Shown in pieces: positions 1 through 64,000 of a stretch of DNA of 64,000 nucleotides. Each line of letters begins with the position of its first letter. Position 1 is the stretch's first letter. A model generated the notes under the pieces. It searched no databases, was not told the DNA's origin, and saw only the letters and a program-made list of their open reading frames with translations. The translations under genes were made by a program, and so were the position numbers. Origin of the DNA: an uncultured Acidobacteriota bacterium (GTDB lineage Bacteria; Acidobacteriota; Thermoanaerobaculia; UBA5066; Gp7-AA6); NCBI GenBank assembly GCA_963736455.1, contig CAVTON010000002.1, positions 96,257 through 160,256 on the forward strand, in the 5' to 3' direction.

Positions 1-261
1 AACGCGGCGAACACCCGCGCGCAGATGTCGGTCTTCATCTGGAAGGGTCAGCACGGCTCGACGCCGCCTCCGGCATGCACGGGCGTTTTCACCGACGTCC
101 CGTGTCCAGGAGGCTTCGCGGTGGACTACATCGAGGGTCTGTTCAACGAGGGCGTGACCGCGGGCTGCGGCGGCGGAAACTTCTGCCCGAACAACAACAT
201 CACGAACGGCCAGATGGCGGTCTTCATCGTGAAGGGCTTCAACATCCCGTACCTGCCCTAA
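1..261 (+). CDS. 3' end of a Cys-rich SLH-domain surface protein (5'-truncated by the window edge)
   Basis: Frame is open from base 1: NAANTRAQMSVFIWKGQHG...FTDVPC...EGVTAGCGGGNFCP...TNGQMAVFIVKGFNIPYLP*. Nearly identical to the C-terminus of 774..3734. Confidence 0.9.
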   Translation, partial: NAANTRAQMSVFIWKGQHGSTPPPACTGVFTDVPCPGGFAVDYIEGLFNEGVTAGCGGGNFCPNNNITNGQMAVFIVKGFNIPYLP

Positions 262-281
262 GGCAAATCGCTTCGATTTCC

Positions 282-318
282 ACGGGCGCGGCTTTCGAGC
301 CGCGCCCGTTTTGTTTTT
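282..318 (+). terminator. Rho-independent terminator
   Basis: Hairpin ACGGGCGCGGCT-TTCG-AGCCGCGCCCGT followed by a T-rich tract, 20 nt after the stop. Confidence 0.85.
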
Positions 319-359
319 GGGCGGGGAATGCGAGAGGCTCGGCCGGGGGTTGACCGGCC

Positions 360-602
360 ATGCGGCGCACCGCCGTTCTCGGAATGACACTCGCCGCTCG
401 GCTCCTGACGGCCGGCGGCGGTGCGCGGCGGCCGGACGTCGTGCTCCTGACCCTGGACACGACGCGCGCGGATCACGTCGGAAGGCTCGTGGAGGGCCGG
501 CCGCTGACGCCCGCGCTCGCTCATGACGGGACGGAACCCGCCCGAGCACGGAGTGCACGACAACGGCTCGTGAAGGGCTTCCACATCCCGTACATCCCCT
601 AG
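360..602 (+). pseudogene. Deleted sulfatase remnant joined to the last codons of an SLH gene
   Basis: PDVVLLTLDTTRADH...TPAL is a sulfatase N-terminus. SLMTGRNPPEHGVHDNG lies in another frame at 517-567. It is followed by VKGFHIPYIP*, whose DNA matches 227-261 at 31/35 nt. Confidence 0.7.
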
Positions 603-623
603 GTCTGCCCATCGGTCTCTTCC

Positions 624-658
624 GGGGCGCGGTCTTCGGGCCGCGCCCCTTTTCTTTT
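624..658 (+). terminator. Rho-independent terminator
   Basis: GGGGCGCGGTC-TTCG-GGCCGCGCCCC followed by TTTTCTTTT. Confidence 0.85.
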
Positions 659-773
659 CGGTCCCGGACTTCCGGAACCTCGTATTTCTCCGAGGTGTAC
701 CGGCTCTCGGCCGACCGCTAGAGTCCCCCGCGGCCCCGTCCGCGGTTGGCGCGGATCGCCAAGGAGGCTTCGC

Positions 774-3734
774 ATGCGTCGTCCCGTTGCGCGGATCGTT
801 TCTGTGCTCGCTGGCCTCGGCATCTCGGCTGGTCTTCTCTTCGCGGCGCCCTCCCACGCGGGCTCGGCCGCCCGCCGGGTCGCCGGTGCGGCGACATTCC
901 CGATGAGCGGAACCGTGCAGGACGGGTCCGGCGCGGGCTGGCCGCTCTACGCGCGGATCGAAGCGACCTCCGCCTCGACCGAGCCCGTCGTGGCGTTCAG
1001 CGACCCGATCACGGGCGAGTACTCCTTGAGTCTGTTCGACGGCGTGTCCTATCAGGTCGCGGTGACGGCGGTCTCTCCGGGCTACGAGAAGGGCGGAGGA
1101 CCGGTCTCGGTGTCCGGATCCGCCATTCAGAAGAACTGGGCGCTGTTCGTCGACGCGGCGGCATGCATCGCCCCGGGTTACCAGGCGGGGGGGTTCACGC
1201 CCGTCCTGAGCGAGGGATTCGACGCGGGCGTCCTGCCGCCCGGCTGGATGATCCAGACGAACAGCGGCGTCTCCTGGCAGATCGCATCGGGCGCCGATCC
1301 GTGCGGACAGTTTCCCGGAAACGAAACGGGAGGCTCGGGCCCCTACGCGATCCTCAACAGCGACTGCTTCTCGAACGGCTTCGACACGGACGACAGCTCT
1401 CTCGTCACGCCGCCGGTCGACCTCTCCGCGCTGCCGAGCGCGGCGCTTCGCTGGAAGAACGACTTCCACTTCCTGGAGACGCAGATCGACGTCGCCGACG
1501 TGGACGTCTCGACCGACGGCGGCACGACCTGGACGAACGTGTGGGAGCAGACGTATCCGGACTCGCCCGGCCCCAACACGCAATCCGTGGACATCTCCTT
1601 TGCGGCCGGCCACGACGCCGTGCAGGCCCGCTTTCACAACACCGTGTTCTGGGGCTGGTGGTGGCAGGTGGACGACATTCTGCTCGGTCAGGCCCTCTGC
1701 AATCCGCTTCCGGGCGGTCTTATCGTCGGCACGGTCAGCGACGCGAACACGGGCCTTGGGCTCGATGGCGCCACGGTCGAGAACCTGACGGACGCGGGAT
1801 CGGTCGTGACGTCGCCGACGGGCGATCCGGCGCAGGGCCACGGATACTACGCTCTCTTCGCGGCTGCGGGGTCCCCGCAGCTTCGGGCCTCGCTCGCGCC
1901 CTACCTCGCGCAGACCCAGGGCACGACGGTGGCGGCGAACGGCGTCGTTCGCCTGGACTTCTCGCTCGCCGCCGCCCTCCTCGATCCGACGCCTCGGCCC
2001 GTCTCGGTCAACGTCGCCCCGGGCGGCTCGATCGACCAGGAGCTCTCGCTCGCCAACCTCGGAGGGGCTTCCGCCTCCTTCAAGCTCCTGGAGCTCGATT
2101 CGGCGCACGTCGTCGCGGCCGGGGCCCCGGTCGCCCCGGTCTCCGGTCGTTTCGCCAGCAAGGCCGACGTGCAGGCGGCGCTGCTTCGCGTGCCGCGCAA
2201 TGAATGGAACGCGAGAAGCTCGACGGGCCGGACGCCGATCGCTCCCGCCGGCGAGCCGCGGCTGGCGGGCGCGGGCAACGTTCTCGTCAGCTTTCCGTCC
2301 AATCTCGCCAGCGGGTGGGGGCTGACCTACGACACCGATGCGAACGCTCTCTGGGTGTCCAATCCCGACGATCCGATCGACGGCCAGAACGGCGATGGCT
2401 TCGAGCACCAGTACCTGCCCGACGGAACGGACACGGGCGCCACGATCGACGTCCATTCGACGGGAGGCTCCTGGCAGGCGGACGGAACGTACAACGCACG
2501 GACCGGAACGATGTGGGCAGTCAACGTCGGCGGCGACAACTGCCTCTTCGAGATGGATCCCGTCACGAAGCTCGTGACCGGCAGGAAGATCTGCGGCCCG
2601 TGGTCGGTCTCGCAGCGGGGTCTCGCCTACGACTACGCGACCGACACGTACTACGTCGGCGGCGCGAACGAGAGCGTCATCTACCACATCGATCCCCGCG
2701 GGGTCCTGCTCGATTCCGTGTCCGTCCCGCTCCCCATCGAGGGCCTGGCCTACAACCCCGCGACGGGTCACCTCTTCGTGGGCGGACAAACTCTTCCTTT
2801 CGACGTGCACGTGCTGGACACGCGCAACGGCTACGCCCTGGTCGGCGGCATCCAGGTGACCGCGGGGGGAGTGCCGGTTCTGGCGGGCAACGGCGTGAGC
2901 CTGGAAGCCGATTGCAGCAACCGTCTCTGGATCTACCACCCGTTCGACCAGATCGCCTACGCGTTCGAGTCGGGCGAGACCGGATGGTGCTCCAACAGCG
3001 TCTCCTGGCTGACCGAGACGCCGTCCGAGGGGACCGTCGCCGCGAACGAGACGCTGCCGATCAACCTCCACTTCGATGCGGCGGGCCTACAGCCCGGCCT
3101 GCACCTGAGCCAGCTTCTGTTCCGGCAGGACACGGCCTACGACGTGGCGCCGCTGCCGGTCGCGCTCACGGTGCTCTTCAACGACGTTCCGGTCGACGCC
3201 TTCGCGGCCAGTTTCATCTACGCGGCGGCCGGCGCCGGCGTGATGCCGGGCGGCCTGCCGACGTGCGCCGTCGGCGGGTTCTGTCCCAACGGCATCGTGA
3301 CCCGGGCCGACATGGCCGGATACATCTACCGCGCCGTCCACGGCGCGCTGGCCGCGCCGCCGGTCTATCGATACCCGTACGCCGACGTGGCGCTCAACGA
3401 CTACAACGCGTTCTACATCCAGGGCATCACCGACGATCGGATCACGGCCGGCTGCGGCAACGGGGACTACTGCCCGTCGAGCCCGAACACCCGCGCCCAG
3501 ATGGCCGTCTTCATCTGGAAGGCGCAGCACGGCGCCGAGGCGCCTCCGGCCTGCACGGGCCTCTTCGCGGACGTCCCCTGCCCGGACGGGTTCGCCGCCG
3601 ACTACATCGAGGGCATCGCCAACGAGGGCGTGACCGCGGGCTGCGGCGGCGGCAATTTCTGCCCGAACGCGAACATCACCAACGCCCAGATGGCAGTCTT
3701 CCTGGTCAAGGCATTCGAGATTCCTCACCTGTAA
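774..3734 (+). CDS. Secreted multidomain surface protein: carboxypeptidase-regulatory-like domains, jelly-roll/MAM-like domain, beta-propeller, three Cys-rich SLH repeats
   Basis: AAGGAGG RBS and signal peptide. Motifs SGTVQDGSGAGWPLYARI, EGFDAGVLPPGW...DDILL, repeated GLAYD/GLAYN propeller motifs, and C-terminal FNDVP/TRADMA/TRAQMA/TNAQMA SLH repeats. Confidence 0.88.
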   Translation: MRRPVARIVSVLAGLGISAGLLFAAPSHAGSAARRVAGAATFPMSGTVQDGSGAGWPLYARIEATSASTEPVVAFSDPITGEYSLSLFDGVSYQVAVTAVSPGYEKGGGPVSVSGSAIQKNWALFVDAAACIAPGYQAGGFTPVLSEGFDAGVLPPGWMIQTNSGVSWQIASGADPCGQFPGNETGGSGPYAILNSDCFSNGFDTDDSSLVTPPVDLSALPSAALRWKNDFHFLETQIDVADVDVSTDGGTTWTNVWEQTYPDSPGPNTQSVDISFAAGHDAVQARFHNTVFWGWWWQVDDILLGQALCNPLPGGLIVGTVSDANTGLGLDGATVENLTDAGSVVTSPTGDPAQGHGYYALFAAAGSPQLRASLAPYLAQTQGTTVAANGVVRLDFSLAAALLDPTPRPVSVNVAPGGSIDQELSLANLGGASASFKLLELDSAHVVAAGAPVAPVSGRFASKADVQAALLRVPRNEWNARSSTGRTPIAPAGEPRLAGAGNVLVSFPSNLASGWGLTYDTDANALWVSNPDDPIDGQNGDGFEHQYLPDGTDTGATIDVHSTGGSWQADGTYNARTGTMWAVNVGGDNCLFEMDPVTKLVTGRKICGPWSVSQRGLAYDYATDTYYVGGANESVIYHIDPRGVLLDSVSVPLPIEGLAYNPATGHLFVGGQTLPFDVHVLDTRNGYALVGGIQVTAGGVPVLAGNGVSLEADCSNRLWIYHPFDQIAYAFESGETGWCSNSVSWLTETPSEGTVAANETLPINLHFDAAGLQPGLHLSQLLFRQDTAYDVAPLPVALTVLFNDVPVDAFAASFIYAAAGAGVMPGGLPTCAVGGFCPNGIVTRADMAGYIYRAVHGALAAPPVYRYPYADVALNDYNAFYIQGITDDRITAGCGNGDYCPSSPNTRAQMAVFIWKAQHGAEAPPACTGLFADVPCPDGFAADYIEGIANEGVTAGCGGGNFCPNANITNAQMAVFLVKAFEIPHL

Positions 3735-3756
3735 GGGCGAGGAGTTCCAACGTCGC

Positions 3757-3791
3757 CGGGCGCGGCCTCGAGGGGCCGCGCCCGTTTTTTT
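3757..3791 (+). terminator. Rho-independent terminator
   Basis: CGGGCGCGGCC...GGCCGCGCCCG followed by T7. Confidence 0.85.
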
Positions 3792-3798
3792 CCGGAAG

Positions 3799-4560
3799 TC
3801 AGCGGGGCGCCACGACGTCCGTCTCGCCGAGAGACCACTGGTGGTAGGCCTCGGTGACTTCAGGCGCGGGGCCGTCGCGCACGATCCTCCCGTGGTGTAG
3901 CCAGATCACGCGGTCGCAGTTCTCGACGATCTGCGAGGCGGTGTGCGACACGAGCATGAACGTCTTGCCGCGCGCCCTCAGGCCGTCCATTCGGTCGTGG
4001 CACTTGCGGCGAAACTTCTCGTCGCCCACCGAGAGGGCCTCGTCCACCAGCAGGATGTCGGGGTCCACGTCCGTGGCGACGGCGAAGGCGAGCCGCGCCG
4101 ACATGCCGGTCGAAAAAGTCCGGATGGGCGCGTCGATGAACTCCTGGAGCTCGGCCCAGTCGACGATCCGATCCAGGCGGCGGCGCGTCTCCGCGCGTGA
4201 ATAGCCGAGCAGCGCGCTCTGGAGCATGATGTTTTCGCGCCCGGTCAGCTCGCCGTGAAACCCGAGGCCGAGCTCGAGGATGGGAGCGATGCGGCCGGCG
4301 ACATACACGCGTCCCTGGAAAGGAGGAAGCACGCGGGAGATGACCCGGAAGAGCGTGCTCTTCCCGGCGCCATTGCGCCCGATGACGCCCACCCTCTCGC
4401 CGGCACAGATCTCGAGGTCGATCGCCTGGAGGGCGTCGAAGTCGTCATAGGCGACCCGGCGCTGGATTCGCCGGATGGCGTACTCCTTGAGCGATCGGAT
4501 CGCCTCCCGGGGGATGCGGTAGCGCAGGGTGACCGCTTCGAGGCGGATGACGGCCGTCAC
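3799..4560 (-). CDS. wzt: Polysaccharide ABC exporter ATP-binding subunit (Wzt/TagH type)
   Basis: Walker A GRNGAGKST, FSTGMSARLAFA signature, LLVDEALSVGD. No C-terminal carbohydrate-binding domain. Confidence 0.92.
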   Translation of the reverse strand: MTAVIRLEAVTLRYRIPREAIRSLKEYAIRRIQRRVAYDDFDALQAIDLEICAGERVGVIGRNGAGKSTLFRVISRVLPPFQGRVYVAGRIAPILELGLGFHGELTGRENIMLQSALLGYSRAETRRRLDRIVDWAELQEFIDAPIRTFSTGMSARLAFAVATDVDPDILLVDEALSVGDEKFRRKCHDRMDGLRARGKTFMLVSHTASQIVENCDRVIWLHHGRIVRDGPAPEVTEAYHQWSLGETDVVAPR

Positions 4561-4564
4561 TCCG

Positions 4565-5419
4565 CTAGCTCCAGTAGACCATCTGGTCGCGGCGGTGGCA
4601 GAAGTAGACCCAGCCCGTCACCAGGACCGCGATCGAGAGCGCCACCGCGCCGAGCAGCAGCCCGAGCTTCGGGATCGTCCCGTCGTAGATCGGGTCGCGA
4701 AACGTCTGGACCAGGTAATACATGGGGTTGGCCCAGAGGGCGAAGCGGTACTTCGGAGGCACGATCGAGGGGTGGTAGACGATCGGCGTCAGGAAGAACC
4801 ACGTCTGCACGAGCACGGGATACATCTCCTTGACGTCGGCGAACCGCGACGCGACCGTGTAGAGCAGGAGCGAGGCGCCCGCCGTGAAGAGCGAGACGAT
4901 GACGACTGACACCGGCAGAAACGCCCACGTCGCGTGCAGCGGAAAACCCGTGAAGAGCAGGATGAGAAGCAGCGGGACCAGCGACAGCGCGAGGTTGATG
5001 AGACCGCCTCCGACCGCCGAGGCCACGAAGACCGAGCGGGGGACGAACGTGCGCTTGGCGAGCTCATTCGACCCGGACGTCTGGCCGGTCACGGTCATCG
5101 TCGTCTGTGCGAAGAAGGCCCAGAAGATGGATCCGGCCATGAAGTACACGGGGTAGTTCTCGATGGCGGTCTTGAGGATCGCGGAAAAGACGAGCGTCAG
5201 CGCGATCATGTTCAGCAGTGGAGCGAGCATCGTCCAGAGGATCCCGAGCACCGAGCGCTTGTAGCGGACCTTGATGTCGCGGATCACGAGCTCGTGGACG
5301 AGACCCCGAAATCTCCAGAGGTCCGCGGCCTCCTCGATCCAGCGCGGACGCTGCCGGGCGGAGTCGTAGACCGGGACGATCTCGGGCCGCGCGGCGGCGG
5401 CCTGTAGCTCGAGGCTCAC
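4565..5419 (-). CDS. wzm: Polysaccharide ABC exporter permease (Wzm/TagG type)
   Basis: RDIKVRYKRSVLGILW, FFLTPIVY, NPMYYLVQTFR. GTG start overlaps the upstream stop (GTGA). Confidence 0.9.
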   Translation of the reverse strand: MSLELQAAAARPEIVPVYDSARQRPRWIEEAADLWRFRGLVHELVIRDIKVRYKRSVLGILWTMLAPLLNMIALTLVFSAILKTAIENYPVYFMAGSIFWAFFAQTTMTVTGQTSGSNELAKRTFVPRSVFVASAVGGGLINLALSLVPLLLILLFTGFPLHATWAFLPVSVVIVSLFTAGASLLLYTVASRFADVKEMYPVLVQTWFFLTPIVYHPSIVPPKYRFALWANPMYYLVQTFRDPIYDGTIPKLGLLLGAVALSIAVLVTGWVYFCHRRDQMVYWS

Positions 5420-6711
5420 GGCTTGCGGCTCACGGTCGCACGTCCGGCGCCGGCGGTCAACCACCGGTCGAGCGTCTCCGCGCGGGCGTCCCACGTGTTC
5501 TTCCGGGCGAAGTCCCGCCGGATTCGCTCCGCCGAGGGGCCTTCCGCGGCGGCGGCTTCGAGCTCGCCGGCAAACGCCGGAGCGGATGCCGCGAGGCGCA
5601 CGAGGCCCTCCCGAGCGAACGGCGCGAGCGATTCCATCGGCGTCGCGACGACCGCCCGGCCCGCGGCGGCGGCCTCGTAGAGCTTGACCGGATCGGTGGC
5701 GTGCGTCAGGGGCGACAGCCGGAAGGGAATCATCTCGACGTCGAATCGGGCGTGAAAGCCGGGCATCTCGCGATGGGGCCGCTCGCCGTGGAAGACGACG
5801 TTCGGCCGTTTCGGCACGGCGACCGCCGCGCCTTCGATTCCCCCGACGACCTCGAACGTCCAGCCGGGACGCAGGCGCGCGAGCTCGGCGAGCAGATCCA
5901 TGTCGAACCACTCGTCCACGGCGCCGACGTAGCCCACGCGAAGCGAGCCGGGCCGCGGCGAAGGCGGCGGAATCGAGGAGAAGAGATCGAAGGCGCACGC
6001 GTTCGGCAGGAGCCGCGCGTCGGGATTCCAGGCGGCCATGCGGGCGCGAAGCGGTTCGGACGTGGCGACGACGAGGTCGGCCCTCGAGGCGATGTCGCGC
6101 TCGGCCTCCTCGAGGACGCCCGGCCGGTTCGTCGAGAATTCCCGGTGCGCGTCGAGGCAGTCGTAGACGACCGCCCAGCCGAAGCGCTCGCGGAGCGCCT
6201 CCGCCAGCGGAGCCCAGAACGGGGTCTGGACGAGGAGCACCGCCTCCCGCAAGCCGAAGAGCTCGCGCGCCCGATCGAGGCCCGAGAACGCCTCATCGAG
6301 GAGCCCGGCCGTGAGCGTCCGGTCGGCCGGATCCTCGCGCCGGACACCCGCGATCGGGAGCAGGGTGACGCCGGGCGCCGCCCCGGCCGCCTCCTCGGGC
6401 TCGCCGGAGCCCCGAAGCGAGCCGTAGAAGACCCGGCGGCCGCGCCGCGCGAGCGCCTCGGCGAGCTGCTGCGGCCGCTGCCGCCGATAGCTCCACGCGA
6501 TGACCGGCAGGACGAGGACGTCGGCGCGCCCGGGGTGCGCCGGTCCGGGGTCGAGCGGGAAGCGGTCGAGCTCGATCGGCGGCTTTCGCAGGCCGAGCAG
6601 CCTTTCGGGTTGGATCCGGCGGCGCAGGGCGCGGCGCCAGGCGATCGGCACCGCCCGGCGCCCGAAGGCATACAGGCGGCCGCGCAGGCCCGACTCCCAC
6701 TCGGGTCTCAT
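5416..6711 (-). CDS. Glycosyltransferase, GT-B fold (GT4-like)
   Basis: QRPQQLA, VVYDCLD, GYVGAVDEWFD, DPVKLYEAAAAGRAVV. ATG overlaps the wecB stop. Confidence 0.88.
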   Translation of the reverse strand: MRPEWESGLRGRLYAFGRRAVPIAWRRALRRRIQPERLLGLRKPPIELDRFPLDPGPAHPGRADVLVLPVIAWSYRRQRPQQLAEALARRGRRVFYGSLRGSGEPEEAAGAAPGVTLLPIAGVRREDPADRTLTAGLLDEAFSGLDRARELFGLREAVLLVQTPFWAPLAEALRERFGWAVVYDCLDAHREFSTNRPGVLEEAERDIASRADLVVATSEPLRARMAAWNPDARLLPNACAFDLFSSIPPPSPRPGSLRVGYVGAVDEWFDMDLLAELARLRPGWTFEVVGGIEGAAVAVPKRPNVVFHGERPHREMPGFHARFDVEMIPFRLSPLTHATDPVKLYEAAAAGRAVVATPMESLAPFAREGLVRLAASAPAFAGELEAAAAEGPSAERIRRDFARKNTWDARAETLDRWLTAGAGRATVSRKP

Positions 6712-7805
6712 TCGGGCGGCACGAAGGGTGCGAACGGGCGGCCTCGCAGGATCGCCGCGATCCGCTCGGAGGCGAGGCCGTCTCCGTAGGGGTTGGCGCG
6801 GCCGGTCATCGCCTTCCGGGCCGCCGGGTCGGTGAGCAGCCGGGAGGCGCGAGCCACGATCGCCTCCTCGTCCGTGCCGACGAGCTCGGCCATCCCCGCC
6901 TCGACCCCCTCGGGGCGCTCGGTCTTCTCGCGCAGGACGAGGACCGGCTTGCGGAAGGTCGGGGCTTCCTCCTGGATTCCTCCCGAATCGGTCAGGATGA
7001 GCCGCGCGCGCCGCATCAGCCGCACGAGCCCGCCGTAGTCGAGCGGCTCGATCAGGGAGACGTTCGACAGCGAAGCGTTGCGCCGCACGACCGGGGCGAC
7101 GTTCGGGTTGGGGTGAAGAACGTGGACGAAGCGCGTGGACGGGAACGCGCGAGCCAGGCGCGCGATGGCGCGCACCACGCGCTCGAGCGGCTCGCCGAAG
7201 CTCTCCCGCCGATGCGCGGTGATGAGAACGAGGTCCTCCTCCGCCGCATCCCCGTCCCGCCCGGCGATCGTCTCGAGCGCGTCGACGACGGTGTTGCCGG
7301 TCAGGAAGATTCGGGACGGCGGCACGCCTTCGGCCTCCAGGGCGCGAGCGGCGCGCCGGGTCGGGACGAAATCCGCATCCGAGACGAGGTCCACGACGCG
7401 GCGGTTCATCTCCTCCGGAAAAGGATGCTGGAAGTCGCCCGTGCGCAGCCCGGCCTCGACGTGGCCGACGCGGACGCGCCGGTGAAACGCGGCGAGCGCC
7501 GAGCCCATGGCCGTCGTCGTGTCGCCCTGGACGAGCAGCCAGTCGGGCTTCTCCCGAGCGAGCACGCCGTCCATGCCGGCGAGGACCCGGGCGATCAGCT
7601 CGTTGATCGTCTGATCGGGCCGCATCAGGTCGAGATCGATGTCCGGCGCGAGGGCGAAGAGCGAGAGGACCTGGTCGAGCATCTCGCGGTGCTGCGCGGT
7701 CGCGCACAGCCGCACCTCGCACCCGGGCTCCTCCCTCAGGCGCCGGACCACCGGAGCCATCTTGATGGCCTCGGGGCGCGTTCCCACGACGATGAGCAGC
7801 TTCAT
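6708..7805 (-). CDS. wecB: UDP-N-acetylglucosamine 2-epimerase (non-hydrolysing)
   Basis: GTRPEAIKMAP, VQGDTTT, GHVEAGLRT, PEEMNR, TDSGGIQEEA, NPYGDG. Confidence 0.97.
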   Translation of the reverse strand: MKLLIVVGTRPEAIKMAPVVRRLREEPGCEVRLCATAQHREMLDQVLSLFALAPDIDLDLMRPDQTINELIARVLAGMDGVLAREKPDWLLVQGDTTTAMGSALAAFHRRVRVGHVEAGLRTGDFQHPFPEEMNRRVVDLVSDADFVPTRRAARALEAEGVPPSRIFLTGNTVVDALETIAGRDGDAAEEDLVLITAHRRESFGEPLERVVRAIARLARAFPSTRFVHVLHPNPNVAPVVRRNASLSNVSLIEPLDYGGLVRLMRRARLILTDSGGIQEEAPTFRKPVLVLREKTERPEGVEAGMAELVGTDEEAIVARASRLLTDPAARKAMTGRANPYGDGLASERIAAILRGRPFAPFVPPE

Positions 7806-7957
7806 GAGTTCGTGTGTGGGGGGCCGGCCGCGCCAGGAAGCGGCGGCCCGCCGGGCAGGGCGAGCCCCCGGGCATTGTACGGGCTTTGCGCCTGCCGGGA
7901 GCCTCCGAAATTCGCGCCGGCGGCAGTGCGGAGCGTTACACTCTGGCCTCGAGAACC

Positions 7958-8299
7958 ATGATTCCGGAAGTCTTCGAATGTCCGCGGTGCGAGCGTCAGT
8001 TCGTGATCGACAGCGTCCCGGACGACGGCACCGAAATGGTGCACTGTCCGCAGTGCAGCCGGTACCTCGGCGTGCGCGACATCGCGTTCGTGCTTCGGGG
8101 CGAGCTCGACGAGATGATCGAGCGCCTGACCTTCGAGAAGGACCGGCTCGAAAAGGACGAGGCGGTCTACAGCCTGACCGACTGCGACCCCGAGATGCGC
8201 TACTACGGCCGGGAAGTGTCGCGGGTCATCCAGATCCTTCGGTCGGCCCTGAAGGATCTGAACCACCTGCGCCAGGACTACAAAGTCCGGGCTTCCTGA
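7958..8299 (+). CDS. Hypothetical zinc-ribbon protein with helical C-terminus
   Basis: CPRC...CPQC pairs, normal codon usage, TACACT -10-like box upstream. Confidence 0.75.
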   Translation: MIPEVFECPRCERQFVIDSVPDDGTEMVHCPQCSRYLGVRDIAFVLRGELDEMIERLTFEKDRLEKDEAVYSLTDCDPEMRYYGREVSRVIQILRSALKDLNHLRQDYKVRAS

Positions 8300-8319
8300 G
8301 CGCGATCGCGCCGGACCCC

Positions 8320-9750
8320 TCAGGCCGGTGCGGTCGTCCGAACGGCGTCGATGAATCGCCTCAGCCGCCGCAGCGCCGTTTCCCTGCCGAGAAGCTCGAC
8401 GACGTCGAAGAGCGGCGCGCCGACGGTCGTTCCCGTCAGGGCGAGCCGCGTCGGATGGATGAGCTTCCCCGCGGAGACCTGCGCGGCCTCGGCGGCCCCG
8501 CGCAGCGCCGCCTCCGTCGCGGCGGCGGTCCACTCGGGAATCGCCTCGAGGCTCACCGCCAGCGCCTCGAGCTGCCGCGCGGTCTCGGGTTTGACCTGCT
8601 TCTTCCAGCCGTCCGGATCGTATTCGGCAGGATCGTGCGCATAAGACGACAGCGCGCGGCCCATCTCGATCGTCGTACGGACCCGGGGCCGGTGCAGCTC
8701 GACGGCGCGCCGGGCGACCTCTGGAGTCGGAGCGCCGAGAGGCGCATGCGCGAGGCTGCGGGCGATCAGGTCCTCGGCCGGCATCGCGGCGATGTACTGC
8801 GCGTTCATCCAGAGGAGCTTTTCGGGATCGAACACCGAGGGTGAGGCCCCGACCTTCTCGAGGGAGAACTCCTTCTCCATCTCCGCCCGCGAGAGGATTT
8901 CCCGGTCGCCGCCCGGGGCCCAGCCGAGGAGGGCGAGGAAGTTGAAGAGGGCCTCGGGCAGGATCCCGGCGTCGCGCCACTCCTCGACGGCGGCGGCGCC
9001 GTGCCGCTTGGACAGTTTCTTGCGGTCCGTGCCCAGGATCATGCCGAGGTGCGCGAATTTCGGGATCGGCGCGCCGAGAGCCCGGAAGAGCGCGACGTGC
9101 TTCGGCGTGTTGGCCAGGTGGTCGTCGCCCCGGATGACGTGGGTGATCCGCATGTCGGTGTCGTCCACGCAGACGCAGAAGTGGTACAGCGGATGCCCGT
9201 CCGAGCGCACCAGGACGAAATCGTCGAGAGCGTCGGCCGGAAACTCGACGCGGCCCCGGACGAGATCCTCGACGACGATCGTCTCCTCGGGCATGCGCAG
9301 GCGGACGACGTGGCGCTCGCCCGCCTTCGCGCGGCGCTCGCTCTCCTCGAGCGGGATCGCGCGGCCGGCCCCCGAGTAACGGTACGAGCGCCCGGCGGCC
9401 TCGGCCTTCTTCCTCTCGCCGTCGAGCTCCTCCGGCGTCTCGAAGGCGCGGTAGGCCTTGCCCTCGCTGATCAGCCGCTCGGCCGCCTCGCGATAGAGCT
9501 CGTACCGCTGCGACTGGAGAAGGGGGCCCTCGTCGTATTCGAGACCCAGCCACCGCATCGCGGAGAGAATCTGGGCCGTCAGCTCCTCCCGGGACCGCTC
9601 GACGTCCGTGTCCTCGATCCGCAGGATGAACGTGCCGCCGGTGTGCCGGGCGAAGAGCAGGTTGTAGAGCGCGGTCCGCGCCCCGCCGACATGGAGGGAG
9701 CCGGTCGGCGAGGGAGCGAAGCGGACGCGGGGAGCTTCGGGTGCTTGCAA
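8320..9750 (-). CDS. gltX: Glutamate--tRNA ligase
   Basis: RFAPSPTG, HVGG (HIGH), LRIEDTD, ITHVIRGDDH, KLSKR. Confidence 0.97.
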   Translation of the reverse strand: MQAPEAPRVRFAPSPTGSLHVGGARTALYNLLFARHTGGTFILRIEDTDVERSREELTAQILSAMRWLGLEYDEGPLLQSQRYELYREAAERLISEGKAYRAFETPEELDGERKKAEAAGRSYRYSGAGRAIPLEESERRAKAGERHVVRLRMPEETIVVEDLVRGRVEFPADALDDFVLVRSDGHPLYHFCVCVDDTDMRITHVIRGDDHLANTPKHVALFRALGAPIPKFAHLGMILGTDRKKLSKRHGAAAVEEWRDAGILPEALFNFLALLGWAPGGDREILSRAEMEKEFSLEKVGASPSVFDPEKLLWMNAQYIAAMPAEDLIARSLAHAPLGAPTPEVARRAVELHRPRVRTTIEMGRALSSYAHDPAEYDPDGWKKQVKPETARQLEALAVSLEAIPEWTAAATEAALRGAAEAAQVSAGKLIHPTRLALTGTTVGAPLFDVVELLGRETALRRLRRFIDAVRTTAPA

Positions 9751-9821
9751 GGCGAGCGATCCTAGCTTACTAACGTCCCGGCTTCCATCCTCCGGGACGG
9801 TCCGACGTCGAGGAAGAACGC

Positions 9822-10721
9822 ATGCCGAGCGACACGGAAAAGGAGCCCCTGTCCCGGCGCTGGCGCGCCGACGCCGTGCTTATCGCCGTCACGATCGTGT
9901 GGGGCGCCGACTTCGTGCTGGTCAAGAACCTCCTCGGCGTCGTGCCGCCGCTTCCGTTTCTGTTCTGGCGGTTCGCGGCCGCCACCGCGCTCGTCGCGCT
10001 CGGACTTCCCGGGCGGGCCTCGACGCCGGGGGTCTGGCGCGACGGCCTGCGGGTCGGCGGCCTCCTCGCTCTCGGAATGCTGCTCCAGGTGCTCGGGCAG
10101 GCCGAGACCACCGCGTCGCACGCGTCGTTCCTGACGGGGATGGCCTCGGTGTTCACGCCCGCGGCGGCTTACGCGATGACGCGCCGGCTCCCGACGCTCG
10201 AGAACGGTCTCGGGATCCTGGTCGCGGGCACGGGCTTCGTATTGATGACGCTTCCCACCGAAGGCGCGATGAATCGCGGGGACTTGCTCGTCTTCGGCTG
10301 CGGCGTGACGTTCGCCTTCTACATCGTGGAGATGGCCGAGCGTTCGGCGCGGCACGACCCGGTGTGGTTCACCTTCATCCAGCTCGCCGCGACGACCGCG
10401 GCGGCGGGGTTGATCGCTTTCGTGCAGGGGGGAACGGCGGGCTTGGAAGGAGGGATCCGGCCGATCCTGTCGGATGTCGCCCTCGTCGTTCAGGCCGTCT
10501 TCCTGGTGGTCCTCGGGAGCGCCGGCACGTACGTGTTCCAGACCTGGGCGCAGGGGCACATGTCCGCCACGCACGCGGCCATCATCTACACGCTCGAACC
10601 GGTCGTCACGGCGCTGCTCGCCGCGCGGTTCCTCGAAGAGCGCCTGGGCACGCGGGGTTGGGCGGGAGGAGCGCTCGTCCTCGCGGGGATCGTCGTGTCG
10701 GAGGTGCGCCTGCGGCGCTGA
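9822..10721 (+). CDS. DMT/EamA family transporter
   Basis: About 10 TM segments, IVWG and AAIIYTLEPV motifs. Confidence 0.9.
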   Translation: MPSDTEKEPLSRRWRADAVLIAVTIVWGADFVLVKNLLGVVPPLPFLFWRFAAATALVALGLPGRASTPGVWRDGLRVGGLLALGMLLQVLGQAETTASHASFLTGMASVFTPAAAYAMTRRLPTLENGLGILVAGTGFVLMTLPTEGAMNRGDLLVFGCGVTFAFYIVEMAERSARHDPVWFTFIQLAATTAAAGLIAFVQGGTAGLEGGIRPILSDVALVVQAVFLVVLGSAGTYVFQTWAQGHMSATHAAIIYTLEPVVTALLAARFLEERLGTRGWAGGALVLAGIVVSEVRLRR

Positions 10722-10804
10722 GGATTCGCCGATCCTGAACACTCGAATGATAGCCTGTCGCGGTCAAAGCGCCGTTTACCGGGAGCGCCATTCGAGGAGG
10801 CAAG

Positions 10805-12265
10805 ATGAGATTCCGGAAGACCCTCGCCGCGGTCGCCATGTCCACGCTCGTCGCCCTCGCCTGCAGCAAGCAGGCCGAAGGCCCCGTCGCCGCCGCGACG
10901 CCGGCCCCCGCCGGTCCGACGGCGGAACAGAAGGCGGCCTTCGACACGGCCGTCGACGCCTACGTGTACGGGTATCCGCTGGTCACGATGGAGTACACAC
11001 GCCGCGTCATGACCAACGTCGCGGCGCCGGAAGGAACGCGAGCGCCCATGGGCCAGCTCGTGCGGATGCGCGAGTACCCGAACGCGTCGTTTCATGACGT
11101 GACGGCGCCCAACGCCGACACGCTCTACACGACGGCGTGGATCGACGTCGGCAAGGAGCCGTGGGTCCTGAGGCTTCCGAGCATGAACGGCCGGTACTAC
11201 CTGTTCCCGATGCTCGATGGGTGGACCACGGTCTTCGAGGTGCCAGGCAAGCGGACGACGGGAACCGCCGCGCAGACTTACGCGATCACCGGCCCCGGCT
11301 GGACCGGGACTCTGCCGGCGGGCGTCAAGGAGTACAAGTCGCCGACGGCGATCGTCTGGCTGCTCGGCCGGATCTACTGCATCGGAACGCCCGAGGACTA
11401 TAAGACCGTTCATGCAGTGCAGGACAAGGTCTCGATCGCCCCGCTCTCCGCCTGGGGCAAGCCGTACGAGCCGGCCGCGGGGTCGGTCGACGCGTCGATC
11501 GACATGAAGAAGCCGGTCCGCGACCTGGTCAACGGACTCGACGCGGCGGCGTACTTCCGGACGCTCGCCGAACTGATGAAAGCGAATCCGCCGACGGCCG
11601 ACGATGCGCCCATGGTGGGGAAACTCGCGGCGATCGGCATCGAACCGGGGAAGGATCTCGACTCCGCGAAGCTGTCGGCGGCCGTGGGCGCCCGGCTCTC
11701 GGAGGTGCCGAAGGCAGCGCAGGACAAGATCATGGGCTGGTTCAAGCAAGGCGCGGCCGCCGGAGACTCGGTCGATGCCAACGGCTGGGTCTTCACGACG
11801 AAGACCGGCACCTACGGAACGGACTACGTGCAGCGCGCGCTCGTCGCGGCCATCGGCCTGGGCGCGAACCGCCCGCAGGACGCCGTCTATCCGACTTCCG
11901 AGGTCGACGCCGCGGGCAAGCCGTATGACGGCGCGAACAAGTACGTCATGCACTTCGAGAAGGGTCAGATGCCGCCGGTCGACGGGTTCTGGTCGCTCAC
12001 GATGTACAACGGGGAGTACTTCTTCGTCGACAACCCCCTCAACCGCTACACGCTCTCCTCGCGCAACAAGTTCGTCACGAACCCGGACGGTTCGGTCGAC
12101 CTGTACATTCAGAATGAGAACCCGGGCAAGGGCAGGGAAGCCAACTGGCTGCCGGCGCCGAAGGACAAGTTCATTCTGATGTTACGGCTCTACTGGCCGA
12201 AGGAGAAGCCGCCCTCGCTTCTCGACGGCACCTGGAAGATCCCGCCCGTCAAGTCCGCGGCCTGA
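10805..12265 (+). CDS. DUF1254/DUF1214 family lipoprotein
   Basis: Lipobox VALAC, YVYGYPL, PNADTLY, FWSLTMY, NWLPAP, LRLYWP. Confidence 0.92.
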   Translation: MRFRKTLAAVAMSTLVALACSKQAEGPVAAATPAPAGPTAEQKAAFDTAVDAYVYGYPLVTMEYTRRVMTNVAAPEGTRAPMGQLVRMREYPNASFHDVTAPNADTLYTTAWIDVGKEPWVLRLPSMNGRYYLFPMLDGWTTVFEVPGKRTTGTAAQTYAITGPGWTGTLPAGVKEYKSPTAIVWLLGRIYCIGTPEDYKTVHAVQDKVSIAPLSAWGKPYEPAAGSVDASIDMKKPVRDLVNGLDAAAYFRTLAELMKANPPTADDAPMVGKLAAIGIEPGKDLDSAKLSAAVGARLSEVPKAAQDKIMGWFKQGAAAGDSVDANGWVFTTKTGTYGTDYVQRALVAAIGLGANRPQDAVYPTSEVDAAGKPYDGANKYVMHFEKGQMPPVDGFWSLTMYNGEYFFVDNPLNRYTLSSRNKFVTNPDGSVDLYIQNENPGKGREANWLPAPKDKFILMLRLYWPKEKPPSLLDGTWKIPPVKSAA

Positions 12266-12288
12266 GTCGTCCAGCCAGGAAATTCATC

Positions 12289-12319
12289 GGCCCTCTCCCC
12301 CGGGGAGAGGGCCTTTCTC
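12289..12319 (+). terminator. Palindromic hairpin between convergent genes (likely terminator)
   Basis: GGCCCTCTCCCC-C-GGGGAGAGGGCC followed by TTTCTC. Confidence 0.6.
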
Positions 12320-12336
12320 TCTCGCGCCCGCCGGAC

Positions 12337-13626
12337 CTAGTCCATCGGAAACGTCAGCGAGTACGAGAAGCGCCCACGGCCGATTTCCATCAGCAGGCTG
12401 CTCTTGTTGAAGTCGCGCTGCAGCACGTGGTCGACGTCCTCGGCGCCGCGGACGGCGACGCCGTTGATCGTGAGCAGCTGGTCGCCCGGCTTCAGGCCCG
12501 CCTGGTCGGCGAGGCTGTCGCGTTGCACGCCCGTGATGCGGTAGCCGTCGGAGGAACGGTGGAGCGTCAGGCCGATGTCGTCGTGAAGGATCTGAACGCC
12601 AATGCCCGAGGGAGGCGCCTCGCCCTGCACCGTGACCGTCCGCTCCGCCTGCTTGGTGCGAAGGACCAGCTTGACGGGGACGCCGGGGCCGCGGGTCGAC
12701 AGGACGGTCTCGAAGGCCTCCTGCGAGTCGATCGGCGTGCCGTCGGCCGAGACGATCTGGTCTCCCGCTCGGATCCCCGCGCGAGACGCGGGCGAGCCGG
12801 GGTAGACGGTCCGCACGCGGAAGCCGCGCGGCCGGTTCTCCTCGCCGGTGACGAGCGTCTTGCCGCGCACTCCGATCCAGACCGCTCGCACCTCGCCGAA
12901 CCTCAGGATGTCGTCCACGATCCGGCGCGCCCGGTCGGCCGGGATCGCGAAGCCGATGCCCTGCGCGCCGCCGATGATCGCGGTGTTGACGCCGACCATC
13001 TCCCCGTCCACGTTGACGAGCGGACCGCCGGAGTTCCCCGGGTTGATCGAGGCGTCGGTCTGGATGAAGTCCGTGTAGGTCTGGCCGTTCTCGCCGCGGA
13101 CGCTGCGGCCCTTGGCCGAGACGACGCCGGCGGTGACCGTGTTCGAGAGGCCGAATGGATTCCCGATCGCCACGACCGTCTCGCCGATCATCAGGTCCGA
13201 CGACGAGCCGAGCTTCAGCGCGGGCAAGGTCCCGCTCGGCTTGCGGACCCGCAGGACCGCCAGATCGTTGTCCGCATCCGAACCGACGACGTCGCACTCG
13301 AGCTCGAGCCCCGACTTCGTCATCGCCGTGATCTTGGAGGCGCCGGAGACGACGTGATCGTTCGTCACGATGATGCCCTTCGGGTCGATGATGGAGCCCG
13401 AGCCGAGCGACTGGCTGGTCCGCTGCCGCGGGCGCCCCTCGAAGCCGAAGAAGAAGTCGTCGAAGATCGAAGGCCGCTGGCGCAGGGTCTGCTCGGCGGA
13501 GATGTTCACGACGGCCGGGGCGACCTTTTCGACGACGAGCACGACCTCGCTGCGGCGGTTGGACAGCGGGGCGGCCGCGGCCGAAGCGGAGAGCACAATC
13601 GCGGGAATCATCCAACGAGCCTTCAC
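12337..13626 (-). CDS. HtrA/DegP-like periplasmic serine protease with two PDZ domains (start approximate)
   Basis: LGSGSII, VTNDHVV, IQTDASINPGNSGGPL, signal peptide. Confidence 0.92.
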   Translation of the reverse strand: MKARWMIPAIVLSASAAAAPLSNRRSEVVLVVEKVAPAVVNISAEQTLRQRPSIFDDFFFGFEGRPRQRTSQSLGSGSIIDPKGIIVTNDHVVSGASKITAMTKSGLELECDVVGSDADNDLAVLRVRKPSGTLPALKLGSSSDLMIGETVVAIGNPFGLSNTVTAGVVSAKGRSVRGENGQTYTDFIQTDASINPGNSGGPLVNVDGEMVGVNTAIIGGAQGIGFAIPADRARRIVDDILRFGEVRAVWIGVRGKTLVTGEENRPRGFRVRTVYPGSPASRAGIRAGDQIVSADGTPIDSQEAFETVLSTRGPGVPVKLVLRTKQAERTVTVQGEAPPSGIGVQILHDDIGLTLHRSSDGYRITGVQRDSLADQAGLKPGDQLLTINGVAVRGAEDVDHVLQRDFNKSSLLMEIGRGRFSYSLTFPMD

Positions 13627-13671
13627 GATCGGGAGAACCATATCCCGCTCTCTCGCCATTCCGCCGCAACG

Positions 13672-13711
13672 AAAAAAAAGGGGAGAGGAGCCGCAGCGGC
13701 TTCCCCTCCCT
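13672..13711 (-). terminator. Rho-independent terminator after hsp20
   Basis: Minus-strand GC hairpin followed by T8. Confidence 0.8.
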
Positions 13712-13751
13712 CGCCGGTCGGGCCGCGCAGCGGCCCTCGCGGAATCCGGGA

Positions 13752-14240
13752 CTAGCGGGACTTCACGTCGATCGTGTCGGACTTCTTCTCGTCCGCGGCC
13801 GAGATCTTGATCGTGCGGGGCTTGGCGTCCTCTCGTTTCGGGAGCTCGACGCGAAGCAGGCCGTTGGAGAAATCGGCCTTGATCTTCTCCCGGTCCACGT
13901 TGTTCGGGAGACTGAAGCTCCGGACGAACTGGCCGTAAGAGCGCTCCACGCGGTGGTAGCTCTTGCCGTCGTGCTCCTTCTCGAACTTGCGCTCGCCGCG
14001 CAGGGTCAGCATGCCGTTCTCGCTCTGGATCTCGATCTGGTTCTCCTGGAATCCCGGCAGCTCCGCCGTGATCACGATCCGATCTTTTTCCTCGGCGATG
14101 TCCACCGGCGGCGCCCAGGCGGCGAGGTTCATCTCGTCCTCGCGCTCCGAGCGGCCTCCGAAGCCCGAGCCGAACGCCCGGTTCAGGCGGTCCTGCAGGG
14201 TGGCGATTTCTCGATAGGGTTCCCAACGCATCAGATTCAT
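13752..14240 (-). CDS. Small heat-shock protein Hsp20/alpha-crystallin
   Basis: PPVDIAE, AELPG, RVERSYGQFVRSFSLP, NGLLRVELPK. GGAGG RBS. Confidence 0.95.
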   Translation of the reverse strand: MNLMRWEPYREIATLQDRLNRAFGSGFGGRSEREDEMNLAAWAPPVDIAEEKDRIVITAELPGFQENQIEIQSENGMLTLRGERKFEKEHDGKSYHRVERSYGQFVRSFSLPNNVDREKIKADFSNGLLRVELPKREDAKPRTIKISAADEKKSDTIDVKSR

Positions 14241-14268
14241 GGTTCTTACCTCCAAAAAGTGAAATGGG

Positions 14269-16872
<2,604 letters not shown>

Positions 16873-16938
16873 TGGCTTCCTTCCTGTCGCACCGACGTTC
16901 TGTTCTTGCGAGCGGCGATGTCGTCGACCGGAGTCCGA

Positions 16939-16968
16939 AGCTTAGTATATGAGTGTATTACTGTCAAG
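16939..16968 (-). promoter_or_regulatory. sigma70-type promoter of clpB overlapped by a HAIR-like (HspR) operator
   Basis: Minus strand TTGACA-17 nt-TAAGCT. Plus strand TATGAGT-N7-TGTCAAG, compared with the HAIR consensus CTTGAGT-N7-ACTCAAG. Confidence 0.65.
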
Positions 16969-17011
16969 TTAGCTAGCCAGAAATATTAGTGTTTTTGGCT
17001 CAAATATTTAC

Positions 17012-17740
17012 CTACTTCCGGTTGCGGGCGGGGTCGATGAGGCCCGCCTCGCGGAAGCCCTTTTCCCGCAGCAGGCAGGCATCACAGGCGCCGCAAGGCT
17101 CTCCGGCCGGTCCGGGGCCATAGCAAGACACGGTCGAAGCAAAATCGAGTCCAAGGCCCGCCGCCCGCGCCACGATCTCCGCCTTCGTCGATCGCAGCAA
17201 CGGCGCATGGATTCGAAAGGGTGTCTTGCCTTCGACACCGGCTCGGGTGCCGAGGTTCGCCACTCGCTCGAAGGCCTCGAGGAACTCGGGGCGGCAGTCG
17301 GGATAGCCCGAGTAGTCGAGTGCATTGGCGCCGATGAAGATCGCCCGCGCGCCCAGCACCTCCGCCCACGCCAGCGCGTGGGAAAGAAAGAGCGTGTTCC
17401 GCGCGGGCACATAGGTCGCGGGGATCGGCTCGGCGCCGAGTGAGTTCCGGGGAACGGGGATCTCCGGATCGGTCAGCGCCGAGGCTCCCTTGTCGGGATA
17501 GTCGAGGCGGACGACGCGGTGCTCACGGACCCCGCAGCGCGATGCGATCGCTCGCGCCGCGTCGAGCTCGACGGCGTGGCGCTGCCCGTAGTCGAACGAG
17601 AGGGCGTAGGGCGCGAAGCCCTGCTCGCGGGCGATCAGCAGACACGTCGACGAGTCGAGGCCGCCGGAGAGCAGGACGACGGCTCTTCGCGCGTCGTCGT
17701 CGTCGCCACGGGCCCGGGGATCCGCCGGCGGATCCGTCAT
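17012..17740 (-). CDS. queC: 7-cyano-7-deazaguanine synthase
   Basis: [38 protein letters not shown]...CGACDAC. Confidence 0.96.
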
Positions 17741-18384
17741 CGGCCCGGAACGTCGCCCCAGAGAATCTTGTGGAGCTGCAGTCCCAGCCGGATCGGCCGG
17801 GCAGAGTCTCGAACCCACTCGGCGAGCTCGCCGGCGGGGAGCGAGCCCCACGCGGGCGAAAACGTCACGACGCGCCCGGCATCGAGCCCCCGCTCGCGCA
17901 CCAGGGCGAGCGACCAGTCGAAGTCGCGGCGGTCGGCGATGACGAACTTCAGCTCGTCGTGGGGCTGAAGGAGGTCGAGATTCTCGAGCCGGTTGGCCGG
18001 CTGCATGCCGCTGCCCGGCGCCTTGACGTCCACGATCTTCACGGCGCGAGGGTCGACCCGATCGAGCGGAACATGGCCTCCCGTCTCGACCAGGACCGTC
18101 TTTCCGGCGTCGAGCAGGCGCTCAATCAGGGGATAGACGGCCTCCTGCTCGAGCGGCTCGCCCCCGGTGATCTCGACCAGATCGGTCTTCAGCGCGAGAA
18201 CGCGCGCGACCGCCTCGTCCAGAACGAGATCGTCGCCCCCTTGAAACGCGTAAGCGGTGTCGCACCAGACGCAGCGCAGGCTGCATCCGGTCAGGCGGAT
18301 GAACGCGCAGGGAAAGCCCGCCCGCATCGACTCTCCCTGGATCGACCGAAAGATCTCGGTGACGCGCAGGACGGGCTCCGTCAT
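17737..18384 (-). CDS. queE: 7-carboxy-7-deazaguanine synthase (radical SAM)
   Basis: [33 protein letters not shown]. Confidence 0.95.
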
Positions 18385-18740
18385 GCGACGACGCGGATCG
18401 TTCCGTGGAGCATGTTCATGCCGCAGGAGAACGGGAATTCGCCGGCGGTCTCCGGGACGACCGTGATCGCGGTCTTCTGGCCGGAGGGCAGCCGCCTTCG
18501 AATCCGAAAGTCGGGCAGGACGATCTCGTCCGTGCAGGGTCCCTCGTCGCGCCGATCGAAGACGAGCGTGAGGGGAGCGCCCCGGCGGGTCACGATCAGG
18601 TCGGGAGAGTAGCCTCCGTCCACGACGATCGTGATCCTCGACTCCGCGGCCACGGCCCGACGCGGGCCGAAGAAGAACCAGCCCAGGAACGCGAGGAGCG
18701 CGATCCCGGCGGCGATCGCGGCGATCCGATCGGGGGTCAT
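18381..18740 (-). CDS. Membrane-anchored cupredoxin-domain protein (CupA-like)
   Basis: N-terminal TM segment, VDGGYSP, C-terminal [10 protein letters not shown]. Confidence 0.9.
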
Positions 18741-21175
18741 CGAAGGGCTTTCTTCGCCAGGCGCAGGCTGTTGCCGACGACGGAAACGGACGAGGCGGCC
18801 ATCGCCGCGGAGGCGATCATCGGCGACAGCATCCATCCCGTGAGGGGATACAGCGCGCCGGCGGCGATCGGGATGCCGAGAGCGTTGTAGAGAAACGCGA
18901 AGGCGAGGTTCTGCCGGATCGTCGAGAGGGTCGCCCGCGACAGCGCGATCGCCTCCGGCACCGCCTCGAGGTCTCCGCCGACGAGCGTGAGGTCGGAGGC
19001 TTCGATCGCGATGTCGGCGCCGGCGCCAATGGCGATCCCGAGGTCGGCCCGCGCCAGAGCCGGCGCGTCGTTGACGCCGTCGCCCACCATCGCGACGATC
19101 TCGCCGCGCGCCTGGAGCTCTTCGACCCGGCTCGCCTTCTCCGGTGCGAGCACCTCGGCGAACACCTCCTCGATGCCGACCCGGCGGGCGACGGCTCTCG
19201 CCGTGTCCTCCCGGTCGCCCGTCAGCATGACGGTCTTCAGGCCCATCGCGCGGAGACGGCGGACCGCTTCCCGCGACGACGGCTTGTCCGGATCGGCCAC
19301 GGCGAGGACGCCGAGCAGCCGTCCGTCCGCGCCGACGAGCAGGGGAGTCTTGCCCTCGGCCGCGAACCGATCGAGGTCCTCGCGCACGGCGGAGATGCCG
19401 ATGCCTTCGTCGCCGAAGAGGCGCGCGTTGCCGACCACGACGCGCCGGCCGCCGACGGTCCCGGTCACGCCGAAGCCCGTGCGCGACGCGAATCGTTCGA
19501 CCGGCGGAAGCGCGATCCCTTTCTCCCGTGCGGCGGTCACGACGGCGCGCGCGAGCGGGTGGCCGGAGCTCTCCTCGAGAGCGGCCGCGAGGCCGAGGAG
19601 CTCGGAGTCCGGAACGCCCGCGACGTGAACCCGGTCGGCCAGACGGGGCTTGCCCTCCGTCAGCGTGCCGGTCTTGTCGAGGAGGACGAGGGTCACCCGC
19701 CGCGACTGCTCGATGGCTTCGGCGTTGCGGAAGAGGATCCCCGAGCGCGCGCCGCGGCTCGTGCCGACGAGGATGGCGGTCGGCGTCGCGAGGCCGAGCG
19801 CGCACGGGCACGCGATGACGAGGACCGATGCGAGCGCCACCGTCGCGTACAGCGCCCGGGGCTCCGGGCCGGCCACGTACCAGAGGACCCATGCGACGAT
19901 GCCGATCCCGAGCACGACCGGCACGAAGATCCCGGAGATCCGGTCCGCGAGCCTCTGGATCGGAGGCTTCGAGGCCTGGGCCTCTTCGACCAGGCGCGCG
20001 ATCTGAGCGAGCGCGGTCCGCTCGCCGACGGCGGTCGCTTCCATTTCGAACGCGCCCTCGCCGTTCAGGGTGCCGCCGATGACCCGGTCTCCTTCGCTCT
20101 TCTCGACCGGCAGCGATTCGCCCGTCACCATGGATTCGTCGAGCGCGGAGCGTCCCGCCCGGACGATGCCGTCCACGGGCACGGCGTCCCCGGGCTTGAC
20201 CCGCAGCCGGTCGCCGACCCGCACCTCGGCCAGGGCCACCTCGGATTCGGCGCCGTCCCGAAGCCGGCGAGCCTTCCGCGGAGCCAGGTCGAGCAGCTGG
20301 CGCACGGCGGCCGACGCGCGGCCCCGCGCCCGGGTTTCGAAGTAGCGGCCGAGGAGCACGAGCGTCAGAATCACGCCGACCGCCTCGTAGTAGATCGGAC
20401 CCATCGGACCCCGTCCCGCGGGAGCCATCGTTTCCGGGAAGAAGGTGGCGGCGATGGAGAGGCCGAGCGCCGCCGTCGTGCCGAGCGCGATGAGCGTGTC
20501 CATGTTCGCGGTTCGATTCCGGAGGGTCCGGGCGGCGCCGGAGAGAAACGGCGCTCCCGCCCACAGATAGACGGGAAGCGTGAGCCCGAGCAGCGCGAGG
20601 TTGCGCGCCGGGAACGCCAGGTGGGCCATCGAGATGACGACGGCCGGAGCCGTCAGCACGGCCGCGACGACGGTCCGCGTGAGAAGGCCGCGCGTCTCCC
20701 GGCGCGCGCGCCGGCTCTCCTCTTCGGGTTCGACCTGCCGGGACAGCCGGGCATCGTAGCCGCTCTCGCGGACCGCGGCGACGAGTCTCCCGGCGTCGAG
20801 CCCGGCGCCGCTCACGTGGGCGCGCGCCGTTCCGAGGTTGACCGAGGCCCGGGAGACTCCCGGCACGGCCTCGAGCGCTCTCTCGATCGTCGTGACGCAG
20901 GACGCGCAGTGCATGCCCTCGAGAGACAGCGACAGGCTTTCCCCGGAAATGGGGGCCGGAGCCTCGCTCCCCAGGACCGGGAGGGACGGTGGAGGCGGGG
21001 AGGCCGTTTCGGGGCGGAGAAATCGGTCCGGGCTCGCATCGAACGCTCTCGCGCATCCTTCCGCGCAGAAGAGAATGCGGCGGCCGCCGACCACGCGCCG
21101 CGCGGCGGCGTGCTCCGGCTCGACCGTCATGCCGCAGACGGGATCGCGCGACTCGAGGGTTCCCGGGAGCGTCAC
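18737..21175 (-). CDS. copA: Cu(I)-translocating P1B-type ATPase with N-terminal YHS and HMA domains
   Basis: DPVCGM...[38 protein letters not shown]...MAASS. Confidence 0.94.
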
Positions 21176-21303
21176 GGTCGAGCCTCCGCGGCCTCGATCC
21201 CGCGATCGACGGCGTAGACTCCCACGTCGATGCGCATCGGGATGCCGAGTCTATCCGGTTCGCCGCCGGCGCCGGGCGGCCGCCGTCCCCGGCGAGGCCG
21301 CCC

Positions 21304-22071
21304 TTGAGCACGCCCGTTCGCTATCGCGCCGTGGTTTCCTACGTGGGAACGGAGTTCCACGGCTGGCAGGTCCAGAAGAACTCGCCGCGAACCGTGCAGG
21401 CGGCGCTGCAGACCGCGCTCGCCGCTCTCGCCCGGGAGGCCGTGCGCGTCGAGGGCGCGAGCCGCACGGACGCGGGCGTCCATGCCGACGGGCAGGTCGT
21501 TCATTTCGAGCTGCCGCGGCGGCGCGATCCGCGGGTGGTTCGCGACGCCGTGAACCACCGGCTTCCCGCCGACGTCCGGATCCTCGAGGTCGGCGAAGCG
21601 GCTCCCGGATTCCATGCGCGCTTCGACGCTTCGTGGAAGGAGTATCGGTATCGCTGGAGCCGCGCGGCCGTCGTGGCGCCCCGGGACGCGCCGTTCGTCG
21701 CCCCGATCTCGCCGAGGGCGGACGCCTCGCGGATGCGGCGCGCCGCCAGCGCCATGACCGGTCAGCGCGATTTTCGGATCTTCGCCGTCGAGACCGCGGC
21801 GTCCGAGCCGACCGTCCGGACGCTCCACTCGATCACGATCGAGGAGGAAGGCCCCGAGCTGACGGCCCTCTTTCGCGGCGACGGGTTCCTGCGCGGGATG
21901 GTGCGGTCGATCAGCGGCGTGCTCGCCGACGTCGCCCGCGGCCGCGTCCCGGCCGACCGCGCCGACCTCCTTCTCTCGACCGGCGATCGCCGCCTCCTCT
22001 CGCCGAAGGCCCCCGCCCGAGGCCTGACGCTCGAACGGGTCTTCTACGGAGCCCCTCCGGGGGCGCGTTAA
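21304..22071 (+). CDS. truA: tRNA pseudouridine(38-40) synthase (TTG start inferred)
   Basis: YVGTEFHGWQ, ASRTDAGVHA, FHARF, FLRGMVR. Confidence 0.93.
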   Translation: MSTPVRYRAVVSYVGTEFHGWQVQKNSPRTVQAALQTALAALAREAVRVEGASRTDAGVHADGQVVHFELPRRRDPRVVRDAVNHRLPADVRILEVGEAAPGFHARFDASWKEYRYRWSRAAVVAPRDAPFVAPISPRADASRMRRAASAMTGQRDFRIFAVETAASEPTVRTLHSITIEEEGPELTALFRGDGFLRGMVRSISGVLADVARGRVPADRADLLLSTGDRRLLSPKAPARGLTLERVFYGAPPGAR

Positions 22072-22080
22072 AATCCCCCT

Positions 22081-22893
22081 GTGATCGATCCGGACATTCT
22101 GGCGGCCTCGGGCTCCCTCGAGCGGCAGCTGCTCGACGAGATCGACCTCGCGAAGCTGCCGCGGCACATCGCGATCATCATGGACGGCAACGGCCGCTGG
22201 GCGAAGCAACGGGGCTCCCCGCGCGTCGAGGGGCATCGCGCCGGCATCGCGTCGGTGCGGGAAGCCGTCGAGACCTGCGCTCGCCTCGAGCTCGACGCGC
22301 TCACGCTGTACGCCTTCTCGGTCGAGAATTGGAAGCGCCCGCGCTTCGAGATCGTGACGCTCATGTCGCTCCTGAAGGAGTTTCTCGCCAAGGAGCTCAG
22401 CAACCTCCTGAAGAACGACATTCGCTTCCGCGTCGTGGGCCGCATGAACGAGCTCGATCCATCCGTCCAGAAGGCGCTGGCCCAGGGCCTCGCCGCGACG
22501 TCCTCGTGCCGCGGCATGACCTTCAACATCGCCCTGAACTACGGGGGACGGACCGAGATCGTGGATGCCTGCCGCTCGCTCGCCAACGACGTGGTCTCCG
22601 GACGGCTGACGCCCGAGCAGATCGACGAGGAGACGCTGGGCTCGCGCCTGGGGACGGCCGGAACGCCGGATCCGGATCTGCTGATCCGCACGAGCGGCGA
22701 GATGCGGGTCTCGAACTTCCTTCTGTGGCAGATTGCGTACAGCGAGATCTGGGTCACTCCGACGCTCTGGCCCGACTTCCGCAAGCGGCATCTCTTCGAG
22801 GCCATCCTCGACTTCCAGAAGCGGGAGCGCCGCTACGGCGGCGTCATCAACGAGGGGCGCCCCGCCGACGGCAAGGCCGAGGCTCAGGGCTGA
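22081..22893 (+). CDS. uppS: Undecaprenyl diphosphate synthase
   Basis: HIAIIMDGNGRWA, FSVENWKRP, PDLLIRTSGEMRVSNFLLWQ. Confidence 0.97.
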   Translation: MIDPDILAASGSLERQLLDEIDLAKLPRHIAIIMDGNGRWAKQRGSPRVEGHRAGIASVREAVETCARLELDALTLYAFSVENWKRPRFEIVTLMSLLKEFLAKELSNLLKNDIRFRVVGRMNELDPSVQKALAQGLAATSSCRGMTFNIALNYGGRTEIVDACRSLANDVVSGRLTPEQIDEETLGSRLGTAGTPDPDLLIRTSGEMRVSNFLLWQIAYSEIWVTPTLWPDFRKRHLFEAILDFQKRERRYGGVINEGRPADGKAEAQG

Positions 22894-22921
22894 TGTCCGC
22901 CGACGGGGCTCGAGCCTTCGC

Positions 22922-23776
22922 GTGGCGCTAGGCACGCGCGAGCTCGCGGCGGCGGTCGCGATTCCGATCGTTCTCGCGGCGCTCTTCCTGGCTCCCGCGC
23001 TCGTGTTCAACGCGCTCGTGGCTGTCGTCGCCCTCGGCGCGCTCTGGGAGTTCTATCGGATGGCCGAAAAGGCCGGCCATCCCGTCGCCAGGACGCTCGG
23101 CATCGTCTACGGCGGGCTCGTCCTCGGCGCCGCCGCCATCCTCTGGGGGCCGCTGCGCTTTCTCACGCTTTCCGGCGCGGTCGTCGAGGTCGTCGAGCAC
23201 CAGCGGCCCGGCGGCTGGTACGGGCTCGCGCTTCTCGGAATCGGACTGGCCGCGGCTGCGCCGTTGCTCGCGCGCGTGCCTCCGGCGCTCGCACTCTCGG
23301 GCGCGGCCTCGACCGTGTTCGGGGTCGTCTCGATCGCCCTGCCCGCGACGAGCCTCTGTTACCTGCGCAGCCAGTCGCCCCGCGCGGTGCTGTTCCTGCT
23401 CCTGCTCGTGTGGGTCTGCGACTCGGCGGCCTATTACTGCGGGCGGAGGTTCGGGACGCATCCCCTGGCGCCCGTCGTCTCGCCGAAGAAGACCTGGGAG
23501 GGCTCGATCGCCGGCCTCGCCGCGGCCACGGTCTTCGGAGCCGCGGCCGGGACCTGGTGGTTCGTGCCGGACCTCGGGCCCTGGCACGGAGCCCTCGCGG
23601 GCGCGCTCGCCTCCAGCGCGGGCCAGATCGGCGACCTGGTCGAGTCCCTCTGGAAGCGGGGAGCGGGCGTGAAAGATTCCGGAGTATTTCTGCCGGGCCA
23701 CGGCGGCTTCTTCGATCGGGTCGACTCCCTGCTCTTTGCCGGCCCGGTGGTCGCCGCATTCCTGGCCTGGGGTTAG
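22922..23776 (+). CDS. cdsA: Phosphatidate cytidylyltransferase
   Basis: SPKKTWEG, GDLVESLWKR, KDSGVFLPGHGGFFDRVDS. Confidence 0.95.
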   Translation: MALGTRELAAAVAIPIVLAALFLAPALVFNALVAVVALGALWEFYRMAEKAGHPVARTLGIVYGGLVLGAAAILWGPLRFLTLSGAVVEVVEHQRPGGWYGLALLGIGLAAAAPLLARVPPALALSGAASTVFGVVSIALPATSLCYLRSQSPRAVLFLLLLVWVCDSAAYYCGRRFGTHPLAPVVSPKKTWEGSIAGLAAATVFGAAAGTWWFVPDLGPWHGALAGALASSAGQIGDLVESLWKRGAGVKDSGVFLPGHGGFFDRVDSLLFAGPVVAAFLAWG

Positions 23777-23829
23777 GGCGTCGAGACAGACCGGCCGGGC
23801 GTTTCGGCCCCCCGGCGGGATGGCCCCAA

Positions 23830-23835
23830 TATAAT
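23830..23835 (+). promoter_or_regulatory. Probable -10 box for dxr
   Basis: Perfect TATAAT 12 nt upstream of the dxr ATG in very GC-rich DNA. Confidence 0.5.
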
Positions 23836-23847
23836 GTTGCGCTGCGC

Positions 23848-25029
23848 ATGAAATCCCTCTCGATCCTCGGGTCGACCGGCTCGATCGGCTGCTCGGCCCT
23901 GGACGTCGCGGCCGCGATGCCGGACCGCTTCCGGGTCGTCGCCCTCGCGGCCGGGCGCTCGATCGAGAAGCTCGCCGAGCAGGCGGTCCGGTTCCGACCG
24001 CGGCTGATCGCGATCGACCGCCCGGAGGACGTCTCGAGGCTCGAGCGCCTGCTGCCGGCCGGACTCGGCTGCCGGATCGTGTCCGGGCGGGAAGGCCTCG
24101 ACGAAGCCGCCCGCCATCCCGACGTCGACACGGTCGTCGGAGGCCTGGTCGGCGCCCTGGGGCTGAAGTCCGCCCATGCCGCCGTCAGCGCCGGCAAGCG
24201 GCTCGCGCTCGCCAACAAGGAGCCGCTCGTCGTCGCCGGCGAGTTGATCCTGGCGGAGGCGAAACGCAGCGGCGCCGAGCTCGTGCCGGTCGACTCCGAG
24301 CACAGCGCGATCCACCAGGCCCTGCGATCGGGCCGCGCGGGCGAAGTGCAGCGCATCGTCCTGACGGCATCGGGCGGGCCGTTTCGCGAACGGCGGCTCG
24401 ACACGTTCGACGCGATCACGGTAGACGACGCGCTCGCGCATCCGACCTGGAAGATGGGTCCGAAGATCACGATCGACTCGGCCACCATGATGAACAAGGG
24501 CCTCGAGGTCATCGAGGCTCACTTCCTCTTCGGGCTGCCCGGCGAACGGATCGACGCCGTGATCCATCCGCAGTCGCTGATCCATTCCTTCGTCGAGTTC
24601 GTGGACGGTTCGCTCGTCGCGCAGCTCGCGAGAAACGACATGAAGTTCCCGATCGTCTACGCGCTCTCCTATCCCGAGCGGCTCCCCAATGCGTTCGGGC
24701 GGCTGGATCTCGTCGCGCTGTCGCGGCTCGATTTCTTCGAGCTCGATCCGCGCCGCTACCCGGCGATCGGCCTCGCGCGGCAGGCCCTGGCTGCGGCCGG
24801 CGCCATGCCGGCCGTCCTGAACGCCTCGAACGAGATCGCCGTGGCCGCCTTCCTGGAGGGGAAGATTTCGTTCCCCGACATCGTTAGCGTCGTGTCCGGA
24901 ACCATGGAAACGACCGGCCGAAAGCCCGCTCCCGGAAGCCTCGAGGAGGCGGAGGACGTCGATCGCGCGGCCCGCGAGACGGCCTCGGCGCTCGTGCGCC
25001 GCCGCGCGGCGCCGGTCGCCGCCCGCTAA
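23848..25029 (+). CDS. dxr: 1-deoxy-D-xylulose 5-phosphate reductoisomerase
   Basis: LGSTGSIG, ALANKE, PVDSEH, HPTWKMGPKITIDSATMMNKGLE. Confidence 0.97.
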   Translation: MKSLSILGSTGSIGCSALDVAAAMPDRFRVVALAAGRSIEKLAEQAVRFRPRLIAIDRPEDVSRLERLLPAGLGCRIVSGREGLDEAARHPDVDTVVGGLVGALGLKSAHAAVSAGKRLALANKEPLVVAGELILAEAKRSGAELVPVDSEHSAIHQALRSGRAGEVQRIVLTASGGPFRERRLDTFDAITVDDALAHPTWKMGPKITIDSATMMNKGLEVIEAHFLFGLPGERIDAVIHPQSLIHSFVEFVDGSLVAQLARNDMKFPIVYALSYPERLPNAFGRLDLVALSRLDFFELDPRRYPAIGLARQALAAAGAMPAVLNASNEIAVAAFLEGKISFPDIVSVVSGTMETTGRKPAPGSLEEAEDVDRAARETASALVRRRAAPVAAR

Positions 25030-25052
25030 ATCTTCGCCCGAAGGAGTCCTCG

Positions 25053-26417
25053 TTGACGATCCTCAGCAACACGCTCGCACTCATCGTCGTCCTGTCGGTC
25101 CTGGTCGTCGCCCACGAGTTCGGTCACTTCGCCGTCGCCAAGTTCTTCCGATTCCCGGTCGAGGTGTTCTCGGTCGGATTCGGCAAGCGCCTGTTCGGCA
25201 AGACCTTTCGGGGGACCGACTACCGCGTGTCCGCCATTCCTCTCGGCGGCTACGTCCGCGTCGTCGGCCTCGGCCCCGACGAGTCGACCCTCGCCGAGGG
25301 CACTTCGCAGGAGGCTCCGCCAGTCGGGAAACGGTGGCAGCGCAGCATCGTTCTCCTGGCCGGTCCGGGAATGAACGTCGTCCTGGCGATCCTCCTTCAC
25401 ACGGCGGTCTTCGTCGTCGGCGTGAAAGTGCCCGCGTACGAGCTCGAGCCTCCCGTCATCAAGATCGTCGAACCGGACTCTCCGGGAGCCTCGGCCGGAT
25501 TCCTCCCCGGCGACCGGGTCCGAACCATCAACGGCACGGAGACGCCGCGCTGGCGCGACGTTCTCTTCATCTTCGGCATGAGCGCCCGCGAGAAGCTGGA
25601 CGTCGGGGTGGATCGCGGCGGGCAGAAGATCTCGCTGCAGGTCGTCCCGCGGCCGAACACGAAGTACGACCTCGGCTACGTCGGCCTCCTGCCCGATTTC
25701 GGCACGAGCGTGCGGCCGCGCGTGGGCTCCGTCGTCTCGGGGTCTCCCGCGCAGGCGGCCGGCCTGAAGGCGGGCGACGTGATTCTCTCGGTGGCCGGTC
25801 ACCCGATCCAGGGCGCGCCGGACCAGATCTTCACGAGCTTCGTCGCGGCCGTGACGGGAGCGGCTCCGGGCCCGTTCGCGGTCGAGTACTCGCGCGGCGG
25901 CCGCGTTGCCACGACGATGGTCAAGCCGCGCCACGACCCCGACGGCTCGTGGAAGGTCGGGGTCCAGGTCGGCGCCGATCTCCCCGAGGTCCTCGAGCGT
26001 TTTCCGGTCAGGCAGGCCTTCGTCGAAGGGTGGAGGCGGGTCGAGACGGATTTCACGATGACGCTTTCGATCCTCGGACGCCTCTTCCGGGGGCGGGCGA
26101 GCATGAAATCCATGTCCGGGCCGCTCGACATCGCCAAGTTTTCGGGCGAAGCCGCGCGCGAGGGCGCAATACCGCTGGTCGCGCTGATGGCGGCGATCTC
26201 GCTCCAGCTCGGCATCTTCAACCTTCTGCCCATACCCGTGCTCGACGGCGGACACCTCTTCCTGCTCGGCGTCGAGAGCGTGGCCCGTCGCGACTTTTCG
26301 CTCCGCGTCAAGGAGCGCATTCTCCAGGTCGGCTTCGTGATGATCCTCGCCCTGCTCGCCGTCGTGCTCTACAACGATCTCGCGAAGAACATCCCGTCGA
26401 ACTGGTGGCCGTTCTAG
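25053..26417 (+). CDS. rseP: RIP metalloprotease RseP with two PDZ domains
   Basis: HEFGH, AGPGMN, NLLPIPVLDGG. Confidence 0.95.
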   Translation: MTILSNTLALIVVLSVLVVAHEFGHFAVAKFFRFPVEVFSVGFGKRLFGKTFRGTDYRVSAIPLGGYVRVVGLGPDESTLAEGTSQEAPPVGKRWQRSIVLLAGPGMNVVLAILLHTAVFVVGVKVPAYELEPPVIKIVEPDSPGASAGFLPGDRVRTINGTETPRWRDVLFIFGMSAREKLDVGVDRGGQKISLQVVPRPNTKYDLGYVGLLPDFGTSVRPRVGSVVSGSPAQAAGLKAGDVILSVAGHPIQGAPDQIFTSFVAAVTGAAPGPFAVEYSRGGRVATTMVKPRHDPDGSWKVGVQVGADLPEVLERFPVRQAFVEGWRRVETDFTMTLSILGRLFRGRASMKSMSGPLDIAKFSGEAAREGAIPLVALMAAISLQLGIFNLLPIPVLDGGHLFLLGVESVARRDFSLRVKERILQVGFVMILALLAVVLYNDLAKNIPSNWWPF

Positions 26418-26427
26418 GCCGTCGCCT

Positions 26428-26538
26428 CCGCTTCGTTCGGGGCCTGCGTCGCGGCGGCGCGTAGCGCCGCGCGGCGCACCGCCGGGCGGCTCGCGCAAAG
26501 GCGCTCGACCGCCCGGCTGGCCCCTCACTGCGCTGCGG
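26428..26538. repeat. Nested palindromic (REP/MITE-like) intergenic element
   Basis: GGGGCC...GGCCCC encloses two hairpins (GCGGCGC-GTA-GCGCCGC and GCCGGGCGG...CCGCCCGGC). Confidence 0.5.
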
Positions 26539-26568
26539 CTCCCGCGGTGTGAGCCTCCACCCTCGCGC

Positions 26569-26691
26569 CGCTCGGGTGACTTCTCACGCCGCGAGCTGGT
26601 GGAAGATCGCGTCTAGTCGAGCCGTCTTACACCCTCTCCCGGCGGGGCACGCTTGAATGTGATCGCTCGGGAGACTTCTCACGCCGCGAGC
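26569..26691. repeat. 28-bp direct repeat, two copies (26569-26596 and 26664-26691)
   Basis: CGCTCGGG(T/A)GACTTCTCACGCCGCGAGC, one mismatch, 67 bp between copies. Confidence 0.85.
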
Positions 26692-26804
26692 CATTTGAAG
26701 AGTTCGGCGTGACGAGCCACTTTCTTACCCCTCGCCCCCGCTTCCTCCATCGGGACTGCATTCACGGCTCCCGCTAGAATCGGCGGAGAGATGCCCGGCA
26801 AACG

Positions 26805-29156
26805 ATGGCTCTGATCGGGCTGTGGCTGACGTACGCGGCCTCGGCGGGCGCGGCGTTGTGGCTCGCACGGCGGTACGCGGCGACCTTTTCGCGGGCCGCG
26901 GGTCTCCTGATCGCGCTTCTCCCGCTCGTCTTCACGGGCCGCGCCGTCCTGACGGGTCAGCTCTACGGTCCGGCCGACCTGTATTTCGCCGGCGATCCCT
27001 GGAAACGGCTCGCCGAGGCCCCGACCGTCGGCGCGCCGCGCAATCCAATCCTCTCGGACCTCGCGTTCGCGAACCTGCCCTGGAGGGCCGCGGTGCGCGA
27101 GGCGGTCGCGAACGGACGCGCCCCTCTCTGGAACCGCTACGTCCTCGGCGGCACGCCCCTGCTCGGGGCCGCGCAGGCCGGCGTCTTTCACCCGTCGACG
27201 GCCCTCGGTCTTTGGCTTCCGCTCGCCCTGTCCTGGACCTTCTCGTGTACGTTCACGCTCTTTCTCGCGCTGCTCTCGGCATTCGTCTTCTTCCGGGACC
27301 ACGACCTCGGCGAGCCGGCGGCGCTCGTGGGCGCGGCGGCCTGGGGCTTCTCGACCTACCTCCTCTTCTGGAACGGCTGGAGCGTCGGCCCGTCGACGGC
27401 CGCCTTTCCGTTGCTCGTCCTCGGGTTGAGGCGCCTCGCGCGGGAGCCCGGCCGCGGAGGCCTCGCCCTGACGGTGGCGGCGCTGTGCCTGTCGCTCTTC
27501 GGCGGACATCCGGAGTCGTTCTTTCACTCGTCGGCGGCCGGCGCGGCGTATTTCCTGTGGGAGCTCGCCGGACGCCCGCGCACCGCCGCCCGGGCGATCG
27601 GAGGCGCCGTCGGGGCCGGCCTACTGGCATTGCTCCTCTGCGGACCCCAGCTCTTCCCGCTGCTCGAGGTGCTCCCGCACACGGCGGAATATCGGGCGAG
27701 GCAACGGTCGCTCGAAAGCGGCGCCGCGCGCCAGTCGGTGGCGCTTCGCGAGTCCGCGGCCCGCCTCCTGCCGGACGTCCTGCCGTTCGCGCATGGAATC
27801 TACGGCCGAAGCCGGGTCGAGGACCGCGACGACGGCTCGGGCATGCCTCTCGGGTATGCCGGGGCCGTTCTCTTTCCGCTCGCCGCCCTCTCCTTCGGCG
27901 CCGCGCGCCCCCGCCGCGGACGAATGATGTTTCTCGCCTTCTATCTCGCCGGCCTCGCGTACGGAGCCAGCGCGCCGGGCGTCATGGACCTGACCTCGCG
28001 CGTGCCCGGGTTTGCGCTCGCCCTGAACTATCGGCTCGTGTTTCTCGCCGGGTTCGGCCTGGCCGGCCTGGCCGCGCTGGGAACCGAGGCCCTGGCCGAG
28101 CCCGGAGCGGGGCGCCGGCTGGCGATCGCGTCGGCGGCCGCCGCCGTGCTTCTGGCCGGCCTCGTCGCGGTGGCGCGCCCGGTGTTCGCCTCGCGAGGCC
28201 TGGAGCCCGCGTTCGTCCGAGGGGAGTCACTCGCGGAGATCCTGCCGCTGGCGCTTCTCGCGCTCGCCGCGGCGGCGTCGCGTCGGCGGCCCGCGGCCGT
28301 GGCGAACGCCGCGCTCGCGTTGCTGGTCGTGCAGAGGTTCCTCGAGATGCGCGGCGTCTATCCCACGCTTCCCGCGAGCGCACTCGCGCCATCGCTGCCC
28401 ACGCTCGGCGCCCTGCCTCTCGGAAGCGAGCCGGCGCGAATCGTCGCCACGGCGGACGTGTTCCGTCCCAACGCGGCGGCGCTCTACCGGATCGAGGACG
28501 TGAGGGGCTACGAATCCGTGATCCTCGACCGTTTCGCCGACACTCTGGCGCTCTGGTCGAAGGCGCAGCCAGCCTCGTTCAACCGCGTGGACGACCTCTC
28601 GGCTCCGCTGCTGCGCTTCCTGAACGCGCGCTACGCACTGGGCTCGCCCGATGAACCCGTACCGGCGGGCTGGCTCGAGCAGGCTCGCGGACCGGAGCTC
28701 GCCGTCTTCGCGAACCCTCGGGCGCTGGCCCGGGCATTCGTGCCGCGGACGCTCCGGACGGCGCGCGATCCGATCTCGGCCATGTCATCGGTTGCCGACT
28801 TCGGGGAAACGGCGATCCTCGACGGCGACGACGGAGCGCCGCGGCGAAACGGCGAGGCCGCCTTGCGAGTCCGCGAGACCGGACCCGACCTCGTCGTGTC
28901 GGTCGCGGCGGCGTCCCGCGCGCTGGTCGTCACCTCGATTCCCGACTGGCCGGGATGGGTCGCCGCTTCCGGCGGGGAGCCGATTCCGACGATCACGGTC
29001 AACCACGCCTTCGTCGGATTCTGGTCCGAGCCGGGCACGCGCACGGTGCGTCTCGAATATCGGCCGCGATCCTGGCCGATCGGTGAAGCCGGATTCTTCG
29101 CCGGCCTCGCCCTCGCGGCCATCCTCGCGCTCCGGGCGCGCCATGCGCCCCCCTGA
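26805..29156 (+). CDS. YfhO-family polytopic membrane protein (GT-C fold glycosyltransferase)
   Basis: PLWNRYVLGGTPLL, GGHPE, EDVRGY, C-terminal PDWPGW...VNHAFVG...LEYRP. Confidence 0.85.
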   Translation: MALIGLWLTYAASAGAALWLARRYAATFSRAAGLLIALLPLVFTGRAVLTGQLYGPADLYFAGDPWKRLAEAPTVGAPRNPILSDLAFANLPWRAAVREAVANGRAPLWNRYVLGGTPLLGAAQAGVFHPSTALGLWLPLALSWTFSCTFTLFLALLSAFVFFRDHDLGEPAALVGAAAWGFSTYLLFWNGWSVGPSTAAFPLLVLGLRRLAREPGRGGLALTVAALCLSLFGGHPESFFHSSAAGAAYFLWELAGRPRTAARAIGGAVGAGLLALLLCGPQLFPLLEVLPHTAEYRARQRSLESGAARQSVALRESAARLLPDVLPFAHGIYGRSRVEDRDDGSGMPLGYAGAVLFPLAALSFGAARPRRGRMMFLAFYLAGLAYGASAPGVMDLTSRVPGFALALNYRLVFLAGFGLAGLAALGTEALAEPGAGRRLAIASAAAAVLLAGLVAVARPVFASRGLEPAFVRGESLAEILPLALLALAAAASRRRPAAVANAALALLVVQRFLEMRGVYPTLPASALAPSLPTLGALPLGSEPARIVATADVFRPNAAALYRIEDVRGYESVILDRFADTLALWSKAQPASFNRVDDLSAPLLRFLNARYALGSPDEPVPAGWLEQARGPELAVFANPRALARAFVPRTLRTARDPISAMSSVADFGETAILDGDDGAPRRNGEAALRVRETGPDLVVSVAAASRALVVTSIPDWPGWVAASGGEPIPTITVNHAFVGFWSEPGTRTVRLEYRPRSWPIGEAGFFAGLALAAILALRARHAPP

Positions 29157-29194
29157 GCCCGACGACGTCGCCGCGACCTTCGTAAGAGAGGTGG

Positions 29195-29833
29195 ATGGGC
29201 AACGTGGCCGCGGGGGTCCTCGGCATGATCCTGGCCGCCGCGGGCGTCTACCTGCTCTGCCGGCATCTCTCCTGCGCGCCCCTGCCCGCCGGTCTCGGCG
29301 CCGCCGCCTGGGCTTTCTCCCAGCCGCTGCTCGCCCCGGGGTCGAGCCCGGCCGGTCTTTCCGGGATCGGGTCCTCGTGCCTCATTCCCTTCGCCGTGGC
29401 GGGCGCGTTCTCGCGCGAGAAGCGTCGCTGGCCTTTCCTCGTTCTCGCGCTGGTTTGCGTTCTCGCCCGCTGGCGGGCCGGGACCGCCGCCGCCGCCGGG
29501 ACCTCCGCCCTCGAGGCGTTCGTGATCGCCGTGCTCGCGGCGATCGGCGCTCAGCGTCTTTGGGACGGGGAGGCGGGCTTCGCCTTCGGTCTTGGCGCGG
29601 CCGGGGTCCTCGCGCTCGCGGTTCTGGGCGCGTCAAATCCGGGACCGGCCGTGCTCGTCGAGGCTCTGCCCGCCGCGGCGGCGCTCGTTGTGTGCGCGGC
29701 ATTGCCGAGAGAAGTTCGCGCGCGTGCGGGCCTCGCCCTGCTCATGGCGATCTTCGGAGCTCAGCGGCTGGGCGAGCTCACGTTCGATGCGCCGCCGCGA
29801 TCCTCCGTCATTCCGGCGGAGGCGCGCCGGTAG
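29195..29833 (+). CDS. Membrane protein; shortened paralog of the upstream YfhO protein
   Basis: GAGG RBS. Collinear matches to the TM segments of 26805..29156. Confidence 0.7.
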   Translation: MGNVAAGVLGMILAAAGVYLLCRHLSCAPLPAGLGAAAWAFSQPLLAPGSSPAGLSGIGSSCLIPFAVAGAFSREKRRWPFLVLALVCVLARWRAGTAAAAGTSALEAFVIAVLAAIGAQRLWDGEAGFAFGLGAAGVLALAVLGASNPGPAVLVEALPAAAALVVCAALPREVRARAGLALLMAIFGAQRLGELTFDAPPRSSVIPAEARR

Positions 29834-31163
29834 AGGCACGCCGCCCGGCGGCGCCGAAGGCGGCCAGGCCCCCGGCGAGGATCCAGGCCGAGAGCGCCGG
29901 CTGCGACACGCGCGGCGTCGTCCAGCCGATTCGCTCCGTGGGATCGCCGGCATCGTGCATGTAGTCGAAGACGAGGAAGCCGAGTAGTCCGACGGTCAGG
30001 GCCAGAGCGGGCAGCAGGCGGCGCCACGAGGGCCGCGAAACCGCGAGGAACGCCAGCGGCACCACCCACGCGACATATGCCGTGCCCGCACTGAGGTTCT
30101 TCAGCTCGCCGCCGACGATCGTCGGCAGCGCTCCCATGCGCAGCGCAAAGGCCCCGGCGCCGTGAGATCGGTAGCCGACCGGGAGGCCCATGCGCCATTG
30201 GAAGAGAAACCAGCCGGCGAGGGCGGCCGCGGCCGGCGCCATCAGCCGGGCCGTGCGCGCCCCCGGGCGGGCTCGGCCTTCGAGCACGTCCCGCGCCGCC
30301 GCTCCGGCGACGATCACGGCGGCGGCGACCGTACCCTCGACTTTCGTGAGCACTGCGCCCGCGAGCATCATTGCGGGAAGCAGGCGACCTTCGTCATCCT
30401 CCCTCTCGACGAGGAGGGCCGCGACCGCGATCGTCTCGAAGAAGATCAGGGGCGCTTCGGCGTTCCCGCCGGAGATCGAGAAGGCCAGAGATGCCGCGAG
30501 GGCCGCGGTCCAGAACGCGACCACCCCCGCCGCCTCATCGGCGTCGAGGCGCCGCCGCAGGAGACGGTACAGGAGCGGCACCGCGGCGGCGAGCCAGAAG
30601 AGCGAGGTCGCCGGAGCGGCCCGCCACGAGAGTTTGCCTGCCGCCAGGGCTTCCCAGGCCTGGACGACCGGGACGAGCGGCGGGTAGTCCGGAACCGCGT
30701 GGAAGAAAAACCGGTAGCGCAGCAGCTCCGGGCTCAGGGACCTCGAGTCGGCGAAGCGGGCAGCCTTGGCGCCCCAGAAGTAGAGAAAATCGACCGAGGT
30801 CGCGCCGCCCGTGACCAGAGTCCATCCGAGCAGCAGGAGCGACGTTCCCGCGATTGCCGCGGACGCCCATCCCGCGGCGCGCGAAGGGGGTTCGACGGGC
30901 TCCAACGCCGCTTCGCGCCGCGACCAGAGAAGTCCGAGGAGCAGAGACAACGCGACCGGAGGGGCGGCCAGCGCGGGCACGCTCCACGCCACTCCGCCGA
31001 GCGTCAACAGCATCGCCGTCGCCGTGAGGAAGACGGCGCCGAAGCCGAGCGCCGCGCCGGCGCGCGCTCCCAGGCCGGCGCCGCGGACCGAGGGATGAAA
31101 GGCCGCGCCGAAGCCCAGGAGGGGCACCGCCAGCCACGCTGCCAGAAAGCGGAAGGCCGTCAC
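29808..31163 (-). CDS. Polytopic membrane protein, putative GT-C glycosyltransferase
   Basis: DFLYFWGAKA, DYPPLVP, GNAEAPL, TKVEG. GTG start overlaps the upstream stop. Confidence 0.78.
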   Translation of the reverse strand: MTAFRFLAAWLAVPLLGFGAAFHPSVRGAGLGARAGAALGFGAVFLTATAMLLTLGGVAWSVPALAAPPVALSLLLGLLWSRREAALEPVEPPSRAAGWASAAIAGTSLLLLGWTLVTGGATSVDFLYFWGAKAARFADSRSLSPELLRYRFFFHAVPDYPPLVPVVQAWEALAAGKLSWRAAPATSLFWLAAAVPLLYRLLRRRLDADEAAGVVAFWTAALAASLAFSISGGNAEAPLIFFETIAVAALLVEREDDEGRLLPAMMLAGAVLTKVEGTVAAAVIVAGAAARDVLEGRARPGARTARLMAPAAAALAGWFLFQWRMGLPVGYRSHGAGAFALRMGALPTIVGGELKNLSAGTAYVAWVVPLAFLAVSRPSWRRLLPALALTVGLLGFLVFDYMHDAGDPTERIGWTTPRVSQPALSAWILAGGLAAFGAAGRRASTGAPPPE

Positions 31164-32911
31164 GGCGGCGGCGTCCGCTCGTAAACGGCGCCTCCGTCCA
31201 CCCGCGCGACGAGGCGTAACCCGGGCTCGACCGGATCGGGAAGACCGTAGCGGAGAACGTAGCGCGCCTTTGCGGCGTCGTCCGGCTGCGGCTGGCGGTA
31301 ATAGGTGTGGGGCATCGGATACGTCCCGGGATAGCGTCCAAAGGCCATCATGAAGAGAGACATTTCTTCGTCCGGGTCCTTTGCCACGATCGTGAAGGAC
31401 GCATGGGGCGGCAGCCATGGGGCGCAGGAATCCAGAAACATCCACTGTCGGGCGCGATCCCGGGCCGTCTCATCGATCGGAGTCGCGGGCAGCCGCAGTT
31501 GTCCGGCGAGAGGCCGCGAGAGACGCATGCCGAGCGGAAACGCGCAGAGCAGCGCCGCCGCCACGAGCCAGAGACGCACTCGGGTCCGCCGGCGAGGGCC
31601 GGACTCGGCCTCGCTCACGCTCACCGAGAGGGAGAACAGAACGGGAAGGGGAGCGAGCACCCGCGGCGCCGACCAGGCGATCCACAAACCGGGATCCTCG
31701 GAAAGGTGCGAGTAGGCGAACACGAGAAAGGCGACCAACGCGGCCGCCGTGCCGAGCGTCATCCACGCGCGCCGGCCGATCCGACCCGACGCGATCAGAC
31801 AGAGGAGTGGAATCGCGTACGGGAGTCCTCGTCCGGCCCGGCCGAGCGCGGCCGGAATCCCGCGCGCGATGGCGAAGAGGTTCGCGGGGTGCACGGCGAA
31901 AAACGGACCGTACTCCGAGTAGACCGCGAACAGCCGCCGCGTCGCGCCGAAGGCGAACCAGGCGCCGAGCGCCGCGAGGGACGGCAGCAGCAGATACGAG
32001 GACACGCGGAGCCACTCCCGGGGCGAACGCCGGCGCTGCGCGCCGAAGAGGACCGCCGCCGCCACGGCGAAGACGAGTCCTTCGACCTTCGTCGCGGCCG
32101 CGCCGCCGAGCAGAAGTCCGGCCAGCCCGAGCAGCGCGGGCTCCTCGGCGTCGCGCCGTAGCAGCAGGGCCATGGCGAGGGTCTCGAAGAAGAGCAGCGG
32201 CAGGTCTCCGTTGCCGGCCATGAGGGTCCGGATGCCGAGCACGGCGATCGTCGCCACGGCGAGCGCCGAAGCGGCGGCCGACCGGTCTCGCGTCGCGGCT
32301 CCTCGAAGGATTCCGGGCAGCGCGGCGGCGAGCGCGGCAAGCAACAACGGGAAGGTCAGGATGGCGCCGGTCCAGGAGAATCCCCCCGCGGCGATCGAGG
32401 CCAGGGCTCCGGCGTGGGCGACGAGGGGCGGGTAGTACGCGTGCATGTACCCGTGGATCGGGTCGCGCAGGAATGCTTCGTCCACGCCGCGCGCGAGGGC
32501 GAACTGCTGGGCCTTCGGTCCCCAGAAGAGATAGAGATCGATGGAGGTCGCCGCGCCGGAGAGCGTCACGGCGAGCGCGCCGAGAACGCACAGCGCGGAC
32601 AGGATCGCGGCCACGGCGGCGATGCCGCCGCCCGGCGAACCGTTGTCTTCCGGCGCCCCCGGGCGGCCGCGCGCGAGGACCGAGAGCGCCGCCGCGACCA
32701 AGGCCGACCCTGTCAGCACCGGCACGACGCTCCAGCGCAGCCCGGCCAGGGCGAAGAGCGTCATGACGAAGCTCACGAGCGAGGCGCCGGCGCCGCCGGC
32801 GAGGACCGCGCGGACGGCCGGCGAAAACCGGCGGAATGGCCGCCGAGCGAGGATCGGCGCCCCGACCACGCTCATCCCGGCGAGCGTTCCGAGCCATGCG
32901 AGCACACTCAT
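31160..32911 (-). CDS. Putative GT-C glycosyltransferase fused to a C-terminal accessory domain
   Basis: DLYLFWGPKA, YYPPLV, GNGDLPL, TKVEG. The last roughly 140 aa resemble 32908..33360. Confidence 0.78.
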   Translation of the reverse strand: MSVLAWLGTLAGMSVVGAPILARRPFRRFSPAVRAVLAGGAGASLVSFVMTLFALAGLRWSVVPVLTGSALVAAALSVLARGRPGAPEDNGSPGGGIAAVAAILSALCVLGALAVTLSGAATSIDLYLFWGPKAQQFALARGVDEAFLRDPIHGYMHAYYPPLVAHAGALASIAAGGFSWTGAILTFPLLLAALAAALPGILRGAATRDRSAAASALAVATIAVLGIRTLMAGNGDLPLLFFETLAMALLLRRDAEEPALLGLAGLLLGGAAATKVEGLVFAVAAAVLFGAQRRRSPREWLRVSSYLLLPSLAALGAWFAFGATRRLFAVYSEYGPFFAVHPANLFAIARGIPAALGRAGRGLPYAIPLLCLIASGRIGRRAWMTLGTAAALVAFLVFAYSHLSEDPGLWIAWSAPRVLAPLPVLFSLSVSVSEAESGPRRRTRVRLWLVAAALLCAFPLGMRLSRPLAGQLRLPATPIDETARDRARQWMFLDSCAPWLPPHASFTIVAKDPDEEMSLFMMAFGRYPGTYPMPHTYYRQPQPDDAAKARYVLRYGLPDPVEPGLRLVARVDGGAVYERTPPP

Positions 32912-33360
32912 CGCGAGACGCCCCGCCGCCAGACGGTTCCCTCGGCGCTCCGCAGCACGAGGACGCCGGCCGGGGCGCCCGGCTCCGGACCGACGACGAC
33001 GAGATAGTCGGCGCCGCTCCAGGAGGCGGGCGGCAGGAAACCGCGAAACGTGGCCGCCGGCAGCGCGCGCCGGCCGGGAAGCAGCGCGACGCCGAAGCGG
33101 TGGTACCAGGTCTCGAGCGTGGCATCGGGCGGATTGGTTTGCACGACGAAGGACGCCCCGTTCGGAATCGAGGAGGCGGCGCGGCGAAGCAGGAGGTAGC
33201 CCGGCGCGAGCGAACGCGCGGGCGTGCGCTCGAACGGCGTGGCGGGCTTCAGCGATCCGCTCCTCCACGGCAGCGCCCAGAGAACCTGGGCGGTGAGGAC
33301 GGCGGCGCCGAGAAGCGGCGCGAGGACGGAGGCGGCGGGCCCGGTCGAACGGGGGGACAA
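32908..33360 (-). CDS. Small membrane-anchored hypothetical protein (GT-C partner)
   Basis: N-terminal TM segment. Stop overlaps the next ATG (ATGA). Confidence 0.72.
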   Translation of the reverse strand: MSPRSTGPAASVLAPLLGAAVLTAQVLWALPWRSGSLKPATPFERTPARSLAPGYLLLRRAASSIPNGASFVVQTNPPDATLETWYHRFGVALLPGRRALPAATFRGFLPPASWSGADYLVVVGPEPGAPAGVLVLRSAEGTVWRRGVSR

Positions 33361-33378
33361 GCGGACCGATTCTACCGA

Positions 33379-34368
33379 TTAGCTCGGCTCTTCTCGTCCT
33401 TCCCAGTGCTCGAGCAGCTCCTGGCCCACGGTCTTCGTCACGAAGATCTGCTTCAGGTAGTTCAGCGTCGTGACGGCCAGCGGCACGCCGGCGGCCGAAA
33501 ACGGCACGCCCACCGCGGCCAGGGCCAGGTGGCGGGCCTTCTCCGCGCCGGAGAACTCGGGATTCTTCCAGTCGAGGACGCTGCCGTAGTACTTGAAGAC
33601 CATTCGGTAGACGTCGGACAGGAGCATCCGGAAGCCCATCTCGACGCCCCAGACGAAGCAGGCGCCGGTGCGCACCTTTTCCAGGAACTCGGGCACGGTC
33701 TGCGCCTCGGCGACGGTATAGACCCGCGCCAGCGGCGCGAGCGTGTGCGCATCGGAGCCGGCGACGAGCGAGACGGCGCCCCGCTTCTCCCGGACGACGG
33801 CCATGAGGTCTTCGACGAGCCGGTTGTGGTGCGAGGTCATCGCGCCGTTCTTGACCTCGAAGACGTCGAACATCCGCAGCATCTCCTCGAAGTAGCGCCG
33901 CGGAGAGTTGCGCATCCGGTAGTTCTGGAACATGTGGTTGGCCGAGGCGATGATGTTCTCGGCGCGCAGGTACTCGTGCAGGTCGTAGATGTTGCGGCGC
34001 CTCCGCTGGATCTCGGCGTGCTGGGCTTCGTCGATGTCGAAGACGTTGACGTGGATGCGCTGGCGCGTCTCCGGAAACCACGTCTCGACTTCCTCGGAGA
34101 TGAAGAAGTCCTCGAGGTCCGGATTGCGGTCGAGCAGCGCCAGGCAGCCGTCGATCGAGTCGTGGTCGGTGATCGTGACGAAGTCCATCCCGCGTTCCTT
34201 GGCGAGGCGATAGACCTCCTCGGGGCGGTTGTAGGAGTCGCGCGTATTGGCGATGCGGAAGTACTTGAAGGTCGAATAGACCGAGTGGCAGTGCAGGTCG
34301 GCTTTTCGGAAACGCCGGTCGGCGAACCAGGCCGGCTGCTCGGAATCCGCATCCCGCTTGGAAGACAC
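33379..34368 (-). CDS. PHP-domain metal-dependent phosphoesterase (GTG start inferred)
   Basis: ADLHCHS, TITDHD, SEEV, FEVKNG, AGSDAH. Confidence 0.88.
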   Translation of the reverse strand: MSSKRDADSEQPAWFADRRFRKADLHCHSVYSTFKYFRIANTRDSYNRPEEVYRLAKERGMDFVTITDHDSIDGCLALLDRNPDLEDFFISEEVETWFPETRQRIHVNVFDIDEAQHAEIQRRRRNIYDLHEYLRAENIIASANHMFQNYRMRNSPRRYFEEMLRMFDVFEVKNGAMTSHHNRLVEDLMAVVREKRGAVSLVAGSDAHTLAPLARVYTVAEAQTVPEFLEKVRTGACFVWGVEMGFRMLLSDVYRMVFKYYGSVLDWKNPEFSGAEKARHLALAAVGVPFSAAGVPLAVTTLNYLKQIFVTKTVGQELLEHWEGREEPS

Positions 34369-34461
34369 TGAGTGGCAACCCCCTGGGCGCCTCCGTCGCG
34401 GCTCGTTCGGCCGCCGTTTCCGGCGCCCTTTGAGAGTACCATCCCGTGTTACCTTCCCGCT

Positions 34462-35208
34462 GTGACCCGGTTTCTCTTTCGCCTGATTTACGGCGCTCTT
34501 CTCCTGACCGTTTTCGTCGGTGCGGTGTGGTTCGGCTTCCAGCGGGCGATCGTGGGACGTTCCGTCACGGTTCCCGATCTCACCGGAAAGACCCCGGAGG
34601 ATGCCGCGCGCGCCGCCCGCGCCGTGGGGCTCCAGCTCGAGGAGCAGAGCGGCCGCGCGCGATACGACGATCGAGTCGCGAAGGGCCGGATCCTGCTCCA
34701 GCAGCCCGAGGGCGGCTCGCTCGCCAAGCCCGCGCAGACGGTCCGGGTCGTCCTCTCGCTCGGGGCGAGAGAGCTCCGCGTGCCGGAGCTCCAGGGGCTG
34801 GCTCCCCGGGCCGCGTCGCTGAAGCTCTCGCGCGAATCCCTGGAGCTCGGCGCGGTCTCCTGGTACCGCGACCCCTCGGCGCCCCAGGGGATCGCGGCGC
34901 AGGACCCGGATGCCGAGACCCCCGCGGTGCGGAGCGAGCCGGTGCGGGTGCTCATGAATCGCGGAGCGCCCGAAATCCGCATGGTCATGCCGGACTTCGT
35001 CGGCCAGGACGCCCAGGCCGTGCGCGATCGCCTCGAGACGTTCGGCTTTCGCGTCGGGAGCGCCCGCTTCGAGGCCTACGACGGGGTCCGCCCGAACACG
35101 GTCCTGAAGCAGTTTCCGCCGGCCGGCTATCCGCTCGCGAGGCACGAGGTCGTTTCGCTGACCGTCTCCCGCTCCGCCGACGGGGCGGCGGCCGCCCCGA
35201 GATCATGA
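34462..35208 (+). CDS. PASTA-domain protein (three repeats, N-terminal TM)
   Basis: VPDLTG, VPELQG and MPDFVG repeats with QQP/QDP/QFP. Confidence 0.9.
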   Translation: MTRFLFRLIYGALLLTVFVGAVWFGFQRAIVGRSVTVPDLTGKTPEDAARAARAVGLQLEEQSGRARYDDRVAKGRILLQQPEGGSLAKPAQTVRVVLSLGARELRVPELQGLAPRAASLKLSRESLELGAVSWYRDPSAPQGIAAQDPDAETPAVRSEPVRVLMNRGAPEIRMVMPDFVGQDAQAVRDRLETFGFRVGSARFEAYDGVRPNTVLKQFPPAGYPLARHEVVSLTVSRSADGAAAAPRS

Positions 35209-35888
35209 AGGTGCGGATCGCGCCGTCGCTCCTGGCGGCGGACTTCGCGCGTCTTGCCGACGCCCTCGCCCTCGCGGAGGCGGGGGGCGCCGACCTCGTC
35301 CACGTGGACGTGATGGATGGCCACTTCGTTCCCAACCTGACGATCGGGCCGCCCGTCGTCCACGCCCTGCGCAAGGCGACCCGTCTTCCGCTCGACATTC
35401 ACCTGATGATCGAGCGGCCGGAGCGGACGCTCGAGGCCTACCTCGAGGCCGGCGTCGACTTCGTGTCCGTGCACGTCGAGTCCACGCCTCATCTTCAGCG
35501 CTGCCTCGACGCGATTCGCCGCGCCGGGGCCCGGGCCGGAGCGGCGCTCAATCCCGCCACCCCGACCGGGGTCCTCGGCTCCGCCTGGCAGGATCTGGAC
35601 TACGCGGTCGTGATGTCGGTCAATCCCGGGTGGGGCGGCCAGCGATTCCTCGAGGCGTCCGTCGAGAAGGTGCGGCGGCTGAAGGCGGAGGCCGCGACGG
35701 CCGGATCGGGTCTCGCGATCGAGGTGGATGGGGGCGTGACCGACGCGAATGCCGGCGCACTCGCCGTGGCGGGAGCGGAGATCCTCGTCGCCGGAACGGC
35801 CGTCTATGGAGCGCCCGACCCGGCGGCGGCGATCGGGAAGCTGCGTCGGTCGGCCGACGTTGCGATCGGAGCGGCCGGCCCGAGATGA
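35205..35888 (+). CDS. rpe: Ribulose-phosphate 3-epimerase
   Basis: IAPSLLAADF, HVDVMDGHFVPN, MSVNPG, EVDGG. Confidence 0.97.
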   Translation: MKVRIAPSLLAADFARLADALALAEAGGADLVHVDVMDGHFVPNLTIGPPVVHALRKATRLPLDIHLMIERPERTLEAYLEAGVDFVSVHVESTPHLQRCLDAIRRAGARAGAALNPATPTGVLGSAWQDLDYAVVMSVNPGWGGQRFLEASVEKVRRLKAEAATAGSGLAIEVDGGVTDANAGALAVAGAEILVAGTAVYGAPDPAAAIGKLRRSADVAIGAAGPR

Positions 35889-36742
35889 TTCGAACGATCC
35901 GCCCCCGATCGAGCGCCCTGGCGCTCGTCCTCGCCTCCGTCCTGGCGGCGGCGGGCTGCAAGAGTGCCGGAGGCGCGTCTAAGAAGCCCGACAAAATCAC
36001 CCAGGAGCTGCTCACGCAGCCGAAGGAAGCGCTCTTCGAGAAGGGCAAGGCCCTGATCGCCAGGAAGAAGTACGACCAGGGCCGCAAGTACCTGAACTAC
36101 GTCTTCGAGACCTACCCGAACGAGACGCTCGGCCGCGAAGCGCTCCTGATGGTCGCCGACTCGTACTTCCAGCAGAAGTCGGCGGGTTCCTATACCGAGG
36201 CCCGGTACCGGTACCGCGACTACCTGAACCGATACCCCGGCGCGCCCAATCGCGACTACGCCCGCTACCAGTTCGCCTATTGCTACGACAAGGAGCACGA
36301 GCGGCCGGACCGCGACCAGACCGCCACCCGCGAGGCGATCGAGCAGTATCGGGCGCTCATCCGGGAATTCCCCGATTCCGGATACGCCGGCGCGGGCCGC
36401 GAGCGGATCCGACGGCTCACCGATCTCCTGGCGGAGCACGACTTCGGCGTCGGCTACTTCTACCTCCGCAAGGGCTCGACCGCGGCCGCCCTGTCCCGGT
36501 TCATCCAGGTCGAGGAGCGGTATCCGGACTACGACGCCAAGGACAAGCTGTACTACTACCAGGGGGTCGCGCTCGAGCGTCTCGGCCGCAAAGACGAGGC
36601 CGTCAGCTACTTCGGGAAAGTCGTGGAGGGGTTCCCCCAGAGCAGCTATGCCAGGAAGGCCAAGCGCCTGATCGGTAATAAATCCAGTGAAAAGGCGTCT
36701 ACGGCCGCTGCAGTGGTTGACACAAAGCCCCAAAACCAGTAA
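35885..36742 (+). CDS. bamD: Outer-membrane protein assembly lipoprotein BamD
   Basis: Lipobox AAAGC, TPR repeats, DRDQT, LAEHDFGVGYFY. Confidence 0.9.
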   Translation: MIRTIRPRSSALALVLASVLAAAGCKSAGGASKKPDKITQELLTQPKEALFEKGKALIARKKYDQGRKYLNYVFETYPNETLGREALLMVADSYFQQKSAGSYTEARYRYRDYLNRYPGAPNRDYARYQFAYCYDKEHERPDRDQTATREAIEQYRALIREFPDSGYAGAGRERIRRLTDLLAEHDFGVGYFYLRKGSTAAALSRFIQVEERYPDYDAKDKLYYYQGVALERLGRKDEAVSYFGKVVEGFPQSSYARKAKRLIGNKSSEKASTAAAVVDTKPQNQ

Positions 36743-36745
36743 ATT
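36717..36745 (+). promoter_or_regulatory. sigma70-type promoter inside the bamD 3' end
   Basis: TTGACA-17 nt-TAAATT. The -10 box contains the bamD TAA stop. Confidence 0.65.
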
Positions 36746-36790
36746 TTTAGGCTAGAAACCGCGATTATCCGTAATTTTTAAGGAGTCGCC

Positions 36791-37708
36791 ATGCGTCTCC
36801 CCGTTCGCGTTGCCGGTCCTCTGGCCGTCCTCATGACGATGGGAACGGCCACCCTGTTTGCGCAGCAGCAGCAGCCGGAGCTCAAGGGAGGAGGTCTCTC
36901 GTCCAAGCCCCAGAGCATCACGCGGATCGAGGCGACGGCTCCTCGAACGACCGAGGCGGCGCCCCAGCCCCTCGGGTACGAGGACGAGGTGGCCTGCTTC
37001 GGATACATCGGGCCTGACTCGGAGCACTTCGCCGCCACCGTCATCGGCGCCGAGAACGAGGCCGAGCAGACCGACTTCACCGAACACAACCTTCTCTATC
37101 TCGACGGCGGGTACGACCGGGGCATGAAGCCGGGCGACGAGTTCTGGCTCGTCACTCCGGGCGACGTCGTCTACCATCCGATCACGAGCCTGCCGATGGG
37201 CCGGTTCTACCAGTATCGGGGCCGGGCGGTCCTGGTTTGCCTCGAGGGGCGCACCGCCATCGTCCGCGTCACGCTCGCCTGCACGGACATTCCGATGGGC
37301 ACGTTTCTCAAGCCCTATGATCCCGTTCCGATTCCGCTCGGCCGCCGGCAGCCGAGCTGCGCCATGTGCGATCCGTCCACCGGCAAGGCCCATGGCCGAA
37401 TCGTCTTGACGCGCGACGGCGTCGTCGCCGTCGGAACGGGCACCGACATCATGATCGACATGGGGCTGGCGGAGGGCCTCCAGCCGGGCGATCAGCTCGC
37501 CGTGTACCGGTACGCGAGCGGCGCGGACTACGGTTTGCGCCCTCAGGGTTCCTACTGGATGTACAAGCCGCCGGCCGCGGGTGTCTCGGTGCCCCGAACC
37601 TATCTCGGCGATCTCGCGATCCTTTACGTCGGCGACCGCTGGTCCATGGCCCGGGTCATCGACTCGAACCGGCTCATCGAGATCGGCGACCAGGTCGAGT
37701 TGAAGTAG
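36791..37708 (+). CDS. Secreted hypothetical protein with two beta-rich domains (TsaP/FlgT C-terminal-like)
   Basis: AAGGAG RBS and signal peptide. Duplicated motif YLDGGYDRGMKPGD / MIDMGLAEGLQPGD; ends IGDQVELK. Confidence 0.8.
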   Translation: MRLPVRVAGPLAVLMTMGTATLFAQQQQPELKGGGLSSKPQSITRIEATAPRTTEAAPQPLGYEDEVACFGYIGPDSEHFAATVIGAENEAEQTDFTEHNLLYLDGGYDRGMKPGDEFWLVTPGDVVYHPITSLPMGRFYQYRGRAVLVCLEGRTAIVRVTLACTDIPMGTFLKPYDPVPIPLGRRQPSCAMCDPSTGKAHGRIVLTRDGVVAVGTGTDIMIDMGLAEGLQPGDQLAVYRYASGADYGLRPQGSYWMYKPPAAGVSVPRTYLGDLAILYVGDRWSMARVIDSNRLIEIGDQVELK

Positions 37709-37735
37709 ACCTCGCCCGTTCCCCGAAATCATTCG

Positions 37736-37765
37736 GAGAGGCGCCCTGCGCCTCTTCTTTTTTTT
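37736..37765 (+). terminator. Rho-independent terminator
   Basis: GAGGCGC-CCT-GCGCCTC followed by TTC and a T8 run. Confidence 0.8.
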
Positions 37766-37897
37766 GGCGTCCGCGCTGGCATGAAAAATCCGGAGGATTC
37801 CGAAAAACTGTTCTTCGCACGCACTACCGCTGGACCTTTCCCTTTGCTAAGATGCGCCCCTCTTCCGTTTCGCATCCGTTGATTTGGGGGAGGCATC

Positions 37898-38152
37898 GTG
37901 AATCTGGACGGTCAGCTCCAGGAAATCATCGACGAACTATTGGCTCACGGCATCTCGCTCGATCTCGCGAAAAAAGAGTTCGAGAAGAAGTACATCGTCG
38001 GCGCCGTAAAGCGGTCTTCGGGAAATCTCGGCCGGGCCGCGAGCTCTCTCGGGATTCACCGCAACACGCTGCGCAACAAAGTCGGAATCCTGAACATCCG
38101 TTTGCCGCGCGAGAAATTTCGAGTCTCGCCGGACATCACCAAGAAGAAGTAA
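37898..38152 (+). CDS. Stand-alone Fis-family HTH protein
   Basis: FEKKYI, GNLGRAASSLGIHRNTLRNK. GGAGG RBS before GTG. Confidence 0.9.
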   Translation: MNLDGQLQEIIDELLAHGISLDLAKKEFEKKYIVGAVKRSSGNLGRAASSLGIHRNTLRNKVGILNIRLPREKFRVSPDITKKK

Positions 38153-38154
38153 CC

Positions 38155-38280
38155 CCGCGGCGGGGAAACGCCGCGTCGGAATCCGGGCCGGCGCAGTCGG
38201 GCCGGGTTCCGAAAAAGTCACCGCGGCGGGGAAACGCCGCGTCGGAATCCGGGCCAGCGCAGCCGGGCCGGGTTCCGGAA
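38155..38280. repeat. Tandem duplication, 66-bp period, two copies
   Basis: CCGCGGCGGGGAAACGCCGCGTCGGAATCCGGGCCRGCGCAGYCGGGCCGGGTTCCG starts at 38155 and 38221. Confidence 0.9.
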
Positions 38281-38320
38281 GGAACACGTCGCGGGCTCCA
38301 GCGCCCGCCGACCGATCCCG

Positions 38321-38491
38321 CTAACTCTTCGGCTTGTCCGACGGCGGCTGGTCGCCCTTGACGGAATCCTTGAAGTTGCGCAGGCCCTCGCCGATACCCC
38401 TTCCGAGCTGCGGAAGCTTGTTCGCCCCAAAGATGATGATGACGATCAGCAGGATGACCAGAAGCTCCGGAAGACCGAGTGAGCCGAACAC
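38321..38491 (-). CDS. tatA: Twin-arginine translocase subunit TatA (56 aa, absent from the ORF track)
   Basis: AAGGAGG RBS then GTG: [46 protein letters not shown]... Confidence 0.93.
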
Positions 38492-38543
38492 GTTGCCTCC
38501 TTCGGGTCCTACCCGACCGACGAGTCCCGTATCCCGGGGACGC

Positions 38544-39515
38544 TCAACAGCTTAGCAGACTCGCGCGGGACCCGAGGAGATCGGCGAAGTCCCGGTCGTC
38601 CGGGCGGCCCGCCAGCAGCCTTCGGACGAGGTCGATCTCGCCCGGAAGAAACCGCCGGTAGACCTCTCCCTTGCCGGCCGCCACGGCCCGCGCGAAGGTG
38701 CCGCAGACCTTCCAGGCGCGCTGCAGCAGGACGCGGTCGAGGCGGGCGGCGAGAGGCGCCGGATCCAGGCCTCGCCGGACGGCGAAGCGGGCGATGGCGG
38801 AGGCTGCCTGCCGCGGATCCATCCAGTCGAGGGTCGTGCGTTCCCAGAGGAGCGAAGCGAGGTCGTAGGTATCGGGGCCGCGCCGCAGGTCCTGGAAGTC
38901 GATGACCCCGACGCGATCGCCGGCCGGGAAGAGATTGTTCCCGTGAAAGTCGCGGTGGCAGAGCGCGGCCGGGTGCGCGAGGATCTCCGCGACGAGCGCG
39001 TCGGCCCAGTCGTCGTGCGTCCTCTGCTCGACGGAAGACAGGGGACGGCGGAGGAGAACGTCGAAGACGGCCTCGCGCGCGAGCTCGAGCTCGCGGCGCA
39101 GGAGCGCGGCGTCGAACGGCGCATTGATCCCGGGGTCGGGAAGATCGGCGATGGCCGCCGCCGCATCGACGGCCGCCTCGAGCCATGTGCCGCGTCCGGA
39201 CGTCTCGGACCACAGACGCGACGCGAGGTCCTCCGCGCCGAGATCCTCGACGATCTGATGGCCGGCGCCGTCATCGGCGAGAAGCTCGGGAACGCGAACC
39301 GCCTTCGAGAGCGCGGCCCGCGCCTCGAGCCACCGCCGCCGGGCGTCCTCTTCCTCGCGAGGGTAGACGACGCCGATGGCGGTGCGTCCCTCGGCGAGCT
39401 CGAGGCGAAAGTATCGGCGCCGCCCCACGTCCCCGGCGAGCGGCTCGACGCGGAGCGGCGCGAGAGAGATCCGACGGGCGAGCGCTGCGAGGCCGGACGC
39501 GTCGGACGGGAACAG
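38544..39515 (-). CDS. Aminoglycoside phosphotransferase-family kinase, AmgK-like (start uncertain)
   Basis: [40 protein letters not shown]. Confidence 0.82.
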
Positions 39516-39526
39516 GCTCGGTCTTT

Positions 39527-40138
39527 CTAGCTCGTGCTCTTGGCCTGCGAGAGCAGGACCTTCTTGATGTGGACCGGGGTGTTCGGCCGGTCGTTCGCCC
39601 CGCGTGGCGCGTTGGCGATCTTGTCCGCGACGTCCATTCCGGAGATCACTTCGCCGAACGCCGTGTACTGGTTGTCCAGGAAGTTCGAGTCCTTCACCAC
39701 GATGAAGAACTGCGAGGACGCCGAGTTGGGATCGGAGGAACGCGCCATCGAAACGATTCCCCGCTTGTGCGGCGTGTCGTTGAACTCGGCCTTGAGGTGA
39801 TTCGATCCGTTGCCGTTGGTGCCGTACGGGTGAGACGGATCCTCGGGCTTGGCGGTGGTCGGGTCGCCGCCCTGGATCATGAAGCCCGGGATGACCCTGT
39901 GGAAGAACGTCCCGTTGTAGAAGCCGTTGGCCGAGAGGTCGATGAAGTTTTCGACGTGTTTCGGGGCCTTGTCGTAGAAGAACTTGATCTGGATGTCGCC
40001 GAGATCCGTCTGCAGGGTGGCGATCGTATTGGCGTAGTCGCGCGGCACTTTCTTACCTTTTCCTTTCGTCGCTTGCGCGGCGGCAACGAGCGGGAAAGCG
40101 CAGGCGACCATGAGAGCGAGAACGGCTCGTTTATTCAC
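39527..40138 (-). CDS. Periplasmic cyclophilin-type peptidyl-prolyl isomerase
   Basis: FHRVIPGFMIQGGDP, SMARS, SQFFI, signal peptide. Confidence 0.95.
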   Translation of the reverse strand: MNKRAVLALMVACAFPLVAAAQATKGKGKKVPRDYANTIATLQTDLGDIQIKFFYDKAPKHVENFIDLSANGFYNGTFFHRVIPGFMIQGGDPTTAKPEDPSHPYGTNGNGSNHLKAEFNDTPHKRGIVSMARSSDPNSASSQFFIVVKDSNFLDNQYTAFGEVISGMDVADKIANAPRGANDRPNTPVHIKKVLLSQAKSTS

Positions 40139-40224
40139 TTCGGCTCCTTTCCGAACCGGCGAACGATAGCAGAGTCGGGCGCGGCGGGGCAGGAGGCGGC
40201 GACAGGGGCGATAGGATTGCCGCG

Positions 40225-40740
40225 ATGTACGCGTCCCTGGTCCGAGCGGTCCTCGACGACTCGCAGCGGCAGCGCGCCGGCCGAGAAGTCCAGCAGCTGA
40301 GAGACCGGCACCCCCGGGCCTCGCGGGACGAGCTGGCGGAGCGTCTGATCCGCCGGGCGGCCCTCCAGTGCGCCGCGGCCGGCGGGCTGCTCGCGGGTCC
40401 CGCGGCCTTCTTCGGGGCCGTGCCGTTCGGCGCCGACCTGACCTTCCAGGCCGTGACGATCCACAGGCTGGTCCTCGGACTGGCGAGCCTCTACGGCGCC
40501 GAGGTCAGCGCCGGGAGCCGCGCCGCGGGAGTCGCGGGCGGCTTCTCCGCCGGCATCGCTTCCGAGCTCGTCCGGCAGGGGCTCGTTCGTGTGCTCCGGA
40601 GGACGCTGCCCCGGAGGCCCGGCCTTCGAACGGCCGCGGGCGCGCTCGCCGGCGGCGCTTTGGGCTATGCCGCCGCGATCGCGGTCGGCCGCCTCGCGGG
40701 CGACGCCTTTCGCGGTCGGCGCCGGCTCTTCGGGCGATGA
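40225..40740 (+). CDS. Hypothetical membrane-associated protein (EcsC/DUF697-like)
   Basis: Gly/Ala-rich hydrophobic helices. Stop overlaps the thiO start. Confidence 0.7.
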   Translation: MYASLVRAVLDDSQRQRAGREVQQLRDRHPRASRDELAERLIRRAALQCAAAGGLLAGPAAFFGAVPFGADLTFQAVTIHRLVLGLASLYGAEVSAGSRAAGVAGGFSAGIASELVRQGLVRVLRRTLPRRPGLRTAAGALAGGALGYAAAIAVGRLAGDAFRGRRRLFGR

Positions 40741-41861
40741 GCGGCGGCCGCGCCGACGTCGTCATCGCGGGAGGGGGCCTCATCGGGTGCGCGCTCGCGG
40801 CCGAGCTGGCGCGCCGCGGGCGGAGCGTCATCGTCGTCGAAAAGGCGGAGCCCGGCGCGGAGGCTTCGGGAGCGGCGGCCGGAATGCTTTCTCCCCAGTC
40901 CGACGCGCGGGTCCGCGACGCGTTTTTCGACCTGGCCCTGGAGAGCCACGCCCTCTATCCCGCGTGGACGCAGGAGCTGACCGCCGAGACCGGCATCGAG
41001 GTCGGCTACCGTCGCACCGGGCTCCTGCTCTGCCGTGACGAGGAGGATACCGGCGCCGGATCGGACGACGTCTTCGCGTGGCAGCGTGCGGCGGGCCTGC
41101 CGGTCGTGAGTCTCTCGCCGGACGCGCTGGCCCGGGCCGCCGGCGGCCGGCTCTCCGCGCAGGTGCGGAGCGCCCTCTGGTTTCCGGAGGAGGGCGCCGT
41201 GGATCCGCGGTCGCTCACGCGCGCGGCGTGGAGGGCGGCCGTCCGCCGCGGCGCCGACGTTCGGACGGGGACGGCGGTGCGGGGATTCCGGATCGAGGGC
41301 GATGTATGCCGCGGGCTCGACACCGATGCGGGCCCGATCGAAGCCGAGGCGACGGTGGATGCCGCGGGCGCGTGGGCGGCATTTCCGGGCCAGCTCCCCC
41401 TGGCGCTTCCCGTCGAGCCCGTCCGCGGACAGATCGTGGAGCTCGCGCCGTCTGATCCCCTCGACACGATCGTGGCGGCCGAGGAGGTGTACATCGTGCC
41501 GCGGCCCGGCGGAACGGTTCTTCTCGGCTCGACGCTCGAGCGCGTCGGTTTTCGGAAGGCCGTCACGCCGGAGGCCGTCGGGAGGCTGCGGGCCGCGGCG
41601 GTGCGCCTTCTTCCCGACCTCGCCTCCGCGCGCGTCGTCGCGTCCTGGTCCGGCCTGCGCCCCGGGACTCCCGATGGATGGCCGATCCTCGGGGGAGGCC
41701 CGGTTCGAGGTCTCTACTTCGCCGCGGGTCACTTCCGCAACGGGATCCTTCTCGCGCCGGCAACGGCTCGTTGCGTCGCCGACCTGCTCTGCGGAGACCC
41801 CGCTCGCGACCTCTCGCCGTTCTCCATCGGCCGCTTTGCGCCGGCGCCGCAGGTGGCTTGA
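40737..41861 (+). CDS. thiO: Glycine oxidase ThiO-like FAD oxidoreductase
   Basis: GGGLIG, ASGAAAGML, PVRGQ, GLRP, GHFRNGILLAP. Confidence 0.85.
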   Translation: MSGGRADVVIAGGGLIGCALAAELARRGRSVIVVEKAEPGAEASGAAAGMLSPQSDARVRDAFFDLALESHALYPAWTQELTAETGIEVGYRRTGLLLCRDEEDTGAGSDDVFAWQRAAGLPVVSLSPDALARAAGGRLSAQVRSALWFPEEGAVDPRSLTRAAWRAAVRRGADVRTGTAVRGFRIEGDVCRGLDTDAGPIEAEATVDAAGAWAAFPGQLPLALPVEPVRGQIVELAPSDPLDTIVAAEEVYIVPRPGGTVLLGSTLERVGFRKAVTPEAVGRLRAAAVRLLPDLASARVVASWSGLRPGTPDGWPILGGGPVRGLYFAAGHFRNGILLAPATARCVADLLCGDPARDLSPFSIGRFAPAPQVA

Positions 41862-41980
41862 ATCGATCGCATCATCTCCGGCCGCGATTTCGGCTAGAAT
41901 CGCGTCCAACAGGCCCGATCGCTTCTCCATGTGCCGGCGGGCACGAAGCGTGCAGGGAGGCGGAAAGGGGTTACACCAGG

Positions 41981-43849
41981 ATGAGAACAGCGGTGTACGC
42001 GGGCATCCGGCGGGCCGCCGATGTTCTGTGGTCTCTGGCCCGAGCGGTCGATCGCCGCTTTCCGGAGCGCAACTTTCAGCCGAAGTGGGCGCCGGCGCCG
42101 CTCCTGAAACAGCGCGAGCGCAGCTTCCCGCCGCTCGGTTTTCCCCGAAAGACCGACTCGCTTTGTCCCCGATGCGTTTCCGAGGTCCGAGCCCAGATCC
42201 TGTCCGGCGAAGCCGACTGGAAGGTGCTCATCGAGGGAAAGCCGGGCGAGATCCCGGCCGAGATCGTCGAGGAAGACGGCCGGATCCTGATGAAGAAGGA
42301 CTGCGCGAAGCACGGCCACTTCGAAGACGTCATGTCGACCGATCCGGCGTTCTTCCGCCGCCTCGAGTCCATGTACCCCGGACGCGACTTCGTCATCCCG
42401 AAGGACGGCCTCCACGAGCACGGCACCTCGTCGATCAAGTACGGACGGGGCGCGGTTCTGACGATCGACCTGACGAACCGCTGCAACATGATGTGCGACC
42501 CGTGCTTCATGGACGCCAACCAGGTCGGCTACGTGCACGAGCTCGACTGGGAAGACGTCCAGAAGATGCTCGACGATGCGGCCTCGATCAAGCCGCGCCG
42601 CCAGCTCTCCGTCCAGTTCTCGGGAGGCGAGCCGACCCTGTCGCCCCACTTCCTGCCGGCGATCCGCTACGCGCGGAAGCTCGGGTACTTCTCGGTCCAA
42701 TGCGCGACCAACGGCATCCGGTTCGCGCAGGACGAGGACTTCGCCCGGCAGGCCGCGGAGGCCGGGCTTCGCTTCGCCTATCTCCAGTTCGACGGCGTCG
42801 GCAACGAGCGCAACCAGCATCGCAAGGTGGGCAACCTCTACGACGTGAAGCTCCGGGCCATCGAGAACCTCCACAAGCACGGCGTGGACGTGACTCTGGT
42901 CGTGACCATCGTCAACAGCATCAACAACGATCAGGTCGGCGACATCATCCGCTTCGGCCTCGACCACATCGACAAGGTGACCTGCGTGGCGTTCCAGCCG
43001 GTGTCGTTCACCGGCCGGGACGAGGACATCGACGACGAAACGCGAACCCGCCAGAGGTACACGCTCTCGAACCTCGCCCATGACGTGAAGGCGCAGGCGG
43101 GCATCGGCGAGCCGATGCGGGACTGGTATCCGTTGTCGGCGGCCGGTCCGTTCTCCGATCTCAAGGATCTGCTCGGCGGCCTGGAAGCCGACTTCGGTTC
43201 GTTCAAGTGCGGCTGCCATCCCAACTGCGGCATCGGCACGCTGATGCTCGTCGAGGAGAAGACGAAGAAGGCCGTCACGGTGCCGTCGGTCCTCGACGTG
43301 GACCGGCTGATGTCCGACATCAAGTCGATCACCGATTCGGGCCGCCGGAAGCTCTGGACGACGGTGCAGGTGGGCCTCTCGGTCCTTCGCAACCTGCGTC
43401 CCGAGGGCGTCCCGCAGGGGCTGACTCCCTGGAAGGTCGCCAAGGTCATGGACGGTCACACCGGCGGCAAGCTCGGCTTCACCACGAAGAAGCGCCACGA
43501 TTGGCGCATCTTCTTCATCGGCGGGATGTGGTTCCAGGACCTCTTCAACTACGACTTCCGCCGGACCGAGATGTGCATCATCCCGTACGCGACGCAGATG
43601 GGGGAGATCTCGTTCTGCGCGTACAACACGGGCGTGGGCTGGCGCAAGATCATCGAGGAGATGTTCCAGACCGCATCGCTCGCGGAGTGGCACAAGAAGA
43701 ACGGGCGCCACGAGGTCTTTGCTCGCGGACGAAACGTCCCGCTGCCGGTTCTCCCCGGACAAAAGGTGCCGGCGATGCCGACGGCCCCGAGGCCGACGCC
43801 GCCCCCCTCGATCGGGACGCTTCCCGTCTACGGCGCCGCGGGGAAGTGA
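41981..43849 (+). CDS. tes: Radical SAM enzyme, tetraether lipid synthase (Tes/GDGT-MAS, MJ0619 family) homolog
   Basis: SLCPRC...KKDCAKHGHFEDV, IDLTNRCNMMCDPCF, QFSGGEPT, YLQFDG, FQPVSFTGR, CHPNCG, MWFQDLFNYD...CIIPYAT...FCAYN. Family is recognised; the activity is inferred. Confidence 0.82.
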   Translation: MRTAVYAGIRRAADVLWSLARAVDRRFPERNFQPKWAPAPLLKQRERSFPPLGFPRKTDSLCPRCVSEVRAQILSGEADWKVLIEGKPGEIPAEIVEEDGRILMKKDCAKHGHFEDVMSTDPAFFRRLESMYPGRDFVIPKDGLHEHGTSSIKYGRGAVLTIDLTNRCNMMCDPCFMDANQVGYVHELDWEDVQKMLDDAASIKPRRQLSVQFSGGEPTLSPHFLPAIRYARKLGYFSVQCATNGIRFAQDEDFARQAAEAGLRFAYLQFDGVGNERNQHRKVGNLYDVKLRAIENLHKHGVDVTLVVTIVNSINNDQVGDIIRFGLDHIDKVTCVAFQPVSFTGRDEDIDDETRTRQRYTLSNLAHDVKAQAGIGEPMRDWYPLSAAGPFSDLKDLLGGLEADFGSFKCGCHPNCGIGTLMLVEEKTKKAVTVPSVLDVDRLMSDIKSITDSGRRKLWTTVQVGLSVLRNLRPEGVPQGLTPWKVAKVMDGHTGGKLGFTTKKRHDWRIFFIGGMWFQDLFNYDFRRTEMCIIPYATQMGEISFCAYNTGVGWRKIIEEMFQTASLAEWHKKNGRHEVFARGRNVPLPVLPGQKVPAMPTAPRPTPPPSIGTLPVYGAAGK

Positions 43850-43889
43850 GCGTCCGGGCGCACGGGCGCCCGGAACGATCTCCCCGGTC

Positions 43890-45254
43890 TCAGCCTCTGC
43901 GCCCCCAGCGCGGCTGCGGACCCGACGGCGCCGCGGCGTGGCGCGGCCCGGCCGGCCCGCGCGGGGCGGCATGGCGCTCGGCCTTCTGCTGCGCCCGGGC
44001 GCGCTCGGCGGTCTCGTGCGCGACCCGACGCTCGGCCTTCTCCCGGGCTCGCTTGCGCTCCTCGGCCTTGCGGGCGCGGATCGCGGCGATGCGCTCCGCG
44101 ATGGGCACCTCGAACCGCTCGGCCGGAGCCTTCGTGTAGTCGAATCCCGGCACCGTGATTCGGGGCAGACGCTTTCCGATCTCGCGCTCGATCGCGGCGA
44201 GGTCCGTGGTTTCCTCGGGCGATACGAACGTGAACGCGTCCCCGGTCATCTCGGCGCGGGCGGTGCGGCCGACGCGGTGAATGTAGTCCTCGGGGACGTT
44301 CGGCACGTCGAAGTTGACGACGTGGGACAGGGCCTCGACGTCGATGCCGCGAGCGGCGATGTCCGTCGCGACGAGGACGCGGAACCGGCCGTTCTTGAAG
44401 CCGGCCAGCGCCTCGGTGCGCTGCGCCTGGCTGCGGTTGCCGTGGATGCGCTCGCAGCCGACGCCGTGCCGCGCGAGGTTCTCGGCGAGCCGGTTGGCGC
44501 GGTGCTTGGTGCGCGTAAAGACGAGCACGTTCTTGATGTCGCCGCGCTTCAGCAGCTCGAGCAGCAGCGGCGCCTTGAGGTTCTGGGGCACCGGGTACAC
44601 CGCCTGCGTGATCCCGACGGCCGGCGCGGCCTTGCGCTCGAGGTTGACGGTGAACGGGTTCTTGAGCATCTCGCGCGTCAGCTGGGCGATGGGCGGGGGC
44701 ATGGTGGCCGAGAAGAACAGCGTTTGCCGCCGCGCCGGAAGATGCTTGAGAACCCGGCGGATGTCCGGGAGAAATCCCATGTCGAGCATCCGGTCGGCCT
44801 CGTCCAGCACGAGGACCTCGAGGTGGTCGAGCCTGGCGTAGGGGAACCGGAAGTGATCGAGCAGCCGGCCCGGGGTCGCGACGATGACGTCGGCACCCGT
44901 ACGAAACGCGTGCTCCTGCGGTCCCATGGCGACGCCCCCGAAGACGGGGGCCGAGGAGAGCGACGTGTGGACCGTCAGCGCCTTGGCATGCTCGTCGATC
45001 TGCGCGGCGAGCTCGCGCGTGGGCGTCAGGATGAGGGCCCGCGTGACGCCGCGCTTCTTGCCGGCCAGGTGATGGAGGATCGGCAGCAGAAAGGCGGCGG
45101 TCTTGCCGCTGCCGGTCATCGCGCAGGCGAGGACGTCGCGGCCCTCGAGCGCCGGCGGGATCGCATCGGCCTGGATCGGCGTGGGACGGGTGAAGCCCAT
45201 CTCGCGCACGCCGCGAACGAGATCGGGATGGAGACCAAACTGGGAAAAAGACAA
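43890..45254 (-). CDS. rhlE: DEAD-box RNA helicase (RhlE-like)
   Basis: TGSGKT, PTRELA, DEAD, SAT, HRVGRTAR. GAGGAGG RBS with TTG start. Confidence 0.92.
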   Translation of the reverse strand: MSFSQFGLHPDLVRGVREMGFTRPTPIQADAIPPALEGRDVLACAMTGSGKTAAFLLPILHHLAGKKRGVTRALILTPTRELAAQIDEHAKALTVHTSLSSAPVFGGVAMGPQEHAFRTGADVIVATPGRLLDHFRFPYARLDHLEVLVLDEADRMLDMGFLPDIRRVLKHLPARRQTLFFSATMPPPIAQLTREMLKNPFTVNLERKAAPAVGITQAVYPVPQNLKAPLLLELLKRGDIKNVLVFTRTKHRANRLAENLARHGVGCERIHGNRSQAQRTEALAGFKNGRFRVLVATDIAARGIDVEALSHVVNFDVPNVPEDYIHRVGRTARAEMTGDAFTFVSPEETTDLAAIEREIGKRLPRITVPGFDYTKAPAERFEVPIAERIAAIRARKAEERKRAREKAERRVAHETAERARAQQKAERHAAPRGPAGPRHAAAPSGPQPRWGRRG

Positions 45255-45409
45255 GGATTCCTCCTCGAGGATGAATGATCCGGCTGTTTTGTTCTGGGAA
45301 CGGAGGATCTGCCGGCAGGGCCTACGTTCAGGGGCGAGGGCTCAGGCCACTCGCGAGAGCGCGAAGGTTCTCACAGGATGCGGATCGAAAGCAAGCCCGG
45401 CGCGGGATC

Positions 45410-46093
45410 TCAGGACCGGGCGGACCAGTCCGGCGACAGGCGGCCCGATGCCACCGCGGACGTTCCCGACGGGTTCGGGGCATAGTGCGAGATGTCGTTG
45501 AAGAGGCTCAGCCGGGCGTGCGACACGTCGTGGAAGTCCACGATGTTCAGCGACGCGGGGCTCTGGTCGAGGTGGTCGCGGTAGCGGCGCAGGTCGAAGC
45601 CGAGCAGCGAGCCGATCAGGAGCCGGATCGTCGCCTTGTGGGAGGCGACCACGGCGTACTGACCCGGATGCGCCTGGACAATCTCGAGCAGCGTCGGCAG
45701 GGCGCGCGCCACGACGGACAGGCCGGTCTCTCCGCCGGGAGGAGAGAAGGAGAACGGATCGCCGACCCAGCGCGCATACTCCTTCGGGTACTCCTTCTCG
45801 ACCGCGGCGCGCGTCTTCCCTTCCCAGTGTCCGTGCGAGATTTCGCGCAGGCCTTCCCGGGGCACGACGGGCTTCCCGTGCGGCGCCGCAAGGATCCGCG
45901 CGGTTTCCATCGTGCGGCCGAGCGGGCTCGCGTAGAACGCCGCGATCGGCTCTCCCGCGAGCCGCTCCGAAAGCTTGCGCAGCTGGTCGCGGCCGACGTC
46001 CGAGAGGGGAACGTCGGTCTCGCCGGCGAAGGAGTCCTCGGCGGAGAGCTCCGTCGCACCATGACGCACCAGGAAGATGCGGGTTGCCGTCAT
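45410..46093 (-). CDS. Histidine phosphatase family protein
   Basis: LVRHGAT, SPLGRT, GHWEG, VASH. Confidence 0.92.
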   Translation of the reverse strand: MTATRIFLVRHGATELSAEDSFAGETDVPLSDVGRDQLRKLSERLAGEPIAAFYASPLGRTMETARILAAPHGKPVVPREGLREISHGHWEGKTRAAVEKEYPKEYARWVGDPFSFSPPGGETGLSVVARALPTLLEIVQAHPGQYAVVASHKATIRLLIGSLLGFDLRRYRDHLDQSPASLNIVDFHDVSHARLSLFNDISHYAPNPSGTSAVASGRLSPDWSARS

Positions 46094-46440
46094 CCCTTCA
46101 CCCGAATGCCTTTGCGCGGAAGGAGGTCCCGCAGCCGCTCCCGCTGGTCGCCCTGGAGCTCGATGGCCGACTCCGAGGCCGCGCCTCCGGCGCCGCAGGA
46201 TCTCTTGAGCTCGCGGCAGAGATCGTCGAGATACCCGCGATGGGCCGGCAGTCCGTCGATGACCGTGACGTGCCTGCCCGAGGCCCGATTCTCGAGACGG
46301 ATCTTCGCGGTCGGCTTCTCGGGAACCGGCTCGGCGCCGGCGGCGAGCGTGACGGCGCAGTGGCAATCGCGGGAAGGCCATCCGCAGCCGGCACAGAGAC
46401 GCCCTTTCCCCGTCGAGTAGACGACGCGGGGTGAAGCCAC
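46090..46440 (-). CDS. yciH: SUI1/YciH translation factor homolog
   Basis: VYSTGKGRLCAGC, VTVIDGL, LKRSCGAGG, IELQGD. Confidence 0.9.
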   Translation of the reverse strand: MASPRVVYSTGKGRLCAGCGWPSRDCHCAVTLAAGAEPVPEKPTAKIRLENRASGRHVTVIDGLPAHRGYLDDLCRELKRSCGAGGAASESAIELQGDQRERLRDLLPRKGIRVKG

Positions 46441-46506
46441 GTGTGCATTCTAGCTGCGGGGACCGGCGACCGTGAAGCAGGACGTGAGATACTTCTTGCC
46501 CACATC

Positions 46507-47943
46507 GTGCACATTCGCCAGACGCTGGCCGTCGTACTCCTCGCGGCTGTCGGCGCGGCGAGAGCGAGCGCCAAGCCGGGTTCGGGGGACGTCCGCCTGA
46601 CGCCGGAAGCGGAGCGCACGATGAAGCGCCTGATCCTGGGTCTCGAGCCGAACGAGACGAAGATGTACATGGTTCCCGAAACCCTGGCCTGGAATCCGGC
46701 CACCCGGGATCCGCGCGTACGATGGCTTCGACGCCAGCTCTATCATCTCTCCTTCGAGCTCCTGCATGGACAGATCTTCCGCAGCGCTCCGCCCTATACG
46801 CGCTTCTTCATCGCTGTTCCGGACCCGAAGTCCACGATCGGCGCCCTCGGCAACGAGGAGTCGGTCTTTCGAGAGTACCTGAGGGAGCGCCTGCGCTGGA
46901 CCGACGCGATGATTGACCAGCGTGTGCGGTTCTTCCAGGTCTCGGCGGCCGTGCCGTTTCCCCAGGACATGACCGAACCGCTCGGCTACGACGACCAGGA
47001 CCGGCTCGTGCTCGGCCTCGGTGGGATCGGCGATGACGTCTACACCCGGGCCGTCGAGCGCCTCGCCCAGTCCAGCCCGAACGATTTCGTCCTCCGTCTC
47101 CTGCCCGGCGTGAATACCGAGGGGGGGGACCTCGCCCTCGTCCGGGTTCCCGAGGGAGGGATCGGGCTGCTCTTGGGCCACAACCGAATCCGCCGGCTGG
47201 CGGAACAGGCGCATCCGGGCCTCGCGCCGGACGCGCCGATCCCGACCTCGTGGATCGAGGATGCCCGGCGCGCTTACGCGAAGGCGTTTTCCGGCGTGGA
47301 GACGATCATCGTGGGCGAGGAGGCTCTGCGCGATCCGAAGCTGAACAATCCGGAGATCTTCCACCTGGACATGGTCGCCGCCGTGATCCGGGGCCGGAGC
47401 GGCGCCGTGACGGCTTTCGTTCCCACCTACCAGGGCAACCCGGTCGACGCCCTGTCGCACGTGCACCTCTCGGAGGAATCCGTGCGGCGGTTCCAGGCCG
47501 AGTATGACCGCGCGGCGGAACAACTGCGCCGGCGCGGGTACCCCGTGGTCAGAGTGCCGTATGCCGACCATCCGGCCCGCAGTCCCGTCGGCATAGGCAA
47601 GTTCGTCGACGCGGTGACCGGCCGGCCGTCGGTCCTGCTCGGGCGCTATCCCGATCACCTGAGAGATTCCGACGATCGAAATGTCCAGACACAGCTTCAG
47701 CTCAGATTCGAGACGCTCGACGAGGCCGTCGAGGCGTGGCGGCGCGATCCGTCCGATGCCCGGTGGGAGGCGCTGCGAGCCGCCGTCGCGGCCTGCTGGC
47801 GCCAAATGGACGCCGCCCAGGAGGCGCCGAACCCCCTCTACGAAGAGCAGAAGCGGCTCTACGAGGCCGCCGGGATCGACGTGGCGCCGCTGCCGATTTT
47901 TCCGACGGGCGAAGGCGGCGTGCATTGTCTCGTGCTGAAATAG
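46507..47943 (+). CDS. Secreted pentein (amidinotransferase/deiminase superfamily) protein
   Basis: Signal-peptide-like N-terminus, FPQD, EGGD, FHLD, terminal GEGGVHC. Confidence 0.75.
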   Translation: MHIRQTLAVVLLAAVGAARASAKPGSGDVRLTPEAERTMKRLILGLEPNETKMYMVPETLAWNPATRDPRVRWLRRQLYHLSFELLHGQIFRSAPPYTRFFIAVPDPKSTIGALGNEESVFREYLRERLRWTDAMIDQRVRFFQVSAAVPFPQDMTEPLGYDDQDRLVLGLGGIGDDVYTRAVERLAQSSPNDFVLRLLPGVNTEGGDLALVRVPEGGIGLLLGHNRIRRLAEQAHPGLAPDAPIPTSWIEDARRAYAKAFSGVETIIVGEEALRDPKLNNPEIFHLDMVAAVIRGRSGAVTAFVPTYQGNPVDALSHVHLSEESVRRFQAEYDRAAEQLRRRGYPVVRVPYADHPARSPVGIGKFVDAVTGRPSVLLGRYPDHLRDSDDRNVQTQLQLRFETLDEAVEAWRRDPSDARWEALRAAVAACWRQMDAAQEAPNPLYEEQKRLYEAAGIDVAPLPIFPTGEGGVHCLVLK

Positions 47944-47979
47944 GGCTGGCGCAGCCGACGATGCGACCGGCTGGCGGCA

Positions 47980-51743
<3,764 letters not shown>

Positions 51744-51764
51744 GTTTCCCGGAGCCGTCCCCGC

Positions 51765-54200
51765 CTATTGCAGATTGAACGTCTTCACGATGAACACCGC
51801 CATCTGTCCTCTGGTATTCGGGCTCGACGGGCAATAGTTTCCTCCGCCGCAGCCGCTCGTGATGTTTTCGTCGGCGAGCCGCTCGATCCAGTCGGGAAAC
51901 CCCGTCCCCGGCGTGCAGGTCACGTCGAAGAAGACCCCCGTGCAGGGCGGCGGCGTGTACGTCGATCCGTGCTCCATCTTCAGCAGGAAGACCGCCATCT
52001 GATCGCGGCGGACCGGATTGCCCGGGCAGTAGTTGGTCCCTCCGCAGCCGCCCGTGACGCCGAGAGTGGCGAGGGCCTGGATCCAGGGGGCGAACGTGCC
52101 GGGACACGGGACGTCGGTGAAGAAACCGGGCGTGCAGGCCGGCGGAACGTAGCAGACGCCGAACTTGGCCTTCAGCAGGAAGACCGCCATCTGCTGGCGC
52201 AGCGTGCTCGACGCGACGCCGTAGTTGCCGCCGCCGACACCCGCCGTGATGCCGTTGGAAACGAGGGTCGTGACGAACGCGTGGAAGGTGTTGTTCTGCG
52301 GAACGTCGTTGAAATCCGTGACGTATCCCTTGGAGAGCGTTCCCGAGGATGCGTCCGGATTGGTCAGCGTCACGTCGCTCAGGGTGCCGGCCGTGAGGGC
52401 GGGCGTCCGCGCTTCGGCCTGAGTCGAGCTCTGCACGTCGACGTCGGTGGCGGGAATGCCTCCGAGTTCTATCGTCGCCCCGGCCGCGAAATTGGTCCCG
52501 CGGACCACGAAGAGCAGCCCGGCGGCGGGAGGTCCGGATACCGGGCTGATCGAGAACACGATGCGGGGAGAGAGCTCCGACGTGTTCCCGGAGGGGTCGG
52601 TCGCCGTGACCGTCACGTGCTGATCCGCCTCGATCGTGTAAGGCAGGGTGACGTCGAAATCGGCGTGGCCCGCGCCGTCGGTCGACTGAATCGACGAGCC
52701 GATGTAGACGAGGCCCTCCTCGAAATCGTGGGGCCGCCCCGCGCAGGCGGGATTCGCGAAGAAGTCGAGGGCGTACGCCGTCGAAGGCGCGCTGTCGAGA
52801 GTTCCGTGGATTTCGGTGCCCGACGGCGAGAGCGGAACCGCCGAGGAGAGGAGCGGATAATTCTGGAGGCCGTTGGCGCCGGTGTCGGCATCCAGGGCGT
52901 CGTTCGCGGTCACGTTGTCGCCTCCGAGATCGATGCCGATCGTCCCGTTGGCGTAGATCGAGTTGCCCCGGATGGCGTTGCCCGAAACGGAGCCCTGCAC
53001 GACGATGCCGCCCGCTCCGCTGTGCGCGACGGTATTGCCTTCTCCCGGCCCCGTTCCGCCGATCATGGCGTTGCTGGCGAGAACGTAGATGCCGCGGTTC
53101 GCGTTGCCGAGCGCGAACGTTCCCGTGGCGTCCGTTCCGATGAGGTTGCCCTGCACGATGACGCCGGTCGCGCTGCTGATCTCGATCCCGTGAATCGCGT
53201 TGCCGGAGATGACGTTGCCCTCTCCCGGAGCCGATCCGCCGATGCGGCTGCCGTTGGCCTCGACGAGGATTCCGTAGTTGACGTTGCCGACGGGCGCCAT
53301 GCCGGCCACGTCCGTGCCGATGAAGTTGCCGCTGACGACGAGGTTGGAGCCATTGTTCAGGCGAACGCCGTAGCCGCCGTTGCCCGAAATCACGTTGCGG
53401 CTCTCGGGCGTGGTGCCGCCGATCGTGATGTCCATGCTGGAGGAGCTGTCGACTTCGACCCCGGTCTGCGCGCCCGCGAGGGCATTGCCGCCCGACGCAT
53501 CCGTGCCGATGAGGTTTCCCTGGACCACGTTCCCCGTCCCGCCGTTGCCGGCCGCGCCGAAGTTGACGCCGCCCACGGCGTTGCCGGAGATCAGGTTGCG
53601 GGCCGCGGGAGTCGTGCCGCCGATGGTGACGCTCGAGGGCCCGTTGTTGGCCAGGATTCCGAAGTTGACGTTTCCCTGCGTGGCGGTGCCCGACGGGTCG
53701 GTCCCGATGAAGTTGCCCGCGATCACGATCCCGGCGGTGCCGGAGACGCGGATCCCGGCCCACTTTCCGCGGTTGACGGCCAGGCCGCGCACGGTGCTGC
53801 CTCCGGCGCCGGGGGCGAAGAACAGGACGGCGGCCTCGCTGCCCGTTCCGGCGTTCGTGCCGTCGAGCTCGATCAGGATCACGGCATTGGTGCCGAGGGT
53901 CGGACCGTTCGTGTTCGCGCTCGCACCGGACTGCGAATATCCGTCGATCGTCACGCCGTCGGTGATCTGCGGCAGAGCCGACGCCGGCGCGATCGTCTGC
54001 ACACCGGAGCCGAGGATGTTGAAGGCGATCGTGTCGGCGCCGACGTTTGCGTTGGCGTCCAGGATCGCCTGTCGCAGCGAGCCGGCCCCGGAGTCGTTCG
54101 TATTCGTCACAGAGAACGTCATGCCGGAGGCGAACGCCGTGAAACCGACCAACAGGACCGACGCCGCAGACGGAGTTCGACCCAGGCGGTGGACGCGCAT
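51765..54200 (-). CDS. Secreted beta-helix + IPT/TIG + 3x Cys-rich SLH surface protein
   Basis: TNTNDSGAGSLRQAI, GNFIGTD/RNLISGN repeats, GNTSELS, SLH repeats; ends KTFNLQ*. Confidence 0.9.
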   Translation of the reverse strand: MRVHRLGRTPSAASVLLVGFTAFASGMTFSVTNTNDSGAGSLRQAILDANANVGADTIAFNILGSGVQTIAPASALPQITDGVTIDGYSQSGASANTNGPTLGTNAVILIELDGTNAGTGSEAAVLFFAPGAGGSTVRGLAVNRGKWAGIRVSGTAGIVIAGNFIGTDPSGTATQGNVNFGILANNGPSSVTIGGTTPAARNLISGNAVGGVNFGAAGNGGTGNVVQGNLIGTDASGGNALAGAQTGVEVDSSSSMDITIGGTTPESRNVISGNGGYGVRLNNGSNLVVSGNFIGTDVAGMAPVGNVNYGILVEANGSRIGGSAPGEGNVISGNAIHGIEISSATGVIVQGNLIGTDATGTFALGNANRGIYVLASNAMIGGTGPGEGNTVAHSGAGGIVVQGSVSGNAIRGNSIYANGTIGIDLGGDNVTANDALDADTGANGLQNYPLLSSAVPLSPSGTEIHGTLDSAPSTAYALDFFANPACAGRPHDFEEGLVYIGSSIQSTDGAGHADFDVTLPYTIEADQHVTVTATDPSGNTSELSPRIVFSISPVSGPPAAGLLFVVRGTNFAAGATIELGGIPATDVDVQSSTQAEARTPALTAGTLSDVTLTNPDASSGTLSKGYVTDFNDVPQNNTFHAFVTTLVSNGITAGVGGGNYGVASSTLRQQMAVFLLKAKFGVCYVPPACTPGFFTDVPCPGTFAPWIQALATLGVTGGCGGTNYCPGNPVRRDQMAVFLLKMEHGSTYTPPPCTGVFFDVTCTPGTGFPDWIERLADENITSGCGGGNYCPSSPNTRGQMAVFIVKTFNLQ

Positions 54201-54284
54201 GTGACCGACCTTTCTGGATTGTACAGACGGAGGGAGACCCGAAGAGCCTATCCCACTCGGGTCGCAAGGAGCGGCACGGCTCAC

Positions 54285-56759
54285 TCAACCCCGAACGCGG
54301 CGACGCGGACCCTCGCCGACTCCGCATTGCAGGTTGAACGTCTTGTCGATGAACACCGCCATCTGACCCCGCGTATTGGGATTGCCCGGGCAGTACATTC
54401 CGGACGCGCAGCCTCCGGTGATGTTCTCGTGGGCGAGCTCCTCGATCCAGTTGGCGAAGTTCGACGGGCAGGGCACGTCGGAGAAGACGCCCGTGCACAT
54501 CGGCGGGACATAGGTCGAGCCGTGCTCCGCCTTCAGCAGGAACACGGCCATCTGGTCGCGCCGGACGGGATTCTGCGGGCAGAAGTCGCCCCCGCCGCAG
54601 CCGCCCGTGATGCCCTCGGCCGACATGGCCTCGATCCAGGGCGCGAAGTTGGAGGAGCAGGGCACGTCGGCGAAGACGCCCATGCACGGCGGCGGCGTGT
54701 AGCAGAGGCCGTGCTTCGCCTTCAGAAGGAACACGGCCATCTGCTGGCGCAAGGTGTCGTCGTTGACGCCGTAGAGGCCGCCGCCCACGCCGGCCGTGAT
54801 CCCGTTGGAGACGAGGATCGTCACGAATTCGTAGAACGTCTGGCTGAGCGGCACGTCCAGGAAATCCGCCACGTATCCCTTGACGAGAGTTCCCGCCGAG
54901 CCGTCGGAGTTGGTGACGACGACGTCATTGGCGGAGCCGGAAGCGAGGGCCGGCGTCGTCGCGGAGATGGAAGTGTAGGAATTGACGACGACGCCGGTCG
55001 CGGGCTGTCCGCCGATATTCACCGTCGCTCCGGACAGGAAGTTCGTGCCGCTGATCGTGAGCGACGTGCCGCCGCTTCCCGGGCCGGAGCGAGGCACGGT
55101 GGAGAATGGCAGTCGCTGCGAGAGCTCGGACGTATTGCCCGAGGGGTCGGTCGCGGTCGCCGAAATGGGCGAACCGTCGGCCGCGGCCATGAGCGTCGTG
55201 ACGTGGAACGTCCCGTTGCCGGACCCGTCGGTCATGATCGTCGCCGACCCGATGTACGTCTCGCCCTGCAGAAAAGCGTGCGGGAACTTCGCGCAGGCGG
55301 GGTTGGCGTAGAAGTCCAGGTCGAAGAGGGTTCCCGGAGTCGAGTTCAGAAGGCCGTCCACGGTCGTATTGGAGCCGCCGTACACGACGCTCGAGACGAT
55401 CGGAAAGTTCTGCAGACCGTTCGCTCCCGTGTCCGGGTCGCCGAGGTCGTTGGCCGTCACGCCGTCGTTTCCGAGGTCGATCCCGATGCCGCCGTTGTCG
55501 TGGATGGAATTCCCGCGGACCGTGTTGCCGGATATGTCGCCGCCGAAGCTGTAAATGGAAATGCCGATGCCCGTGTTGAACGCGACCGTGTTGCCCGCTC
55601 CATCGGTCACGTCCCCGACGTGGGCGTCGTTCACGCCGAAGACGGTGATCCCGTGAGCCGCGTTGCCGAGCGGCGCCGTCCCCGAAGCATCGGTGCCGAC
55701 GAGATTGCCTTCGATCACGGCGCCGTTGGCATAGGCCACGATGCCGTCGGCCCCGTTGGCGGAGATGACGTTTCCGGCTCCCGGCGCGCTGCCGCCGATC
55801 ATCATGCCCGGCGCTTCGGCGCTGATGCCGAACCCGACGTTTTTCAGCGGCGCCGTTCCGGTGACGTCGAGGCCCACGAAGTTGCCCTCGACGACGTCCC
55901 CGGTGCCCGTGGCGGCCTCCATGCGGATCCCGTTCACGCCGTTGCCCGAGACGACGTTGCGGTCGGCCGCGGTCGTCCCGCCGATGACGGTATCCGACGT
56001 GGATCCGGCGAAGATGATGCCTTCCTGGGTCGCTCCCGCAAACCCGGCCGAGCCGGTGGCGTCGGGGCCGATCAGGTTGCCCTGGAAGTGATGTCCCGTC
56101 CCGCCGCTGCCGCTGATGCCCCAGAAGATCCCGGCGCTGCCGTTGCCGGAGATCAGGTTGCGCGTCGCGGGCGTCGTTCCGCCGATCGTGATGTTCGAGC
56201 CGACGCTGGATTCCTCGATCCCATAGCCGCAGCCGTGGGCGACGAGACCGCTCGCGTCGGTCCCCAGGAAATCCCCTTCCACGACGGTATTGCTGCCGGC
56301 CTCGATGTTGACGCACGGGCCGCCGGACCGATTGATCGCGAGGCCGCGAATGACCGTTCCGTCGCTGCCCGTCTTTAGATCGAGGGCGCCATCGATGCTG
56401 GTGTTCGTCCCGTCGAGCTCGATCAGGATGACCGCGTTCGTTCCCTGCGTCGGCCCGTTCGTGTTGGCGCTCGCGCCCGGCTGCGTGTAGCCGTCGATGG
56501 TTACGCCCTTCGTGATCGCCGGCAGAGGAGAGCCCGGACTGATCGTGTGGACGCTCGAGCCCGGGATATCGAACGCGATCGTCGTCCCCGCGTTCGCGTC
56601 GGCGTAGGTGATCGCGTCGCGCAGCGTGCAGGTGCCGGCGCCGGTCGTCGCGCAGGCGTTCGTCGAGTCTCCGGAATCGTTGACCGTGACCGTCGCGGCC
56701 GACATCGGGACCGCGAGGGCGCCCGCCAGGGCCATGGTCCAGAGGGTGGTTCTCATCAC
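54285..56759 (-). CDS. Secreted CSLREA-type beta-helix + IPT/TIG + 3x Cys-rich SLH protein
   Basis: CTLRDA motif, same architecture. 13-aa tail after KTFNLQ. Confidence 0.9.
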   Translation of the reverse strand: MMRTTLWTMALAGALAVPMSAATVTVNDSGDSTNACATTGAGTCTLRDAITYADANAGTTIAFDIPGSSVHTISPGSPLPAITKGVTIDGYTQPGASANTNGPTQGTNAVILIELDGTNTSIDGALDLKTGSDGTVIRGLAINRSGGPCVNIEAGSNTVVEGDFLGTDASGLVAHGCGYGIEESSVGSNITIGGTTPATRNLISGNGSAGIFWGISGSGGTGHHFQGNLIGPDATGSAGFAGATQEGIIFAGSTSDTVIGGTTAADRNVVSGNGVNGIRMEAATGTGDVVEGNFVGLDVTGTAPLKNVGFGISAEAPGMMIGGSAPGAGNVISANGADGIVAYANGAVIEGNLVGTDASGTAPLGNAAHGITVFGVNDAHVGDVTDGAGNTVAFNTGIGISIYSFGGDISGNTVRGNSIHDNGGIGIDLGNDGVTANDLGDPDTGANGLQNFPIVSSVVYGGSNTTVDGLLNSTPGTLFDLDFYANPACAKFPHAFLQGETYIGSATIMTDGSGNGTFHVTTLMAAADGSPISATATDPSGNTSELSQRLPFSTVPRSGPGSGGTSLTISGTNFLSGATVNIGGQPATGVVVNSYTSISATTPALASGSANDVVVTNSDGSAGTLVKGYVADFLDVPLSQTFYEFVTILVSNGITAGVGGGLYGVNDDTLRQQMAVFLLKAKHGLCYTPPPCMGVFADVPCSSNFAPWIEAMSAEGITGGCGGGDFCPQNPVRRDQMAVFLLKAEHGSTYVPPMCTGVFSDVPCPSNFANWIEELAHENITGGCASGMYCPGNPNTRGQMAVFIDKTFNLQCGVGEGPRRRVRG

Positions 56760-56781
56760 AAACTCTCCTTCGAGTCAGCCG

Positions 56782-59229
56782 TTACTGGAGGGTGAATGTG
56801 CGCGTGATGAACACCGCCATCTGGCCGCGCGTGTTGGGATCCGACGGGCAGTAGTTGCCACTGCCGCATCCGCCGGTGATGTTCTCGTGGTAGAGCTGTT
56901 CGATCCAGTTGGCGAAGTTCGACGGGCAGGGCACGTCGGTAAAGACGCCCGTGCACATCGGGGGGGCATAGGTCGAGCCATGCTCGGCCTTCAGGAGGAA
57001 CACGGCCATCTGGTCGCGACGGACCGGGTTCTGGGGGCAGAAGTTCCCGCCGCCGCAGCCACCCGTGATGCCTTCGGCCGCCATGGCCTCGATCCACGGT
57101 GCGAAGTTGGAGGAGCAGGGCACGTCGGCGAAGACTCCCGTGCACGGCGGCGGCGTGTAGCAGAGGCCATGCTGGGCCTTCAGCAGGAAGACGGCCATCT
57201 GCTGTCGCAGCGTGTCGTCGTTGACGCCGTAGAGGCCGCCGCCCACGCCGGCCGTGATCCCGTTCGACACGAGTGTCGTGACGTAGGAATAGAACTGCTG
57301 GGTGTTCGGTACGTCCAGGAAATCGGCGACGAAGCCCTTGACGAGAGTCCCGTTCGTCTCGTCGACGTTGGTCACGACGATGTCGTTCGCCGTGCCGGGC
57401 GTGAGGGCCGGCGTCGTGGCGTCGAGGGACGTGTAGGTAATGACCGTGACGCCGGTCGCCGGTTGCCCACCGATCGTCACGGCGACGCCCGCGAGAAAGT
57501 TGGTGCCGCTGATCGTCAGGACCGTTCCTCCTCCCGCGTCGCCGGATCGGACGTTGTCCGAAAAGGGGAGGCGCTGCGAGAACTCGGAGGTGTTTCCGTT
57601 CGGGTCGGTGGCCGTCACCGAGATTCGAGAGCCGGCCTCGGTGGCGGCGAGCGTCGCGACGTCGAACGTGCCCGTTCCGGTTCCATTGGTCGTGACCTGG
57701 CCCGAGCCGATGTAGGCCTCGCCCTGGACGAAATCGCGGGGGAAGCGGGAGCAGGCCGGATTCGCATAGAAATCGAGGTCGAACGTCGTGTTCGGCGTCG
57801 AGTTCAGAAGGCCCGAGACCGCCGTGTTCGACGCGCCATGAAAGACGCCCGAGACGATCGGGAAATTCTGGAGGTCGTTCGCGCCGGCGTCCGTGTCGCC
57901 GAGGTCGTTCGGGGTCACGCCGTCGGCGCCGAGGTCGATCCCGGTCTGCGTGTTGTCGTGGATCGAATTGCCGCGGATCGTGTTGCCCGTGCCGCTGTAC
58001 ATCAACACGCCGCCGGCGTTCGACACGCCATTGAAGGCCATGACGTTGCCTTCGCCGGGATTCACGCCGCCGATGATCAGGTGGCTGCTGCCCGAGACGG
58101 TCACGGCGGGTCCCTGATTCCCGAGCGGCATCGTCCCGGTGGGATCCGTGCCGATGAAGTTGCCCTGGATCACCAGGCCGTCGGCGCCGCCCTCCATGTT
58201 GATGCCGCCGAAGGCGTTGAAGCCGATCACGTTGCCGGCCCCCGACGCGGAGCCGCCGACCCGGTTGTCGTGGGCGTTGACCTCGACGCCGTAGAGCCCG
58301 TTGCCGAGCGGCAGGGTCCCGGTCACGTCGGTGCCGATGAAGTTGCCTTCGACGACGTCGCCCGTGATGCCGGGGTCTCCCAGGGAATTGCTGATGAGGA
58401 CGCCGCGCCCCGTGTTTCCGGAGATCACATTGCGCGCCGCGGGCGCGGTTCCACCGATCGTCGAGTTCGTGACGCCAAAGGCCATCGAGATCCCGAAGTC
58501 GTTCGGCAGCGCCCCGGTGCCGGCGGCGTTGGTTCCGATGAAGTTTCCCTCCACCACGTGGTCGGCTCCGCCCGCGCCGTCGTCGTTCCCGAACCCGATT
58601 CCCCCGATCTGCGCGCCGGAAATGACGTTGCGTGCGGCGGGCGCCGTTCCTCCGATCACGACTCCGGTCGCCCCGTCGTCGATCAGGACGCCGAAGGGCT
58701 CCGGGCCCGGCACGCTCGAACCCGTGGGGTCGATTCCGAGGAAACAGCCCTCGATCATGATGGTATTCGACGCGAAGATCCCCACCGCGCCCGCGATCGC
58801 GCGATTGATGACGAGGCCGCGGAGCACGCTTCCCGACGATCCGGGAAGGAACACGATTCCATAGCCGCTCGACTGGCCCCCCGCGTCGATCTCGATCCGG
58901 TGCGTCGAGTTGTCTCCGAGTCCCGGTCCGTTGGTGTTGGCGGAAGAACCGGGCTGCGTGTAGCCGTCGATCGTCACCATGGCCACGATGGTCGGATAGG
59001 GCGTCGCCGGCTGCAGAGTCTGAACGCCGCTGCCCGAAATGTCGAAGGCGATCGTCGTGCCCGAGTGGGCGTTGGCATACGTCATCGCGTCGCGGAGCGT
59101 GCAAGGCTGGACGCCGGTCGTCGCGCAGGGATTTGTGGAGTCTCCGGAGTCGTCGACCGTCACGGTGGAGGCGCCGAGCGGCGCCGCGAGCAGAAGGCAC
59201 GCAATCAGAGCCTCGAGAGGCTTCCGCAT
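56782..59229 (-). CDS. Secreted CSLREA-type beta-helix + IPT/TIG + 3x Cys-rich SLH protein
   Basis: CTLRDA motif, GGAGG RBS; ends RTFTLQ*. Confidence 0.9.
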   Translation of the reverse strand: MRKPLEALIACLLLAAPLGASTVTVDDSGDSTNPCATTGVQPCTLRDAMTYANAHSGTTIAFDISGSGVQTLQPATPYPTIVAMVTIDGYTQPGSSANTNGPGLGDNSTHRIEIDAGGQSSGYGIVFLPGSSGSVLRGLVINRAIAGAVGIFASNTIMIEGCFLGIDPTGSSVPGPEPFGVLIDDGATGVVIGGTAPAARNVISGAQIGGIGFGNDDGAGGADHVVEGNFIGTNAAGTGALPNDFGISMAFGVTNSTIGGTAPAARNVISGNTGRGVLISNSLGDPGITGDVVEGNFIGTDVTGTLPLGNGLYGVEVNAHDNRVGGSASGAGNVIGFNAFGGINMEGGADGLVIQGNFIGTDPTGTMPLGNQGPAVTVSGSSHLIIGGVNPGEGNVMAFNGVSNAGGVLMYSGTGNTIRGNSIHDNTQTGIDLGADGVTPNDLGDTDAGANDLQNFPIVSGVFHGASNTAVSGLLNSTPNTTFDLDFYANPACSRFPRDFVQGEAYIGSGQVTTNGTGTGTFDVATLAATEAGSRISVTATDPNGNTSEFSQRLPFSDNVRSGDAGGGTVLTISGTNFLAGVAVTIGGQPATGVTVITYTSLDATTPALTPGTANDIVVTNVDETNGTLVKGFVADFLDVPNTQQFYSYVTTLVSNGITAGVGGGLYGVNDDTLRQQMAVFLLKAQHGLCYTPPPCTGVFADVPCSSNFAPWIEAMAAEGITGGCGGGNFCPQNPVRRDQMAVFLLKAEHGSTYAPPMCTGVFTDVPCPSNFANWIEQLYHENITGGCGSGNYCPSDPNTRGQMAVFITRTFTLQ

Positions 59230-59290
59230 CGTCGACCTCCTTTGTGAGGGACGGAAGCCTATCTCAACCCCTGCGCGGGTTCCGGAAGCC

Positions 59291-61495
59291 CTACTGAAGA
59301 GAAAACGTTTTGACGACGAAGACGGCCATTTGGCCGCGCGTGGCGGAGCTGGTGGGGCAGTAGAGGCCCCCGCCGCACCCGCCGGTGATGCCGCGGGCGA
59401 CGAGGTCGTAGATCCACGGGGCGAAGGGGTTGTCGCAGGGGACGTCGTCGAAGGTTGCGGTGACGCAGGCGGGGGGTGCGTAGCCGAGGCCCTGGGAGGT
59501 CTTCAAGAGCAGGACGGCCATCTGCTGGCGCTTGACGGGGTCGGCGGGACAGTAGGTGCCGGGGCCGCAGCCGCCGGTGATCCCCTCGGCCACGAGCTCG
59601 TCGATCCAGGGCGCGAAGGTCGAGGAGCAGGGGACGTCGGTGAAGATTTGGGTCATGCAGGGGGGCGGGGTGTAGCAGAGGCCGTGCTTGGCCTTCATGA
59701 GGAAGACGGCCATCTGCTGGCGCAGGGTGGGCTGGTCGACGCCGTAGAGGCCCTGGCCGACGCCGACGGTGATGGCGTTGGAGACGAGGGTCGTGACGAA
59801 GGAGTAGAACTGCTGGGAGCCCGGGACGTCGAGAAAGTCGGCGACCCAGCCCTTGACGAGGGTTCCCGTTGTCCCGTCCGGCGTCATCACGACGACGTCG
59901 TTGACGGTGCCAGGGTCGAGGGCCGGCGACGTGGACTGCAGGGTGTGGTCGTCGACGAAGGTCACGGGCACCGAGACGCCGCCGACGGTCATCGTCGTTG
60001 GATCGGCAAAGTCGGTGCCGGTCACCGCGATGCCGGTGCCGCCCGCGGCGGGGCCCGAGACAGAGCTCGTCATGAAGAAGACGATGCGCTGCGAAAACTC
60101 CGACGTATTGCCGTCGGGATCGGTGGCCGTCACGGAGATGCGGGCGCCGCCTTCCGTGACGACCGGAAACGTCGACGCGAAATTGACGTGTCCGTCGTCG
60201 CCGGTCGACAGATGCGTCGAGCCGATGTAGGTCGTGCCCTCGACGAACTCTCTCGGAAAGTTGGAGCACGCAGGGTTGGCGTAGAAGTCGAGATCGAACT
60301 CCGTCGAGGGCGTGCTGTCGAGCTTGCCGACGACCTCGGTCGAGCCCGCCAGATGCACGACCGACTGGACGATCGGGAAGTTCTGAAGGTTGTTGCTGCC
60401 GGCGTCGGCGTCGCCGGGATCGTTCGGCTTCGGGGTGTTATTCCCGGTGTAGTTGTTGATGCCGAGATAGCTATTGTGGTGAATGGAGTTGCCGCGCATC
60501 ACGTTGCGAACGCCGTCGTTGTCGATGCCATGGTTCGCATTGAAGGCGATCTGGTTGGCCTCTCCCGGCCCGAGGCCGCCGATGACCGAATCGTTGGACC
60601 CGTGGATGACGATTCCGTCGGCGCCGTTGCCGAGGGGAGAAGCGCCGTCGGCGGCGATGCCGACGAGGTTGCCCTGCACGACGATGTTGCCCTCGATCCA
60701 CATCCCGTAGAGGCTGTTGCCGGAGACGACGTTGGCCGCGCCGGCGGCGGTGCCGCCGATCGTGTTGCCGGTGCCGTAGGCGGCCAGGCCGCCGGCGTTG
60801 GGCAGCGCGTGCAAGCCGGTCGCATCGGTGCCGAACAGATTTCCCTCGACCGTCGAGTCGTTTGCGAGGCCGTTGACGAGAAGCGCACCGGAGAAATTAC
60901 CCGTCGTGTTTCCCGAGATGAGATTTCGGTCGCCGGGGGACGTCCCTCCCACGAGCTCCCCGTTGCTACCGATCTCGAGTCCCGTGGCGTTTGGTCGCGC
61001 GACCATTCCAGTGGCGTCGGTGCCGAAGAAATTCCCGCGGATGATGCAGTTGTCCGCTCCGCTTCCGACGTTAACGCCCTCGGCGAAGTCGCCGATGGCG
61101 AGCCCCTGGACCGTGGAACCACTTGCCAGGGATCCGGTGACGTTGAGCGCGAGGCTCAACGTCGCCCCGCCGTCGAGCTCGATCAGGATGACGGCATTGG
61201 TGCCCACGGGAGCCGTATTCTCGCTCGCGCCGGGCTGCGTGTAGCCGTCGATCAGGATCGAGTCGGTGACGAAGGGCAGCTCGGTCACCGGCGCGATGGT
61301 ATGGACACCGGCGCCCGGGATGTTGAACGCGATGGTGTCGAGGCCGGGGTTTCCATTGGCGTCGAGGATCGCCTGGCGCAGCGAGCCCGCGCCGGAATCG
61401 CTCGTGTTGGTGACGATGAAAGTGTCGGCGGAGCAAACGGCGGCGAAGGCCAGAGCGACGCAACCGACGATGGCGGTTCTCAAGTTCAACTCCAT
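59291..61495 (-). CDS. Secreted beta-helix + IPT/TIG + 3x Cys-rich SLH protein
   Basis: TNTSDSGAGSLRQAI, shorter beta-helix; ends KTFSLQ*. Confidence 0.9.
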   Translation of the reverse strand: MELNLRTAIVGCVALAFAAVCSADTFIVTNTSDSGAGSLRQAILDANGNPGLDTIAFNIPGAGVHTIAPVTELPFVTDSILIDGYTQPGASENTAPVGTNAVILIELDGGATLSLALNVTGSLASGSTVQGLAIGDFAEGVNVGSGADNCIIRGNFFGTDATGMVARPNATGLEIGSNGELVGGTSPGDRNLISGNTTGNFSGALLVNGLANDSTVEGNLFGTDATGLHALPNAGGLAAYGTGNTIGGTAAGAANVVSGNSLYGMWIEGNIVVQGNLVGIAADGASPLGNGADGIVIHGSNDSVIGGLGPGEANQIAFNANHGIDNDGVRNVMRGNSIHHNSYLGINNYTGNNTPKPNDPGDADAGSNNLQNFPIVQSVVHLAGSTEVVGKLDSTPSTEFDLDFYANPACSNFPREFVEGTTYIGSTHLSTGDDGHVNFASTFPVVTEGGARISVTATDPDGNTSEFSQRIVFFMTSSVSGPAAGGTGIAVTGTDFADPTTMTVGGVSVPVTFVDDHTLQSTSPALDPGTVNDVVVMTPDGTTGTLVKGWVADFLDVPGSQQFYSFVTTLVSNAITVGVGQGLYGVDQPTLRQQMAVFLMKAKHGLCYTPPPCMTQIFTDVPCSSTFAPWIDELVAEGITGGCGPGTYCPADPVKRQQMAVLLLKTSQGLGYAPPACVTATFDDVPCDNPFAPWIYDLVARGITGGCGGGLYCPTSSATRGQMAVFVVKTFSLQ

Positions 61496-61498
61496 TTC

Positions 61499-63913
61499 TT
61501 ACTGAAGGCCGAAGGTTTTGACGACGAAGACGGCCATTTGGCCACGGGTGGCGGGGTTGGCGGGGCAGTAGAGGCCGCCGCCGCAACCTCCGGTGATGTT
61601 TCGGGCGACGAGGTCGTAGATCCACGGGGCGAAGGGGCTGTCGCAGGGGACGTCGTCGAAGGAGGGGGTCATGCAGGCGGGAGGGGTGTATCCGACGCCG
61701 AGGGAGGTCTTCAGCAGCAGGACGGCCATTTGCTGGCGCTTGACGGGGTCGGCGGGGCAGTAGGTGGAGCCGTTGCCGCATCCGCCGGTGATGCCCTCGG
61801 CGACGAGCTCGTTGATCCATGGGGCGAAGGTGGAGGAGCAGGGGACGTCGGTGAAGACCTGGGTGGTGCAGGCAGGGGGGGTGTAGCAGAGGCCGTGTTT
61901 GGCTTTCATGAGGAAGACGGCCATCTGCTGGCGCAGAGTGGATTGATCGACGCCGTAGAGGCCCTGGCCGACGCCGACGGTGATGGCGTTGGAGACGAGG
62001 GTGGTGACGAAGGAGTAGAACTGCTGGCTGCCCGGGACGTCCAGGAAGTCGGCGACCCAGCCCTTGATCAGCGTGCCGGTCGTGCCGTCGGGCGTCGTCA
62101 CGACGAGGTCGTTGAAGGTCCCGGGGTCGAGTGCGGGTGAGGTCGTGCTGAGCGTGTGATCGTCGACGAACGTTGCGGGTGAGGCAACGCCCCCGATCGT
62201 CATCGTCGCGGGATCCGAGAAGTCGGTCCCGCTGACGGTGATGCCGTCGCCGCCGGCGGACGGGCCGGACGACGGGGTGACGGAGAAGATGATGCGCTGC
62301 GCGAGCTCGGACGTGTTGCCGTCGGGGTCCGTCGCCGTGGCCGTGATGCGGGCACCGGCCTCGGTGACGACCGGCAGCGTCACGTCGAAGTCGACGTGGC
62401 CGGCCCCGTCGGTCGAGACGGGAGACGAGCCGAGATAGGTCCTGCCCTGCAGGAACTCTCTGGGGAAGTTCGAGCACGCCGGGTCCGCGTAGAAGTCGAG
62501 CGTGAAGGTCGTGGACGGAGCGCTGTCGAACTTGCCGATGATCTCGGTGCCGCCGGTCTCGGGAGCGAGGTGATTGACGGTCCTGATGATCGGGAAGTTC
62601 TGACGGAGGTTCGGTCCGGTATCGGCATCGCCGGAGTCGTTGGGATCGGGGCTCGCGCTCGTGTTGCCGCACGATAGGCCGAGAGTGATGCCGAGCCTGC
62701 CGTTTCGGAACATCGAGTTGCCGACGATGGTCCAGGGTCCTGCGGTGCCGGTGATGCTGATGCCGTTCGCGCCGCTGTAGGCGATCACGTTGCCCTCGTC
62801 CGCGCCCGTGCCGCCGATCGTCCCCGTCGCGGGACCCCACGAGTCCTGGACATGAATGCCGCACGTTCCGTTGGGAAGAGGAAGCGTCCCGGTGATGTCC
62901 GTGCCGATCTTGTTGCCCTGGATCGTGATGCCGGTGACGCCGAGGCTCGAGCCGATCACGTCGATGCCGGTGCCGGAGCGGTTCGCGACGACGTTGCCGA
63001 GGATCTTCGCGTTCGGCGCCACACCCAGACTCATGCCGTCGACGCCGCCGTTCGACAGTTCCACCGTTCCCGTGACGTCCGTGCCGATCAGGTTGCCCTG
63101 AACCGTCACGTTGCTGGCGTTGAACGCTCCCGCCTCACCCAGCTGGACGGCGCGGACCGACCACGTGCCGACGACGTTGGCGGCTCCCGGCGCGCTGCCG
63201 CCGATCATCACGTTGTCGCCGACCTCGACGTCGATGGCACGCTGCGCGGCTCCGATGCCGGCGGTTCCGGCGGCGTTGAGGCTCAGGTAGTTGCCCTGGA
63301 TGACCGTCCCGTTCCCGTCGGCCTGGATCAGGTCGCCGCCCGACGACGCCATCACGTTGCGCGCGGCGGGATCCGTCCCGCCGATGACGTTGCCATCGGT
63401 GAAGTCGACCTCGATCCCCAGGCTGACTCCGCTGACCGTGGACCCGTCGGGATCGACGCCGATGAAATTTCCCGTGATGAAGTTGTCGGCGCTGACGATG
63501 AAGAGAAGCGGCCCGGTGGTGCCGCCCATCGAAAGCCCCCGGATCGTCGAGCCGGCGCTTCCAGGATCCAACGCGATGGCCGGATTGTGGGGCCCCGCGT
63601 CGATCCTGATCAGAATGACCGCGTCGTCGCCGACGGCGAGGGTGTTGGCGCTCGCTTCCGGCTGGGAGTAGCCGTCGAGAAAAACCGGGTCGGTGATGGC
63701 ATCGAGGGTCGTCGAGGGCGTGATCGTCTGCACCCCCGAGCCGGAGATGTCGAAGGCGATCGTGTCGAGGCCGGGGTTTGCGTTGGCGTCGAGGATCGCC
63801 TGGCGCAGCGAGCCAGCCCCGCTGTCGTTGGTGTTGGTGACCGTGAAGGTCGCGGCGCCCAGCGGGCTCGCGGCGAGGCCGAGAACGAGCGTGACGAGAA
63901 AGAAGTGCTTCAT
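61499..63913 (-). CDS. Secreted beta-helix + IPT/TIG + 3x Cys-rich SLH protein
   Basis: MKHFFLVTLVLGLAAS signal, GAGG RBS; ends KTFGLQ*. Confidence 0.9.
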   Translation of the reverse strand: MKHFFLVTLVLGLAASPLGAATFTVTNTNDSGAGSLRQAILDANANPGLDTIAFDISGSGVQTITPSTTLDAITDPVFLDGYSQPEASANTLAVGDDAVILIRIDAGPHNPAIALDPGSAGSTIRGLSMGGTTGPLLFIVSADNFITGNFIGVDPDGSTVSGVSLGIEVDFTDGNVIGGTDPAARNVMASSGGDLIQADGNGTVIQGNYLSLNAAGTAGIGAAQRAIDVEVGDNVMIGGSAPGAANVVGTWSVRAVQLGEAGAFNASNVTVQGNLIGTDVTGTVELSNGGVDGMSLGVAPNAKILGNVVANRSGTGIDVIGSSLGVTGITIQGNKIGTDITGTLPLPNGTCGIHVQDSWGPATGTIGGTGADEGNVIAYSGANGISITGTAGPWTIVGNSMFRNGRLGITLGLSCGNTSASPDPNDSGDADTGPNLRQNFPIIRTVNHLAPETGGTEIIGKFDSAPSTTFTLDFYADPACSNFPREFLQGRTYLGSSPVSTDGAGHVDFDVTLPVVTEAGARITATATDPDGNTSELAQRIIFSVTPSSGPSAGGDGITVSGTDFSDPATMTIGGVASPATFVDDHTLSTTSPALDPGTFNDLVVTTPDGTTGTLIKGWVADFLDVPGSQQFYSFVTTLVSNAITVGVGQGLYGVDQSTLRQQMAVFLMKAKHGLCYTPPACTTQVFTDVPCSSTFAPWINELVAEGITGGCGNGSTYCPADPVKRQQMAVLLLKTSLGVGYTPPACMTPSFDDVPCDSPFAPWIYDLVARNITGGCGGGLYCPANPATRGQMAVFVVKTFGLQ

Positions 63914-63929
63914 GGATTTCCTCACGGGG

Positions 63930-64000
63930 TCATTGCAATCCGAACGTCTTGACGACGAAGACGGCCATTTGACCACGGGTGGCGGGGTTGGCGGGGCAGT
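63930..64000 (-). CDS. 3' end of a further SLH paralog (continues beyond the window)
   Basis: CPANPATRGQMAVFVVKTFGLQ*, identical in protein to the end of 61499..63913. Confidence 0.88.
   Translation of the reverse strand, partial: CPANPATRGQMAVFVVKTFGLQ

What the first reader, a model, noticed from the sequence alone, without database searches (positions are those of the whole stretch)
41981..43849. Bacterial homolog of the archaeal tetraether lipid synthase
Seen: N-terminal CxxC...CxxH site, CxxxCxxC after IDLTNR, FQPVSFTGR, CHPNCG and the terminal MxFxDxxNxD...C...FCAYN block. Established: these motifs characterise Tes/GDGT-MAS (MJ0619 family), which couples lipid tails to form membrane-spanning lipids, and some Acidobacteriota produce branched GDGTs. 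Inference: this organism is a candidate brGDGT or membrane-spanning lipid producer. The activity of bacterial homologs is not established, and no lipid genes flank it here.
Basis: partly seen in the sequence, partly recalled or inferred. Interest (0 to 1): 0.8.

Follow-up and report, generated by a model that had tools for sequence, protein, structure and literature searches.

The report
Cluster-poor bacterial cousin of tetraether synthase
This gene encodes a real, very conserved bacterial relative of the archaeal enzyme that welds two lipid tails together, but it belongs to a separate branch that lacks one iron-sulfur cluster, and this genome has no recognisable ether-lipid genes, so a role in making tetraether climate-proxy lipids is unproven.

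Summary
Its closest solved relative is GDGT-MAS/Tes (7TOL: E 7e-69; model-to-structure TM 0.90).

The protein scores 340 bits on NCBIfam's Tes model (cut-off 450). It sits in a sister clade, split from the canonical Tes clade with SH-aLRT 100. It has none of the four ligands of the N-terminal auxiliary [4Fe-4S] cluster. It keeps the rubredoxin-like site, the radical SAM cluster, and the catalytic C-terminal cluster with its Met and Tyr.

Canonical Tes also occurs in Acidobacteriota, in 42 of 401 sampled genomes. Of those, 29 of 42 carry a PlsA/Ger-type ether-lipid marker, and in two genomes the two genes are adjacent. Genomes with only the window type carry the marker in 18 of 189.

This genome has no PlsA/Ger marker, no ElbD-like match, no GGGP synthase and no canonical Tes.

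Best reading (about 0.45): a lipid-tail C-C coupling enzyme acting on ester-linked lipids. This is untested. Bacterial Tes homologues were proposed as brGDGT enzymes in 2022, and this scan has reported this branch eight times on other DNA.

The parts
41981..43849 (+). Tes-like radical SAM gene, 622 aa (P0001)
   Evidence: Open frame. Pfam Radical_SAM plus Zn_ribbon_HMPTM. NF045702 at 340 bits, below the 450 cut-off. 7tol_A at E 7e-69. AF2 model pLDDT 89.3; TM 0.90 to 7TOL normalised by target.
41984..42055 (+). N-terminal helix (aa 2-25), part of a roughly 55-aa extension specific to the window-type clade
   Evidence: The model has helix 2-25. NF045702 aligns only from residue 57. The conserved P.W...PL.K...LG.PR.TDSLCP consensus appears in alignment A1. 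A membrane-surface role is inference only.
42164..42313 (+). Rubredoxin-like Fe site C62, C65 ... C108, H111, with a roughly 22-aa insertion
   Evidence: It aligns with GDGT-MAS C9X2C12X20C33X2H36. The ligands are present in 18 of 18 window-type rows. The insertion is seen in all window-type rows and in no row scoring 450 bits or more.
42398..42451 (+). Segment replacing the [4Fe-4S]N motif (aa 140-157, ..GLHEHGTSSIKYGRG..), no cysteine
   Evidence: In the HMMER alignment, GDGT-MAS C73, C77, C80 and the following His align with L144, H147, S150 and K153 (numbering). A second CX3CX2C is present in 0 of 18 window-type rows against 30 of 33 canonical rows.
42482..42505 (+). Radical SAM CX3CX2C (C168, C172, C175)
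   Evidence: Invariant in the 53-sequence alignment A1, as is GGEP 215-218.
43208..43228 (+). CGCHPNC: C416 is a ligand of the C-terminal [4Fe-4S]; C410 and C412 are clade-specific extra cysteines
   Evidence: C416 is invariant. C410 and C412 are present in 18 of 18 window-type rows, against 4 of 33 and 18 of 33 canonical rows.
43526..43618 (+). M516 (= labile Met439), C532, Y536 (= Tyr459) and C546 of the C-terminal cluster domain
   Evidence: Residue-by-residue alignment with 7tol_A, numbering from Lloyd 2022. M516, C532 and C546 are invariant in A1.
43763..43846 (+). Pro-rich, low-confidence C-terminal tail (aa 595-622)
   Evidence: pLDDT is below 50 for residues 595-622. Lengths vary among homologues.
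40368..41861 (+). Upstream neighbour: glycine oxidase ThiO (mechanical ORF start; the true start is probably later)
   Evidence: TIGR02352 at 296 bits, above the 250.8 cut-off, matching residues 131-475 of the ORF. The pairing with the Tes-like gene is kept only in close relatives: L001-L004, L007, L011.
43890..45254 (-). Downstream convergent neighbour: DEAD-box helicase
   Evidence: Pfam DEAD plus Helicase_C.

Best explanation
The gene encodes a radical SAM enzyme of a bacterial sister branch of archaeal tetraether synthase (Tes/GDGT-MAS).

Inferred mechanism, by homology:
1. The radical SAM [4Fe-4S] cluster cleaves SAM.
2. The 5'-deoxyadenosyl radical abstracts a hydrogen from the terminal carbon of a lipid tail held in a hydrophobic tunnel.
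3. The carbon radical is parked on a sulfide of the C-terminal [4Fe-4S] cluster (ligands C416, C532, C546; labile M516).
4. A second SAM activates a second tail.
5. The two tails are joined by a C(sp3)-C(sp3) bond.

Electrons would enter through the retained rubredoxin-like iron site, because the N-terminal auxiliary cluster of the archaeal enzyme is absent.

This genome shows no ether-lipid or archaeal-lipid genes. The likeliest substrate is therefore an ordinary ester-linked phospholipid, probably iso-branched. The likeliest product is a diabolic-acid-type membrane-spanning lipid, not a tetraether.

Shown here: homology, fold, ligand conservation, clade placement and gene content. Inferred: the chemistry, the substrate and the product.
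For: - Full-length homology to GDGT-MAS: E 7e-69 over residues 90-572; NF045702 aligned over 1-484 of 486 positions.
- The AF2 model (pLDDT 89.3, pTM 0.89) matches 7TOL at TM 0.72 (query) and 0.90 (target), rmsd 3.0 A over 534 columns. The next structures (SkfB, MoaA) match only the radical SAM core, at query TM 0.29.
- The residues the published mechanism rests on are invariant across 53 sequences of both clades: C168/C172/C175, GGEP, C416, M516, C532 and C546. Y536 is nearly invariant (roles from Lloyd 2022).
- GDGT-MAS crystallised with bacterial ester lipids (phosphatidic acid) in its two pockets, so the fold accepts ester lipids.
- There is strong purifying selection. The 120 nearest clusters are 81-92% identical. 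Orthologues in other phyla are 57-65% identical. Median identity within the clade is 57%, against 38% within canonical Tes.
- The clade is common in Acidobacteriota: 197 of 401 sampled genomes by my count of the rows. The phylum includes subdivisions known for iso-diabolic acid (subdivisions 1, 3, 4 and 6 per PMC13159169).
- The gene is single-copy in this genome.
Against: - No bacterial Tes homologue has been assayed. The papers I read say so as late as 2025-2026.
- Sahonero-Canavesi et al. found Tes homologues in only 3 of 14 iso-diabolic-acid-producing acidobacteria and concluded that another pathway exists.
- The protein lacks the [4Fe-4S]N cluster and is below the Tes cut-off.
- No lipid gene is a conserved neighbour in 80 related loci. 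Here the neighbours are thiO and a helicase.
- The clade also occurs in Myxococcota and Gemmatimonadota. I know of no membrane-spanning lipids there; this is recalled, not checked.
- Thermoanaerobaculia is not among the subdivisions listed as iso-diabolic acid producers. No paper holds both 'Thermoanaerobaculia' and 'GDGT'.
- I could not inspect the model's coordinates, so the hydrophobic pocket was not examined.
Confidence: 0.45

Rival explanations
1. One reading: the enzyme couples ether-linked tails, so this organism makes branched tetraethers (brGDGTs).
For: - Zeng 2022 proposed this role for bacterial Tes homologues.
- Halamka 2022 proposed it for Solibacter usitatus, which has two Tes homologues plus PlsAR.
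- The catalytic ligands are conserved.
Against: - The own genome is 98.4% complete and has no PF09989 or PF06050 match. The PF09989 control rings in Thermotoga maritima.
- No ElbD-like multidomain reductase was found: the best NAD_binding_4 match is 60 bits in a 331-aa frame.
- There is no canonical Tes.
- Across 401 Acidobacteriota genomes, the PlsA/Ger marker goes with canonical Tes (29 of 42). It does not go with window-type-only genomes (18 of 189), compared with 30 of 170 genomes with neither.
- In two genomes canonical Tes sits directly beside the PlsA-like gene.
Confidence: 0.07
2. A radical SAM enzyme with the same fold acting on another hydrophobic molecule, or performing another reaction. 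Examples: a cross-link within one lipid, modification of hopanoids or quinones, or sulfur insertion using the C-terminal cluster.
For: - It forms a distinct clade with its own conserved features. These are a 22-aa rubredoxin insertion, LH.HG(S/T)S in place of the N cluster, two extra invariant cysteines (C410, C412) beside the catalytic cluster, and a roughly 55-aa N-terminal extension.
- It coexists with canonical Tes in 8 genomes, at 32% identity in the one pair measured (G355), which suggests non-redundant functions.
- The genome makes hopanoids (HpnH, HpnJ).
- The archaeal homologue MA_1114 made only traces of macrocyclic archaeol.
Against: - Every residue needed for the Tes mechanism is kept.
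- The fold matches along its whole length, including the lipid-binding C-terminal domain.
- There is no conserved neighbour pointing to another pathway.
Confidence: 0.3
3. A non-lipid function: pterin methylation, as in the old MJ0619 annotation still used by JGI, or peptide or cofactor maturation like its distant relative TrsS.
For: - JGI names many members '7,8-dihydro-6-hydroxymethylpterin dimethyltransferase'.
- The second-best NCBIfam model is TrsS at 222 bits.
Against: - Lloyd 2022 could not corroborate the pterin methylase assignment and found a long hydrophobic tunnel unsuited to pterins.
- TrsS scores 222 bits against a cut-off of 490.
- No precursor-peptide or cofactor genes are conserved beside the gene.
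Confidence: 0.1
4. An inactive or purely structural remnant of Tes.
For: - One cluster has been lost.
- A related sub-branch (P0128 of Terriglobus roseus, P0130, P0156) has also lost C-terminal cluster ligands. All three lack C416 and C532, and P0128 also lacks C546.
Against: - In the window type all remaining ligands are invariant in 18 of 18 rows.
- Sequence conservation is very high.
- The frame is intact, with gene-like codon bias.
Confidence: 0.03

Closest known systems
GDGT-MAS / Tes of archaea (M. jannaschii MJ0619, PDB 7TOL/7TOM; NCBIfam NF045702)
   Same: - The overall four-domain fold matches (TM 0.90 normalised by the target).
- It has the same rubredoxin-like CX2C...CX2H site and radical SAM CX3CX2C with GGEP.
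- It has the same C-terminal [4Fe-4S] ligands with the labile Met and the nearby Tyr.
   Different: - No [4Fe-4S]N ligands.
- A 22-aa insertion in the rubredoxin domain, a roughly 55-aa N-terminal extension, a disordered Pro-rich tail, and two extra cysteines next to C416.
- 340 bits against the 450 cut-off.
- Sister clade, 29-39% identity.
- The host makes no archaeal-type precursors that I could find.
Canonical Tes of Acidobacteriota (named 'tetraether lipid synthase Tes' by NCBI for Terriglobales and Korobacteraceae MAGs)
   Same: Same phylum and same superfamily architecture. Both types can occur in one genome, 4-6 kb apart in three genomes.
   Different: - The canonical proteins score 456-619 bits.
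- All 9 examined keep the N-cluster CX3CX2C and lack the insertion.
- They co-occur with the PlsA/Ger marker in 29 of 42 genomes and are adjacent to it in G060 and G197.
- The window type is 33-39% identical to them.
Mss, bacterial membrane-spanning lipid synthase (Thermotoga, Thermoanaerobacter; Sahonero-Canavesi 2022)
   Same: A radical SAM enzyme proposed or shown to couple two fatty-acyl tails. It is the only bacterial enzyme with this activity demonstrated.
   Different: It is only remotely related to Tes. It was reported absent from the acidobacterial genomes those authors screened. No Mss model or sequence was available to me, so the four unassigned SPASM radical SAM genes of this genome could not be tested for membership.
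TrsS radical SAM (seleno)protein (NCBIfam NF045646)
   Same: It shares the zinc-ribbon and radical SAM N-terminal half (222 bits over residues 90-374).
   Different: It is far below the cut-off (490), and there is no match to the C-terminal domain.

Membership tests
Tes / GDGT-MAS (NF045702) | Radical SAM CX3CX2C cluster motif and SAM-binding GGE motif | tested here: met
   C168, C172, C175 and G215-G216-E217-P218 are invariant in 53 sequences.
Tes / GDGT-MAS (NF045702) | Rubredoxin-like mononuclear Fe site CX2C...CX2H | tested here: met
   C62, C65, C108 and H111 are present. The spacing is lengthened by about 22 residues.
Tes / GDGT-MAS (NF045702) | N-terminal auxiliary [4Fe-4S] cluster: C73, C77, C80 plus a conserved His (Lloyd 2022) | tested here: not met
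   The aligned residues are L144, H147, S150 and K153. The motif is present in 0 of 18 window-type rows against 30 of 33 canonical rows.
Tes / GDGT-MAS (NF045702) | C-terminal [4Fe-4S] cluster with three Cys and a labile Met (Met439); Tyr459 nearby | tested here: met
   C416, C532, C546 and M516 are invariant. Y536 is conserved. Metal binding itself was not tested.
Tes / GDGT-MAS (NF045702) | Score at or above the curated equivalog cut-off (450 bits) | tested here: not met
   340 bits; 338.9 bits in the genome search. Controls are over the cut-off in M. jannaschii, S. acidocaldarius and M. acetivorans.
Tes / GDGT-MAS (NF045702) | Falls inside the clade of proteins that pass the Tes model | tested here: not met
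   The 22-row window clade and the 24-row Tes clade are separated with SH-aLRT 100 (midpoint root only). The same split appears with 9 acidobacterial canonical Tes proteins added.
Tes / GDGT-MAS (NF045702) | Same overall fold, including the C-terminal lipid-pocket domain | tested here: met
   7TOL: TM 0.72 (query) and 0.90 (target), rmsd 3.0 A, 534 columns.
Tes / GDGT-MAS (NF045702) | Catalyses tail-to-tail C-C coupling of membrane lipids | not testable with these tools
   Needs expression and lipid analysis. No bacterial homologue has been assayed, according to the papers read.
brGDGT pathway as proposed (Tes homologue plus PlsA/Ger or ElbD ether formation) | An ether-bond-forming enzyme in the same genome | tested here: not met
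   No PF09989 or PF06050 match. Only weak NAD_binding_4 matches. Genome completeness is 98.4%.
Archaeal-type lipid supply | GGGP synthase (PcrB family) in the genome | tested here: not met
   No PF01884 match. The control rings in 7 of the 14 control genomes, over the cut-off in 5, among them all four archaeal controls.
TrsS (NF045646) | Score at or above 490 bits | tested here: not met
   221.9 bits.
Mss (bacterial MSL synthase) | Homology to the Thermotoga/Thermoanaerobacter Mss proteins | not testable with these tools
   No model or reference sequence was available. The literature calls Mss only remotely related to Tes.

The most novel reading that the evidence does not exclude
The window-type clade, not canonical Tes and not Mss, is the missing synthase that joins iso-fatty-acyl tails of ester-linked phospholipids into iso-diabolic acid in aerobic and microaerobic Acidobacteria. 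On this reading it has been streamlined to three metal sites. The tetraether (brGDGT) genotype would be a different, rarer combination of canonical Tes plus a PlsA/Ger-type reductase. Genome surveys for brGDGT sources would then need to count the two paralogues separately.
Probability: 0.3. Interest if true: 0.8.

Novelty: new variant of a known kind. Interest (0 to 1): 0.45.

Why it matters
Branched tetraethers underlie widely used soil and lake temperature and pH proxies, yet the enzymes and source organisms are unsettled. Genome surveys currently count any 'Tes homologue' as brGDGT potential.

This analysis shows that Acidobacteriota carry two clearly different Tes-family proteins:
- A canonical one that travels with ether-lipid genes.
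- A much commoner, cluster-reduced one (this gene) that does not.

Treating them as one inflates or blurs predictions of who makes these lipids. If the window type is the iso-diabolic-acid synthase, it would close a long-standing gap. If it is not, a very conserved, abundant soil-bacterial radical SAM enzyme still lacks a function. For this particular window the finding is one more member of a branch already seen repeatedly.

Tried and rejected
- **Conserved neighbours.** tblastn of 12 window genes against 80 related loci, plus de novo clustering of 1104 flanking ORFs, found no lipid gene conserved next to the Tes-like gene. The largest cluster (17 loci) is a kinase/AAA/GAF signalling protein at variable distance. 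The thiO pairing is limited to close relatives.
- **Expression.** Ten soil RNA-library runs held only 4-7% of the sampled words. I laid four of them at 85% likeness. This gave 485-829 short contigs per run, piled on the most conserved segments (about 42474-42607 and 43412-43679). Most are under 95% alike, and no long near-identical piece was found. These are relatives' conserved parts in libraries that may also contain DNA. This is no evidence that this organism or this gene is transcribed.
- **Linking to cultured strains.** Searches with an Acidobacteriaceae window-type protein and with a canonical protein returned only MAG names among the best 120 rows. I could not link either type to cultured strains of known lipid phenotype.
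- **Mss.** No model or reference was available. Four SPASM-type radical SAM genes of the genome remain unassigned.
- **Pocket inspection.** The model's coordinates were not placed in the script box.
- **Papers.** The 2011 iso-diabolic acid paper (PMC3131667) is not held. The search for 'Thermoanaerobaculia', 'lipid' and 'GDGT' found no paper.
- **Promoters and terminators.** The scan around the gene gave no promoter-like site and four terminator-like sites, against 1.1 expected. None sits at a gene end.
Full report
**What is in the sequence.** Window 41981-43849 (+) translates to 622 residues without a stop. The longest mechanical ORF begins at 41678. That start would overlap the upstream gene, which ends at 41861, and the 120 nearest homologues are 617-633 aa long, so 41981 is the likely start (sequence). 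The window is 63-74% GC, and the frame has third-position GC of 0.86. The genome is 4.22 Mb in two contigs, 98.4% complete, and holds one copy of this family.

**Family assignment.** Pfam finds Radical_SAM and the 'HMPTM' zinc ribbon. NCBIfam's best model is the Tes equivalog NF045702, aligned end to end (positions 1-484 of 486), but at 340 bits against a curated cut-off of 450. TrsS is second at 222 bits against a cut-off of 490. The best solved structure by sequence is GDGT-MAS (7tol_A, E 7e-69, residues 90-572); the next match is at E 1e-6. An AlphaFold2 model built from a 53-sequence alignment is confident (pLDDT 89.3, pTM 0.89; only the tail 595-622 is below 50). It matches 7TOL at TM 0.72 normalised by the query and 0.90 normalised by the target, with rmsd 3.0 A over 534 columns. 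All other structures match only the radical SAM core, at query TM up to about 0.30.

**Metal sites compared with the solved enzyme.** Lloyd et al. 2022 (PMC9433317, passages and legends read) describe four cofactors in GDGT-MAS:
- a rubredoxin-like iron (C9X2C12X20C33X2H36)
- an N-terminal auxiliary [4Fe-4S] cluster (C73, C77, C80 and a conserved His)
- the radical SAM cluster
- a C-terminal [4Fe-4S] cluster with labile Met439, on which the substrate carbon is transiently bound; Tyr459 lies nearby

In the residue-by-residue alignment the PDB chain numbering is offset by 20 from the paper's. That alignment and my family alignments give the following.
- The rubredoxin ligands are kept (C62, C65, C108, H111), but with an insertion of about 22 residues.
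- The radical SAM cysteines and GGEP are invariant.
- C416, C532, C546 and M516 (= Met439) are invariant, and Y536 (= Tyr459) is conserved.
- The four N-cluster ligands are replaced by L144, H147, S150 and K153.

A second CX3CX2C upstream of the radical SAM motif is present in 0 of 18 window-type rows, 0 of 4 rows of a degenerate sub-branch, 0 of 1 (P0123), and 30 of 33 canonical rows. One of the three canonical exceptions, P0230, has the same motif with one extra residue. The window type also has two extra invariant cysteines (C410, C412) beside C416. Canonical rows have them in 4 of 33 and 18 of 33.

**Clade placement.** An exhaustive HMMER search of 1.84 billion representatives found 526 proteins at E up to 1e-30. 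I scanned 35 near-full-length representatives with NCBIfam. Twenty pass the Tes cut-off and fifteen do not.

The tree used 46 rows:
- the window protein
- 15 named bacterial loci
- 18 passing and 12 non-passing representatives

It was a quick IQ-TREE search, with SH-aLRT support and a midpoint root only. I left out P0143 and P0134 (frameshifted or partial), P0225 (partial), and P0226 and P0269 (long or intein forms). The tree splits into a 22-row clade holding the window protein and all 15 named bacterial loci, and a 24-row clade holding all 18 passing rows. Both sides have SH-aLRT 100.

The window clade is much more uniform: median identity is 57%, against 38% in the other clade. Among the 80 best genomic loci, labels are Acidobacteriota 55, Myxococcota 14, Gemmatimonadota 6, Pseudomonadota 2, Eiseniibacteriota 1, and none 2.

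**Two Tes-family types in one phylum.** In a sample of 401 Acidobacteriota genomes (400 of high quality), 242 match the window protein at E up to 1e-30. The sample includes the unpublished G023, G145 and G048, on which no conclusion depends. By my count of the rows, 197 of the 242 are close orthologues (E up to 1e-150, 57-87% identity) and 45 are weaker.

Within the window's own class, only its own order has the orthologue:
- Families f1 and f2 are 3 of 3 each.
- Families f3 to f12 have none, apart from two weak matches (E about 1e-33 to 1e-36) in f4.
- f13 has one near-canonical match (E 6e-94; 422 bits on NF045702, just under the cut-off).

Searching the same genomes with NF045702 shows 42 with a canonical Tes above the cut-off (456-619 bits). 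Eight of these also have the window type. All nine canonical acidobacterial proteins I extracted have the N-cluster motif, lack the rubredoxin insertion, and fall in the canonical clade (FastTree, 56 rows). They are 33-39% identical to the window protein. NCBI names such proteins 'tetraether lipid synthase Tes' (Terriglobales, Korobacteraceae), while it names window-type proteins 'radical SAM protein'. The window type is therefore a paralogous subfamily, not simply 'the bacterial Tes'.

**Link to ether-lipid genes.** PF09989 (DUF2229) marks PlsA/Ger-type ester reductases. Its control rings in Thermotoga maritima, the source of the proven Ger. It is present in 77 of the 401 genomes. Cross-tabulating handles by hand gives:

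| Genome group | With PF09989 |
|---|---|
| Canonical Tes | 29 of 42 |
| Window type only | 18 of 189 |
| Neither | 30 of 170 |

The partial sums add up to 77. The 13 canonical genomes without the marker are 12 from one family (f31) plus one other. Twelve of the 13 families with canonical Tes have at least one genome with both. Relatives are not independent, so I attach no p-value.

In G060 and G197 (two genera of family f51), canonical Tes lies directly upstream of a PlsA-like gene (two BcrAD_BadFG stretches plus DUF2229) on the same strand. The gap in G060 is 128 bp. That is 2 of the 29 co-occurring genomes.

In G355, G223 and G140 the two Tes types lie 4-6 kb apart.

**This genome.** I found none of the following:
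- a PF09989 or PF06050 match
- an ElbD-like protein; the best NAD_binding_4 match is 60 bits in a 331-aa frame next to hpnH
- a GGGP synthase
- a canonical Tes

Of 24 radical SAM matches, 20 were fetched and scanned. Fifteen were named above their model's cut-off. They are MoaA, MiaB, HemN, HemW, HpnJ, RimO, one TIGR03960-family protein, MqnC, MqnE, two LipA, HpnH, AmmeMemoRadiSam and RlmN (one family named twice). The other six only had sub-cut-off or no matches, and four of those are SPASM-type. Three matches were not fetched. Whether any is an Mss homologue could not be tested.

The flanking genes are BamD, a kinase-like APH protein, cyclophilin, ThiO (TIGR02352, 296 bits), a DEAD-box helicase, a histidine phosphatase, an unknown 500-aa ORF, RecQ and BipA.

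**Literature.**
- Zeng et al. 2022 (PMC8941075, passages) reported 456 bacterial Tes homologues and proposed a brGDGT role. Their best bacterial hits, in Koribacter and Solibacter, are 40-42% identical to MA_1486.
- Halamka et al. 2022 (PMC10087280, passages) proposed PlsAR plus Tes homologues in S. usitatus.
- Sahonero-Canavesi et al. 2022 (PMC13159169, passages) proved Mss and Ger. They found no mss in the acidobacteria they screened and Tes homologues in only 3 of 14 iso-diabolic-acid producers.
- Papers of 2025-2026 still call the bacterial Tes activity unconfirmed. These are PMC11868695, PMC13274423 and PMC13459092.
- My searches and the passages I read did not mention the missing N-terminal cluster or a two-paralogue split in bacteria. 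I did not search for those words specifically, and supplements were closed.

**Earlier findings in this scan.** This scan has reported the same branch on eight other genomes, each noting the missing cluster. My ligand analysis agrees with them.

**Verdict.** The protein works most probably like Tes, performing radical coupling of lipid tails on the C-terminal cluster, but it fails three membership tests for Tes proper: the cut-off, the clade and the N cluster. For this organism a tetraether product is unlikely. An ester-linked membrane-spanning lipid is the best guess (about 0.45), and another hydrophobic substrate or reaction is the main rival (about 0.3).

Noticed in passing
L112 (G060:C123) 3780-8685 (-); L113 (G197:C22) about 3974-8967 (+): In two acidobacterial genomes a canonical Tes (558 aa; 580 and 566 bits) lies directly upstream of a PlsA/Ger-like gene (two BcrAD_BadFG stretches plus DUF2229), followed by an unassigned ORF of 430-485 aa. 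This looks like an operon for ether-linked membrane-spanning lipids.
   Followed up: partly
P0128 (Terriglobus roseus DSM 18391, WP_014786616.1), P0130, P0156: A sub-branch next to the window type has lost cysteines of the C-terminal catalytic cluster. C416 and C532 are replaced in all three, and in P0128 C546 is also replaced. These copies probably cannot perform Tes-type chemistry.
   Followed up: partly
P0195 and cluster members P0279-P0281: A protein named for Candidatus Parcubacteria / Minisyncoccales passes the Tes cut-off (584 bits) yet also lacks the N-cluster CX3CX2C. Loss of that cluster is therefore not confined to the window-type clade.
   Followed up: no
L050, L058, L063, L067, L072, L074, L078 (mostly Gemmatimonadota-labelled loci): A 449-aa radical SAM gene without further family assignment lies about 300 bp upstream of the Tes-like gene on the same strand in 5 of these 7 loci (elsewhere in the other two). 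A NifU/Fe-S assembly fusion lies downstream in 5 loci.
   Followed up: no
window 51765-61495 (-): Four tandem large paralogous genes (734-839 aa), each with TIG/IPT and S-layer homology (SLH) domains, one with a beta-helix. This is a cell-envelope gene array.
   Followed up: no
window 46441-47943 (+): A 500-aa ORF with gene-like codon bias and no Pfam or NCBIfam match. No counterpart was found in the 80 related loci.
   Followed up: no
G000:C1:2273739-2274740 and C1:2485077-2486513: The genome encodes the hopanoid side-chain enzymes HpnH (352 bits) and HpnJ (804 bits), so it likely makes extended hopanoids.
   Followed up: no
L114 (G355:C29) 3098-5263 and 8880-10580: Window-type and canonical Tes genes lie on the same strand 4 kb apart, separated by a BNR/sortilin-repeat gene. 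Similar spacing occurs in G223 and G140.
   Followed up: partly
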